Source: Octopus bimaculoides
Taxonomy: Eukaryota
Reading direction: 5' to 3'
DNA length: 64,000 nucleotides
NCBI RefSeq assembly: GCF_001194135.2
Contig: NC_069002.1
Coordinates: forward strand, 36,222,485 to 36,286,484
A model generated the notes under the pieces. That model saw only the letters and a program-made list of their open reading frames with translations. It made no database searches and was not told where the DNA came from. Shown here one piece after another: positions 1-64,000 of the stretch. Both the position numbers and the translations under genes were made by a program. Position 1 is the first letter of the stretch; each line of letters starts with the position of its first letter.

Positions 1-534
1 GGTGTATGTGTCTGCGTACGTGTGTGTGTGTGTGTATGTGTTTGTGTATGTGTGTCTGTGTGAGTCTAATTGAAACTCATGTCCGTCCGTTGACGTTGAA
101 GGATTCCAATGTAAACTGACGCGTAAAATTGTTTCATTGTATTCTGCCAAAAAAAAAGTTTTCTTGTTGCGTTCATGTCACCAATCTCACGGGCTGGAAT
201 TACGACGTGGCTTGGCAACAAAACAGATGGGAATAAAATTTTGGTTAATCGCTAGAGATATTTGTCTGGAACGATCAATAAGAAAATGTCAACTAGAGAC
301 TCGAAGTTTAATTTGGCGAAGACGCAACCAGTTCTTCGGATTAAAGCACGTCTGAGTTAAAATCTTTTACATGATTTTTCATCTTTAATGTGGTAAAGCC
401 ATACTCTTGCTTAGTTTCAAAAATCGATCGGTAATTTAATTTGTTATATTTAATAGGGGAAAGAAAGACTCAAATGAATTGGTTTTAAAGTGAAACAAAC
501 AAGTTTTTCTACTGTAAGGCCTGACATTTTGGGA

Positions 535-690
535 AAGGGAACAAGTCAGCCCAAGTGGTTAACTGGTACTTTTTTTATTGACCACCAATGGGTGAAAGGT
601 AAAGTCGACCTCGGCGGAATTTGAACTCAGAACGTAAAGCCGGAAGTAATACCGCTAAGCACTTTGAGCGTCATGTTATCGATTCTACTA
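535..690 (-). mobile_element. Abundant tRNA-derived SINE (GGTCGACTTTGCCTTTCATCC core)
   Basis: Core motif in reverse orientation; about 18 copies in the window. Confidence 0.8.
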
Positions 691-820
691 ACTCATCTTG
701 AATGAAACAAAAAATAAAACATACCAACGCACACACTTACACATAGATACATGTACACACCACCACACACATATACACACAGAAATATACAGCAAAATAG
801 TTTTTATACTGCCTCCATCA

Positions 821-1140
821 CTAATAAATATTTTTTAACAAGCTCATTGGATAATCGCGATACCAGCGCCTGTTCTGGCACCGTATTCCTGTATATCGTT
901 GACAAGGAGATGAATCGCTGCTATTTCTATCGGTCGAGCGTCCATCGATGACGAGACCAAGGAACATCAAAATCACGTAATCTGGTGGTTTCGGCGCTGG
1001 AAGTCGTAGGGATTTATCTCCCCGCTAGCGATATAAACAATAGTGTATTTTGCATCAAAAGCCGATATGAGAATTTCTCACGTAGTAGCTACCACAGTAT
1101 AGTGTGTTACGTTTAAGTGGGGATAAATATTAACTCACAG
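821..1140 (+). mobile_element. Hammerhead-bearing repeat family, copy 1 (segments A-HHR-B-C)
   Basis: Shares segments with 8876-9078 and 31380-31625 (both reverse); decayed ribozyme at 942-988. Confidence 0.6.
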
Positions 1141-1664
1141 GAAAATAGTCCTGTTGTATAAAATGGTTAGAAAAATACTAAATCTGAAAGTTTCAGCCTG
1201 AGAAAGAATATGAGGACTTGAGGCGTACTAAAAACAGCATGAGTCACATCTCCCTCAAATCTCGAGTACCTTAACGCCATATTGCCTTATAACATCCTAA
1301 ATACACTACAACTGAAAGAAAAAAAAGACAGGAGTTAGGGATAAAATGCCTTTGAGCATACACCTGATCTGCCAGGGTTTCAAACAACAGCATCGTTATC
1401 ATCAAGAATCAAAAGAACGGACTGAACGGCAGGAACAACTTCTAGAACGGTAAGAACATCATCGATATAGTGACTAAAATAACGACTACGGTAGCGTGCG
1501 ACAAGCACAGCAACAACAACAAAAGCAATGAGAAGAATATATGCAATGAAAAAGATGATTGCCAAGTCGCAAAGAATTTCTTGTAAAAGAAAATGTTATT
1601 TCCAATTTTCTTACACACATGCAAACACACAGATGTATTTTTTCATTGATATACATATATCTGG

Positions 1665-1699
<35 letters not shown>

Positions 1700-2374
1700 A
1701 TGTGCGTATATAAAATGTGTGTGTGTTCGTGTGTACTACATCTGAAATGTCTCTGCTCTAGCAGCATGATACAATATCGTGTAAGATATCGTAATTGCCT
1801 GCATGCTATGATGCAATAATGTTATTGAAAATATAAAGCTTAAAGAATCTCTTGAGCTCAATCGAAGGTTTCGTATTCCCTTTTCTTTGTCCTTTATTTC
1901 CAATTATAATCATCGTAGCATTTGCAGTATCGAGAATTATTGACAACAGTCACATATAGAGACCATATTTGATATGAGACATTAAGTTTTCTTATTATTG
2001 TGTGCATATATGCACACACACACGCATACATACACATACATCCTCATATGTAACCACCTACAGGGACTTGCTCGTTGTGTTTATGCTATTGAAACATCTA
2101 AGCTTTCATATTGTGTATTTTACTCTAAGAGCATAGAATTTGGACTGTTAAGAATTATGAGCTGTGGTACTTCGAGAGTTAAAGAAAAGCAGATAAGAGT
2201 TCTATACGGAATTTTAAAATAGTGTAAATGTGTAAGAAAGGAAAAGAAAAACTCTAAGAAAATTCGTGAAAAATGTAATTTTGTGTGTTAATGTTGTTGT
2301 TACTGTTGTCGGCTCACTCCAAACCAATCATGATAATGAAGATCCATTATCATATCCGGTCTTGCGGTGAATAT

Positions 2375-2536
2375 TAAATTGATCCCAGTGCTCAACCGGT
2401 ACTTATTCTATTGACCCAGAAAGGGTGAAAGGCAAAGTCGACCTCGGCTGCATTTGATCCTAGAATACAAAGACGGACGAAATTACGCTATGTATTTCAG
2501 CCGGCGTGTAAACCATTCAGACAGCTCGCTGCCTTA
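2375..2536 (-). mobile_element. Abundant SINE copy
   Basis: GGCAAAGTCGACCTCGGC core. Confidence 0.8.
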
Positions 2537-2879
2537 GATATCCAGAAATATATTGACCTTCCTTGTTCCCAAATCGTACCTTCAGGTAACAGAAAGACTA
2601 GGCTATTTCTAACAGGTGGAGTGACCACTTACAGGATCTCTCTTGTTGGCTCAATAAACTTGTGTGTCATGAAAACTTGTGACTGCTGATGTTTTGATCG
2701 AGAGTGCATTCATTCAATTAAAAGCACGTTACTTTGGAATGGGTGATGTTAAAATCTGTCGCAATGAGGTCATGGATGTTTAATGGTTTGGATGAGTATT
2801 GCGGAAGGGGCAAAAACTCCTGGAATATGTCATATACGCGCAATACTTAGTTTTCATCTTCGATCTCATTGATATCGTT

Positions 2880-3072
2880 TCTTATTTCTTTATTACCCAC
2901 AAGGGGCTAAACATAGAGGGGGCAAACAAGGACAGACAAAGGGATTAAGTCGATTACATCGACCTCAGTGCATAATTGGTACTTAATTTATCGACCCCGA
3001 AAGGATGAAAGGCAAAGTTGACCTCGGCAGAATTTGAACTCAGAACGTAACGGCCGACGAAACACCGATAAG
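2880..3072 (-). mobile_element. Abundant SINE copy with long 3' tail
   Basis: Core plus GGGGCTAAACATAGAGG tail, also at 56780 and 63970. Confidence 0.85.
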
Positions 3073-3869
3073 CATATAGATGTGTGCATATTTTACTAAA
3101 GTTCATTTAAACTCTTCGTCACGGCATTACATGCTGCCCCATGAACAAATATCTATCTATCTTTCTTTCAATCTAGCTGTGTGTGTGCGTGCGTGTCTAA
3201 AATCCACTCACAATGCATCTGTGAAGAAGGAAAACACACGGTTGCAAATCAGACTTCCTAACCACGCAGTCATAACTAAGCGGATTTGTGAAGAGTGTGC
3301 ACGTTAATAGGTGTATGTGTGTGTGTGTGAAGACATGCTTGTATATGTGAGTGTAGAATTGCGAGTATGCGCACGGGTGTTCTTATAATGTACGAACATA
3401 TGTATGTACAAACGTGCATGTATCCATGCCATATGAATACATGTAATGTAATGTATGCGTGTGTGTATAATCCTTCTGGAATATGGGTAACATTGGGAAT
3501 GTTTTAGAAATCTTCACTCAGCCACCAATCGATTAGATTTCTACGAAGCGAGTCAGTTTGCTTTGACGTCGAGGAGAAAGTTCAGGCTCTCGCACGGGAC
3601 TTGTTTTATGCAAACCTGAAATTACATGGCCCAAGGTACACAGAAGAATTTATACTCAGAGTATAAAAGTTATGGACGACACTCCTATTGAAGAAGACGG
3701 TCGATGGTTATACAATTTCTTGTTAAGCAACTACATAGGTAATCTATTTATAGTGGTCAAGTATTTATACCATACATTACTTGATTCTATCCATCAGATC
3801 TTCTTTGCATGTACAGGTGTACGGTGGGCGGGGCGGGGTGGAGACACACCGGTGTGTGTGTGTGTTTAT

Positions 3870-5620
3870 AGCTAGAATATAATTTTCTCAAGAATTTCTC
3901 TTAGACGTTCTTTCTTTTCAAAGACTTTTGACGAGAAGTTCTCAAAATGTGGACAGCCGGGTTCAATAGCAGAGACTGACTTTTGATCTTTGTCCCCGTA
4001 AAAATATCTGATTTATTGTACTTGGCTCGGATTTTCTATATTATTCATGAGTTTTCAAGCAATATTTACATCTTGATTCTGGTACGTCTATGTTATGGCC
4101 GTCAGGACAATGAATCCGACTGATTGTATTGTGAATTGTTTTTGGTAACAATAGTGTATCTGATGGAAATATTGTGCCCTACAGAAATATCTTGACAATA
4201 ATTGACATTGTAAAAGATCCTTTCCTCATTGGTTTGACACAATCAATACTTTCTATCGCAAACTGGTTCGGAGGCATACTTTTCCCTTTTGTCCATCAAC
4301 TAACTCATGTCCCTGAATAGCAAAGATGCAGCATTGTACTTGTGATGTGAGATACTTATCACAGATCCATGAAAAGCTACTCTTTCTGCTAAAAGTTATT
4401 GATATCTTTTACGCTGTGGAATATATATATCAATGCTGATGAATTGATGAGTGTTTGTCATCTACTCTATTAAGTAAATTTGTGTAGCTTCTTGAGACGC
4501 ATGGAGTAGTTGTGCGCGCAGTTTTCCTATTCTGGAATTCTTCTACTCGCAAAAATTTAATGTTTTCGCGATTGTATAACCATCAGATCTAGGTGTTGTG
4601 TGAGCGATTCGATGCAACACTCAAACGTAGTTAGACCTGAACTTATGCTACGACCCACGACCCTACGATTAACGCAGATGAGGTTAGCGACACTAACAAA
4701 GTCATTATTGATGTGTATTTCTTTAAAGGTATCTCAAATATTTGCTCCAGCATTGACACAGTGACAGTAGTAGAGCTTTGATCTTATTGAATACTGACAG
4801 TTCTAACATCGATGCGTTCCGAAATTTGTTGAAGTATTCCTTTGTCGCACCATTGTATGCAAAATTCTCATAGATACCGAGACCTACGTTAGAAACAAGG
4901 GAGTTAGACAGGTTAATTGATATTCATATTCTGTGTCTGGTCAATAATCTACCTTCATTAACTACCAAATACGAACAAATGTTGATATGAACTCCATTCC
5001 TGTGTCCTGTGAGTATTATAGTAGCCAACTCCATCTGTCTCTCGGTATGGAAAAACACTAAGTAAATAGAGCTTCCGGCCATTGATATAATCAATGGTTG
5101 TAATATTCATTATTGTTGCTCCTCGGCTGATACGAATCTGTAGGTTTGACGTTTCTCTGTCAGTGCTGATTAATTATTCACTGTAAGAACGTACAGTTGT
5201 ACTGATTAACTGTCACCTAGGAATATTCCTGTTGAAAATCTGATTCTATTAATAATTAGTGGAGTCGCTTCAATTCTTAGTGGCAGCACTGTTGAATTTA
5301 TGTTATTCAAACTTTTGTTAGCATAGACTATGGCCATAGAAACCTTGGTCAGATACATTGCGAGAAAAAGCAGACCGCTTTTCAATGGTTGAGCTATATT
5401 CTTTTCTCACTTCCTTGGAGAACTTCGTTGATGCAGGAACAAATTTGGGCCACAAATTCACTCTTTCCCCCTAGTTTACTCACCAGTTACTATAATATCT
5501 TAAAGGAATATTGGAGAAGCAACTATGTGCAGTACATTCATCGCAAACATTTTACAGGTCTGCTACATACGTCTCTATAGTCCTAGATACGAGCGTTAAA
5601 TCTCGTGTATTTTCTTTAAC
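3870..5620 (-). mobile_element. Decayed RLE-type non-LTR retrotransposon (R4/Dong-like)
   Basis: Minus-strand remnants in the expected order: RPVKCL (RPITCL), LGIYEN..KEYF, GR..TFEC.I.SL.QHL, QCCIFAIQ..LCQTNEE (CCHC region), DKDQKSVSAIEPGCP (endonuclease); many stops and frameshifts. Confidence 0.6.
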
Positions 5621-6559
5621 AGGTGGACAGGGATTTACTGTTAAACATGAGCTCCCTATGCGAGTATACGATTATACATTTGACAGATTTTCAACACTCA
5701 TCAAGAATGTTTTGCTGGACACATTTCGTATATTAGATATTTGCACAATATTCGATCCGTAGTATTTTAGCTCTATCTTACTTGGTCATATTGCTTATTT
5801 ACATTCAGTATTGACACCGACAATAATAGGCCATTCCGAATAGTATATATGCATGCCGATATCTATCTATCTATCTCTGCATATAAATAAACAAACACTC
5901 ACATACACACATATACTAACACAAGATATAAATATTTATGACTTTCTAGCTTACGTGTTTAAATGTCTCTCCAACAGAAAAAAAGATCCCGTTTGTAAGA
6001 AGCAAGAATTTTTGATTGGTGTTTAATTATTTGAATTCTTTTTAAAAATAGAATTTGATCTCTCACAAAGAAACAAATAATTGTCGTTGGAATCTGGTAT
6101 AACGAAGACTATACGCGATATATGTTGAAATTTTTACAGTTCCGCTAACGGATGACATTTAAGATGTGCGTGCTAAGGGTCCAGTAATGTCGACTGAAGA
6201 CAGTTTTTTTTCTGATTAATTCTTAGATATTTTACTAAGATCGCTTAGTGCATCAATAATTTTTGACGTGAATGTGAATTTATAGAGAAAATTATTAACA
6301 CAGCCGCGTGTACGAATAAGTAAATTGCATGAATATGAATTTATAATCAGATAAGACAAGCTATAATTTGAAATCAAAGATTACAGTTTTTTTCCGGTTC
6401 ATACAACTATATAAGGTCTGTTACATTTGCAATTGGCGAAGTTTTAATGAGAATTTTCCACCAATAACTCTTCTTTTGATATAAGTTTAAAAATAGAAGC
6501 ATGCCTGTATGTATGTGTATGCATGTATGTATATTCGTATTTGGCTTCCTCTTTTTAAC

Positions 6560-7200
6560 TTTAGAATAAATTTTAACCGGTCCCTAGTTGGTAGCAACCT
6601 TTTGAAGGGACGAATCTGATTCTAGCCATCATCCTCTAAACCTTCAGAAAGCCTTGCAGATGTTTATAATCCCAGATATCGTGATTATTTGTTGCATATG
6701 AATTAAGGATTTGTATTTTCTCCCTAACAACCAAAGTTTAGCCATACTTTAGCCCAGACGGTTTGGCATGTATCCTGCCTCTCCAATAATTGCATCCTGA
6801 TGCTCTTTGATCAAGAATTCTATTCCTATCTCCGAGTACTTCTTCTTACGTGGCTTGTGTACACCGAGAAATCTTAGTATGGGCACCAGCTCCTCATTTT
6901 CATTGCATTAACTGAATACATCTATGCTTCTGTTTTGATCCACTTTGTCGAAAATCCTACCATTCACCGCATACGTATTCAGGTTCAAGATTAGTTGTAG
7001 GCAGCTTTCTATTTGGGCCAGTATCACTTGCTCTACCCGCAAGGTTTTCATACTTATTCATTTGTATGTGAGCATTTTTATTCTGCCTATTCTTCCAAAT
7101 CTGACACTGGTTCATTCGCATCCAGATTTCTGTGAAACTTTCTTCTGAGAGCTCCATTTCCATGGACATTTTAGTAGAGTCTTCGAGGGATTTCCTCTTC
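6560..7200 (-). mobile_element. Possible highly decayed LINE reverse transcriptase remnant
   Basis: NENEELVPILR..KYSEIGIEF resembles the AKNEKELETL..YSQDIGMEF segment of R4/Dong-like RTs; weak. Confidence 0.3.
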
Positions 7201-7733
7201 GTGGTAATACGTTTATTATAACTGATAAGTTAACTGGCTCCCATAGATTCGCATAAATGTAACGGTATCTTATAAATTTTAAATGCTGGGTTTTAAAAAC
7301 ACGGTTGATAAGACACCAAGATTATTACCAGTAAGAATGAAGAATATTTAAATAAATTGAGACTCACATCGTCAGCCTGCGGAAAATGCTATTCTCTTAT
7401 TCTATTTATATGCTAAGAATGAGTCTTGAAATTTAAGAAGACTTCAGGATAATCAAGATAACATCCTAGATAATTAAAATGGCATGTAGTAACTTGGCAA
7501 TAATAATAATAATAATAAATGGTTTCTAATTTTGGTAAATAGTTATGTTCTCCAGCCGGTTTCTACGAGGCAAAGTCGGACATCCAATATGCTAGAAAGA
7601 GGTCATCAATGACCCAACCACAAAGAAAAATAATGTTCTCTGTGGTCATCCCTTATACACGTGCAATACAATTTTTTCTGAATTTTCAGATTTTTTTATA
7701 TGCTAGGCCACTTGGTTTTAAATTAAATTAATA

Positions 7734-8480
7734 NNNNNNNNNNNNNNNNNNNNNNNNNNNNNNNNNNNNNNNNNNNNNNNNNNNNNNNNNNNNNNNNNNN
7801 NNNNNNNNNNNNNNNNNNNNNNNNNNNNNNNNNNNNNNNNNNNNNNNNNNNNNNNNNNNNNNNNNNNNNNNNNNNNNNNNNNNNNNNNNNNNNNNNNNNN
7901 NNNNNNNNNNNNNNNNNNNNNNNNNNNNNNNNNNNNNNNNNNNNNNNNNNNNNNNNNNNNNNNNNNNNNNNNNNNNNNNNNNNNNNNNNNNNNNNNNNNN
8001 NNNNNNNNNNNNNNNNNNNNNNNNNNNNNNNNNNNNNNNNNNNNNNNNNNNNNNNNNNNNNNNNNNNNNNNNNNNNNNNNNNNNNNNNNNNNNNNNNNNN
8101 NNNNNNNNNNNNNNNNNNNNNNNNNNNNNNNNNNNNNNNNNNNNNNNNNNNNNNNNNNNNNNNNNNNNNNNNNNNNNNNNNNNNNNNNNNNNNNNNNNNN
8201 NNNNNNNNNNNNNNNNNNNNNNNNNNNNNNNNNNNNNNNNNNNNNNNNNNNNNNNNNNNNNNNNNNNNNNNNNNNNNNNNNNNNNNNNNNNNNNNNNNNN
8301 NNNNNNNNNNNNNNNNNNNNNNNNNNNNNNNNNNNNNNNNNNNNNNNNNNNNNNNNNNNNNNNNNNNNNNNNNNNNNNNNNNNNNNNNNNNNNNNNNNNN
8401 NNNNNNNNNNNNNNNNNNNNNNNNNNNNNNNNNNNNNNNNNNNNNNNNNNNNNNNNNNNNNNNNNNNNNNNNNNNNNNNN
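7734..8480. other. Assembly gap
   Basis: Run of N. Confidence 1.
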
Positions 8481-8595
8481 ATATATATATATATATAGGT
8501 TTGTGTGTGTGTGTGTATATAAAGACACCAGCTGCAAGTGATTATCTGCAATCGATATATTCATCATTGTGTAGAATATATATTCTTTTCTGTTC

Positions 8596-8737
8596 TAGGC
8601 ACAACGCCCGATATTTTAGGGGAGGGAGCGAGTCCATTAGATCGACCCCAGTACGCAACTGGTACTTAATTTATCGACTCCGAAAGGATGAAAAGCAAAG
8701 TTGACCTCAGCGGAATTTGAACTCAGAACGTAAAGAC
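8596..8737 (-). mobile_element. Abundant SINE copy
   Basis: Core motif. Confidence 0.8.
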
Positions 8738-8875
8738 GTGTGGAATATGTAATCATTATACTGTTGTTTCTCGTATTTTCTTGAATAATTACTGGATAAA
8801 CGGTAACAAATACATGTCAATGACTTTTGAGATGTTTATGTTTTTATTAGAACTCACACCATTATATTCTTTATC

Positions 8876-9078
8876 TTGACCGCTAGAGATAGCAGCGACT
8901 CATCCCCCCTCTCGCCTGCGATATATAGAAAAACAGTGCCAGAACAGGCGCCGGTGTCGAGGTTAGCCAATGAGCTTGTTAAAAAAGATATATTAGCCAC
9001 AGATGCAAAATGCGAGCTTGTTTATATCATTAGCGGGGGGATAAATCTCCGCCATCTCCAGCACAGAAACTACAAGAT
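8876..9078 (-). mobile_element. Hammerhead-bearing repeat family, copy 2 (permuted order B-A)
   Basis: The reverse complement matches 980-1056 first and then 821-938, roughly 80% identity by eye. Confidence 0.6.
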
Positions 9079-9942
9079 ATTTGGGTTTACAGCTGTATCA
9101 TAAATGAAAAACATAATCGCCGACGCCGACGCTAAAATGATAAAAAAGTTCGCGTGACATGGATTGAGAATGTTATCAAAATTTCTCTGCTTGGCCTGTG
9201 TTGTCCAACTTGCATTGCAGATAACACTAGGCTGAAGAAAGTTCAGAGGAAATGAAGTGTGTTGTCGTTTGCATTGCAAAAGAAGTTGGAGAAGGTATCG
9301 ACATGTAGGTCGCCAATAAAGAAAGGCTGCATTTTCGGGCAAAAAATATTTATGCTTTCAGTTGTAAAGATTAATTACCTTGCCGATGTGACTGATGTAT
9401 TGGACCCGTTTTTATCTGTACAATCAGTGAAAGAGGGTGACATTTACGTTCCATTAATTCTCAATTTGCCGCTTCTTTACTGACATCACGAATTTACAAG
9501 ATATTTGGTGTGCATGCTCATAATAATAAGCTTTTGTAATCTAGAAAAGTCAGAGTTGCTTCCACAGGCATGCACACATTTACTCTCTCTCTCTCTATAT
9601 ATATATACATATATATATATACATATATATACATACATATATATATACATATATATATATATATCAGGGACGTGCCGCCTGGGTAGGCAAGGTAGGCAGT
9701 ACCTACCTTGAATAAAATAGATCGATAGCAGCATTTTTTTTTATGGCAGAATATGCACTCAATTCAATAAAGTTATGACGGATATTCTGATTACAATGCA
9801 TAACCTGCAAAAGATTTTTTTTTTTGTAGATTAGTTGGGCATAATTCGCCCCTGCCTTTTAATCTCAGTAGTTAAGCTACGTATAATATTGCTGTAGTAC
9901 ACGTGCTGCGTGCATTCCTACAACAACGTTTTCTTTATGTGC

Positions 9943-9978
9943 TATAAAGGCAGAAGTAAATCTGTCTTCAGCTCAGTC
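9943..9978 (+). promoter_or_regulatory. Core promoter of the agatoxin-like gene (TATA plus initiator)
   Basis: TATAAA at 9943-9948 and TCAGTC (Inr-like) at 9973-9978, about 30-32 nt apart; E-boxes CACGTG at 9900-9905 and 10062-10067, CACCTG at 9982-9987. Confidence 0.65.
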
Positions 9979-10045
9979 GTACACCTGTGGTTTGCTTATC
10001 TTTTGTGTGTTTTACTACATAAAGATCACCAACTGCCTACCCTGA
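9975..10045 (+). other. Probable non-coding first exon (5' UTR)
   Basis: Runs from the Inr to a GA|GTAATT donor at 10046; the intron would end at the CACAG acceptor at 10420. Confidence 0.55.
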
Positions 10046-10071
10046 GTAATTACTGACGGCACACGTGTCTG

Positions 10072-10120
<49 letters not shown>

Positions 10121-10352
10121 CGAAGCTTGCTGGAAAGTTCTTGGCTTTGGGTTAATAAAAATACGGAAGGATCAGTTAATTCTGATTTTATTCAACACAT
10201 TCCACTCTCAGATTCACACAATTATTGCAGAAGTCCTTCGGTTTTCTTGAACCTTGTTGAAGGACTCGGAAGGTTGGGCCTCCAACCAAGCTTTTAAAAC
10301 TTTTAAATCCAGGATACCCTGGAAGCCAGTAGCTTTTCAGCATCCCTTCGAA
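10121..10352. mobile_element. Mariner-type MITE in intron 1 of the peptide gene
   Basis: Imperfect TIRs CGAAG(C/GG)ATGCTG(G/A)AAAG at both ends in a TA context. Confidence 0.5.
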
Positions 10353-10427
10353 CGTACATACATGCTTACATATATTGCCTATCTTCAATACCTTCTATTG
10401 TCGTTTCTTTATATTCACAGGTGCGTG

Positions 10428-10497
10428 ATGAAAACTATCATTGCTTTCTGTTTCTGCTTTTGCGTACTCATTTCATACGCCTTGTCGTATAACGAAG
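10428..10497 (+). CDS. Agatoxin-like (ICK/knottin) peptide precursor, coding exon 1: signal peptide MKTIIAFCFCFCVLISYALS|YNE
   Basis: Acceptor TTTATATTCACAG at 10420, ATG at 10428, hydrophobic h-region ending in A-L-S, donor G|GTAAGT at 10498; phase 1 matches the next exon. Confidence 0.9.
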
Positions 10498-10764
10498 GTA
10501 AGTACACACAACTCCCTACTACTTTTTTATGTGTATGTGTGCGTGAAAGTGAAAAAGAGAGAGAGAGAAAGCGCTAATCAGAGGAAGGAAGGTATTGCAT
10601 TGCTTCTTTTCAGATTGCCGGATGGGGCTCTATATTCATGTCTTCAGTTTGAACCCCTCTGGGTTTTTGATATATGGAAAGAAAAGTATGTATAATTAAG
10701 GCAAATATTAAATTGCCATGGAGTTGTCTTAAATAATAGTAATAATAATGTTAATAATAATTCT

Positions 10765-10978
10765 TTCTACTGGAAGCACAAGGCTTCAAATATGGGGAAA
10801 GGATTAAGTCGAATTCCATCGACCTCAGTGCGTTACTGGTACTTATTTAATCGACCCTGAAAGGATGAAAGGCAAAGTCGACCTCGGCGGAATTTGAATT
10901 CAGAATGTAAAAACGGACGAAATAGCGCAATGCATTTCACCTGGCGCGCTAACGATTTTGCCACCTCGACGCCTTAAC
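10765..10978 (-). mobile_element. Abundant SINE copy (intron 2)
   Basis: Core motif and head. Confidence 0.85.
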
Positions 10979-11354
10979 AACAACAATAAAAATTATAATA
11001 ATAATAATAATGAGTTATAGAGGAAATAGGCATAAAACCTAGTTTAATGCAATTGCAGAGAGCATTATTACTAGAGAAACTGTGGGCGTTACGCGATATA
11101 TTAAGAAATGCTAGAGACGTTGCGATTACTTAAAATAAACTCAAATAAATTCGACGTTTATAGAATGCAAGGATATAATCTTAAAAGTTATGTTTTAAGA
11201 AATGCAGCACGTAATGAAGACAATACGCCTACACATACGCAAGAAGCTACTACCAAGGCTGTTTCGAACCGTTATCATTACGCCCGTACTGGAGTCTTGT
11301 GCGCCTGAAGACGACTATGAGCCTTTCACAGATATTTGGTAATACCTGTTTTAA

Positions 11355-11742
11355 GGTGCTTTTGACTATTGGTGTGAGCTTCAGAAATAAGGTGGATGAG
11401 GAATTTTTTCCCAACCAAGCTCTTCGATCTTGTGTGATGTGATCTTTGCAGTGTGGGGCCGCGCATTGTCCTGATGAAACATCACTCCTTTTCGATTCAC
11501 TAAAGCGGATAATTTTTTCTTCAAAGCTTGGTTCAAACGCTCTAATTGCTGACAGTAGACTTGAACATTGATTGTTGCATTAGGTGGTAACAATTCAAAG
11601 TGAATTACTCCTTTGCAGTCCCACCAGATAGAGAGAAGAACCTTTTTCCTATGAAGTTCCCTTCTTGGTTGTGGTTGAGCTTTTCCGTTTTACCAAGCCA
11701 CTGTTTACGATGTTTAACATTTCAATAGAAGATCCATTTTTC
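11355..11742 (-). mobile_element. Mariner transposase fragment (DD34D domain)
   Basis: DEKWIFY, IWWDCKGVIHFELL, YCQQLERL, HQDNARPH, HPPY; interrupted by a SINE at 11742. Confidence 0.9.
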
Positions 11743-12267
11743 ATCCTAAGTTCAAATTCCGCAGAGGTCGACTTTGCCTGTCATTCCTTTCGAGATCGAT
11801 CAAATAAGCACCAGTTGAGCAATGGAGTCTTGATGTAATCGATTAGCCTCTTCATGAGAAATTACTGGACTTGTTACAAAATTTGAAACCAATACCTGAT
11901 ACAAAAATATTGTGGATAAGATTCCAAAGTTTGAAAATCTCGGGGAGAAATATTAGTTGAAGTTATTAGTGTGGAACCTGAGAGGGAAAGGGGTGAGAAA
12001 AGTAGAGCCGGATGTGTCGGGTTAACATGAGTGAAGTTGAGTGTTGTGTTAACTTGAGAGAAGATGCTTCGCGACTAACGACTGTAGAAGAGCATGTCAT
12101 TGCAGGAACTGAAGATTATGCATAGAGAGAGGGGGAAGAGAGAGAGAGAGAGAGGATGCAGCACATCTGTGGGGTCTATGGGTCAGAAGTTTTTATAGTG
12201 TGGTGGTGAGTATGTTTATAGGAATGACACATATTTAATAGATGTATTCTCTATTGAGATTATCGTA

Positions 12268-12475
12268 AGGCGGTGAGCTGGCAGAATCGTTAGCAAGCCG
12301 GGCAAAATCATAGCGGCATTTCGCCCGTCGTTACGTTCTGAGTTCAAATTCCGTCGAGGTCGACTTTGCCTTTCATCCTTTCGGTGTCTATAAATTAAGT
12401 ACCAGTTGCGTACTGGGGTCGATCTAATCGACTGGCCACCTCCCTCCAAAATCTCAGGCCCTGTGCATATAGTAG
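12268..12475 (+). mobile_element. Abundant SINE copy, full length (intron 2)
   Basis: Head GGCGGTGAGCTGGCAGAATCG, B box GAGTTCAAATTCC, (ATT)n tail. Confidence 0.85.
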
Positions 12476-14689
12476 AAAGGATTATTATTATTATTATCAT
12501 TATTATTATTATTATTGGGATCGATGTAATCAACTTATCTCCTCTGAAAAAATTTCTGGCCTTGTGCCAAAATTGGAAACCAATACTGGGATTGCTGATC
12601 CTGCAACCGTCATGAAATTCATTCTATCCAACAGACATTAGTGGAATTAAATCAATAAACCAAGAGATCGATATTAGAAGATATATTGAAATCAACAACT
12701 ACATCAGTCCCTGTTGATTTGTTGTACTATAATCATCAGAATCTTTTCAGTGTAGCATTAATATTTTTCTAACTTTCGGACAAGATTTAATGGCGGAAAT
12801 TTAATTGTCGAATAACGAATAATAATTCTCGAGTGACTGAACAGAGCTGATTAAGCCAGATTGAATAAGCTTCTAAAGTGTTACGGTCTTAACCTAAAGT
12901 ATATAATTTACTTCGACTATGTAATTGATATCTATTACTCTGTCACTTGCAATGCTTTCTAGAGCCCTTTCATTAATTTGCAACGAACCTAGGACTAAAT
13001 CCTGGTTCCCTCTCTCCTTCTCTACCCATCTCTGTTTTTCATACTGCATTACTGCGTATTTAGCCAATTAGTTCGGTGTTTGAATGCTTTCTAATTCTGA
13101 GGGTGACACTGAAACGGAAAAAAAATCATTTATTTCTGTTGTTGCTGCAACTACTTCTACTCTTGCAACCGCACCGGTGGCAGACGCTGCTACTATTAAT
13201 ACGGCTGCCCCTATTACTCTATTTCAACTGAAATTACTACTACTGCTGCTGCTGCTGCTACTTCTACTATTGCTGCTGCCAATGATGATGATGGTGACGA
13301 GGATGTCGATTACGGCTGCTATTTAGTTCGTATGGTACAACTTGGTATTGGTCTTGTAGTTTAGCTCCAATTCAACACCGTCTAAGCATTTTTCCCGTTA
13401 AAATTTTATATCACAGAGTAATTTTCAAAGAAGCCAACAGTGGGCATAGGTCAACCTGATGGTTAAAGAGAGGAAGTCTGAACCAATGTACCAATGTTGT
13501 GAATATCGTTACTACTGAAACAACACAACGCATATTTAGTCCTCATTCATATCCTGAATTGCGTCAAATTCCATTAACATTATTTTCATCAAAATTTCTA
13601 GAGATACTTGAATATATAGCATATATTCAGATAGATTAAGTGCGACAGGGTTAGCCTTTTGAATTTCAGAAAGAGCCCGTAAATTATTGTAGTTAATGTA
13701 AGTGGTTAAATATTTCTGAGAGGCATGTGATCCATTCTTCATGTAAGCCTCTCAAAGAGTCAGCATAATACGGTGTATGATAAAGCTAACACTTTGAATT
13801 TGAGGCAGATTCCATTTAGTTCCCGAGCAGTTTCCGAATTTCAACTTCACTCATTAGGTTTGAATCAGCCCTAGGTTATGGCAGAAGATATTTGTCTAAG
13901 ATCTAACGCATTATGATCGAACGTAGAACGTTACGATTCCAAAGCAAGTTTCTTAATCATTTAGACAGTCCCAGAGGCGTAGCAAGGTCAAAGAAACGAG
14001 AAGCGGGAGGCCGTTTCTCATGACGCATATACGACGAGTCACAAAATTTCCTGTTGCTAATTAAGTGACATATACACACAGATCTTTGCTAGCCAGCAAT
14101 AAGAAACTTAGCTACAGCACTGAACATTTCTGCGCTCATTCGACTACCGAAGCCAAAGTAAATTATTATGTTATTCTCGTTCTTCTGCAAATAAATTACA
14201 GATGTTTTCGTTTGTTCGCATCATTTTGAGTGTAAAATACTCGAAGGATTATGTTGTAAGGGAAATATTTACATATTCACTTAGAACAAGGACATTCATC
14301 TTTCCTACGTGTTGGCGCTATTAAGAATTGTAATCATAGTTTCCATTATCTCACTGATAAATCTCTGCCTGCGAGAGAGTGAGAGAGAAAGAGAGGGAGA
14401 TGAGGGAAATACAATAAAAATTAGAAAATGTCAGAAATCACAATATATATTGATCTTGGCTCTATCACTCGTTTGTATAATAAAAGAAAATAGAAATAAA
14501 AGGGGCCAATATGGTGAAGGTTCTACAGAGTTGATCGACTTGCTGGAAATAGCAGTGAAATCTTCCTTAATATCACACCGAACCACTTAATTTGTATCCC
14601 TTGTGATACCTAGATCATGTTTCCCAGCCGTCCGCATATCATACATGAAACACATTCCCATTTATTCGTGAACAAGCAGAATAACTTGA

Positions 14690-15050
14690 GACTGTTCCGG
14701 GTTCAGTCCTACAGCGTGGCAGCTCGGGTCAAGGGAATCCTTGAAAATGGATTTGGTATAGAAACAGAAAGAAGCCAGTCGGATATGTGTGTGTCAGTGT
14801 CCATGTGTGTGTGTGTCCATGTGTGTGTGTGTCCATGTGTGTGTGTTTTGTGTTTGCTCCCAACACACACACCACCTTACAACCGGTGTTATTGTTTACA
14901 TCCCAGTAACTTAGTGGTTTGGCAAAAGAGATCGATCTAATAAGTACCTGCCAGACCTTAAAAAAGCATTGTGCCGATTCGCTCGACTAAAATTCATGAT
15001 GCGGTGCCCCAGTATGGCTGCAGTCTGGTGACTGAAACAAGTGGAAGATT
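14690..15050 (+). mobile_element. SINE of the same family as 48785-49215, 5'-truncated
   Basis: Shared GAAAGAAGCC, GTAACTTAG, CGACTAAA and GACTGAAACAAG blocks. Confidence 0.7.
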
Positions 15051-16367
15051 AAAGATATTAGCCAGGATGTATGAAACAAAGACAAACTGAAAGTATGAGA
15101 ACAATAGTAGACGTTTAGGACAAGCTTATAAGAAAGCATTGGACAAGGAAAGGGTTGAGGAAAAAGAAAACAATCTGACCATAAGAAAATGCATTTCTTG
15201 ATGGACTATGTTTGAAGAAAATACAAAATGAGATTTATCGTAACTAGACTGTCCTTTGATTATAGAATTATTCTATTAAAAAAGACTGGTGCTTAACGAA
15301 AACTAAAAACACCACCAATAAAAACAACGAAACTATAACGACAAAACAAACGTGGGGCTTACAACAAACCAACGCTTAAAAATAAACGAAAAAATGGCTG
15401 AAATTAAAATTACATTTTTCATTCTTTTATTATGATTTGTGTATTTATTAATTCAGCAAATGAAATATGGAAAAAAAACAAAAAAAAACAAAATAAAATT
15501 ATTCATTATATTTATGTCAGAATAGCAAGTAGTGTAGTATAATGCCGTTTGTAGACAAGCCATTACTGGTTTATCTTAGAGCAAAACTCTAAGTTCGTGT
15601 TAAGAATTTTAGATACTACACGATTATCTTTTATCACTATTTCACCTTGAAGATAATCTCTCAATGAATTCCGTCGTGAAAGACGGCATTAAAGGATTAT
15701 GAAGAAGGATTAAATACGACTATATTTGTAATTAACATGCTTATTACATTTTCTTTTTTTCCTTTCCTTTCATTGGATGCAGTCATCAGATCCAAGACAA
15801 GACTGCTTTGCAGTTGCTATGATTGATGCTGTTGTTATTGTTGCTTGTTGTTGCAGTTGTCGTCTTCTTCGTTTTGCTGTTGCTCAGCTTTGAGGACATT
15901 TCCGATCGAATATATTGATAAAAGGCGATTCCAAGCTTTTATTTAGTTGTAGTAATAATGGTTGTCTCTCGAACTCCGAGAAAGGCAGTTCTGAAATGTC
16001 TTACTGAACAACCTGCACGGATGATGTGTTTCTAGCGATCAAAGGTTTATGTTGTACATTAGTCCATTCCTTCTATGATATATACGTTGCCAGAAATATG
16101 GCACAGTGTGTCACTAGCAAGATGTGGGCATGATCGCAGAGCAACGTAAGATGGGGTGTTTTTGCACAAGAACACAATGCTAAGGAAGAAATTATAAGAA
16201 AAATTTATTTTCCTTAAAGGAACAAATATTCAAAAATAAAGATCATTGTCGAATGATTGAGATAAATTTTTGCGTTTCAATAATTTTTCTATGTTTTTAC
16301 TCATTCTATAATTTGATGAACATGTAGCACTATGTAAGGCGACTCAAGAAATCTCTAGTGAAACTTT

Positions 16368-16423
16368 TTATTGATGTACCCGAAGAGACCCAGAACGGGT
16401 CGAAACATGTCTTGCACCAACAA
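16368..16423 (+). ncRNA. Degenerate hammerhead ribozyme motif
   Basis: CCGAAGA (U4C), GACCC/GGGTC 5-bp stem II, GAAAC-at-GTC; stem I imperfect (about 9 of 12 pairs). Confidence 0.45.
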
Positions 16424-16545
16424 AGTCTATTACATATTCCATCTCCTATTTCATTAATACTATATATATATATATGTATATATATTCATTTAAAATGCAG
16501 AGATGCCTATAATAGGACATCTACTCGCTAGAAATAGCAGCAAAA

Positions 16546-16809
16546 GACTATATACCACAAAAATTAGGGATAATTTCGAAAGGAAATGAAAAATAAAAAC
16601 TTTTACCAATCTATATTCTGTACCATGGTTTCAACTCGTGCTTCATATGTTGTCTGGTCATTTCTGCTGACGATAGTCCGACCTTGTAAGATATATAATC
16701 TTTATCTTACTAAAATTGGCTTGAAACCATGGTACAGAATATAGATTGGTAAAAGTTTTTATTTTTCATTTCTTTTCGAAATTATCCCTAATTTTTGTGG
16801 TATCTAGTC
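16546..16809. repeat. Long inverted repeat (89-bp arms, 86-bp spacer)
   Basis: 16546-16634 versus the reverse complement of 16721-16809 shows 2 mismatches; the right arm runs into an N gap. Confidence 0.9.
16662..16739 (+). ncRNA. Type I hammerhead ribozyme motif (U.U at 10.1/11.1)
   Basis: UUCUG-CUGACGA-(stem II with an 8-bp inner hairpin GTAAGATA/TATCTTAC)-GAAACC-au-GGUA-CAGAA; palindromic stem III ACCAUGGU. Confidence 0.6.
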
Positions 16810-16929
16810 NNNNNNNNNNNNNNNNNNNNNNNNNNNNNNNNNNNNNNNNNNNNNNNNNNNNNNNNNNNNNNNNNNNNNNNNNNNNNNNNNNNNNNNNNNN
16901 NNNNNNNNNNNNNNNNNNNNNNNNNNNNN
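16810..16929. other. Assembly gap
   Basis: Run of N. Confidence 1.
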
Positions 16930-17032
16930 ACAGTCTATTGACTGTTTTTTTACTCTCGCTAGACCACTGGTGGTAAATAAAATTTCTAAAATTTTTTTGC
17001 TACCCTATAATTTATTAATAATGATAATTAAT

Positions 17033-17066
<34 letters not shown>

Positions 17067-18312
17067 TTAGCAGAAGTAATAGTAACTCTTACTAATGCAC
17101 TTATCAACACTCGAAACTCTCGGACCTCGAGTCACTCTGTTACTTCTGCTAAATATTAATAAAAACATACATATACTCATATTTTGAATTTTATTTTTCC
17201 TGAAGTACTTCGTTTTTTTTTGTTTTTGTTTTTCTTTTGCCATCTCGTTCTCCTATTTCTGTTCTGCACTCGACTAACGTTTCGTTCTGAAACGTATGTA
17301 CCTTTAGGTCTCCACCAGCTTATTGGTCTCGCAGTGCCCAAGCGAAATAAATATATCTGTGATTATATATAAAGTAAATTTGGATTTAGTAAAATCTTGG
17401 CGCATCGTTTACGCAGAATTTCAATACGAATACGCGGTTAGCTACACATTAAGTCTGATATTTAATGTTGTGATTCCATAATATATAATTCATAGATGCG
17501 GGGAAAACCAAATAAATATCACTGACAGAATGAGTTGGTGTCTGTTTTTATAGAGGAAAATAGATGACAACCTAATCCGTAATATCAGTTTCAATCGTTT
17601 CACAAGCATTCGTATTCTGACTACGTTGTATATGAATATTTATGCGTGGGAAATAACACAAGATTTGTATAAATTATGTATTGTTCAAATGGTGAGAAAT
17701 GTCAACCACTTATTATAGTCGGTTATAATACATTGTATGCGAAAAACAACTTTCCGCTGTTTATATATCCTCAAGAACAACAACAAAAAATAATATTCCT
17801 AGTATTATTATTATCATTATTATTATTATTATTATTGCTGCTGCTATGTTTCCTGCGGAATACATCGGACGTGTTTTCGAACGCTTCAAGAAAGATTAGT
17901 GTAAAACATTTGTTTACACCAGTTTGGTAACGCCTTTTCGTTTTACATTTCGCTCCAAGTTGTTAAAAGAGATACCAGGAATCTGCTTGTCGTTTTCTGT
18001 GTTTTTTTTTTTCCCCCTTGCGAGGATATATTGGGCCCACTAATTAGGTTCGGTGGGTGTTTAATCATACACAGTTCAACAAGATGGCGGAGCGCATCTT
18101 GAAAGAGTTAAGAGAAACGTGCCCCTTCTAGAAGTCTAGTGACTGCTGAAGATTTCCCCCCACCTTTCCTCAGTTACTGAAAACAATACAAGAGAGGGGG
18201 AGCAAAAAAGGGAGGGAGAAAAGTAGAAAGTTGACCTGGCAGCAGCAGCAGCAGTGGTAACATCGACAACAGCAGAGGGAGCAGGGACAACAACAGCGGC
18301 AGTAGTCGTGGT

Positions 18313-18709
18313 GGTTGTTGTTGTTGTTGTTGGCACTCCGTCGCTTACGACGACGAGGGTTCCAGTTGATCCGATCAACGGAACAGCCTGCTCGTGAAAT
18401 TAACGTGCAAGCGGCTGAGCACTCCACAGACACGTGTACCCTTAACGTAGTTCTTGGGGATATTCAGCGTGACACAGTGTGACAAGGGTGACCCCTTTGA
18501 AACACAGGCACAACAGAAACAGGAAGTAAGAGTGAGAGAACGTTGTGGTGGAAGAGTACAGCAGGGTTCGTCACCATCCCCTGCCGGAGCCTCGTGGAGC
18601 TTTAGGTGTTTTCGGTCAATAAACACTCACAACGCCCGGTGTGGCAATCGAAACCGCGATCCTATGACCGCGAGTCTGCTGCCCTAACCACTGGGCCATT
18701 GTGCCTCCA
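18313..18709 (-). mobile_element. Full-length tRNA-derived SINE with TSD
   Basis: tRNA-like head (A box TGGCCCAGTGG, B-box-like GGTTTCGATTGCC), (CAA)n tail, TSD CAGTAGT(C/A)GTGGT at 18300-18312 and 18710-18722. Confidence 0.9.
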
Positions 18710-19236
18710 CAGTAGTAGTGGTACAACAACGCGAGAAAGAGCAACAGGAGCAGCAGCAGCAGCGGTGGAGATGACAGTAGTAGTAGTAGAGATAGCGTTT
18801 TCGTTAATAATGCAACGGATTTTAGCGGCAAAATAATCCTACAATTGAAGGCGGAGTGGAAGAAAATAGCTGTGACGCTAGCAGTGAGAGTAGCAACGGT
18901 GTAAGTGGCCACAACACCCTCATCACCACCAACATCCCCAGCAGGAGTAGTAACAACAACAACAGCAACGACGACGACAACAAAAACAAAAGGTTTGCTG
19001 ATGAAACAAACAGAAAGAGAGAAATTTTTGCCATCGCAGTCGATGCTAAAACACAGGAACAGTCAAAAGCGAAAGACATCATTAAATTTGAGTGGGGTAA
19101 GGCTGCAATTCTCGTACCTCCCGAAAAAAAAACAGAGGCAAAAGATAAGACAGTATGCTACAGATGCGTTTCACGCAAAAGATAAGGCCCTCAGAGGAAT
19201 GTTAATAGATGTGGCCTGTGGCCCATATACAGAGAG

Positions 19237-19428
19237 GGAGACAGTTTGCCAGCAATAGGTTTACTGGCATTTCGTCAGTCGTTGTGCTCTGAGTTCGAAT
19301 TCCACTGCGATCGACTTTGCCTTCATTCTTTCAGAGACGTTAAAATAAGTAACAGTTGAACACTGGGTTCAATCTCATCGACTTACACCCTCCCCCGATA
19401 ATGCTGGCCTTGTTCCAAATTTTGAAAC
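19237..19428 (+). mobile_element. Abundant SINE copy
   Basis: Core motif and (ATT)n tail. Confidence 0.75.
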
Positions 19429-19454
19429 CATTATTATTATTATTATTATTATTA

Positions 19455-19935
19455 TTGAGTGAGAGAGCAGTGCATACCAACAAAGTGACACTTGGGTAAA
19501 ATATACAAGGCCCAGTATACCCATCATGACTACCCGCCTGACAAGGGTACACCAGGCACATGCATCACAACCGTATGTGCCTGAAAGGGTGATCTCATAT
19601 CAAGATGAACAGCGCATGACGTTGTAGGTGGGTCCCAATTAGAATTTTCTTCAGGTTGAGTAGCCCATCCTGCTCAATGGTTCCCTGAATGATGTTTGTT
19701 GAAAGATGAACAAATCACCCATGTTTCCAAAGGTGAATTATTCAAACCCCAAAGAATTCCTCTCAAGACATGGCTATGATGCTCCCCCACTACTTCTGCT
19801 CATGATCAGAGATGCACATATCGTCAGCCACTAATGGACATACTCAACTAGTTAAGGTCAAACAATTGCCAAGCAAATCTGTAGTATGGAGCAGAATATT
19901 TGCTGTGGCCCATCTTTTTATACCAAAACAAAATT
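19455..19935 (-). mobile_element. Unclassified interspersed repeat (partial second copy at 21368-21505)
   Basis: Shared GCTGACGATATGTGCATCTCTGATCA.GAGCAGAAGTAGT and TTGGTATAAAAAGATG blocks. Confidence 0.6.
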
Positions 19936-21419
19936 TTGTACATGATAACACTTCCAATCAATTCAGATCAGAAGCAATGAGAGCCACTGCTTGGTATGCA
20001 TCAGGGTATCCATATAGAGCTACAGCCTGGTACTGCACCTGGGCATTATTATTATTATTATTATATATTGCACATCACTCCCATGAGATTGTTGTTTTCC
20101 ATATTGCTACATATTAGACAAATTATATATTAGACATTTGTTATTGTTACAGGGATAAAGTGACGGGGACCTTAGGGAGTTGGTTAGATTTTCTCCATCT
20201 GTAGCCCTAAGGGCAAATTGGATCTGATTTAGTAAACTCGCCCCTCAGATTTTGTTTCAAAAAGAAAGATGGTGGACGAGGATTATTCATCCGCTGTAAA
20301 GAACAGCCAGTTCTCCGCAGATCAGAACAGCCAAATTGTAAAAGTCAGAGACTGCAGTAGCAGTGACAATAACAAGTGCAACAGCACTACACTACTACTA
20401 GAAGTAGTAGTAGTAGTAGTAGTAGAAGAAGAAGTAGTAGTAGTAGAAGAAGAAGTAGTAGTAGTAGAAGAAGAAGTAGTAGTAGTAGTAGAGATCGGAA
20501 AGAGCTCATTTAATTGCCAACTATTTGTAGTGTGATGAAGAATGAATCTTCAATATTGGCGACTCCAAAAGACGAAGATTTTCGACGCCGTCGCAGTCAA
20601 AACCATGCTGAAGAGAGCCATGTTCGGAAAGAAAACAATTTGCAGACATAAGATATATATATTTACTTGATTTCCATTCCGTCACTCTATATTTATCTCC
20701 ATTTCTCAGTTTTACATTTTGTTTATTACAATTTATATCTCTTTCCTTCTCCCTTTCTCTCCCCATCTTTTAGCTTCCTGTTTTTTTTTTCTTCTTTTCT
20801 TTCACTCTCTACCTATTTCCAATATTTTAAAGTCTTCTATTTGCTTTGTTTTAAAACCTAATTAGGGTAACCTTAATACCACATTGACAAAAGAAGACGC
20901 TGCTCAGATATATTTCTTCCAAACAGAGGATCTAATTGAATTACAGAACTTAATTCGCAATGGGTAATATAGTCGTGTATTGAATATTAATGAGTGATTG
21001 AGCACACAACGACAACAACAACAATAATAATAATAGTAGTAGTAGTCGCAGCTCTCTGTGCCTAGGGTATGCGCTGTGGTTTGTTGTGGTTCTCTGTACT
21101 GAAAGTGTTTTACGTAGGATGTGCGCAGTGCCTAGTGGTGCTATTTTCTCTATTTTATATATACTTGTAAGTCCTGGTGATTTTGTTATTTATTTGTCTG
21201 AATGTTTTCTTTTTATCAAACCTAATGCGCCAACTATAATAGGAATTGTTTCTGTTTTTAGGCTCCACATTCGAGTTACCTCTATTTCCAGATGTTTGTA
21301 TTTTAAAGTTTAGAAAGCATTTTTTCTTGGTTATCTCGGACAAATAATAAAAATAATAATAATAATAATGCTGACGATATGTGCATCTCTGATCACGAGC
21401 AGAAGTAGTGGGGGAGCAG

Positions 21420-21429
21420 NNNNNNNNNN
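21420..21429. other. Assembly gap
   Basis: Run of N. Confidence 1.
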
Positions 21430-21712
21430 GGCTGACGATATGTGCATCTCTGATCACGAGCAGAAGTAGTAGGGGAACACGTTTTGTCTTGGTATAAAAA
21501 GATGTGTAGGGATTAACGGTTCAGCATGATAAAATGTTAACGATGCATAAATACGTACACAACCATACACACAGGCACCAATACACGCACATTAGCAAAC
21601 ATACACACATACATGTGGGGGGGGGGTGAATGTATGTAACAATTAATATATATATATATATATATATAAATTTAGTAAATGGAGTAAAACGCATATGTTA
21701 AATGAATTCTTT

Positions 21713-21783
21713 TATTTCCAACATGTTTCGAAGATTACAAATTATACTTTCCATAGGAATATGTATTTCTCTCCAGGGAAATA
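21713..21783 (-). ncRNA. Degenerate hammerhead ribozyme motif
   Basis: Minus strand UAUUUCC-CUGGAGA (A6G)-long stem II-GAAAC-au-GUU-GGAAAUA; perfect 7-bp stem I. Confidence 0.45.
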
Positions 21784-22070
21784 CATAGAAACCAGCTTAA
21801 CCTTAAGACATTTTATATATATATATTTGTGGCCAATAATTAACGACTTAGCATTCTAGTTTACATTTTGGTCCGGAGAAGCGAGTGTCTGTATCTCACG
21901 CTTTCGCAGTCCCTTTGTGTTCTTAGCTGAGAAAACTCAAATCCGTTATCGCGCCTAACATCACCACGTGACTGCGTTGTGTTGCAAGAGCCCAGGCCAG
22001 ATGCTTAATTTGATGATATACTTAGTCATTTCCGCCCTCAGGTACTCATACACTACATACAAACCATACC

Positions 22071-22427
22071 TCTGGAGGCGCAATGGCTCAGTGGTTAGGG
22101 CAGCGGACTCGCGGTTTCGATTCCCAGACCGGGCGTTGTGAGCGAAAACACCTTAAGCTCCACGAGGCTCCGGCAGGGGGTGGTGGCGAACCTTGTTGTA
22201 TTCTTTAATCACAACTTTCTCTCACTCTTTCTTCCTGTTTCTGTTGTGCCTGTAATTCAAAGGGTCAGCCTTGTCACACTCTATGTTACGCTGAATATCC
22301 CCGAAAACTACGTTAAGGGTACACGTGTCTGTGGAGTGCTCAGCCACTTGCACGTTAATTTCATGAGCAGGCTGTTCCGTTGATCGGATCAACTGGAACC
22401 CTCGACGTCGTAAGCGACGGAGTGCCA
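22071..22427 (+). mobile_element. Full-length tRNA-derived SINE (same family) with a perfect 12-bp TSD
   Basis: TGGCTCAGTGG head; TSD ACAAACCATACC at 22059-22070 and 22428-22439; inverted relative to 18313-18709. Confidence 0.9.
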
Positions 22428-23179
22428 ACAAACCATACCCATTGGTTTCTCCGTTTCTGACTGAACGGGTGAAAAATCGTCTGGCGTGGGATGGAGCTTG
22501 ATATTGCAAGCAAGCATCGTGACTGATCGCCAGATTTGACTGACTCGGAACCAAGTTTCAACATTTAATTTGTTGCATTGTTGTATATAATTAGATATAC
22601 ATTCATATAAACGTCGCCATTATTATCCGGGTAGATATTTTGATATGTCTTGGTCACGAAAGCCAAGCATATTAGCTTTGAATTCATTAGGTTATGGAGT
22701 ATTCAATCTAGTTCAACAAACTGATAACAGTGGGAGAGAAAGTGTATGTATGTGTGTGCGTGCTTGCATGTGTATATGTGTATGTAGTGATAGCGGAGTT
22801 GATTCGAGAAAACTACATTCAGCAACGTGACATCTCATATCACATTAATGCCATCAATCAAAGCTACTCCAAGCTATACACCACGTCTGCTTGTATTTTA
22901 CATGTTCATATTATTTCTCTGAATATAAACAATATTTATAGAAAAACTAAAAGTGGAAATAAAATGAAAAATAACAAAAAAGCAAAAAGAAAATTCAGAT
23001 AAATTGTTTAATGCGAGACATTCGATAATATTCCATTAGGTCTCAGTCTTCAATCAACGTAGCAAATTATTAGTCTTTCAGCATAATTCACCTTATATAA
23101 CCGTAAACCTTCATGAAAATTATTACTATTAACGTTAACATAATTGTTGTTGTCGCTATCACAATTTCATTATTAGTTG

Positions 23180-23390
23180 TAGCAGCCAAGTCGGCGAACT
23201 TGCAGAATCCTTAACACGTAGGAAATAAAAACAGCTTAATGGCATTTCTGAGTTCAACTTTCAATATGAGCGACTCTTTCTTACATCATTTTGAGGTCGA
23301 TGAATTAAAGTACCAGTTGAGTACTGGGGTCACTGTAAACCACTAGCCCGCTCCCACCAAAATTCAAGCCTTGTGCCTATAGTAGAAATT
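23180..23390 (+). mobile_element. Abundant SINE copy, degenerate
   Basis: Head and GTACCAGTTGAGTACTGGGGTC block. Confidence 0.7.
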
Positions 23391-23409
23391 ATTATTATTT
23401 GTTGTATTT

Positions 23410-24290
23410 CTTCAAATGTTTTGTGAAAAGGCCTTGTGCAAATTCGCAAGGGGACTTGGCATTGGCGCTGAATTAGATGAAGAATCTGAAACCCCTGTCA
23501 CCAAACGATCAAAACGGATCAAGCCGATTGCAAAAAAGAACGGACAGAAACTAATTGAGGAGCGGTGGAACCAAAAGCCCCTGCACGGACAGTATATTCT
23601 TCAAAGTCGAAATGCTGATGTAGATCGAGTAGCAACCCATCAGTGACTGACAAGTTCAGGATTGAAAGCAGAGAATGAAGGTTTTAAATTGGCGGCACAA
23701 GATTAAAACTTGCTTACCAAAAACTATAAGGCTAACGTTCTTCAAACCGGTTCTAACCTTAAATGTATATTCTGCGTCACATTCGACGAAACAAGAGACC
23801 ATTTCGTTTCGGGATGTCTTATACTGACACCAAACGAAAACAAAAATAGCCACGACAAGGTAGAACAGTATTTACAAAGGAAAATATTTAAGCACAACAA
23901 AGTCAGCATTTCTGCTTACGGGTAATGAACAGTATCCTGAGCCAATCATTGAAGGTAAAAATGTCACTATCCACTGGGATTTTCCAGTCAACACGGACAG
24001 AACGATCCAGGCTAATTGACGAGACATCATTATTAAAGACAGGGAAGGAAATACTTCTAGACTAATAGATGTAAGTTTTCCCACTGATAAACCATATCTG
24101 TAAATTGATAAGAACATGGAAATTGAAATTTAAAGAATGTGGCATCTTAAAGCAAGAACTGTTCCTGTTATTATAGGTGCTGTAGGTATGATAAAAATGG
24201 GATGTCAGAAACATCTATACAATATCCCAGGAGAACCATGTCTCAGAGAAATCCAAAAGATTGTGCTGACAAGCATTGCCCCAAAGGGTT
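23410..24290 (+). mobile_element. 3' part of an RLE-type LINE (R4/Dong-like), pseudogenised
   Basis: KPLHGQY, GLKAENEGFKLAAQD, CIFC..ET.DH..SGC zinc knuckle, SHDKV (RHD), WDFPVNTDRTIQAN-RDIII, LIDVSFP, VPVIIGAVG. Confidence 0.85.
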
Positions 24291-24311
24291 TATACACACA
24301 AATATATGCAT

Positions 24312-24359
<48 letters not shown>

Positions 24360-24444
24360 CCAGCGCGCTAACGACTCAGCCAGCTCGCTACCTTAACAAC
24401 AGCAACAACAACAATAATAGTAATATAATGGCTTCAAATGTTGG

Positions 24445-24600
24445 CACAAGATCAGCAATTTTGGTGGACGTGTGGAGTCGATTACATCGACCTCAGTGTT
24501 CAACTGGTACTTTTTCTAATCGACCCCGAAAGGATGAAAGGCAAAGTCGACCTTAACAGTATTTGAATTAAAAAATTAAAATTGGACAAAATGCCACTAA
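24445..24600 (-). mobile_element. Abundant SINE copy
   Basis: Core motif. Confidence 0.75.
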
Positions 24601-24920
24601 GAATTTTTCCCAATGTGATTATAACAACAATAACAACAATGATAATAATAATGATAACAATTAATTGGCTTCAAGGGATGCAAAAGCATTTCGGTCAACC
24701 CAAAGAGAAGGCCTGTGGGCATTTATTTAAACACGTGTAAACAATAAAAAGACGTAATCAGTCTCCTTCATTTTCTTTCCAAGCATTCTACAGATATATC
24801 TACAACCTTCTCTGGTTATTGAAGTATTCCTGGAGTGTACATTCATATATTGCTATACATACTTTGGTAAATCGAAAACTAATCGCATATGTTTTTTTGT
24901 TTTTTTTTAATCTATTCCAG

Positions 24921-24975
24921 ATGATCTTATCGCCGATGACTTGTTACAAGGTGACTACGAAGGTTTGGATAAAAG
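24921..24975 (+). CDS. Agatoxin-like precursor, coding exon 2: acidic propeptide (D)DLIADDLLQGDYEGLDK(R)
   Basis: Poly-T tract plus TTCCAG acceptor, AG|GTAAGA donor at 24976; phase 1 in and phase 2 out; the junction creates a KR dibasic site. Confidence 0.9.
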
Positions 24976-25288
24976 GTAAGAAGTATATTCGTCATGAAAT
25001 TGTGTAGGGGGAATATAATGTTGTTAATTTTATTGTTTTTTTTTCCCTTGGGAGACAAATATTCAAGGAGGTTTATCATTAAAATTTGCTGGCGGCCAAC
25101 TATAAAGGCGTTGTTGGTGGATTCAACGATGGTGTATCGAAATTTTGAACGGATCTACTTGAAAACCTATTAAATCTTCATCCAATAAGACGGGTTTTAT
25201 TTAGAAACCAGGCATTTGATAACGCACCTGTTGAATGTGTGTCATTATATATATGTGTGTGTGTGTGTGTGTGTTTGTGAGTGTGTAT

Positions 25289-25369
25289 NNNNNNNNNNNN
25301 NNNNNNNNNNNNNNNNNNNNNNNNNNNNNNNNNNNNNNNNNNNNNNNNNNNNNNNNNNNNNNNNNNNNN
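25289..25369. other. Assembly gap
   Basis: Run of N inside a (TG)n tract. Confidence 1.
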
Positions 25370-25437
<68 letters not shown>

Positions 25438-25822
25438 TGACAGACTATAGTAGAAGACATTTGTCCAAGGTGCCACACGGTGGAACTGGACCCAGAACCA
25501 TGTGGTTGAGAAGCAATCTTCTTACCACACAGCCGCGCCTGTACACACACACATATATATATATACACATCTATATGTATGTAAATGCGTCTATATATGT
25601 ATATATATGTGTGTGTGTGTCTGTAAGTGTACGTGTGTGTGTGTGCACCTCTACATAAAAACACTGATTAATATACGTACGCACATAAAAATAACTGATA
25701 ATTCCATTAGAATTATGGTTTTCAACATTATAACTACATAGACATATATGTTCTTGTGTTCTTATCTATTTCTCTCATCTGATTTGATTTGATTTTTTGT
25801 TTATACTTTATTTTTTTCACAG

Positions 25823-25894
25823 GGATTCTTCTGATGTAGATCGTCGTGCTGTTCGTTATGATAAATTGAGCCGATTTTTACGAATCAATAACCG
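25823..25894 (+). CDS. Agatoxin-like precursor, coding exon 3: DSSDVDRRAVRYDKLSRFLRINN(R)
   Basis: TTTTTTTCACAG acceptor, CG|GTAAGC donor at 25895; 72 nt, phase 2-2, open in the frame required by both neighbours. Confidence 0.88.
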
Positions 25895-26899
25895 GTAAGC
25901 ATTTCACATAATTTTTCCCTTAAATAAACGATAAGATATTTAATAGGTTTAAAAAACAGAACGTGCCTCACTATCACCACCACGCTCTTTCCCTTCCTAA
26001 ACTACTCTTTCTCTTCCTCATCATGTATTATCGACAAGTTTTAATTGTATTAAACACGATGACGGACGTTCCTTATGTAGAGTTCCACCATAAATGCTTT
26101 TAAGAACATAAGTAATCAAAAAATCACGCTATATCATCCGTATCTTCATTATGGTTTTTGGAAGTAATTGCCAGGGTTCGTCTTCCCATGCATCATTCAC
26201 CGGAAAATAACAAAACGGTGTTTAATTCATATGCGATGAGGCCTTGCAAGTGAGTTACTAGAAGCATCAATGTATGCAATCTGGATTTCGTTTCAGTTGA
26301 GGCGTTCATATATTCGTTTATCTTTTCGCTTTATTTTCGGTTGCCGAGAAATTTTCTGCTTTTTAAAAAAGGATTTTATCCTTTATTTATATATACTGTT
26401 CAGTATCTACGCGTTGAATAAAATTTATCTTTCTACTTGTTCTACAATACATTTCAACGCTCCGAAAACAAACTTGTTTGTTTACATACGACGTAGTGCG
26501 TGCGTGCGTGCGTGCGTGTGTGTGTGTGTGTGTGTAATGGTCGAGGAAAAGTAATAAAGAGAAACCAGAAGAAACTCCCTAACAAAGGCGTTATTAGAAT
26601 AAAGTCTGAGAAGAAATGGAATCTCTCCTTAACGTTTCAGACACTATTCGTTTTTCAGGGGAAAGTTGGTGGAATGGTGTAAAAGAAAGGTGTAGAGTGC
26701 AAGTAGCGGAGAAAGGTGCACAGGTTGGCCACAGTCAGTGGGGAGAGAGAAAGAGAAAGAAGAGTGAGAAGTATTAGTATGAAGGAAAAGAGAAAAAAGA
26801 CGAAGAAGATAAGTGAACACAAGAGATTGGCCGCAGTGTTACGAGTGAGAAAAAAACTTGAGAGAACAAAATTACATATGAGAAAACAGAAGAAAGAAC

Positions 26900-27990
26900 A
26901 CAACAGTGCCTAGTGATGTCGTTTGTTCTCGTGTGTGCTTATACATCTTCATATCTGGTTATGCATATAATTATTCCATATTTCACTATATTCTAAGATT
27001 TTCAACTCTGGTTATATTCTTTCGATGTTCATATTTGGTGACATTCTTGCCTATTCATCTTTGTATGGTTGTTATTCAGTTTTGATGATAATTCTCAATC
27101 GCTGGTTATATTCTTAGATCTTCATCTTTTCTCATATTCTTTGTTATTTAGCTTCGCTTATATTATAGGTGGGTCATCTTTGTTTATTTTCCGAATTCCT
27201 TGTCTTTGTCTCAATCCATCAATATTTCATATTTATTTGTGTTCTTGGTTCATCATCTTTGGCTCTGTTATTCATAATATTTTCTTATAGTTTTGGTTCT
27301 TCAGATTTGTTTTGACACTTCGTAGTTCATATTTTGCTATATTGTTAGTTTTTCATCGAAGGATAGTTATTCGTATTTGGTTTTGCTTTTCTGCATTTAT
27401 GTTTTTATTTTATACACAGTTTTACATATTTAGTATTATATTGTTCTTTTATATTTGATAATATCAGCTGTTTGTTTACGATTATCTTCCTCGTTATTTA
27501 TATTTCTTCTTATTCTTTGTTAGCAATAAATGGTTATATACTTAGCTTTTTTCATCTTCGAATACATTAACAGTACTTCACCTTTGATAATATTGTCATT
27601 TCTGAACTTTAATTTTCTTCTATTTTCTTCATCTTTATACATTTTGTTGCAGTCTACTTCAGCCGTCTAGTGTGATCGTCTTCCTCTTTGGGACAACTGT
27701 TTATATTTTTATGTCCGTTCCGATATTTGGCTCTCTATTTATGTTTCTTAGTATATTCAGCAATCCTGTTTTGTTTACAGATTTTATCTTGCTTCGCGAT
27801 ACGTTGATGCGTTCGTCATCGGTTATTGAATTCTTCTACCTTTATCAATGTGTGTATTTTATTGCCTCTTTGATATATCTAGATTTAAGCTTCGTTCCCC
27901 ATTTTTCTTTATCTAGCCGAATTTTATATTTTGATTTCATTCTTAGTGTTCATGTTCTCACATCTTTCTTGAAAATATTGAAGTAACCAG
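26900..27990 (-). mobile_element. Strongly T-skewed tract, possibly a decayed LINE ORF on the minus strand
   Basis: Marked strand asymmetry; Lys-rich minus-strand translation with many stops; NIGTD resembles the GSDH motif at the end of APE endonuclease domains. Confidence 0.3.
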
Positions 27991-28061
27991 GAGATTATTA
28001 TTAAAACAAAGTGAATACAGTCCATACCCGACTTCCTGGCACCCGCTCAAAATACTGACTT

Positions 28062-28265
28062 CAAATTTTAGCACAAGGCGAGCAGTTTTGCGGGAAGGAG
28101 GAGGTTGAATGCATTGACCCCAGTGTTCAGCTGATGCTTATTTTATCGACCCTGAAAGATGAGAGGCAAAGTCGACCACGGCGGAATTAGAACCCAGAGC
28201 GTAGAGGCGGAGGAAATGCCAAGTATTTTCCCGGCGCACTAACGGTTCTGCCTGTTCGCAGCCCT
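28062..28265 (-). mobile_element. Abundant SINE copy (intron between the last two coding exons)
   Basis: Core motif. Confidence 0.75.
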
Positions 28266-29362
28266 TGAAATACTGATTTCTCTGAACATGTTAAACTGAA
28301 CAAAATTTAGTGTTTAATTGAAATATTCCAATCTGGGACTCAATAAAGGCAAAATGGTGGGTTTGTCCTTCTTCCAGTATGCGGAATTATGCATGTATGT
28401 AATTAGATGTGAAAAATATTTACTTTTATGTATAGGCACCTTTATCAAGGAACATGGATGGCATTTGGTAAAGAGAACAAGCTAATTAAATTAATTACTT
28501 TATGAATAATTACTTAACTCTGATGTAAACAACATTGTACATTACTTCACTGATTGAGCTAAACATCACAGTACTAGTACACACACGTACACTCTCTCAC
28601 ACACACACACACATACATATATACATACATATATGACGATGCGGGCAAATGAAAGAACATGGCACTAAACACATTTTATATGAGTTACATGTATTATTTA
28701 ATAACAATTTCCCTCGATTCCATGCAGTATCATGCGGTTCCTCGTTGCCCATGATGCCACGCAGTGGGACTGTAAAAAAAAATCCATGGTTTCAAAGCAG
28801 CTTCTTAACCACACAGCTTTGTCTTGCCTAAAACAATTGTACCTATAAGACATGTGCTGTAACCTGAGACCATTCATTCATGGTATCCAGAGGTTGTTAT
28901 TCTACGGTAGCTCTCCTAAAATTTTACTTGCCGAATACTTTCTGTAAATTAATAATAATTGAGTTGGTAAGATGTTATTGTCCTGTAAAGATATTTCAAT
29001 ACAAGGTTATTATTAGTTCAAATATGTTTGGGGCATATTTGAACCCGCAAGAAAGCCATTCATTGCATTTTGTCATACAGAACATTTCTTGCAGTATCAC
29101 GTCTTATTGCTGCCAACCGGTAATTGGTTTGCAATCAAACGCCGGTTAGCGCTACCCGTCATTTTACGATGACAGGAATATCACGAGAGTGCGACAATCT
29201 CTCTTATCAACCCCAAGGATATATAAACTGGTAGTAACCTTGTATTCATTCACATCACCGCTTCGTGCTACCAACCCGTAAATATTGTTATGTTTTTATC
29301 CTGTAAAACTGTTTTTTTTTTCTTTTAATATTTTCTTTCTATTTGTTTCGTTTTATTTACAG

Positions 29363-29516
29363 AGGAAAAAGTAAGTCACACAAGAACAGCTGCTCAAAAT
29401 GGCAAATGGCGTGCACGACCAGCTCGAAGAGACCAGACGCTCGTTGCTGTTCAGGCCTTGTCTGTAAATGTAACATCTGGGGAGCGAACTGCCGGTGTGA
29501 TGATACTCTTGGATAG
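29363..29516 (+). CDS. Agatoxin-like precursor, terminal coding exon: GKSKSHKNSCSKWQMACTTSSKRPDARCCSGLVCKCNIWGANCRCDDTLG*
   Basis: TTTTATTTACAG acceptor; Cys framework C-x6-C-x10-CC-x4-C-x-C-x6-C-x-C; CKCNIWGANCRC matches the CxCN(L/I)WGxNCRC hallmark of arthropod agatoxin-like peptides; TAG at 29514-29516 follows a terminal Gly. Confidence 0.93.
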
Positions 29517-30005
29517 ATTTTCATTCGTCAACTTGTTGTCACGTGATAAGAAGTCTGCTGCGGCAAACGATGATACAATATCAGAACAGTTTAGTTTACT
29601 TGAAAAGACAAGTCTTCTTCAGTAACGCTCAAACAAACAAAACAAAAAACCCCAAAACATGCATATCAAAATACAATAACAACAATAGTAAAAACTAGTA
29701 ATATTTCTTTTACTTCTACTAATACAACAACTACTAATGCTACTACATTTATTAATACTAACACGAATTATCAATTCAAACACTCGTCACCAACAACATC
29801 AATAAACATAAACAAACATCACATACATGCCGGCAGCATTTTGTGTTATTTTTAATTTCGGATGGAAGTAAAAAATCATTTGTTGAAGAAGAGAAAGCAA
29901 GTAGAGGAAGAGGAAGAGGAAGACTGTTAATTGTTTAATTATCCTAATTTAGAATAAAGCAAATTTATGGTTGTTATTAATCCTTCAAATTCTACTAGAG
30001 TCATA

Positions 30006-30075
30006 AATAAAGAATTACATCAATCCATAAAAAAATCTGAGTTTTGTTTTTGGTCGTTGTATCGGTGTTTTGGCG
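30006..30075 (+). terminator. Likely poly(A) signal of the agatoxin-like gene
   Basis: AATAAA at 30006-30011 followed by a GT/T-rich downstream element (about 30038-30075); alternative AATAAA at 29801 and 29953. Confidence 0.5.
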
Positions 30076-30340
30076 AGGCGTTTGTTTATACTTTACTTTG
30101 CAGTTTCACATTTTAAGAAGATTTTGCTGTTGTTTAATTCTCAAGGCTTGGAGACTGGATGACTATGATACATGTCGTTCAAAGAATCCGAACTATTATA
30201 TTCCGTCTACGATATAATTAAGCATTAAGTTCTTCTATTCTGTTTTAAAGAACGCAGGGTGTCATTCAGAAAATATCCCTTACAAGCTGATTATTGCCGT
30301 GTGTTGAATTTGAATGTTTTCAGTCAACGTTCAAATTCCC

Positions 30341-30573
30341 TTTACCCTTTAGCATTTAAACCGGCCATATCAGGCCAAAATAGTCTATTGTTTCATGCTG
30401 AAACTGGCCAGTTCTGGCCTCTCACACCTACCAACTCTTTGGTGTCATTTTAAAGACCAACAATCACATCATGAAAATTTGAAAGCTAAAAGATATTGCA
30501 TGATTAAGTGAAGACAATGTTAATAAATAAAAAAAAGCTTCACATTTGAGAGAATAATTTGAATGCTAAAGAA
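30341..30573. mobile_element. Putative piggyBac-like MITE
   Basis: Ends CCCTTTAGCATTTAAA and TTTGAATGCTAAAG are inverted; degenerate TTAA-CCC start. Confidence 0.45.
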
Positions 30574-30769
30574 ATGATTTTATGGTTTCAAACTACAATG
30601 ATAACATAAAAAACGAAATACAACTTCTTAAACGCATAAATACATAAAGGCATGAAAACCTGTGAAAACAGTCAAACGGCCAGTGCATTCACTTATTTGG
30701 TGAGAGTTCAATCATTCTACACATTGAATATCTGGCGGGGGGGCTTCTCCTATATCATCGTCTTATCTG

Positions 30770-30990
30770 CAAAGTGGTGATCTGGCAGTATTATTAGCAC
30801 GCTGAGCGAAGGGCTTAACGCCATTTCGTCCGACTTTATATTCAGATATTCAGAGTTCAACTTTTTCTGAGGTCGACTTAACCTTTTATATTTCGTAGAC
30901 GATAACATTAGTACCAGTTGAACAAAGGGTTCGACTTAATTGACCTACCCCTCCCCCGAATTTGCTTGCCTTGTACCAGAATTTGAAACC
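30770..30990 (+). mobile_element. Abundant SINE copy
   Basis: Head, core and tail recognisable. Confidence 0.7.
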
Positions 30991-31379
30991 AATGTTATGT
31001 AATAACTGGTTATTTCGTCAAACTTGTAGTCATATCCATCTCAAAACTAAAACTATAAATCTATGTGTAAACAAAAACAATCATAACTGGAAACAGCAAC
31101 ATGAACACAACAGAAAAACCGAAGGAAAACATCGAGGAAGATAAACAGGCGCAGGTGTGGCCGTGTGATTTAGAAGTTCGCTTCCGAATCATGTGGTTTT
31201 GGGGTCAATCCCACTGCCAGCCTACCAACCAAAGAATTGGGAGTGAATTTAGTAAAAGAAAACAAAACGCATGTCTCTTTCACTCACTCACCCTTCTCTC
31301 TCTCGGTCTTTTTTCTAGGCATTATAACCTTGAACACTGAACAATATATATTAGCGTCAGAGGCAGGTTTAATACGGAG

Positions 31380-31625
31380 AGATAATATTTATCCTCATCT
31401 AAATGTGGATGTTGTGTTATGAGAAACTTTACTGCGGTAGAGAGTATAAGAGAAAATCTCATTTTGGCTTTTGATGCAAAATACACTTTTGCTTATATCG
31501 CTAAGAGGAAGATAAATCCCTACAACTTCCAGCGCCGAGACCACCGAAACACGTGATTTCGACCTTTCTTTGTCTCGTCAATGATGGATGCTCGACCGCT
31601 AGAAATAGTGGCGATATAAACAAGT
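31380..31625 (-). mobile_element. Hammerhead-bearing repeat family, copy 3
   Basis: The reverse complement matches about 915-1135; ribozyme motif at 31541-31587: CCAUCA-UUGACGA-GAC/GUC-GAAAUCACGUGUUU-CGGUGG. Confidence 0.6.
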
Positions 31626-32292
31626 GTCTGATAATACAGACATAGATTTGCCGAAATGCATCAATGAATTAACAGTAAAGTTTGTTCTAACAGAACATTT
31701 ATGTTTAAGTAAAAATAAATCGTTTGAACAGAAATACCAGTCATCCATATGATTACCATTCTCATACTATTCCAAAGACATTTCGATGTCTCAATATTAC
31801 TTTTTACTAGGATTTCAGTTTCTCAAAACTGATACATACACAAGAAAACGGTTTTTAATGCGTGATTTTCTCTTGATCATTTTATCTCATTGTAAAGTAA
31901 ATGCGTAATAAACTATGGTATCTAAGATTATTATACTTAGTTTTTACCTTCTATCAACAAATAAACAATATATATATATATAAATGGCTTCTGCAAAATC
32001 TAGAAGCAATTTTTGGAACCATAAATTCACTTTATGAATTATATCTTCAAATACGGGAAAAATCAATTACGCTACTTTTAAGCTGATATTATATATGTTA
32101 TTTAACTTTACATAAAATACATTAAAAATGGATTTACTGTTAGTTAATAGGATAAACGTTCACAAAAGGTACAAAAGTTGCAACGTATGAACAAATTATT
32201 TTATTAAAAGCATTAAAAGTGAAAATGATGTGATAAACGGAGATCATTAATGTACACTTGCATATGTGTGTGTGTGCATACATGTTTCTGTA

Positions 32293-32327
<35 letters not shown>

Positions 32328-32667
32328 ATACATGTTTCTATAATTGTGTGTGTGTGTGTGTGTGTGTGTATATACTCTTGTTTGGATGTAAAGATGTGAG
32401 CATACATATATCATGTATATATGCGTGTATATATATATATACACACACACATATACATACATACATACGCACGCGCACACACATACGCACGCGCGCACAT
32501 ACACACACACACACACACAAATACATAGTGTATTGTACCATTCATTATTGAATTAGATATTCTTTTTTGCTTCATAGTGTCAACTGTCATTAAAAAATGT
32601 TTAGCGGTACACACACACGCGCGCGCGCGCGCGCGCACACACATATGTGGGTGTGTGGGTGCTTGTT

Positions 32668-33270
32668 TACGGGGTGGGGTACCCAACCGGAATTTTGCAA
32701 TGTTATTTTATTCACTTAGTTTTCCATGTTTACACTTTTATCGCCTTCAAAGTATTCTCCATTTGAAGGAATGCATCGGTCCGGACGCATTTTCCACGTT
32801 CGAAGCAGTCCTGGAGCTCTTTCCGAAATGATGCCTTTTAACGTACCCGTCGTTTGTTTCTTCACCTCTTCCACATCTGCAAATTCCGCAGCACCAGTTG
32901 TCATCACCAGTTTTGACCTTCGAAAGGAGGTCTGGATCAACTTCCAACTGTTCTTTCAGTTCACCGCATGAATTCAGTCGTGACTGCTTTCGATCTTCCG
33001 AGAGCAAGCGAGGCACAAATTTTGCCGCAACATTTTTCATTCCCAACTCCTCGCTCAAAGTCCGTTGGCAGAAGCGCCAGGACCCTAATCGCATTAACAA
33101 TTCATCCAAGTGTTCAATGACGGTCCACTAAGAACAGCTCGTGAATTGTCATGATGTTTTCATTCGTTCGGGAGGTTGGTCTTCAAGCCACACGTGGCCA
33201 TTCCTAAAGAATAAAAAACCACTCGTAAATTTGTGTGTCACCATGTCACACCAGGTATTTCTGTTCCAAT
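32668..33270 (-). mobile_element. Internally deleted mariner element
   Basis: EELGMKNVAAKFVPRLL, TGDDNW, and C-terminal RCIPSNGEYFEGD. Confidence 0.85.
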
Positions 33271-33323
33271 TAGGAACATTGTATATCTATATCCCTTTCT
33301 ATCTATCTATTTATCTGTCTGTC

Positions 33324-33369
<46 letters not shown>

Positions 33370-33424
33370 TAATATATATGTGTGTGTGTGTGTGAATGGA
33401 TATACGTATATAATACATATATAT

Positions 33425-33470
<46 letters not shown>

Positions 33471-33558
33471 GAGAATATACAAAAAATAACAACAGACGAG
33501 GACAGGTGGTGTAAATATCAAAAGTATATATTAGTATGACGCTCGGGAATACGGAAAG

Positions 33559-33595
33559 TCTTTGACGTTTCGAGCTACGCTCTTCAACAGAAAGA
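33559..33595 (-). ncRNA. Minimal hammerhead ribozyme motif, degenerate
   Basis: Minus strand UCUUU-CUGUUGA-A-GAGC gua GCUC-GAAACGUC-AAAGA; loopless palindromic stem III (ACGU), A6U change and an extra A after A9. Confidence 0.45.
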
Positions 33596-33674
33596 ATACG
33601 GAGACAAGGAGAAAAACACGGAGAAAAAAATTGAATAGTGTTCAGTCAACGGTCAATCATAATAATGGTGCGAA

Positions 33675-33730
<56 letters not shown>

Positions 33731-34370
33731 TTCGCACCATGCACACACACACTCTTCACCATAAAACCACAGATGATGACAAGCATTCGGGCGTGTCTAC
33801 ACATGAATATCATTAATTATGCGATACCGGTGTATAATTACGCATGTGCCGGCAACTATGTTAGTGACAAAACATGGTTAATGAACGGTTCAGTCGTTCG
33901 ACAAATCAGACAATCCTTGTTTACACTTGAAGAACACAGACGCAGTCAACTGCAAGGCAGAATTGCTCAGTTCGGCAGCCATCAGTAGGAGATTCGGTCA
34001 CAATGGTGCTGGTGAAATTTCACGTTGCATGCATCTTGCTCCTCTTCTTCTTCCACCTCTCCCTCCTTCTTATCATCATCATAAATATCTTCATAATCAT
34101 CATCATCAACAGCAAAAACAACAGCAGCATCACTTTCGCTTTTATCATCATCATCATCTTCACCTTCTTCCTCTCCCTCCTCATCATCATTCTTATCCTC
34201 CCCATCATCATCATTCTTATCCTCCCCATCATCATCATCATCAACATCGTCATTAACACTCACCTCCTTATTGTCATAAACATTCTCATCACGACCACCA
34301 CCACCACCTTCCCCCACTATATCATCATCATCATCATCGTTATCACCATTGTCTCTACCACAACTCGTAT

Positions 34371-34437
34371 CACAGCCATAAACTCTGCCACATGTAGCAC
34401 AGCCATAAACTCTGCCACATGTAGCACAGCCATAAAC
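34371..34437. repeat. 27-bp tandem repeat, 2.5 copies
   Basis: CACAGCCATAAACTCTGCCACATGTAG x2 plus a 13-nt partial copy. Confidence 0.9.
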
Positions 34438-34703
34438 AGCATCATCGTCATCGTTCTAATTCTCTTCGTCATTCTCTTCGTCTTCGTCCGCGTCGGTTTC
34501 TTCCCCTTCATCTACTTCGTCGTCATCATCATAAGCGGAAGCAGCCAAGCAATCACCATCTGCATCACAATGCTCAAGTATTCTTCCAGACCATAATTTA
34601 TGGGGAAGAAATAAAACGGCTAACATCATATATATATATTTTGTCCCTAATATTATTATTATATATATATATATGTATATATATGTATATATAAATATAT
34701 ATA

Positions 34704-34739
<36 letters not shown>

Positions 34740-35483
34740 CGTAATCCGATTCTTATGCATGTATACATGTACATACACATACATACACACACAAACGCAC
34801 AGGCGTGTATATATTTAGTAAACGCAATCGAGGTAGCATTTAATTAAAATATCCATCTATGTATTATACTAAACGTATACACAGTGCCTGTAGGCCATTT
34901 ATGACGCTACACGTCATTAGATAATATTTCTTATGGACGAAATGCGTCGGAAACACCATAATTATCGAAGAGACAATATTTCTTCCCAGTCGTGGAAAGT
35001 GAGAGCGCATGATGCATTTCGGCCTGAATGAGCCTCGTCAATAACGGCTATTCGCAAGCAGTCAAATATTCCGTCGAGAATTCGTCGTCTCCGAAAAAGG
35101 AAGAATTGTAGATAATAATCATTAATGTTGCAAATAGTTGTCCAGCTCAGTAAAAATCCGTTTTACACAAATGTGACAGTATTTAATCAGCATACATACG
35201 TCATACTTATTGCATACACACAGTTGATAGGTCTGTTACTTTTGAATTTCTCCAGAGACTTCTATGGACTTCGCTATATGAAAGCCGAAGAATTCTCGTC
35301 CAACCATAAGAAGCAGACGCACTCAGTGACTGCTGCTGGAACGAACTTTCTTCTCTTTCTCATGTTTATTGATTTACCGCAGCAATTTCATTAAACGGAA
35401 GCAATATTTAACAATATATTGGTCTGTACACCAATTTTTGGTCTGTACATCAATTTTTAAATAGAAAAAGATCGAAAGTCACT

Positions 35484-36088
35484 TCGATATAGGGCAGGGA
35501 ATTGTCAATTAATTAATTAATTAATTAACAATTTTGCCAAGTAGTTCAGTATGCAAAAAACCTTTATCGGTAAACCATTTATAATTATAAACATATAGCG
35601 ATCAGCAGGAGTTGCTTCAACAACATACTGAAAATTTAGAAATAGCAGTTAAAAAACTACTAATTCTAAATACAATTTTTTCTCCAACGGATGGCGATAT
35701 TTATGGCACACATAGAGCAAAATAGAAGAGAAAATAAACGAAAACAAACCTGCCGTTAGTTAATCATGTACGACGTTTCGGGATTAGAATATAAAGATTC
35801 CTTCCACTCATCAGCATGATATCCAAAATTATAAATTGGAAAATGCTAATAAACCCATGTATATCTGACCATGCGACATCAAATATCACATAAGAAAAAA
35901 CAGCATCTCCAAATTTATATCGACAGTAAATTCCGTATCCCTCTTCAAATTACCCCATGTGCGTCACGAATAGTCCCTCAGAAAAGATTGCAGTTTAACC
36001 ATCCAGGAGACGACCATCAATATCAATATAGGGCAGGGAATTGCCAATTAATTAATAAATCAATAATTAACCATTTTGCCAAGTAGTT
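35484..36088. repeat. Direct repeats of about 60 bp (35484-35546 and 36023-36088) bounding a roughly 540-bp unit that contains the hammerhead
   Basis: Both copies read ATATAGGGCAGGGAATTG...(TTAA-rich)...TTTTGCCAAGTAGTT. Confidence 0.8.
35763..35820 (-). ncRNA. Type I hammerhead ribozyme, canonical core
   Basis: Minus strand reads AUCAUG-CUGAUGA-G(stem II)C-GAAAC-guc-GUA-CAUGAU: perfect 6-bp stem I, all conserved core nucleotides present, GUA cleavage triplet. Confidence 0.75.
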
Positions 36089-36204
36089 GCCTCTCTTGAG
36101 GCTCTCGCCTTCCGTTTTCTGCATTCCTCCTTGCTTTGTAGGTGTTTCTGGAGAGATTATGTTTTTTTCGTTGGTGGCATATTTTTACAATATTTTAAAC
36201 CAAA

Positions 36205-36330
36205 AAGGTGGCGAGATGGCAGAAACGCTATCACGCCGTGCTAAATACTTAGCGGTATTTCGTCTGTCTTTACGTCCTGAGTTCAAATTCCACCGAGTTA
36301 GACTTTGCCTTTCAATTTTCGGGCCTTGAG
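36205..36330 (+). mobile_element. Abundant SINE copy, 5' half
   Basis: Head and B box. Confidence 0.75.
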
Positions 36331-37386
36331 CCAAGAGTAGAAAAGAATATTTTAAAACAAAGATTACGAACATAGAAAAAAATATCCATTAATTTCTATT
36401 TTTGTAAGCAGTTGTATGTATGTAGCATGTACATTTTTGTATGCAGTGTAAATTAACCAAATATAAGCAAACTGTAAATACCTCGCAAATGGGCAACTGC
36501 TGCGATAATTATCAACTGTTAATTGAACGGTAGATGTGTATTTTTATATAACTTGGACCTTCCACGTAATTGTGTTTTGTCAAGAGTTTCACCTCCAGCC
36601 GTTCTCGTCACATATGTATGTGTATGTGTAGATGTATGTGTGTGATTAATAATTTACGTAACGGGCACGCAAACACACTCACAGACACATACACATACAT
36701 ATACAAAATGTGACGATACTCTTACATGCAGTGACATATACATATCGTAAGAGAGACATGTACAGTCATACATTCACGCATGTTAATCGCCACATGTGCA
36801 TATGTATGTATAAATGTCTGTATGTATAAAAACGTACCTAACACAGAAACACACAGAATGAAAGAAACATACACACTCATACACCCACACACAGAGACAG
36901 ACACAGACACACTCATACATGTGACCTCATCGTCGTCGTGGTATAAAATGTCTTTTACTATCTCGTACTTATTGAACGCGCAAATACACACAGAAAAATG
37001 AAAGGACAAAAGTGAAAATTTTATATCATACAAGGAAGTCAATTCTTAGACAGAAATTACGAACCCCATTTCAGCGTATAAAGCTCTAGAAGAAAATAGT
37101 ATGAGTGAAAAAACTCGAGCCACTTTAAGATATCTTTTTCTAACGCATGAACGCTCAGTGGCGTGGTTGAATTCTCATTGGTTAGTAATGAAGGCTTCTC
37201 GGCTGTATCACAGCGGTTTTCAATAGAGAGAGAGAAATGTAAATAGTGTATTCAAATAGACAGAGTGGAAAAAAATTAAATTAAGGAATTTTGTAGAGAA
37301 AACGTACTAATAGCGTGAAGACAAAGATATTTACGCACAACAAAATTGAAATACATTGGAGTCAATTTTCAGAGAAAGGGAGAGAG

Positions 37387-37426
<40 letters not shown>

Positions 37427-37437
37427 TGTGTTTGTAT

Positions 37438-37492
<55 letters not shown>

Positions 37493-38827
37493 TTAGTGAA
37501 TGACACAGGCAGACTTAAAGAAAGAAAAGATAGAAATAAATAGAGAGAAAGGGGAGAGAATCGCTTGAAAACTGCAGAAGTCAGAGTGAGAGATTCGGTT
37601 GAAAATTGTCGTTTTTAGATAAAAACCCATGCGAAACACCTTTTTCCCAGGTCGGTTTCTCGCACTGCGCGGGAGCTCTGGGCAAAATGTTATAATGCAT
37701 GACCATCCTTGGAACATAAGTAATGTGTATGTAAAGTTTGGTGAAAATAGGTTGAAAACTCTAGGTCGCGACATCGAACAACCTCAGTTACCTGAGATGC
37801 AACTAGGAAAGCAGGATTATTGAAGATGTACCAAGACAAATTGACGGTGCAAGAGCATGGCCTCGGCTCAAGAGCTGAAGAAATAAAAGAGTTTAAGTGT
37901 ATATACACATCGATTCATTTATGTGTATATGCATGTATATACAACGTGAGGTTGATGTATTATATGTAAGACTTAGACAAACGAGTGCCGAAAGCAACCC
38001 ATTTTCTTATGATTTCTCCAACATAAGGAATATTATTATTACTTGAAAATTACTCGGCAAATTGTCTAGAATAAACTTGAAAATTCAGAGATGTGGCATG
38101 TGTCTACCTAATAAAATATTTAACAATTAAAAAGCACAGCAGACAAAAACACAAGTATGTATACATACCTCCATTTATATTTATACCTACTTACAATTCA
38201 TAGATGCACACACCCACACACACACGCACACACGAACGCACGCACACATGCACAAACACAGACACACACACTCAAATACACGCACACAGACACAGACTCA
38301 CACGCACACAAATACACAAACATAGACAGGCACGCACATACACAAACAGACACAGACCCACACATATTTATGCATGATTATACGTATACATGCATCTACG
38401 TTTGTGCATGGTATACATGTACAAAATTGGGATATATATATATGTATGTATGTATGTATGTACGCATAAATATACATATGTAAATACATGTATATATATT
38501 TGTGTATATGTGCTTATGAGAGAGATTTGTGCTTATGTCTAGAAATGTATTCGTGTGGGCATGTTATGCTGCAGTAAAAGAAATTATTGCTAACTTCTGC
38601 CATGGTTTATATCCACCAAGCACTTATATCCGTTATTATTATTTTTATACTTTTTCCTATATCTTTCTCATCTAATTCATATTCCTTTCATGCTGACATG
38701 TTGCCTATTACCATGTATCCGTCACCATTACATTTATCACTCATGTTAAATATGTATTTATGTATAAACATTTATACATACGTACATATATATATATATT
38801 AATGTATATTTTTTATACATATATATC

Positions 38828-38868
<41 letters not shown>

Positions 38869-39869
38869 AATCAAAATGTTATCTTTGTTTACAAATCTAT
38901 ATACACCCTTCCACAGTAACATGATTTTGGCTATCACCTTTCTACTATTTATTTGTTTCGGATATATCGGCAGTAGAAATATTTTACCAGTCATCACGTT
39001 ATGATCGTAAATCACAGGATGTGTATTTTTAACTGATAATTTTATATTATCGTTAGGCCCATATGCATGCAGATACGACACATATCTACATATACATGTA
39101 GAAATATATGCACAGATATGCAGAGACGTATATACATGCAGGCAACTATATATACGAAACATCTTAATATATACACATACGTGTGTGTGTATGTATGCAG
39201 ACATATATATATATTCATATGTGCATGTATGCATAAACGTGTGTTACAGACACTGTCGATATTTTTTTTCGATTAAAATGACATTTTTGTTTCTATTTCA
39301 TTTGCAATAAATCAATCAATCAATGACCCTATATATATATATATATATATTTCTGACTGAGGAGCGCAACAAAAACGGTATTTGATTTTATTGGTCGAAA
39401 TCTTCCTGGTTCGATAAAATAACATACTAATGTTCATTCTTTGATTCTACGTCTTGTACGTTAATTTGTGCCTCATTGCAAATATTTGCACTCCTTATTA
39501 ATTTACCATTTTCTATGTCTGCAGTCTAGGTATCCGTCGATGAACAACCAGGTTCATTGACATCGTGAAGATATACACCACTGTGGTTGATAGTTGCATT
39601 CTGTTCTACAGCTTTGCTGTTTAGACAAGGTTTTCGCTCCGCACCCATTTGATAGCATGTCAACTAACAAAGCTTGAGATTTTGTTAACCCCGAAAAAAT
39701 TTATTTATCATAAAAATTCCTTGGTGGAAAAAAAGCATTTGTTAATGAATGTCAGAGTCCTGATGCTATTTGTACGCAAGACGAGTGGAAGTAGGCTAAT
39801 TTAAAGTAAGATCAAGAGAATTGTAGATTAAAAAAAGAAAATGCGTCATATAAAAGATTGAAAAACAAA

Positions 39870-40340
39870 AGCAATGAGTGAGAACAAATGCTGCCAAAAT
39901 TTAAATGAAGAATAATAATAAACAACGAATATAAACGTTTCAATCACACCAGAAACGTGTATTCTTGAAAGAAATGCGAGAAATGATATAAGAATGATTG
40001 CTGAAGAAAGCAAAATATTGACCGTTGTTTAAGAACAGAAATAAAAGTCATCAAACATGATGGAGTGAGATCGTTGAGCAAGTTTCCAATTGAAACTAAA
40101 CGGAGAAAAGGCCACAAGAACTCAGATATTACAGTAATTATATAAATAATGTAAAGTATACATTATAACAAACATTGAAAAGGTCATTTGAAATCAAAGA
40201 TTGGCTGAGACGCACGAAATATTATTCTTTGTTTCAGCAAGAATTATCCGAAGAATTCTTGAGTGAAAGAAGATATAAACAAAGATCCATATAGATCCAA
40301 GATATCACTGACCTGTAAGAGAATGTTTTTTTTTCTTAAG
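39870..40340 (+). mobile_element. Possible decayed R4/Dong-like LINE, pre-RT region
   Basis: FQSHQKRVF and KDP motifs resemble FQxDQKRFY and LIQKDP; heavily degraded. Confidence 0.3.
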
Positions 40341-40842
40341 TGATTTTCTCCGATTTACAAATGTTTGCTTAAGGAAGTTCCATATATTGATAATACTTCA
40401 GAATATAAAAAGTATGTCGATACACAGTATTCAATTACACAGTGTCCAGCAAACCAACGCGAGAACATTTACGTGATCTTCCGAAATAAGAGTCAAGTCT
40501 GCATTATATCTTTTATTTGCTTGTATAAAAGAAAAGAGTGGACGAGTGGGTATTGACTGGTACATTTTCGGCCATACATCTGCTTGATCATAAACAACTA
40601 CGACAACAGATGCTGTTGCTGCATTTGCACCAATAATAATAAATGACAGCATACAAAATGTGGCACAAGAATCTACAAAGAAACATTGAAAAGGAACTAT
40701 GAAACTACGATGCCTCCTCTATAAACAGCTAAGTGAATCTAGCTATCACGCTACGACATCGTCATAGAAGACCTTTTTTTTTTTCGTGATTGAGGAAAGA
40801 ACGGCATGGTAGACGAACAAACTACGAGAGCTACTTCCCAAC

Positions 40843-40885
<43 letters not shown>

Positions 40886-42109
40886 TCTTGTTGTGGTCGA
40901 ATTCTATTTCCACGTTATTTCACGGAACTATTAAACGCGATCCTATTTGTACATTAATGATTCGATTATTTTTATTTTATTTTATTTTATTTATGTGTTT
41001 CTAGAACAAAACGAATACAAAAACAGCGGAGAGACAGAGAGAGTGGGTGGGAGACTGGGGAGGGGAGAACTGAAAAGCTGAAAGATTGATCGATCGATCG
41101 ATGAGTCTTGGAGGATTAGATGATAATATCACAAGACGATATAATGGTCTAATGGAAGCAGCTTCATCGACCATAGCTTTCGGTCTTCTTCATTGCCTTA
41201 TCGTTTCTCATGCTTTATATTTTTCTTTCATTTAGTTTTAGAATTTCGTTGTCTCTCCTCTACTCTCTCTCTCTCTCTCTTTATATGTATATATACACAT
41301 ACATGTATACATATATATATATTTATATATATATACACATACATGTATTCATATATATATATATGTACATACATGTATACATATACAAATATATATATAC
41401 ACACACACATATTATGCATACATATATATATATGTGTGTATGTGTGTGTATATGTGTGTGTGTGAGTGTGCACGGTTATACCTATTCATACATGAGGGTG
41501 TGTATGTGTGTGAATGTGCGTGCTTGATGATTTCTTACCAATAAGATCGAAATAAATGCCCAATAAACGTGAATTACACAAAGAAAATCCTAAATACTTC
41601 TAACGCACGCCTGTATTGAACACTTGTTGCCTTTGTGATTGTGTATATATGTATATATGTATTCATGTATCTATATACAAGCATCTCTATGTGTATATGG
41701 CATGTCTGTGTACATTTGACTGACAGAGAAATTGAGAGAGGGGCACCGAATGTGGGAGAAATATGTAACGAAATGGAGGTGAAAGTGAATATTTCTTAAC
41801 TTTGTTTTCCATTGTTCTTATATATTACATTTCCCGACATAAGACGAAAACTGGCATAGACAAATATCCTACATGTTACGTTCAGCCTCAACAATTTGCT
41901 ACATTAAAGTACAATGACACGCACATATACATATATATACTGTATGGTAATAAGCTTTCTTCCCAACCACATGGTTTCGAGTTCAATCCCAATGCCTGGC
42001 ACCTTGGCCTTTTCCTTTTTTACTATAATCTGAGGCTCAGCAAAACCTTGTGGGTGAATTTAGCAGCCAGACTCTAAACGAAGCCCGATGTACACACACA
42101 CACATACGG

Positions 42110-42400
42110 TATGATTGCTATAAGTTGTTTGAAGGATGGCAACTGTTTCAGCCGCCTTTTCCCCAAGCCAGAAACAGAATTTCACGGAAGCACCCTGCTC
42201 CTTCGTTTCAGCCATCGCAAAAATCAACTGCAAAACAAAGACAAACCACGTGGCAGTACGACTGTACAGGCCGATGATGGCCGGCAGACTGATACCTGAC
42301 GGTCACATGAATTGGCTTTTAACAGCGGAAGCCTGAACTACAACAGGTTTGTCCCACAGAGAACGTTTCCGATTACTTTTGAGCGCCACCTGGTATATGT
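42110..42400 (-). mobile_element. Mariner 5' end with TIR-like end and transposase N-terminus
   Basis: Minus strand MAETKEQGASVKFCFWLGEKAAETVAILQTTY (EQRxxIKFCFxLGK motif); TA-flanked end at about 42400. Confidence 0.75.
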
Positions 42401-44169
42401 ATATACTTATACATATACGTTTGTATACATGTATATATATATACATGTATATAGATAGATAGATAGGTTTCCATACACGTATGTGTGTGTGTGCGTGTGT
42501 GTATGTATATATATATATATATATATATATGGGGGTAATGGGAATGTTTGGGGTCGGCATGTATATAAATATGTATATATGATTCAGCTGAAATGTTTTC
42601 CTGCGGCTATGTGACCTTGCAGCAAATCAACGAATTTTCAATGTCTTACTAGAATGTTACTCTCATCCAAATTAGATTTCAAGAGAAAATGCAACGTATG
42701 AAGAATGACAAATAACCGAAAACAAACAAGAGAAAGACCAAGAGTCTCACTTTATACACGTAATATCTAACTCGAAACAGACACACAAATATTCATCATT
42801 CTGTTGAATAAATATTTTCTTCAATAAATGCCATAAATTATTCGAGAAAAATTCAGTAGAAATATATAACACATAATATTGTGCAAAATATTGCTACTTG
42901 GAACTAATCCAATAAACGTGGCTATTCTTAAACATTTCCAACTGCATTAATTCAAATAATTGTCCACGCTATCGTATGTATAAAATTCATCATACTGTAT
43001 ACATGGCTACGTAAAACAAACTCATCTGCCATATATTGGTTTTAATATGAGCCTCAGCAACTTCAGTTACCAGCAGTGTTCTTACACTTTTCATAATCAA
43101 AGCAGAAGCCACGATATGTCTCTTTCGAATTATATATAGTTTCTAAAAACGTAAAGCAATCAATTTCAGATCCAAAGCACTTTCTTTTTATGTCTCGTAT
43201 TATCAACACAAAATACCTGCAATTCATAACATCTTCGAAACTCACTTTCAGAAAATATCCCTTTGCTACTGCTACATCGAACTTATTCCTTTCTATGTAT
43301 GTATGTACGCCCTTGTGGGCGTGGAGTGATGCAATAACACCAGATGCAACGCACGGTGCATACATGACACCTTAGGTGAGATAATAAGGTTTACAGGTGG
43401 GAGATTTACATTTTAGTTTCGCTGTATTGAAAGGTTTTAACAGACAGATGCGCACATTCACACGTTTAAATCAATGCAAAGACATACAGACGCACACGTT
43501 ATTAATCATAATCGTGGGTACACGGCCTCACACACCACATGTATGTACGTCAGCCAATCACACACACAGCTATACACACATATACAAACACACCTACACA
43601 CACGGTTATATCCCTCAGGCCACAACGATTCACCCACCCAGACACATACAGAGATTACGTCAACACTGCTACCATGGAGCACATGCACTCAGGTACGCCC
43701 ACAGACACACTCACACAAGCACACTCACACTCACACCTTCACGGACCCGCACACACATACGCACCCTATCACACGCACACCACAGGATATACAAATCCAA
43801 ATGTACATTAACATCCATAGTTTCACATCTCTGCAGGTAAGTACACTTATACACTCTCACAGCTATACACACACACGTTCAGACACATATATACACATGT
43901 GCACATCAGTACAAACCAGAGTCTTCCACTCAGTACATATATATATACACATACAGGCATATAGAAACACATCGACTCTGTACATACATGCACACACAGA
44001 TTACACACGCTCACATTATTACTCAAACACATTCAGGCACAGAACAATAAACAGCACGTGCAACCCACACACCTATCCATGGGCACATAGCAATGTATGG
44101 AATGATAGCATGATGTTCACTCTTCATTATATATTATGGCAGTTTAGTGCTGTGTTTAAAGGGTGGTAA

Positions 44170-44900
44170 TATTTGAAGGTGGCTCTCATGGCATGTAAAC
44201 AACGTGTAATCCTTTCAGTTAATTTATTAATGACCTTTTCACTAGTAAGCCAGATTGATAGGGATTGTTCAGAACACAATCCACAGGTCCTACAATGTGT
44301 ATTTTAGGGTTTCGCATATTTCATAATTGACCATGTAATCTCATATTTAATCCTGTCGATTTTCAGTTGCTACAGAAAATCATCCGGCAATGTCACGTGT
44401 CACTTGTACAGTTTTTAAAACTAGAAACATGATTTCTATATCGATTTTTAAAAGAATCAGCCGTGGCACCAACGTACACATAAGGGCCTTCCCTCGAGTG
44501 CACAGTGCGTCTATAGACGATGCTACGAGTCAGGCAAAGAATATCCAATGGGCAATTAAATTTATCCCTGTAGGAGCACCTATCGGTTAAATTAATCGCT
44601 CCAACCATTTCACATTCAATTGGAATAAACTCTCCATTTTTTAGAATCTGAAATTTCTAAGTTAATTTACCCTGAGGGGGTTCTTTTGCGTTTTTCAACT
44701 TCATAATGCACTTTAAATTTGCATATATGGATGGAGCAATTAAGAGAAATGATGCGTATGCAATATGAATTGACTATGATAATGAAGTGGTTATCCTGTG
44801 TATGTATTCTCCATTTTCTTTATATCGTTAAAATTCTTCTCCTGTATCGAAAACAATGGAAACCTCTATAGCGACAACTGGTGTTTCCGAATTGCGAGGT
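44170..44900 (-). mobile_element. Penelope-like element, GIY-YIG endonuclease remnant
   Basis: NCPLDILCLTRSIVY, YVGATADSFKNRYRNHVSSF, YEITWSI..AKP, CGLC..INK..C.H. Confidence 0.85.
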
Positions 44901-45307
44901 TTTTATATCGAAGAAGAACAAACGATAAACACTAGTACATATACACATGTAGAATTGCCAATATCATTAAGCGATATCATCTAGATATTTACCAAAATAC
45001 AATATTCAAAATATTTCCGTTTCAACATAAAGGGAAGCAAAATGGTCAACTACGGAAGGCAAAAGAAGATGCTTTATAAGGATTCGAAATTCAAAACTAA
45101 ACTGAAAACCACCAAAACTGCTACTAAGAAAACATCTACCTCTATACATACATGTTTGAAAAGCTGAACATTACGAAAAGTGAAAAACTACTGCATAAAA
45201 ACATTCGTCTATAGAATGTATGTGATTAATTTTTTTAAAGAATATATAATGTAATATATAATTTTTAATTTACGAACAGTTTTTTTCACACATTTTTACA
45301 TTACGGC

Positions 45308-45366
<59 letters not shown>

Positions 45367-46139
45367 ATATATATATATAAGTTTATATATATGTATATAT
45401 TTGTGTTTTGTTTGTGTATGTATCTAAGAATGCATGCATGCATTCATGTATATCTGTAAGTATTTATGCATGTATGTATGTAGATAGGTAGGTAGGTATC
45501 AGTGTGTTAGTGATGGTACTTGTGAGGATACATAATATAAAAAAAAAGCTGATTTTCAATAATTGCAAATGGTGAATCAAATTCTTCTCTCGTTTATTGG
45601 CGCACAAATATGTCGATTGGAATCGACACGTTAAATGCACCGCTATATACTACGACAATATTAACTTCATTTTCAGACACTACTACTACTACTACTACTA
45701 CTACATGAGTAGTAGGAATAGTGTTGTACGACGAGTGTTGTTTTGTCGTTTTTAATAATCTACTAACACAATGTCAATGTTCAAATATGAGATTCTTCGT
45801 CAAATTTGATTATATTATCTTTTTTTTATATATATATATATATATTTCATTTGATTAATTATTACTTTTCTGGGTTTTTTTTTTGGTTGATGTTTTATTA
45901 GTCTTCACCATCCCCCCCCACACACACACACACTTTGTTTATTTCTCCTGCTTTCTTTCTTCGTTTCTTTCTTTTGTTTATAGTCATTACCCAAGCAATG
46001 TTATCACAAACTATTTCCTCTCTTTTAATAGACTTACTTTCGTTTATTGGCGAGAAAAACAATATTTTTTTCATGTATTTATTTATTTATTAGTTTATGA
46101 ATTTGCTCTTGCTGCTATTGTAGTTGTCAGTGCTGGTTG

Positions 46140-46440
46140 CGTTCTTCCTTTTCTTTCGCTCTTCTCTTTCTTTTCCTCCCCTCCTTTTCTTTTTCTTTCT
46201 TCTCCTTTTCTCTTTCCTTCTCTTTTTCATCTCTTTCCTTCTCTTCTTTTCTTCTTTCTCCTTTTTCTCCTTCCTATTCTCCCTCCTTCGTCTGCTCCCT
46301 CTCTTCCATCTCTTGTTCCTCTTTTTCCCCTCTTCTTCCTCTTTCTCCCCTCTTCTGCTTCCTCCCTTTCTCTGTTCTTCTTTGTCTTCTCCCCCCACTT
46401 CCTCTTCCTTCTTCTTCTCCGTCATCTTTGTTTTTCTCCC
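46140..46440. repeat. Polypyrimidine low-complexity tract
   Basis: About 300 bp of almost only C and T. Confidence 0.9.
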
Positions 46441-46699
46441 TCTTTACCAGGAGTTTCCATCGGGAAAATGTGATTTGTGTGTCGTCAGATATCTTCTCAA
46501 ATTGTCGCCCAAAAGTCTCTGATCTCAGGAATCTGTCTTTTCTGAAATTTAGAAATAAACATAACCGAATTGGAACGGTGGAGCAATAGCTGGTTCCTAG
46601 GTGCTATTCCACCTTTTTGTCTCTTGTAAGTACTAACATTTTTGAAACAATCTGGTGTTCTTGTCGTTCCTCATGATATCATTTCTCGTGGAACTTGCT

Positions 46700-47165
46700 A
46701 CTATTGATGCTGTTGTTGTGGTTGTTGTTGATGATGATGATGATGATGATGATTATTATTATCATGATGATTATCATGATGATGATGATGGTGATGATGA
46801 TCATGATCACGACGACGAGGAGGAGGGGAGGTGGAGAGGAGGTGGAGGAGACGATGATGCTCATGATGATGATGACGATGATTATTATCTTGATGATAAT
46901 GATGGTGATGATGATGATGATGATGATAAGGATGGTGATGTCATTCCCGATAGAAACTCTTCTCCTTGTTGTTGCTTTTATTGTTGTTGTTGACGATGTA
47001 CCGAAATTGAAAGTTAGATTATTCGATATCATGAAGACAAACTTTCTCCCCAACAGGAGCCAAGATTAGAGCAAAACGATGATGATGATGGTGATGATGA
47101 TTGTGGTGATACTCATGATGATGATGATGATGATGTTTGTGGTGATGATGCTGATGATGTTAATG
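46700..47165. repeat. Compound (GAT)n trinucleotide microsatellite
   Basis: GAT/GGT/GAC repeats. Confidence 0.9.
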
Positions 47166-48784
47166 AAAAGCAAGATAACGTTAGCTTTTGTCTTGTCTCG
47201 TTGAAATCTCATTTACTCTCGATCTAGATTGATTCATTTCTCTCTCCTGGCGGTTGATACAATTTATTGCAAGTGTTATACGTAAAATTATTTTATTTTG
47301 TTAAAGAGCCCCTCCTCTGTTGCTCCACCAATAGAAATGACAGATAAATTTCCTTTAAATTACATGCAATTTTAGAAAAAAAGGACGTGCAGGTCAACGT
47401 ATTTCTGGGATGGTCGTAGCTGGAAAAACTTATTGAACATAGGTTTAATCATTTAAGACTGATCTGGGGTTAAACATAATCAGCCCACAAAGATTTTCCA
47501 CGCATTGACAACCCGACCAATGTATATGTCCATATATATTATCCATTGGATTCTTCCGTTTTGAAGACACTGGATTTAGATCAATGGGTCTCAACTGGGT
47601 TCATATGGCTCCTGAGAGTACATATAAGATTTTTGAGGGTCCACGCAACAAACTAGTAAATTGAGAATCCACAATATTATGTTAAGGACCCTGAAAAAAT
47701 TTTGCTTTTGTTTCAGCACGATGGAATCGGGAACAATGTGTCTGTGAATCGGACTCCTTACCACCTGTCCGGGATACTTAAAAATTTGATGATCGGTCCT
47801 GAAATGATGCAAGACGAAGTCGATGGCGACAGAATTTGTTCTCAGAGGACGACGAACTAGAATGATTATTGCACGACATTCTAATCGTTGTACTGATGAT
47901 GGTTTTAATTCTTTGCCTGAAGAGGAACAGTAATCGGTTTGACCACATCGGCCACCAGTATAACACTACTTCTGTTTGTCAGAATAAAGCAATGTGCATA
48001 TCTTTTTTTTTTCTCTTCTTAAAAAAAGACAATCCACAGTGAATGCGAGAAAAAAGCCAAACGCTTAACTGAATGAAACATTAAACTAATTGGTTTGCAA
48101 AGAATCGTTTGATATATGAAAGTAAAAAGAAAGAAAATGGGAGAAAAAAATGTGAGCCGAAGACATTGCGAAAATAGTCATTATCTTAAGTAACGTAATA
48201 GTAATTACGAAGTAGTAGTAATAATGAGGCTGATGGTAATACTACTACTAGTAGTAGTAATAATAATAATAATCCATGAAAAACATAGGAAGACTTAAAA
48301 ACTGGACATGTACTTAGTGTATTTAGCCCGTCTAAAATGGTAAACGTTAGAAATAATTCCAGTGATACGTTGATGAATTTAATTTGTAAAGAATGAACGT
48401 GGGAGAAAACAAAGCAGATAATGTGTGTGTGTGTGTGTGTGCGTGCGCATGTGTGTGCGTGCGTGTGTGTATGTGCGCGTGTATGTGTTAGTGTATGTGT
48501 GTGTGTGAAATCTGGGGCTGATTGTTGAAAAGTGCATTAGATTTTTGTTTTTCTTTTTTGGTAATCATTAAAAGTAATACAAACAAGAGTAACTTGTAAT
48601 TAAAGGAATGTTAGGAGTTTAAGTGTTATAACTAATGCTAAATACAGAATTGAATTGGAAGGTAATAATAATCTAATGCTTAAACCCAAATAAGGAGCTA
48701 TTTTCATATCAGGCTGGGAAAAGAAATGTTAAATTACTCGCAGAAGGAATCTGTAGTAAGGAATTACATTATCTTGATAGGAAA

Positions 48785-49215
48785 AGGCGTGGCTGTGTGG
48801 TAAGAAGTTTGCGTCTCAATTATATGGTCCCAGGTTCAGTTCTACTGCGTGGTACCTTGGGCAAGTTTCTTCTATAACTTCGGGCCGATGAAAGTATTGT
48901 GAGCGGATTTGATAAGCGGAAACTGAAAGAAGCCACTCGTATATATATATAGATATGTGTGTATGTGTGTGCGAGTGTGTGTGTGCGAGTGCGCGCGTAT
49001 GTGTGCGCGTCTGTGACATGTTTGTCCCCCAACGTCGCTCGACAACCGGTGTTGGTGTGTTTATGTTCCCGTAACTTAGCGGTGGTGCAAAAGAACCGAT
49101 AGATTAAAGTAGCAATTTTTAAAATTAGTCAATGGCAGGGGGGGATATTTGTTCGACTAAATCCCTTCAAGACGGTGCCCTAGCATGGCCGAAGCCAAAT
49201 GATTGAAACAAGGAA
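48785..49215 (+). mobile_element. tRNA-derived SINE, family with a CCTTGGGCAAG core and an internal (TG)n tract, near full length
   Basis: Head GGCGTGGCTGTGTGGTAAG; partial relatives at about 13770-13950, 14690-15050, 25435-25545 (-), 31150-31265 and 41950-42085. Confidence 0.8.
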
Positions 49216-49253
49216 AAGGAAAAATTGAAAGGGAGGAGATATTTAAAGAAATA

Positions 49254-49500
49254 TTGGGTTGGTGCATAATTACTGCGGCTTTTTTTCAACGAATTTTATT
49301 CAACAAAAACAATAATAATATTTAACAAAAACATCTTTAAATGATGGTCTGACCGTCTGCCAAGCAAATGGGAAGCAGAAATTGAAGTAGATAGTGAATA
49401 TGCTCCGGAAAAATCATTTAAAGATGTTGTTGTTACATGTTATTGTTTTTGCTGAATAAAATTTATTGGAAAAAAAGCCGCAATAATTATGCACCAACTA
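49254..49500. mobile_element. Mariner-derived fold-back MITE
   Basis: Imperfect TIRs of about 100 bp (GTTGGTGCATAATTA.TGCGGCTTTTTTTC...); the central spacer encodes DRLPSKWEAEIEVDSEY, a mariner C-terminus remnant. Confidence 0.8.
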
Positions 49501-52500
49501 GGCTAGAAATAAGGTGGGTGTGGGGGAAACAAGATGGTTGTGAATCTAAAACAAAAAGCTAGCTAGTCTCCAAACAAACGGCGTCCAGAGTAACAAAGGA
49601 ATTCTTTAAAAGGTTAGATTCTAGTTTGACGTCTCAAACAGTCCAATACACAAGGAAAGCAAATACATAGCATTATGAGAAATTAACGGATTCTTCTAAT
49701 CGGGTCAAAAGTGTTTCCATTAGAAATTAATCACAGCTTCAACGAGCTGAAGTGTATCAGGTTTCTTATAATCTTAGGAATGTCAAGCCAGCTCCATGCT
49801 TACGAGAAGGAATCGGGGCTGCTGGGGCGGCAGAGGCGGCCAATTGTGAATCGTCACGACTTGGGATAGCATGCATTTCGGATCGTTTCGCTCTAATATC
49901 CTCTTATGTACTCCCCTCTCTCTTTCTCACCCCTCAGTATCTTCTGCATCCCACTCCTCTCTCTGTTCCTCCTCCCTGCGTCTTACTTCTCCCGCGCTCT
50001 CCTACCCCGCCCTTTCTATTCAATTTCCCTCTTTCTTCAAACTACCTCTCTTCCCTTCATCCTCCCTTACTCTCCCTCATCCTCCTTCTCTTTCCCTCAT
50101 CTTCCTACTCTCTCTCTCTCTCTCTCTTCCTCTCGTGCCTTCTTACTTTCTCTACGATTTGAGTAGTAAGCAGGATCGGGGTTAGCCAATTATATCGTCC
50201 CTTCCTCCAGAAACAAGAAATGGTTAAACGAAGGTCGAGCAAGATTCTCTCATAGAAACACTGATAATTTATTGGAACCCTCGAAGGACGAAGTGATGCA
50301 CCGTACGGCATGGAATAGACACCAACAAAAAGTAAACATCGGGATGCTGGGTATTGGAAGAATTGAGTAATATGGTAAGTTTAGTGCTAAGTTTATGGAT
50401 TCAAATCTACGCACAGCTCTGCCCCTTCAATATTCAATGATGCATCCCCAGATTTACTCCACTTTAGTTACTCTACTTTATTACAAATTAGTGCCACCTA
50501 GAATATTCCGAAGCATCCCCAGGCGACGGGCATGAATCTACTGCTCCTCCGAATTTGCTAACCAGAGTAGAATAAAATCCGGAAGAAAGGCGAGCACTTG
50601 TTCTCCGGGTGTTTTCTAATCTATTGGTTTCTTTGATCACCCATGTTTCTGCTAATAGTGTTATCACTGACATTTTAATTGATTTTATATAATTGCTCTC
50701 TTTTTTTGGTTTATAGTATTGTCGACTCTCGTAGCCAATAAAGAAATTCTTATTTTCATCACTATCGTTATTCTCATTTTCATTATAATTAGTGCTATTG
50801 TTGTTGTTGTTGTTTATTGCCGCAGTTAAACCCACCCTGGAAGGCCAAATTTTAAAAGAAAATGTTTTGAAGCTTTGAAAAGTTTTCAAGATGGCTTCTC
50901 TTTGCCAACTGACTTGCGGGGGAAAGAAGTGAGGGAAGTGAGGGAAGGTCTTGAAGGTGAAACAATCTTTCGTAAATAGCGGCAGAAGTGTCAGTAGCAA
51001 CAACAACGGTAACAACGATAACAATAACAGCAGCAGCAGTAGCAAGAACAATGATATGTTAATCAAGAATTCTCAGAGTTACAAGCAGTAGAAAATCCTA
51101 CTGCCGACGCCTAAATAGAAACAAACCATAGTATCGCAAACAAAACCACCGACAATACCAAACCAAGAAGAAACAATAACCGTAGTGACTACAATGATGA
51201 TGATCACAGCTTCAGCAGCAAATACATGGCATTTTTTTTTTCAAAACAATTGTTGTCTTTGATCAAATCTCATTAGAAGGAAATTTGGACGATGAGACGT
51301 ACAACAGAAAAGAGCAAGGAAACGTTACGCTCAGTACACAGCAACACTTTTAGATCAAAGAAAAGGGAAGATATGTATAGACGCTTGATAGCAACAGAAT
51401 TACAGCGTATAGCATGAAAAAGAATCTGTGTTTGCAAAACATTTGGCAAAACAAAATATTTTTGTGGGATATGTCCATAACTTCCGATACATTCGAGCTA
51501 TTTTCCACGCGGAAACCCTAGTCCAGAAGCACGCCCTATCCCACAAAAATTTGAATATTTTACACTGATGTCCATATACTGGTGACGGAGAGTGATCGAA
51601 CACGCTACCCAAAATAAATATTGGGTGGATGTTGAAATATGCAGTTTTATTTCTTGTTTGTTACTATAAAAATATCCCTAAAAGAAAATTGGGTTTGAAA
51701 GGGGATGAAGATTTTGATTCGGGTGACTTCTACGGCACTGGACAAAATTCTTTATCTTAATAGTGATCCTTGGATGCCAGAAACTGCAGGTGACAGTGTC
51801 GGAGAGAAGGCTCGGATTCTTCAACTGTGGAAACGCTAATCATCTCCAGTCTTTCTACTCTCAACCTCGAAAGAAGTTCTCAATACTTCTAACATCACAA
51901 CATCAACACCGCCATCAATAGCAGCAACCCCAAACACAATGGCAGCACTTAATTCTAATACGTTTGGATATTCTGCTTGAATTTGTATAGTGTTTAGTCA
52001 TTTTCTCTGCTGCCGAATTGCCAACTCGAACCCATGGTCTTTACATTTTTTCACTGCACTGTAGCAACTCATGCCACCTCAAATATACTATTTCACCTAT
52101 TTATATGGCAAAAGAAAGTCTTGTTCCACTTGTATCCACTTCAACAACACCTAGAAAGATATTCCTCCCACCTTCTTACATACGCCGCTAAAGCATCACT
52201 TTTAACAAATTTACGTTTATCTCACCACTTCGTAAAAAGTATCTCATACTTAATTCGCACGTGTTACCAGCGCACAAGCACAAACAACATAGCAATCAAT
52301 ATGGAACGACTGCTCCGAAACTGTGAAAATGATTGTCATATGTGTGAAAGCAATTCGTGATAATGCCCAAATAATTATCGAGAATGGAGGTGGGATCAGC
52401 CAATACAAAGATGTAAGGGTAGACATTTTATCAAATTCCAGATGTTTAAGACAACACTGGGAAGTTCTGTTAGACATTAGACATAATAAAATAAAATAAA

Positions 52501-53954
52501 TTGGAACTAAGGTTAAATTCTGATAACTGTTTTATCTCACTGAGATTGTTACACTACATTATTTCACAAAAAGTGACGTGTGACGATAAAATTATAATTC
52601 GATTATTCATTCTGAGATATTGATTGGAATTATATAAGTGTATCTTTCTCTATGTATTTTGGAGATAGAAGCAAGGTACTGAAATATTTTCTGATATTAA
52701 TTTATGGCAACGGAGAGAGAGAAAGCGAAAGAGACAGAGAGAAGGGGAGAGGGAAGTAGAGAGAAACGAACAGAGACAGACAGACAGACAGATAGATAGA
52801 TAGATAGAGTGGAAGAGAGAGAGACAGACAGACAGACAGAGGGAGAGAGATTATATCGTTGACGATATAATATATCGATATATATCGATGACGATGAAGA
52901 TGGCCAAGAGTTGGCGAAAGTGTAAAACAATTTCAGAGTAGAATATTAAGTAAATACATTTCTGGATTTACGCTATTCTGAGAACCTAGCTCTTAGCTAT
53001 TTCATACCTCATAACTCGATTCTATATATACCAATAATATTTGGGGGCCTTTTAATACATGTCTGTCAAAGACAAATCAATGTTGTTGAAGTTACTCTTG
53101 TTAGTGTTGGTTTCGAGGCGAATCCCGATGAATCAGACCGATCGTATTTTTAGAATGAACCTGCATCGAGAGTATTAATGTGTCCTTCTCTTCATTAAGA
53201 CGGTATGGCAGAACTGAACAAAGATTTGATTACCGTTCTTAGCATGTCAGTCCATGCATATATACTGCTGAAAAAATCCCCATCACCACCGCCATCATCA
53301 TCATCATCATCAGTACCTTCATCGTTATAAAAGTTTCACTCGAAAAGGAAAATGAGGGTGGATAGAGAAGCCCTAACTTCCAGCAAATCGACTGAAAGGT
53401 GGAGGAGAGTGACGTGCACAGTCCAAGTGCAGATGCCTCATAGCTTGAATTCCGTTTAGAAGTTGTTGATTATTAATTGTCACAGAATATTAATAACACG
53501 CAAACTAAATTCTGAAAGAGAAAAGTGAAAATGAATGATAAAGGAATGAAGTTGGATGTGGTTCTGCCTCCACAACCGTCTTTGAAGGTGTAAATAGAAT
53601 AGTAATTTCTGTTGCTTATGGCTGCAATCTGAATCAGTGTCATGTGAAAGGAGAGATGTAGAAAGTAGAGCAACCTCTAAATTGGTTGAAACGAGAAAAA
53701 ATACGAAAGTAGTAAAAGTTATTGAATGAAGACTATATAGCTTTTAAGGAAATTTGCATAGAATTACTATTATAAACCCTCCAGCTAGTTATAGTGTTCA
53801 GACACTGTTAATGTTAAAAGTACTTTTAATAAGTCAATTTGTTGCATGATACAAAACATGATACAAATAGAAGACGCAGAACATACATTAACTCTCAAGG
53901 AAACAGGAAACCCAGATACTGAAGAAGAGAGCACAATATTACAAATCCTTCTAA

Positions 53955-54105
53955 GGTGGCCAGCTGTTGAAATTCCGCCGAGATAGACTTTGCCTGTTAT
54001 CCCTTTCGGGGTCGATAGAATAAGCACCAGCTGAGTCCTTGGGCCGATGTAATCGACTTACCCACTCTCCCGAAATTACTGTCCTTGCGCCAAATTTTGA
54101 AACCA
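53955..54105 (+). mobile_element. Abundant SINE copy
   Basis: Core motif and tail. Confidence 0.75.
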
Positions 54106-54149
54106 ATATTACAAATCTTATTTTGTGGAAACTCACTAGAACAGCCCCT

Positions 54150-54900
54150 CAGACCTGGTGAAAAAAAAGAATCGATATGTATCCAAGGAACATATAGACA
54201 CTAGAAATAAAGATTTGTCAATACGAATCCTAAAGAAAAGTGCGATGAATCTTTTATTTAACAGTCCTACTCCTCCACCAAGCTTCGTCCAACTGACAGC
54301 GGACATTGAGAACTTTAGTAGCCATTTCTGTCTTATAGAATGTTTTGGCAATTGTGCCTTAATTAGCAGAAATAAGTCCAACTTCACCCTTTTTGGTGGA
54401 AGTGACAAACACTTAGGTCGATAGATTGACACGATGCATAAATTCCCATCCAGGACTCATAAATGTAAGGAAACCTTCGTAAAAAAAAGGGGGGCTCTAC
54501 TACCACTGAAAAATGGCCACTAAATCATCGTTAAAGAAGATGAAACGGGTGAAGCAATAATTATTATGAACAGATGTTCATTATAAAAACATGATATTAA
54601 AACAAATAACTCACTAAAAGTATTATTACGAAGAAAGGAAAAAAAACAATTATGAACAAAACCAAAACATTAATTAAACAATGCCCAGACTTCTTTAAGG
54701 ATTAAAAAATGAACTATTTATGCAGTTTCAAAATTACAGAAAGCGATTTCTGTGACTTGACTAGGATCCATGAAAAAAAGCTTAGAAATACAGTTATAAA
54801 TGAACATAGCAAATTTTCCGACCAATCGATCTCAAATAAAGACCAGAAATTATAGGAACACAATCTCCAATACGATGCCAGAACCACCTTTTACACCATT
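54150..54900 (+). mobile_element. Decayed Penelope-like element, N-terminal/pre-RT region
   Basis: SPTP..LTADIENF..LIECF and IVKEDETGEAIIIMNR (compare PADKGGAIVIMN). Confidence 0.55.
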
Positions 54901-55414
54901 TTTCCCATTCATATCCAATTACAGACAGGATGACATATTGCTTTACACTCATCCCATCGACTGTCATAGAAGGAACTGTCCAAACAAGCTCTGAAGTTAG
55001 TAACCACTATACATGTGTGTAAAATATACATTTACATACCTGTGCGTAAATATCTATGTACGTTTGTATATGTGTGTATCTATGTATTTGTAAGCATGTG
55101 TATATGTATCTCAGAGTGTATGCATATATAGTCTTGTACTTATGTATTCTTGTGTATATGTCTGTGTGCACTCTTGTGTGTATCTCTAAATGTGTCCTTA
55201 CGTGCATATATTCGTAAATGTTTGCGCGTTTAAAAGTCTGTTGATAGTTTTGGTACGCTGAAGAGAAATTAATTAGTAACCAAGCTAAACATCATAAACC
55301 ATATTCATCCGAAACTTAGTGAGAATCCCCTGTGGGCTGAGATTGAATATCCGTCTAGTGGTGGAGGCTATGACCATCGTACGTTTAATATACAATAGGA
55401 TGTTTTAAGGCAGA

Positions 55415-55620
55415 TGAGCTATCAGAATAGTGAGCATTGCGGATAAAATGCTTAGTGGCATTTCTTCCGTCTTTACGTTCCGAGTTCAAATTTTGCCGAG
55501 GTCGACTTTGCCTTTCATCCTCTCGGGATCGATAAAATAAGTACCAGTTTAGCACTGGGGCCGATGTAATCCACTTACCCCTCCCCTAAAACTTGCTGGC
55601 TTTGTGCCAAAATTTGAAGC
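55415..55620 (+). mobile_element. Abundant SINE copy, full length
   Basis: Head, core and tail. Confidence 0.8.
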
Positions 55621-56779
55621 CTATATACAAAGAACCTATGTACATATAACAACCCTATATAATGGGTTTGTGATATGTATCACTCAACTCATTCACCCAC
55701 ACATGCACGCACACATAAACATATACACCAACCATCACATGCTCACACATAAAATTGACAGGGATGTATCAACGTAGTTGTTCAACCGAGTTAGACATAG
55801 TGGTCTAATTTCCCTCTTATTTCTCACGTATGCCATTTATCCCGGGTCAAACTTGAATGATTGGGCCTATGACAAAAAGCATTTGATCGAAGTAGATCAT
55901 GTCTAGTTGGTGCCTCATCGGTCTATATCTGTCCTCTCATCAGCGCTGGCTCGCTGCATCCGTGATCCATAACATTCCACTTACGACCATTCCGACTTAT
56001 TTTCAAGCATTATATATCATTTGACTTCATTATCCAATACGTCTCATTTTGTTTAGAATGTGAGGAATGAAGTGGGGGAATATTTGTCTGTTATTTCGAG
56101 GTGACAGAAGTACGACAGGGTCAAAGGCTAAATTCCTTGTTTCGTGAACAAACGTTGTCAACGACGGTGGTGAGAAGAAGGCAGAGATGAATAGACTGAA
56201 AGATCAGAGGAAAGAGAAAAGAAAAATAAGCTTAAGGAGAGGTAGGGTAGGGGTAGAAAGAAAGAAATAGAGAAAAGAAGAAGAAAGGAAAATAACAAGA
56301 AACAAACAGGCATAAGTAAACCCAAGGCATGAGAGAATTAAAACAGAGTCAACTGTACTTTTATGGTCGGGAGCTGACATTCTGAATCAGAAATAAACTA
56401 TACAATATAACACAGTAAAATATAATTTGCTGATAGACATATTTGATTTATATACAGTTAGTTTTTATGACCTATTTTATGACGTTTCATAAAAAATAAA
56501 AAGCGAAAATAGTTATTGCAATTTCTCACTTGTTTGAGTGACGATGCAGTGGAAAGTTGTAAAGATTTTTTTAGTGTTTGGTTGGGGGAGGGAGAAAAAG
56601 ACAGGGACCAAGACCTTTATCATGGGTTCCAAGGCTGGTTGCGGGGAGGAGATAATCCTCGTACAGTAAGTTTGGATTTGATACTTGCAACTAGGGGGTC
56701 TCAACTACCGGTATGAGGACCAGTACTGAACGGAGGATTATTTGGTACTTGACCGCAGAGAAAGAATAAATTTTTTAAT

Positions 56780-56900
56780 TATTATTTCTTATTTCTTTAT
56801 TGCCCACAAAGGGCTAAACATAGAGGGGACAAACAAGGACAGACAAAGGGATTAAGTCGATTACATCGACCCCAATGTGTGACTGGTACTTAATTTATCG
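56780..56900 (-). mobile_element. Abundant SINE copy, 3' half
   Basis: Tail identical to the 2880-2990 region. Confidence 0.75.
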
Positions 56901-58078
56901 ATGAAGTGAAAATGTATGTGCCCAAAGGTCTGGTAACGCCATTGATGGCCTATTGGTGTGTTTATACCCATATTGTCAAAAAGGAGAATTTCTTCTCTCG
57001 AGACAATTTTAGCAGCGTACTGTATTTGTATTTCCGAATGTACACCAGACACGTCAAATATGACTTCACATCACCATATTTCGTTTAGCATTGTTTATTG
57101 TGCATCTAACAAATCTAATATGTTTCACCTTACATTTATTGAAAGATATTTTGAAGTGGTTTTATGGAAGCAATGTTTGATTCTGTACACGTAAATATAA
57201 TATCATGGACAGTTCACATGCGAAGAATGAAGCCATAAACTTACTATTATTAAACTACGTATCACAATGTTGACTCCTTATAAATCAGTTATGTAGTTCT
57301 TAATATTTTGCTCAAACAAATTGGCGGCGCCAAGTTGCGGAACTCGTATTTCTGCTTGTATTATCGAAATTCACCACGTAGGTGGCGCATTGTTGATATG
57401 GTTTTGTTGCTTTCCTCTTTGACAGGTAAATGAAAGTTTACTAACATTCCTTAACGAAATTTTTCATTTAGATAATTAAAAATTGTTTCTTAAACAATAT
57501 AGGATATGATAATACAATAATTAAACAATATAGGATATGATAATAACTTGTAGGTGCGTGGTATTTCGTAATACAACCATAATATACAAAGTATATTAAA
57601 CGTTTTTATAAATCAATACCACGTTCTACTTTGTTAAGCAGCGCGTTTTTACATTATTTTTTAAAGTTATCTCTCCATTATTCGCTCATAAATATATATA
57701 TATATATATATATGCAAACACGTGTATATTCACACAGATACTCATATATACATCCATACATATACATGCACACACTCACACGTACAGGTAGATAGAGATA
57801 AGAAGACACATACATACATACATAGATATGCAGGCGTACACATATACACATACATACACATATTTCTATATACATCAGTAATGACTTTTTTTTACTAGTA
57901 TGACTACGCTGTATTTTGCAATGAAGCTACAGGATGTTATTCAGAAACTCAACTAAGAGTTCACTGCATGTCACAGCAGAAACAGCTGTAAGATAATGCA
58001 GTTCGTAACATAACTATAGTTTTTCTCCTGTGTCATCTATTTTTCAGACATATGTGTGTGTGAGTATGTGTGTAAATC

Positions 58079-58140
<62 letters not shown>

Positions 58141-58919
58141 TGTGTGCGTACGCACGCGTGCGGTGTGTGTATTTATAAATATTTGCATACGTGCACTAAC
58201 ACAGACACACACACACACAATTCATAATGTCGTAACTGTTGGATAATAATAGAATAGTCTGTTATATATTGAACAATAATTGCAAAGAACAACTTTGAAC
58301 TTTAGGTTAGAAAATTCCGACTTTGGTCACGTGTTCAGCAGAATGGTTTTAGTTAACATCGGAGACGATAATTGACTCATTAATATGCATTGCTTCACCA
58401 ATATATGCGTCATCATCATCATTGTTGTCGTCATCACTTCCACCAGCACCAAAATCCATCACCACCGCCGCCATCATTACCACCAGCGCAACAACCACTA
58501 TAATCATGATCATCGTTATCATCATCACTATTACCATGACAACAGCCACGCAACCAGACCAACACTGCAGCACCACCACCACCGTCAATAACATCACTGC
58601 TCCTCCTCCTCCTCCTCATCATCATCATCATAACCATCACCATCCTTCAAATCTATTATTACTAGTCGAGCTACCAAGAATTTCATGACTTTAAAATTTA
58701 TGGCCGCTGTTGTTGGTATTTAACCCCCAGGTCAGCCTTAACCGAGCAGATTCATTATCAAAGACATTCTAGCTGCTGCGACGATCCACCATCACCACCA
58801 CCAGCAGCAGCAGCATCATATTATTATTGTTGTTGTTGTTATCGTATACACACAACAGATTGGACTATAGGAAAAGAAATATTCTTAACATCGGGTTACA
58901 ACAACTAACCCTAAATGCC

Positions 58920-59400
58920 AAGAACCCCCCTAAGTATCCTGGCTGTCCCTAATAACACAATTTTCCGGAGCTGCACTAAACTGGGTTTTATGCCTATTCC
59001 CTCTCTGCATCTGTCCAGATCTTTAAAGATAACTCCTAATGCACCTATAACTACTGGGATACATTTTACCTGCACTTTCTTGTAATTCAATGGCTAGGTC
59101 ATGGTACTTTGCTATTTCTCTATACTTCTGACAATGTTTTCATCATTTGAGACTGTAAAGTCAATTATTTGGCACTTTCTATTCTATTTATCTCCTACTA
59201 CCAAACCAGGCCTTGTAGCTTCTATTGCGGTCAGTCAGAATGTTTAAGTCCCACAACATCTTATATTTCTTACCTTCTAGTAATTTACTAGGTTTATGTT
59301 CATATTATTTATCAGTATGTTCAAATCCTGGCTTTCTACATAACTCCCAGTAGATTCCTCTCCCTAGATTGTCATGTCTGTTCTTGTATTCTTTCTGTAC
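58920..59400 (-). mobile_element. 3' part of an RLE-type LINE (R4/Dong-like), pseudogenised
   Basis: Minus strand: EYKNRHDNLGRGIYWELC, MLWD, IEATRPGLVV, QIIDFTV, IPVVIGALG, KIVLLGTARILR. Confidence 0.8.
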
Positions 59401-60362
59401 CAGCATGCTGCATTCACTTACTATATGAGTAATGCTTTTTCTTCTGTTGTTGGGGCCGCTTGTTTCGTTGGGGCCACTTGTGTCGTTGGGGTTGCTTCAG
59501 CTGTTGTGGTGTGGGCGGTGGTTGTATCAAGGGGATAATGCCCTCCTTCTGTTTTAGTTGTGGACAGAAGGCTTTCAGCTGGTTATTCGGTCCACGTTGA
59601 TAACATCTTGTTCTTCTGCCCTCAACTGTGACGTTCAGCATAGTACAATCTTCTTTCTTTCCTTCTATCATAGTAACAGAGAGGTTTACCTTTATTAACA
59701 CTTCAACAGCAGAAGTAGACATTTTTGTGTCTAACATAAGCTATGCTTATGCCGCGTAGGTCGACATTACCTTCGATCCTTTAAGGGTTGATAAGTTATG
59801 TACCATTTTATCATTAGGTTTGACGTAATCGACTTACTCACACCACCGAAATTGCAATGAGTGAGAATTAAAATTCACTTCATTTCTTCTCTGAAAAAGC
59901 CTCATTCAAAATGTAATTGAATTACGTTCAATGAAGAATCGATTTGACGAAGTTTTGGTGAAGCAACAGAAACGAAAAATAATTAACGGTTTCCTATTAC
60001 CTAAAGAAACATAAACCGAGACTTATCGTTGGCAGTTAATATATTTCAATGATGGACCGTTATGTTCTTCCGATTGGGAATTCTAATTCCTAAAGAGCTT
60101 ATAATAAACAAAGCTGTGAATAAATTAGCCTGATGAAAGTAAAGAATATTAATCGTATTTTAAACAATGGAATTCTTAAAGGAAAATAAATAGTAGTAAA
60201 AAAAAAAACGATGAAGTAATTGAGACAAAAGATAAAAGTGGAATGCGAAATGATTGATCATCTATCATTCGTATGTGTATGTATGTTTGCATATACATGT
60301 GTGTGTGTGCGCCTGAGAGTGTACCTCCGCATGTGTGTGTGTGTGTGTGTGTGTGTGTATAC

Positions 60363-60393
<31 letters not shown>

Positions 60394-60404
60394 CATATAT
60401 ATAA

Positions 60405-60870
60405 ACTATGCGAAAGTGTTCGTTGGCTACGTTGAGGCCCTAATATTTTCAAGATTTACTGGTCTGTTATATTGATGACTATCGGTACGACCTCACTCTC
60501 CCGTGGACAACTAGACTCCTTCCTCTCTTTTGGCCAATCCTTCCATCCTGCTGTCGAATTCTCCTGCACTATTCTCCAACACTTCCGTCCCCTTTCTCGA
60601 CACTTCGGTCAACATACACAACTCCGCTCTCACTACTTCTATCTACTACAAACACACACACAGACTCACACCTCAACATCTCCCCTTCCCACTACATCCT
60701 CTACACCCAATTCTCTCCAACCCCTACTCCCAATTCCTGTCTGAGCAGTCTCTTCAGTGACAACCATGCCTTTGAGACTCAGTCTCAACTCATGGCTCGC
60801 CACTGCATCCTTCATGGATATCCCCTCACCACTATCTACACAGCCCTTGCCAGAACACTTCCGTGGGTCG
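60405..60870 (+). mobile_element. Penelope-like reverse transcriptase fragment
   Basis: YAKVFVGYVE, YIDD at 60468-60479, SFHPAVEF, PFLDTSV, TSIYYK, PYSQFL..SDN, HGYP; frameshifted. Confidence 0.85.
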
Positions 60871-63489
60871 TGCCTCTGCTCTCTCTCTCTCTCTTTCCCT
60901 ACTGGATAAAGGACTAACTTTGTTAAGTAAACTAATCTTTTAGATTTCACCAACAATTTTCATCCTTTCACATACTTCACTATCTTTATATTTTCATACC
61001 TTTTACATATACTTTCTCTATCTTTGTAATTATATTTATTTGTATTTTTATTCCATAACGGATTTGATCCTAAAAGTGAATCCAAAACTATTTTAGAACT
61101 CGTTATTTCAGTATCTAAAACAATGGCACCATTTGCCAATTTATATTGGTAAATGTCTACAGAAATGCTATTTTGTATTTATTTTTGATCCATGCCGATG
61201 ACAAAATGAACTTACCAATATTTAGATACCTCACTCATTGATTCATTACAATATTTCATTATTCTTAATCTTTATTCAACTTTAGAACAACAGAGCCTAA
61301 AAGAGGCAAGAAAGCCAGATAGTGGGACATTTTTGTGCCAACTGGAATTGAACCTGGTTAACCTGGTTTTCATATTTGCCTCCATCCTTTTATGAAAAAA
61401 ATTTTTTTTTTTTTTTTGTCTTATTGAAAGAACTGACCGGCTGTATGGATCGAAACAATTTTCCTTCTTCCTTTCTTTCCTTCTCTCCTTCTCTTCTCCA
61501 TTGACACTCTTTTCAGATACACAGGCATACGCGCGCGCGCACACGCACGCACGCACGCACACACACACACATACATACAAACACACCCACTCGCTCTCAC
61601 TGGACAATGACAATTTTTTGAAAAATAGCTTTTTTCCAAACAATACCCTCCCCCCTTAGATAGCCACCTGGTTTTGCCATTTTTAAAGGCCAAGAATCAA
61701 CTTGTCATCTTCTATTGAAAGAATTGACCAATTGTATAGATGTAAACACTATTTTTCTTCTTCCTCTCTTCCGGCCACCAGGGTGGCCAATTTAAAGACG
61801 GTTTGGGCCGAAGCGCGTATAACGGTTGATTAGCTCTCGTACATCCGATACACAAGGCAGTAAAACATGCCTATACCAATTTCTTTATCTTGAAAATAGG
61901 TTCATGAACGACACGAAACATTGATAATATATTCTTCAGATATATACTTTGTACTGTCCCCACAAAAACTAAAAGCATATGACATATAAAAGAATATAAA
62001 ATAAAGGAAGTGTCATAGTTTTTAATTAAACGTATATTCATATGTAGGTATATTATATCTATACTCATGTGTGTAAAATGCGATAGTACATGTTATATAT
62101 ATATATTATTTTAACTAAAAAGGTATTAGTAACAGAATAAAAACATTATGTTCGGGTCAACGACTCAACAAAAAACAACATCCCTCAAACAAACAATCAT
62201 ATATAAAAAAATACACCATGGTCCACAAACACAAGAAAAGCATATAAATAAAAATAATACATATATGCAAGAAATATTTTTTTATATATATAATAGAATA
62301 CAAAAGGTCTAGAAGTTAAAATAAGGCGACTAAAAATTCAAAAGTACCAGTCCTGTTAGATAAATAAATAACATGAAGATAAAATAGTATAAAATAAAAT
62401 AATTGTCCACCGACTAAATAATTTAACTCGCGATTAAAATACTTTTAAATAATTTAAAGTCATTCGAAGGTCATTAAAAGATTTTTTTTTTAACATATAT
62501 TTGAAATAGTCAAATTCTTACCTCAACCGGTACAACTTCAAATAAAGCCGTCTTCCAAGGTAAAATCCCAAATATCCTGAAAAAGTTGTCTCTATTCGCA
62601 AAACCATTCAAACGTTCATAAAAGCAAACCGGTCAAAAAAGCAACACGCACAAGTATCTATGGCCATTTCAGGAGTTCACTACCGTAGTTCAATTACACC
62701 AAGGTGCAATCCGGCAATGACCCGTTCATCGGGATAACAGTTACACTCGCATCAAGCTTATGAGAAGAAAAGAAAAGAAAAGAATTATGTCTTTTAATAT
62801 GGCTTATATATCCCAGAGAGAACACAGCTGCAGACTATTCCACATCACTAATGGAGGAAAAAAAATGTTAAACATTTTAAGTGGCTGTAATATCAACTCG
62901 CAGGTTTCAAATCCCTCTAGCGCTAATAATTATTACTTATTTTTATTTTTATTCCTATATACTTTTACGAATGTGGATGAAAACCTATGATTACAGAAGG
63001 GGATCACTTCAATAAATCTATTTCAGGTTTTCGGTCCGAAAGACCTAAATATAGCAAGGGATTCCCTAACACACAACAGACATTTACTAATATTTACTCT
63101 AAAATACGGGGCTCTCGATATAATCGACCATTCCAGAGAATACCTCTTATTATTCTTTTTATATCTCTGTGTATACATATATACATATATGTATGTATGT
63201 AGATACACATATACTGAGAGAGAGAGAGAGCGACATATATATTTATATATATGCATACACACATCACGCGCACACACAAACACACACACACACATGGCAC
63301 CACACATTTACGTATATATATATTAATATATATGAGTCTTATGTCTTAATGATTTTAATGTATAAATATACTGTATTCACATTAAAAGTTAATTTAGACA
63401 CTAAAAGCCATTCTAATTAATAGTCAATCCAATATACATTAGCAACGATAATGAATATTTCGTAGACTGCTTTATTGATTTATATATTA

Positions 63490-63900
63490 ATACTGGTGAA
63501 GTAGTGGTTAGGGCAGCGGACTATTTTCAGCCTCGTCCACCAGATAACCACTTTCGCCACAGCCACCAGACAAAGGAAAACTGCCTTGCCACCCGATAAA
63601 AGAAGGGCGGCGGGGCAATAATCATTATGGACTGGGACGACAGACGGATCTGTCCTACATGCGAAAGCAGCTGTTTGACATAACTCCACAAGTCAGCATT
63701 GCCCGGACACTGAACGAGTGCATGCAGAACGGTTTCGTCGCTCTACGAACACCTCGGACAAGCCCGTCTAACAGCACACCCGTTCCAGTAGAGTTTATCT
63801 CGAATTGGTAGTACTGCCAGGTCAAAGACATCTGGAAATTATCCGTAACAGTCGCCGCCCACCAGAAAGTCGTACGGAATAGACTTGTCAGTTCGTCTTC
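63490..63900 (+). mobile_element. Decayed Penelope-like pre-RT fragment
   Basis: LPPDK / GGGAIIIMD across a frameshift, then RKQLFD. Confidence 0.4.
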
Positions 63901-63923
63901 GTAGACGAAATACCGCTAATCTC

Positions 63924-63971
<48 letters not shown>

Positions 63972-64000
63972 TTATTACCCACTAGGGGCCAAACAAAGAA

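Follow-up and report, generated by a model that had tools for sequence, protein, structure and literature searches.

We found that the spliced gene in this window, the 64-kb stretch of Octopus bimaculoides DNA that we analysed, is most probably one of two cephalopod precursors of the CCWamide/agatoxin-like peptide (ALP) family, namely the paralogue with an aliphatic C-terminal amide, and that it encodes an endogenous signalling peptide rather than a lineage-specific venom innovation; we assign this reading a probability of about 0.85. The gene is already known as a catalogued O. bimaculoides member of the family: it is the same gene as Ocbimv22001854 of an older gene model, which is listed in the CCWamide block of Supplementary Material 26 of Thiel et al. 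2021 (PMC8557429). Spiralian CCWamides, this gene included, were described in that study as orthologues of arthropod ALPs, so the initial annotation, which had presented ALPs as neuroendocrine peptides of insects, was out of date on their distribution. Its remark that the function and receptor of ALPs are unclear still holds for the family in the literature.

The window matches O. bimaculoides CM046622.1 (GCA_001194135.2) at 100% identity, in agreement with the cephalopod origin first proposed. All four coding pieces lie at the positions given by the initial annotation and, like the other features located below, on the plus strand. Joined, they form a 351-nt coding sequence that translates into exactly the 116 residues it had predicted, through GT-AG introns of phases 1, 2 and 2, with a polypyrimidine tract preceding every splice acceptor. 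Coding exon 1 (10428-10497; ATG...ACGAAG|gtaagt, phase 1) carries Met1-Glu23 and the first base of the Asp24 codon, and is followed by a 14.4-kb intron (10498-24920) with a low-complexity trinucleotide-repeat region. Coding exon 2 (24921-24975; ttccag|ATGATC...TAAAAG|gtaaga, phase 2) completes the Asp24 codon and breaks off two bases into that of Arg42. Beyond intron 2 (24976-25822), coding exon 3 (25823-25894; tcacag|GGATTC...TAACCG|gtaagc, phase 2) completes Arg42 and stops two bases into the Arg66 codon. Intron 3 (25895-29362) splits the Arg66 codon (CG|A) just 5' of the last-exon peptide, and coding exon 4 (29363-29516; ttacag|AGGAAA...GGATAG) completes that codon with one base and then encodes Gly67-Gly116 and the TAG stop. 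The gene had been described as invisible among the open reading frames, which is plausible given that its longest piece, exon 4, is a 57-aa TTG-started frame below the usual 60-aa cut-off.

The transcript may extend beyond these exons on both sides. A possible 3' splice acceptor at 10419-10420 (cacAG|GTGCGTG), 7 nt before the ATG, could receive an upstream 5'-UTR exon; O. vulgaris isoform P0004 has an N-terminal extension ending ...EDN-R-CV-MKT that needs splicing into the equivalent of this site, and the first exon of the O. vulgaris gene model begins some 64.7 kb 5' of its ATG. Downstream, the sequence suggests a probable 3' UTR running from 29517 to a provisional end at 30030, with AATAAA at 29801, 29953 and 30006. 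Identity to O. vulgaris reaches 91% across 29211-30175, exceeding every other listed non-coding block of roughly 0.8 kb or longer.

Several comparisons place the encoded protein in the CCWamide/ALP family. Residues 76-114 match Pfam Toxin_9 with 25.1 bits, above the cut-off of 21.3 (E=2.3e-5). When 1.84 billion representatives were searched with an HMM, the hits included a named CCWamide precursor, that of Platynereis (E=6.9e-5, covering profile positions 5-113 of 117), together with many molluscan and ALP-like sequences (E=5e-8 to 1e-4), the ALP-like ones matching at E=5e-8 to 1e-6. The homology search that had been suggested for the cysteine domain thus assigns it to this family. In family alignments all 8 cysteines are invariant and Asn103 is nearly so, as are Trp105, Asn108 and Arg110 in one of the alignments. 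Intron 3 is the diagnostic phase-2 intron of the family, conserved at the last-exon peptide in all CCWamide/ALP genes analysed by Thiel et al. 2021 (PMC8557429), and both the second octopus gene and the Argonauta gene are interrupted at that position in the same phase, again within a CG|A codon.

We found two family genes in Octopus, both belonging to groups present across molluscan classes. The canonical paralogue, LOC118768477 (O. sinensis XP_036370989.1, identical in sequence to 'octopusVulgaris.32202'), lies at another locus, ends in Trp-Gly-Gly and falls in a Trp-type clade with Platynereis CCWamide in 42/60 bootstraps. The window gene lies outside this clade and groups with non-Trp molluscan forms, although bootstrapping does not recover these non-Trp forms as a clade. 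The two octopus genes share the family and the 8-Cys framework, and in both a phase-1 intron follows the signal peptide and a phase-2 CG|A intron precedes the knot, but LOC118768477 has only 92 aa and 3 exons and ends ...CRCVNKLWGG. According to Thiel et al. 2021 (PMC8557429), peptides of the family typically end in an aromatic residue, whereas the window gene's peptide ends in Leu, and we conclude from its sequence that it is the second, non-Trp type with a predicted C-terminal Leu-amide.

The precursor has the secreted prepropeptide layout with an 8-Cys knot of the agatoxin-like family that the initial annotation had recognized, as Pfam, the profile search, alignments and the predicted fold all show. 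Exon 1 encodes a signal peptide with the hydrophobic core IIAFCFCFCVLISYAL (mean Kyte-Doolittle hydropathy 2.67 over residues 4-19; AF2 helix predicted at residues 2-19), and the -3/-1 rule points to probable cleavage after Ala-Leu-Ser20. Exon 2 encodes an acidic propeptide, DDLIADDLLQGDYEGLDK(R), and exon 3 encodes DSSDVD-RR-AVRYDKLSRFLRINN(R), with dibasic sites at Lys41-Arg42 and Arg49-Arg50. The predicted mature peptide in exon 4, GKSKSHKNSC...CRCDDTL, is followed by Gly116 as amide donor. Its cystine-knot domain (29391-29498) spans Cys76-Cys111 (Cys 76, 83, 94, 95, 100, 102, 109 and 111) and bears the motif CKCNIWGANCRC; the C-C-CC-CxC-CxC pattern has a single match across six frames of the window. 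AF2 modelled the knot region at pLDDT 70-87, and the best Foldseek matches in the PDB were spider inhibitor-cystine-knot (ICK) toxins: 6ax2 (prob 0.97, rmsd 2.4 A, 42% identity) and 1kqh (prob 0.99, TM 0.75).

These features suggest a route from gene to signal. The four exons would be spliced into an mRNA for the 116-aa prepropeptide, a gene model shown by identical annotated proteins and orthologous mRNA, and the signal peptide (about residues 1-20) would direct the product into the secretory pathway. Prohormone convertases could then cut at Lys41-Arg42 and Arg49-Arg50 and, by homology with the intron-split basic site of the family, at Arg66, which would free a basic peptide roughly 49 residues long (Gly67-Leu115). 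Because the window gene has no dibasic site directly before the knot, the mature N terminus is uncertain, and a 65-residue form beginning at Ala51 is an alternative product. The eight cysteines are predicted to form a four-disulfide ICK fold, in keeping with the best structural matches, and peptidylglycine alpha-amidating monooxygenase would use Gly116 to produce the Leu-amide. Conservation and the behaviour of its relatives suggest that the peptide is released as an endogenous signal, neuronal or endocrine, acting on a putative receptor.

In the gastropod Berghia, a CCWamide is broadly and strongly expressed in neurons, but expression of the oyster CCWamide gene is centred on the digestive gland and only weak in the visceral ganglia, and a neuronal source of the signal is therefore not guaranteed. 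We considered it unlikely, although the best placed of the alternatives, that the product is a non-neuronal secreted peptide such as a gut or digestive-gland factor or a host-defence knottin. The strongly basic character of the predicted mature peptide (pI ~9, net charge +6) would suit such a role, and the search with the predicted fold also touches the antimicrobial knottin tachystatin A. However, the precursor has the classic prohormone features of dibasic sites and a C-terminal Gly amidation signal, its Berghia relative is broadly neuronal, and ALPs are neuroendocrine in insects in what is cited from Sturm et al. 2016. Furthermore, immune effectors rarely combine an absence of protein change between species with deep conservation of motifs.

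Consistent with an endogenous signalling peptide, the gene is under strong purifying selection and is conserved like a hormone gene. The O. bimaculoides and O. vulgaris proteins are identical; the coding sequences differ at 6 synonymous and 0 non-synonymous positions (dS 0.089), with one difference in exon 1, two in exon 2, three in exon 4 and 100% nucleotide identity in exon 3. Between the two Octopus species, exons are 96-100% identical and the alignable blocks of surrounding intron DNA 82-91%. Against a decapodiform mRNA, with synonymous sites saturated, the knot had a dN of 0.16 and the signal peptide one of 0.50, making these the slowest- and fastest-evolving parts of the precursor, respectively. 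Decapodiforms also keep LIADDLL and EGL-KR in exon 2, RYDKLS(R/K)FLR-NNR in exon 3 and a nearly identical C-terminal half of the knot. By contrast, the last-exon peptide of the Argonauta hians counterpart is much more divergent (32% identity), so constraint is not uniform among octopods.

This pattern bears on whether the paralogue was recruited as a venom or saliva toxin, expressed in the posterior salivary gland and, like spider ICK toxins, targeting the ion channels of prey. Octopods are venomous, and in typical venom peptides such as conotoxins the signal peptide evolves slowly and the mature peptide fast. The Toxin_9 match, the resemblance of sequence and predicted fold to spider insecticidal ICK toxins, the less canonical nature of this second paralogue and the Argonauta combination of a conserved signal peptide with a divergent mature peptide all favour recruitment, and the literature documents that spider venom ICK toxins were recruited secondarily from the neuropeptide of this family. 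Nevertheless, purifying selection, a slow knot with a fast signal peptide (the reverse of the venom pattern) and a single copy in the window argue against it, and we consider it very improbable. Neither the window nor the corresponding loci of O. vulgaris and Argonauta showed tandem expansion; pygmy squid has exactly the same CKCNIWGANCRCDDT(L/I)G motif; genes of the non-Trp type are also present in non-venomous molluscs, namely chitons, bivalves, aplacophorans and one monoplacophoran; and a full-text literature search found no report of a cystine-knot peptide from cephalopod salivary glands. Where the initial annotation had proposed either the neuropeptide orthologue or a divergent paralogue recruited as a toxin, the gene is indeed a second, non-Trp paralogue, with the canonical form elsewhere, but recruitment is not borne out.

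The gene is real, far beyond chance, and the annotations of the O. vulgaris and O. bimaculoides assemblies arrived independently at an identical 116-aa protein. Its exons touch none of the three assembly gaps, all of which are intronic: 16810-16929 and 21420-21429 lie inside intron 1, and 25289-25369 lies in a (TG)n microsatellite of intron 2, 313 nt past exon 2 and 453 nt ahead of exon 3. The orthologous O. vulgaris interval is N-free and collinear, and its four exons give the identical 116-aa product. Additionally, a decapodiform Logan mRNA contig (990 nt, ORF 46-399) contains an uninterrupted orthologue, colinear across all three junctions, with one 1-aa indel in the signal peptide relative to the octopus protein. 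Therefore, no coding exon is hidden in the gaps. An uninterrupted orthologous frame is also present in Idiosepius notoides transcriptome sequence. Ocbimv22001854 differs in having two unconserved extra cassette exons, which we located by translation at 18713-18764 and 18945-19096 (GT-AG; 204 nt and 68 aa in total) within CAG/CAA/AAC repeat DNA of intron 1. Apart from trinucleotide repeats, the O. vulgaris intron contains no sequence orthologous to them. The O. vulgaris protein lacks them, as do both decapodiform sequences, from the Logan mRNA and from Idiosepius, and we regard the two exons as most likely spurious. A chance joining of fragments or a non-functional relic, which short exons spread over 19 kb with three gaps in the introns and the two additional exons of the earlier model might suggest, is effectively refuted by the identical proteins in two species, the orthologous mRNA, the conservation of exons over introns with only synonymous changes, and the four-exon structure kept in Argonauta.

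The closest known system is that of the spiralian CCWamide precursors (Platynereis dumerilii AHB62368.1 and molluscan, nemertean, brachiopod and phoronid sequences; Thiel et al. 2021, PMC8557429). Like these, the window gene encodes a signal peptide, a poorly conserved acidic propeptide, a basic site and a C-terminal 8-Cys peptide with the same Cys framework and CKCN(L/I/F)W..NC(R/K)C core, and it shares the C-terminal Gly amidation signal and a phase-2 intron that interrupts the basic codon preceding the peptide. It differs in its predicted Leu-amide in place of the eponymous Trp-amide, in lacking a dibasic site immediately before the knot and two canonical-type motifs, P-W-(S/T) after Cys2 and QNC, and in an extra phase-2 intron within Arg42 that splits the propeptide. 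Arthropod ALPs (Sturm et al. 2016; Christie et al. 2020), which Thiel et al. 2021 (PMC8557429) identify as orthologous, have the same precursor layout, 8 Cys, CKCNLW.TNCRC core and diagnostic intron, but belong to another phylum and have a longer tail after the last Cys and another C-terminal motif; for ALP and CCWamide alike, no receptor is established in the literature. The spider Toxin_9 venom ICK toxins (U8-agatoxin; Magi3, 6ax2; Tbo-IT2, 7ay8; purotoxin-1, 2kgu) share the cystine-knot framework and predicted fold, with Magi3 about 40% identical to the octopus peptide over about 40 residues. By contrast, these toxins are products of chelicerate venom glands, whereas the octopus gene shows hormone-like conservation.

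A six-frame search placed all four pieces of the gene on the + strand, and the 351-nt exon join gave exactly the 116-residue translation described in the initial annotation, whose four-exon model is correct and was carefully made. Exon 1 (10428–10497) encodes residues 1–23, including the signal peptide, and ends in phase 1 at the 5′-side donor ACGAAG/gtaagt (a slash marks the boundary). Exon 2 (24921–24975) runs from ttccag/ATGATC to TAAAAG/gtaaga and exon 3 (25823–25894) from tcacag/GGATTC to TAACCG/gtaagc, both ending in phase 2. Exon 4 (29363–29516), which opens at ttacag/AGGAAA and closes with TAG, encodes residues 67–116, the mature peptide with all eight knot cysteines. A pyrimidine tract lies ahead of each acceptor. 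The junction between exons 3 and 4 splits the codon of Arg66 (CG/A, phase 2), nine residues ahead of the first cysteine, and an additional phase-2 intron interrupts Arg42 (AG/G). Arg66 stands between Asn65 and Gly67 and is thus an isolated basic residue, not one of a di- or tribasic site.

The window contains four runs of N, three of which fall within the gene span: two in intron 1 (16810–16929 and a 10-N run at 21420–21429) and one in intron 2 (25289–25369), inside a (TG)n microsatellite. The exons border none of these gaps, and the corresponding O. vulgaris interval is free of N, collinear and carries the same four exons. Together with a colinear cephalopod mRNA-like contig, these observations indicate that the gaps conceal no coding sequence and that the reading frame is unbroken. 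We also observed a motif of about 40 nt (GCTGACGATATGTGCATCTCTGATCACGAGCAGAAGTAGT.GGGG) on both sides of the 10-N gap (window 21380–21470), and this identical flanking sequence points to duplication at the join or to a repeat collapsed during assembly. A 747-N gap at 7734–8480, 2 kb upstream of the start codon, would mask a promoter or 5′-UTR exon located there; the O. vulgaris gene model starts about 64.7 kb upstream of the ATG, beyond the equivalent of the window. A second annotated O. vulgaris isoform (P0004, 102 residues) starts in an upstream exon and continues from exon 3 into a different terminal exon far away (106856–106900 of the O. vulgaris locus, L002), giving a product without the knot; its specific exons were not found in the O. 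bimaculoides window. None of the four gap-free ORFs of at least 150 residues in the rest of the window matched a Pfam family, and the same held for ORFs of that length within its 30–64 kb part. No Rfam family was found in the window and no other gene was recognised there. Three blocks of the window (34001–36000, 42001–44000 and 60001–62000) have a strong negative GC skew of −0.19 to −0.25 and are probably strand-asymmetric repeats or microsatellites.

The earlier suggestion of a probable cephalopod genome was borne out by 100% identity to Octopus bimaculoides CM046622.1 (GCA_001194135.2) in all ungapped blocks, the offset being 427. The exact 116-residue protein is recorded in that assembly and in O. 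vulgaris GCA_951406725, where it is annotated as 'Hypothetical predicted protein'. The gene is under purifying selection: the exons of the two species differ at 6 of 351 positions, all six changes being synonymous and none non-synonymous (S = 71.3, N = 276.7, dS = 0.089, dN = 0), and the alignable intron blocks are 82–91% identical. A 990-nt Logan contig from run SRR24189504 (L001) contains an uninterrupted ORF for a 117-residue orthologue with 61% identity and is colinear with the octopus protein across all three junctions. This mRNA is decapodiform-like, judging from its similarity to Idiosepius, and the precursor of the pygmy squid Idiosepius notoides in literature data is nearly identical to its product; a literature search for the run accession returned nothing. 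The Argonauta hians gene (L004, 10001–17166) likewise has four exons with the same intron phases. Its protein (P0005) has a near-identical signal peptide, a last-exon peptide that is 32% identical to that of Octopus, and a C terminus (...CRCDMRLFGG) with an aromatic residue near the end. P0005 may reflect unusually fast evolution or a different paralogue, and the flanks align too poorly to decide between the two. A second signal-peptide-like match in the same locus (17467–17511), 300 nt downstream of the gene, proved to be T-rich low-complexity DNA and not a duplicate.

[quoted passage not shown] In the CCWamide block of Supplementary Material 26 of Thiel et al. 2021 (PMC8557429), the gene appears as 'octopusBimaculoides.Ocbimv22001854', adjoining the Idiosepius orthologue. 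This older model, of 184 residues, differs from the 116-residue protein in an insert of 68 residues following residue 23, encoded by two segments of intron 1 (18713–18764 and 18945–19096) that have GT–AG boundaries, preserve the frame and lie in CAG/CAA/AAC repeat DNA. Apart from trinucleotide repeats, nothing in the O. vulgaris intron corresponds to these segments, and the insert is absent from all orthologous proteins. The 116-residue model is therefore the better one, and the insert exons are probably an annotation artefact. In O. sinensis, the RefSeq model of the orthologue (LOC115232215; P0002, 163 residues), on a 72-kb contig, has exons 2–4 identical in protein sequence, and an unrelated 70-residue N terminus replaces the signal-peptide exon; its first exon is probably mis-annotated. 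The 116-residue model should supersede both. A literature search for Ocbimv22001854 found nothing. The 'octopusBimaculoides.Ocbimv...' identifiers probably stem from De Oliveira et al. 2019, in whose main text the term CCWamide does not occur.

Assignment of the protein to the agatoxin-like family, as first proposed, was upheld by a domain match, profile hits to named members, eight invariant cysteines and a diagnostic intron. Residues 76–114 match Pfam PF02819 (Toxin_9, 'Spider toxin') with 25.1 bits (E = 2.3e-5), exceeding the gathering score, which is 21.3. When 1.84 billion representative proteins were searched exhaustively with a profile, 17 matched at E ≤ 0.001, including arthropod ALP-like sequences (E = 5e-8), the octopus Trp-type paralogue (E = 1.4e-5), a named Platynereis dumerilii 'CCWamide neuropeptide precursor' (E = 6.9e-5) and several molluscan proteins. 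Few further sequences came from a word-indexed homologue search that used a 14-sequence profile. The eight cysteines of the C-C-CC-CxC-CxC pattern show no variation across alignments of 14, 17 and 36 family members, and the CKCN(L/I)W..NCRC core shows hardly any. The precursor has the layout of the family, with a signal peptide, a propeptide, a basic site and one C-terminal cysteine-rich peptide within its 116 residues. Thiel et al. 2021 (PMC8557429) reported that in all CCWamide/ALP genes examined the first exon encodes the signal peptide and the last exon the peptide itself, with a phase-2 intron between the second and third bases of a basic codon immediately ahead of the mature peptide. We found the CG/A phase-2 intron of the window's gene at the same position in the octopus Trp-type paralogue (L005) and in the Argonauta gene. 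The same study identifies spiralian CCWamides as orthologues of arthropod ALPs, and the description of ALPs as insect peptides is thus out of date.

Two aromatic traits of the family fared differently. The aromatic residue that members often have between the sixth and seventh cysteines is present as Trp105 in CKCNIWGANCRC and is nearly invariant in one family alignment. A C-terminal amidated aromatic residue, typical of the family but not universal, is absent, with leucine in its place. In the published CCWamide collection, the window's gene stands alongside a dozen further molluscan sequences, the majority ending in Leu/Ile/Met/Val plus Gly, which indicates that the C-terminal aromatic residue divides two subtypes and does not define the family.

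The knot-domain alignment of 36 family members also resolved two molluscan types. The Trp type has P-W-(S/T) after the second cysteine, usually QNC, and a C terminus of (L/I/M/V)-W-Gly; at the end of most non-Trp sequences stands Leu/Ile/Met/Val and then Gly. Both were found in chitons, aplacophorans, a monoplacophoran, bivalves and cephalopods, and the sampled gastropods and scaphopod had one type each. A second cephalopod pair is listed in Supplementary Material 26 of Thiel et al. 2021 (PMC8557429), consisting of 'octopusVulgaris.32202' and Idiosepius 305035. The former has the same sequence as O. sinensis XP_036370989.1, with the C terminus ...CRCVNKLWGG. The O. sinensis gene LOC118768477 (locus L005) has three exons; its first intron, in phase 1, follows the signal peptide, as does that of the window's gene, and its second, in phase 2 (CG/A), falls within H-R-R/R-K directly before the knot. 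Relative to this gene, the window's gene has the extra phase-2 intron in Arg42 and, at Arg66, a single basic residue in place of a dibasic site. The canonical octopus CCWamide (P0012, on CM016860.1) ends in ...KLWGG, where most molluscan orthologues have LWG, alone or with a following Arg or Lys; if amidated in the usual way, P0012 would give a Trp-Gly-amide and not a Trp-amide.

In a neighbour-joining tree, 42 of 60 bootstraps united the Trp type, including the Platynereis CCWamide and the other octopus gene, as a clade. The window's gene grouped with its decapodiform orthologues in all 60, positioned among the non-Trp sequences. A non-Trp molluscan clade was not recovered (0 of 60 bootstraps with Argonauta included) because the domain, at about 45 residues, is too short. 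The most economical reading of this short alignment is that an old duplication gave rise to the two types and that the window's gene would be the cephalopod non-Trp paralogue. Cephalopods, like most molluscan classes, have one paralogue of the Trp type and another of the non-Trp type, the latter with a Leu/Ile-amide in cephalopods, and receptor searches should treat the two peptides apart.

The precursor begins with a hydrophobic stretch at residues 4–19 (mean Kyte–Doolittle hydropathy 2.67), modelled by AlphaFold2 as a helix over residues 2–19, followed by an acidic propeptide with 11 Asp/Glu within residues 21–50. The propeptide contains dibasic sites at Lys41-Arg42 and Arg49-Arg50, and a further basic site lies at Arg66, where a conserved basic linker, RYDKLS(R/K)FLR-NNR, leads to the last-exon peptide. 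The knot spans residues 76–111 (Cys76, 83, 94, 95, 100, 102, 109 and 111). The C terminus of this eight-cysteine peptide, ...CRCDDTL-G, retains the amidation signal, with leucine as the residue to be modified. We propose that the signal peptide is removed near Ser20, that convertases would cleave at KR42 and RR50, and that Arg66 would be cleaved as well, by homology with the intron-split basic site of the family. The predicted product is a basic peptide of 49 residues (Gly67–Leu115) with four disulfides in its knot, in which Gly116 would be converted to a Leu-amide (predicted mass 5357.35 Da). Given the strong conservation of linker residues 53–66, the mature form may instead be longer, at 65 residues (Ala51–Leu115; 7359.49 Da). 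N-terminally trimmed forms would have monoisotopic masses of 5172.24, 4957.11 and 4604.92 Da; all these masses assume four disulfides and a C-terminal amide. A further candidate, the amidated linker fragment AVRYDKLSRFLRINNR-amide, which an ...R-G-K site might yield, was rejected because the glycine is not conserved in decapodiforms, which have NNRAR. The mature peptide would be released as an endogenous signalling peptide acting on a receptor. In other molluscs, a CCWamide of the gastropod Berghia is abundant and broad in neurons, and the digestive gland is the main site of CCWamide expression in the oyster. The question of the family's function and receptor is no more testable through this locus than before.

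The initial annotation had offered a choice between the neuropeptide orthologue and a divergent paralogue recruited as a toxin. The answer lies elsewhere: octopus has two genes of the family, each in a group found across molluscan classes, and the window's gene is probably the second, non-Trp one. Recruitment into venom is not supported. In venom-peptide superfamilies such as conotoxins, the signal peptide is conserved and the mature peptide hypervariable. The octopus gene shows the reverse: compared with the decapodiform L001 sequence, for which synonymous sites are saturated and overall dN is 0.25, the knot (dN 0.16) evolved more slowly than the signal peptide (dN 0.50). The mature peptide is not accelerated between the two Octopus species either, given the absence of non-synonymous changes there. 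Nor did a tandem expansion show: a six-frame scan for the cysteine framework, made in search of tandem paralogues, found a single knot exon in the window and likewise in each of three other loci, those of O. vulgaris, of Argonauta and of the paralogue, and the remaining CxC...CxC matches were all (TG)n microsatellites. [quoted passage not shown] A dedicated toxin is thus disfavoured by the gene's conservation, copy number and phylogenetic spread, and the conservation pattern lends no support to an agatoxin-like knottin in octopus venom. We regard as highly improbable a more elaborate proposal, in which the non-Trp paralogue would belong to an ancient signalling system of molluscs, distinct and with a receptor to itself, and the octopod knottin would also leave the posterior salivary gland, unmodified, as a prey-directed channel modulator.

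AlphaFold2, run on a 17-sequence alignment, modelled the knot with two short strands at a pLDDT of 70–87 (67 overall), a moderate confidence. The best Foldseek matches in the PDB were spider inhibitor cystine-knot (ICK) toxins (6ax2, probability 0.97; 1kqh, probability 0.99 and target-normalised TM score 0.75), with E-values of about 0.08 that are weak because the domain is small, at about 40 residues. By sequence, the nearest solved structures are also spider ICK toxins, namely purotoxin-1, Mu-hexatoxin-Mg2a (Magi3 entry, 6ax2) and Tbo-IT2, whereas the omega-agatoxins match the octopus protein weakly.
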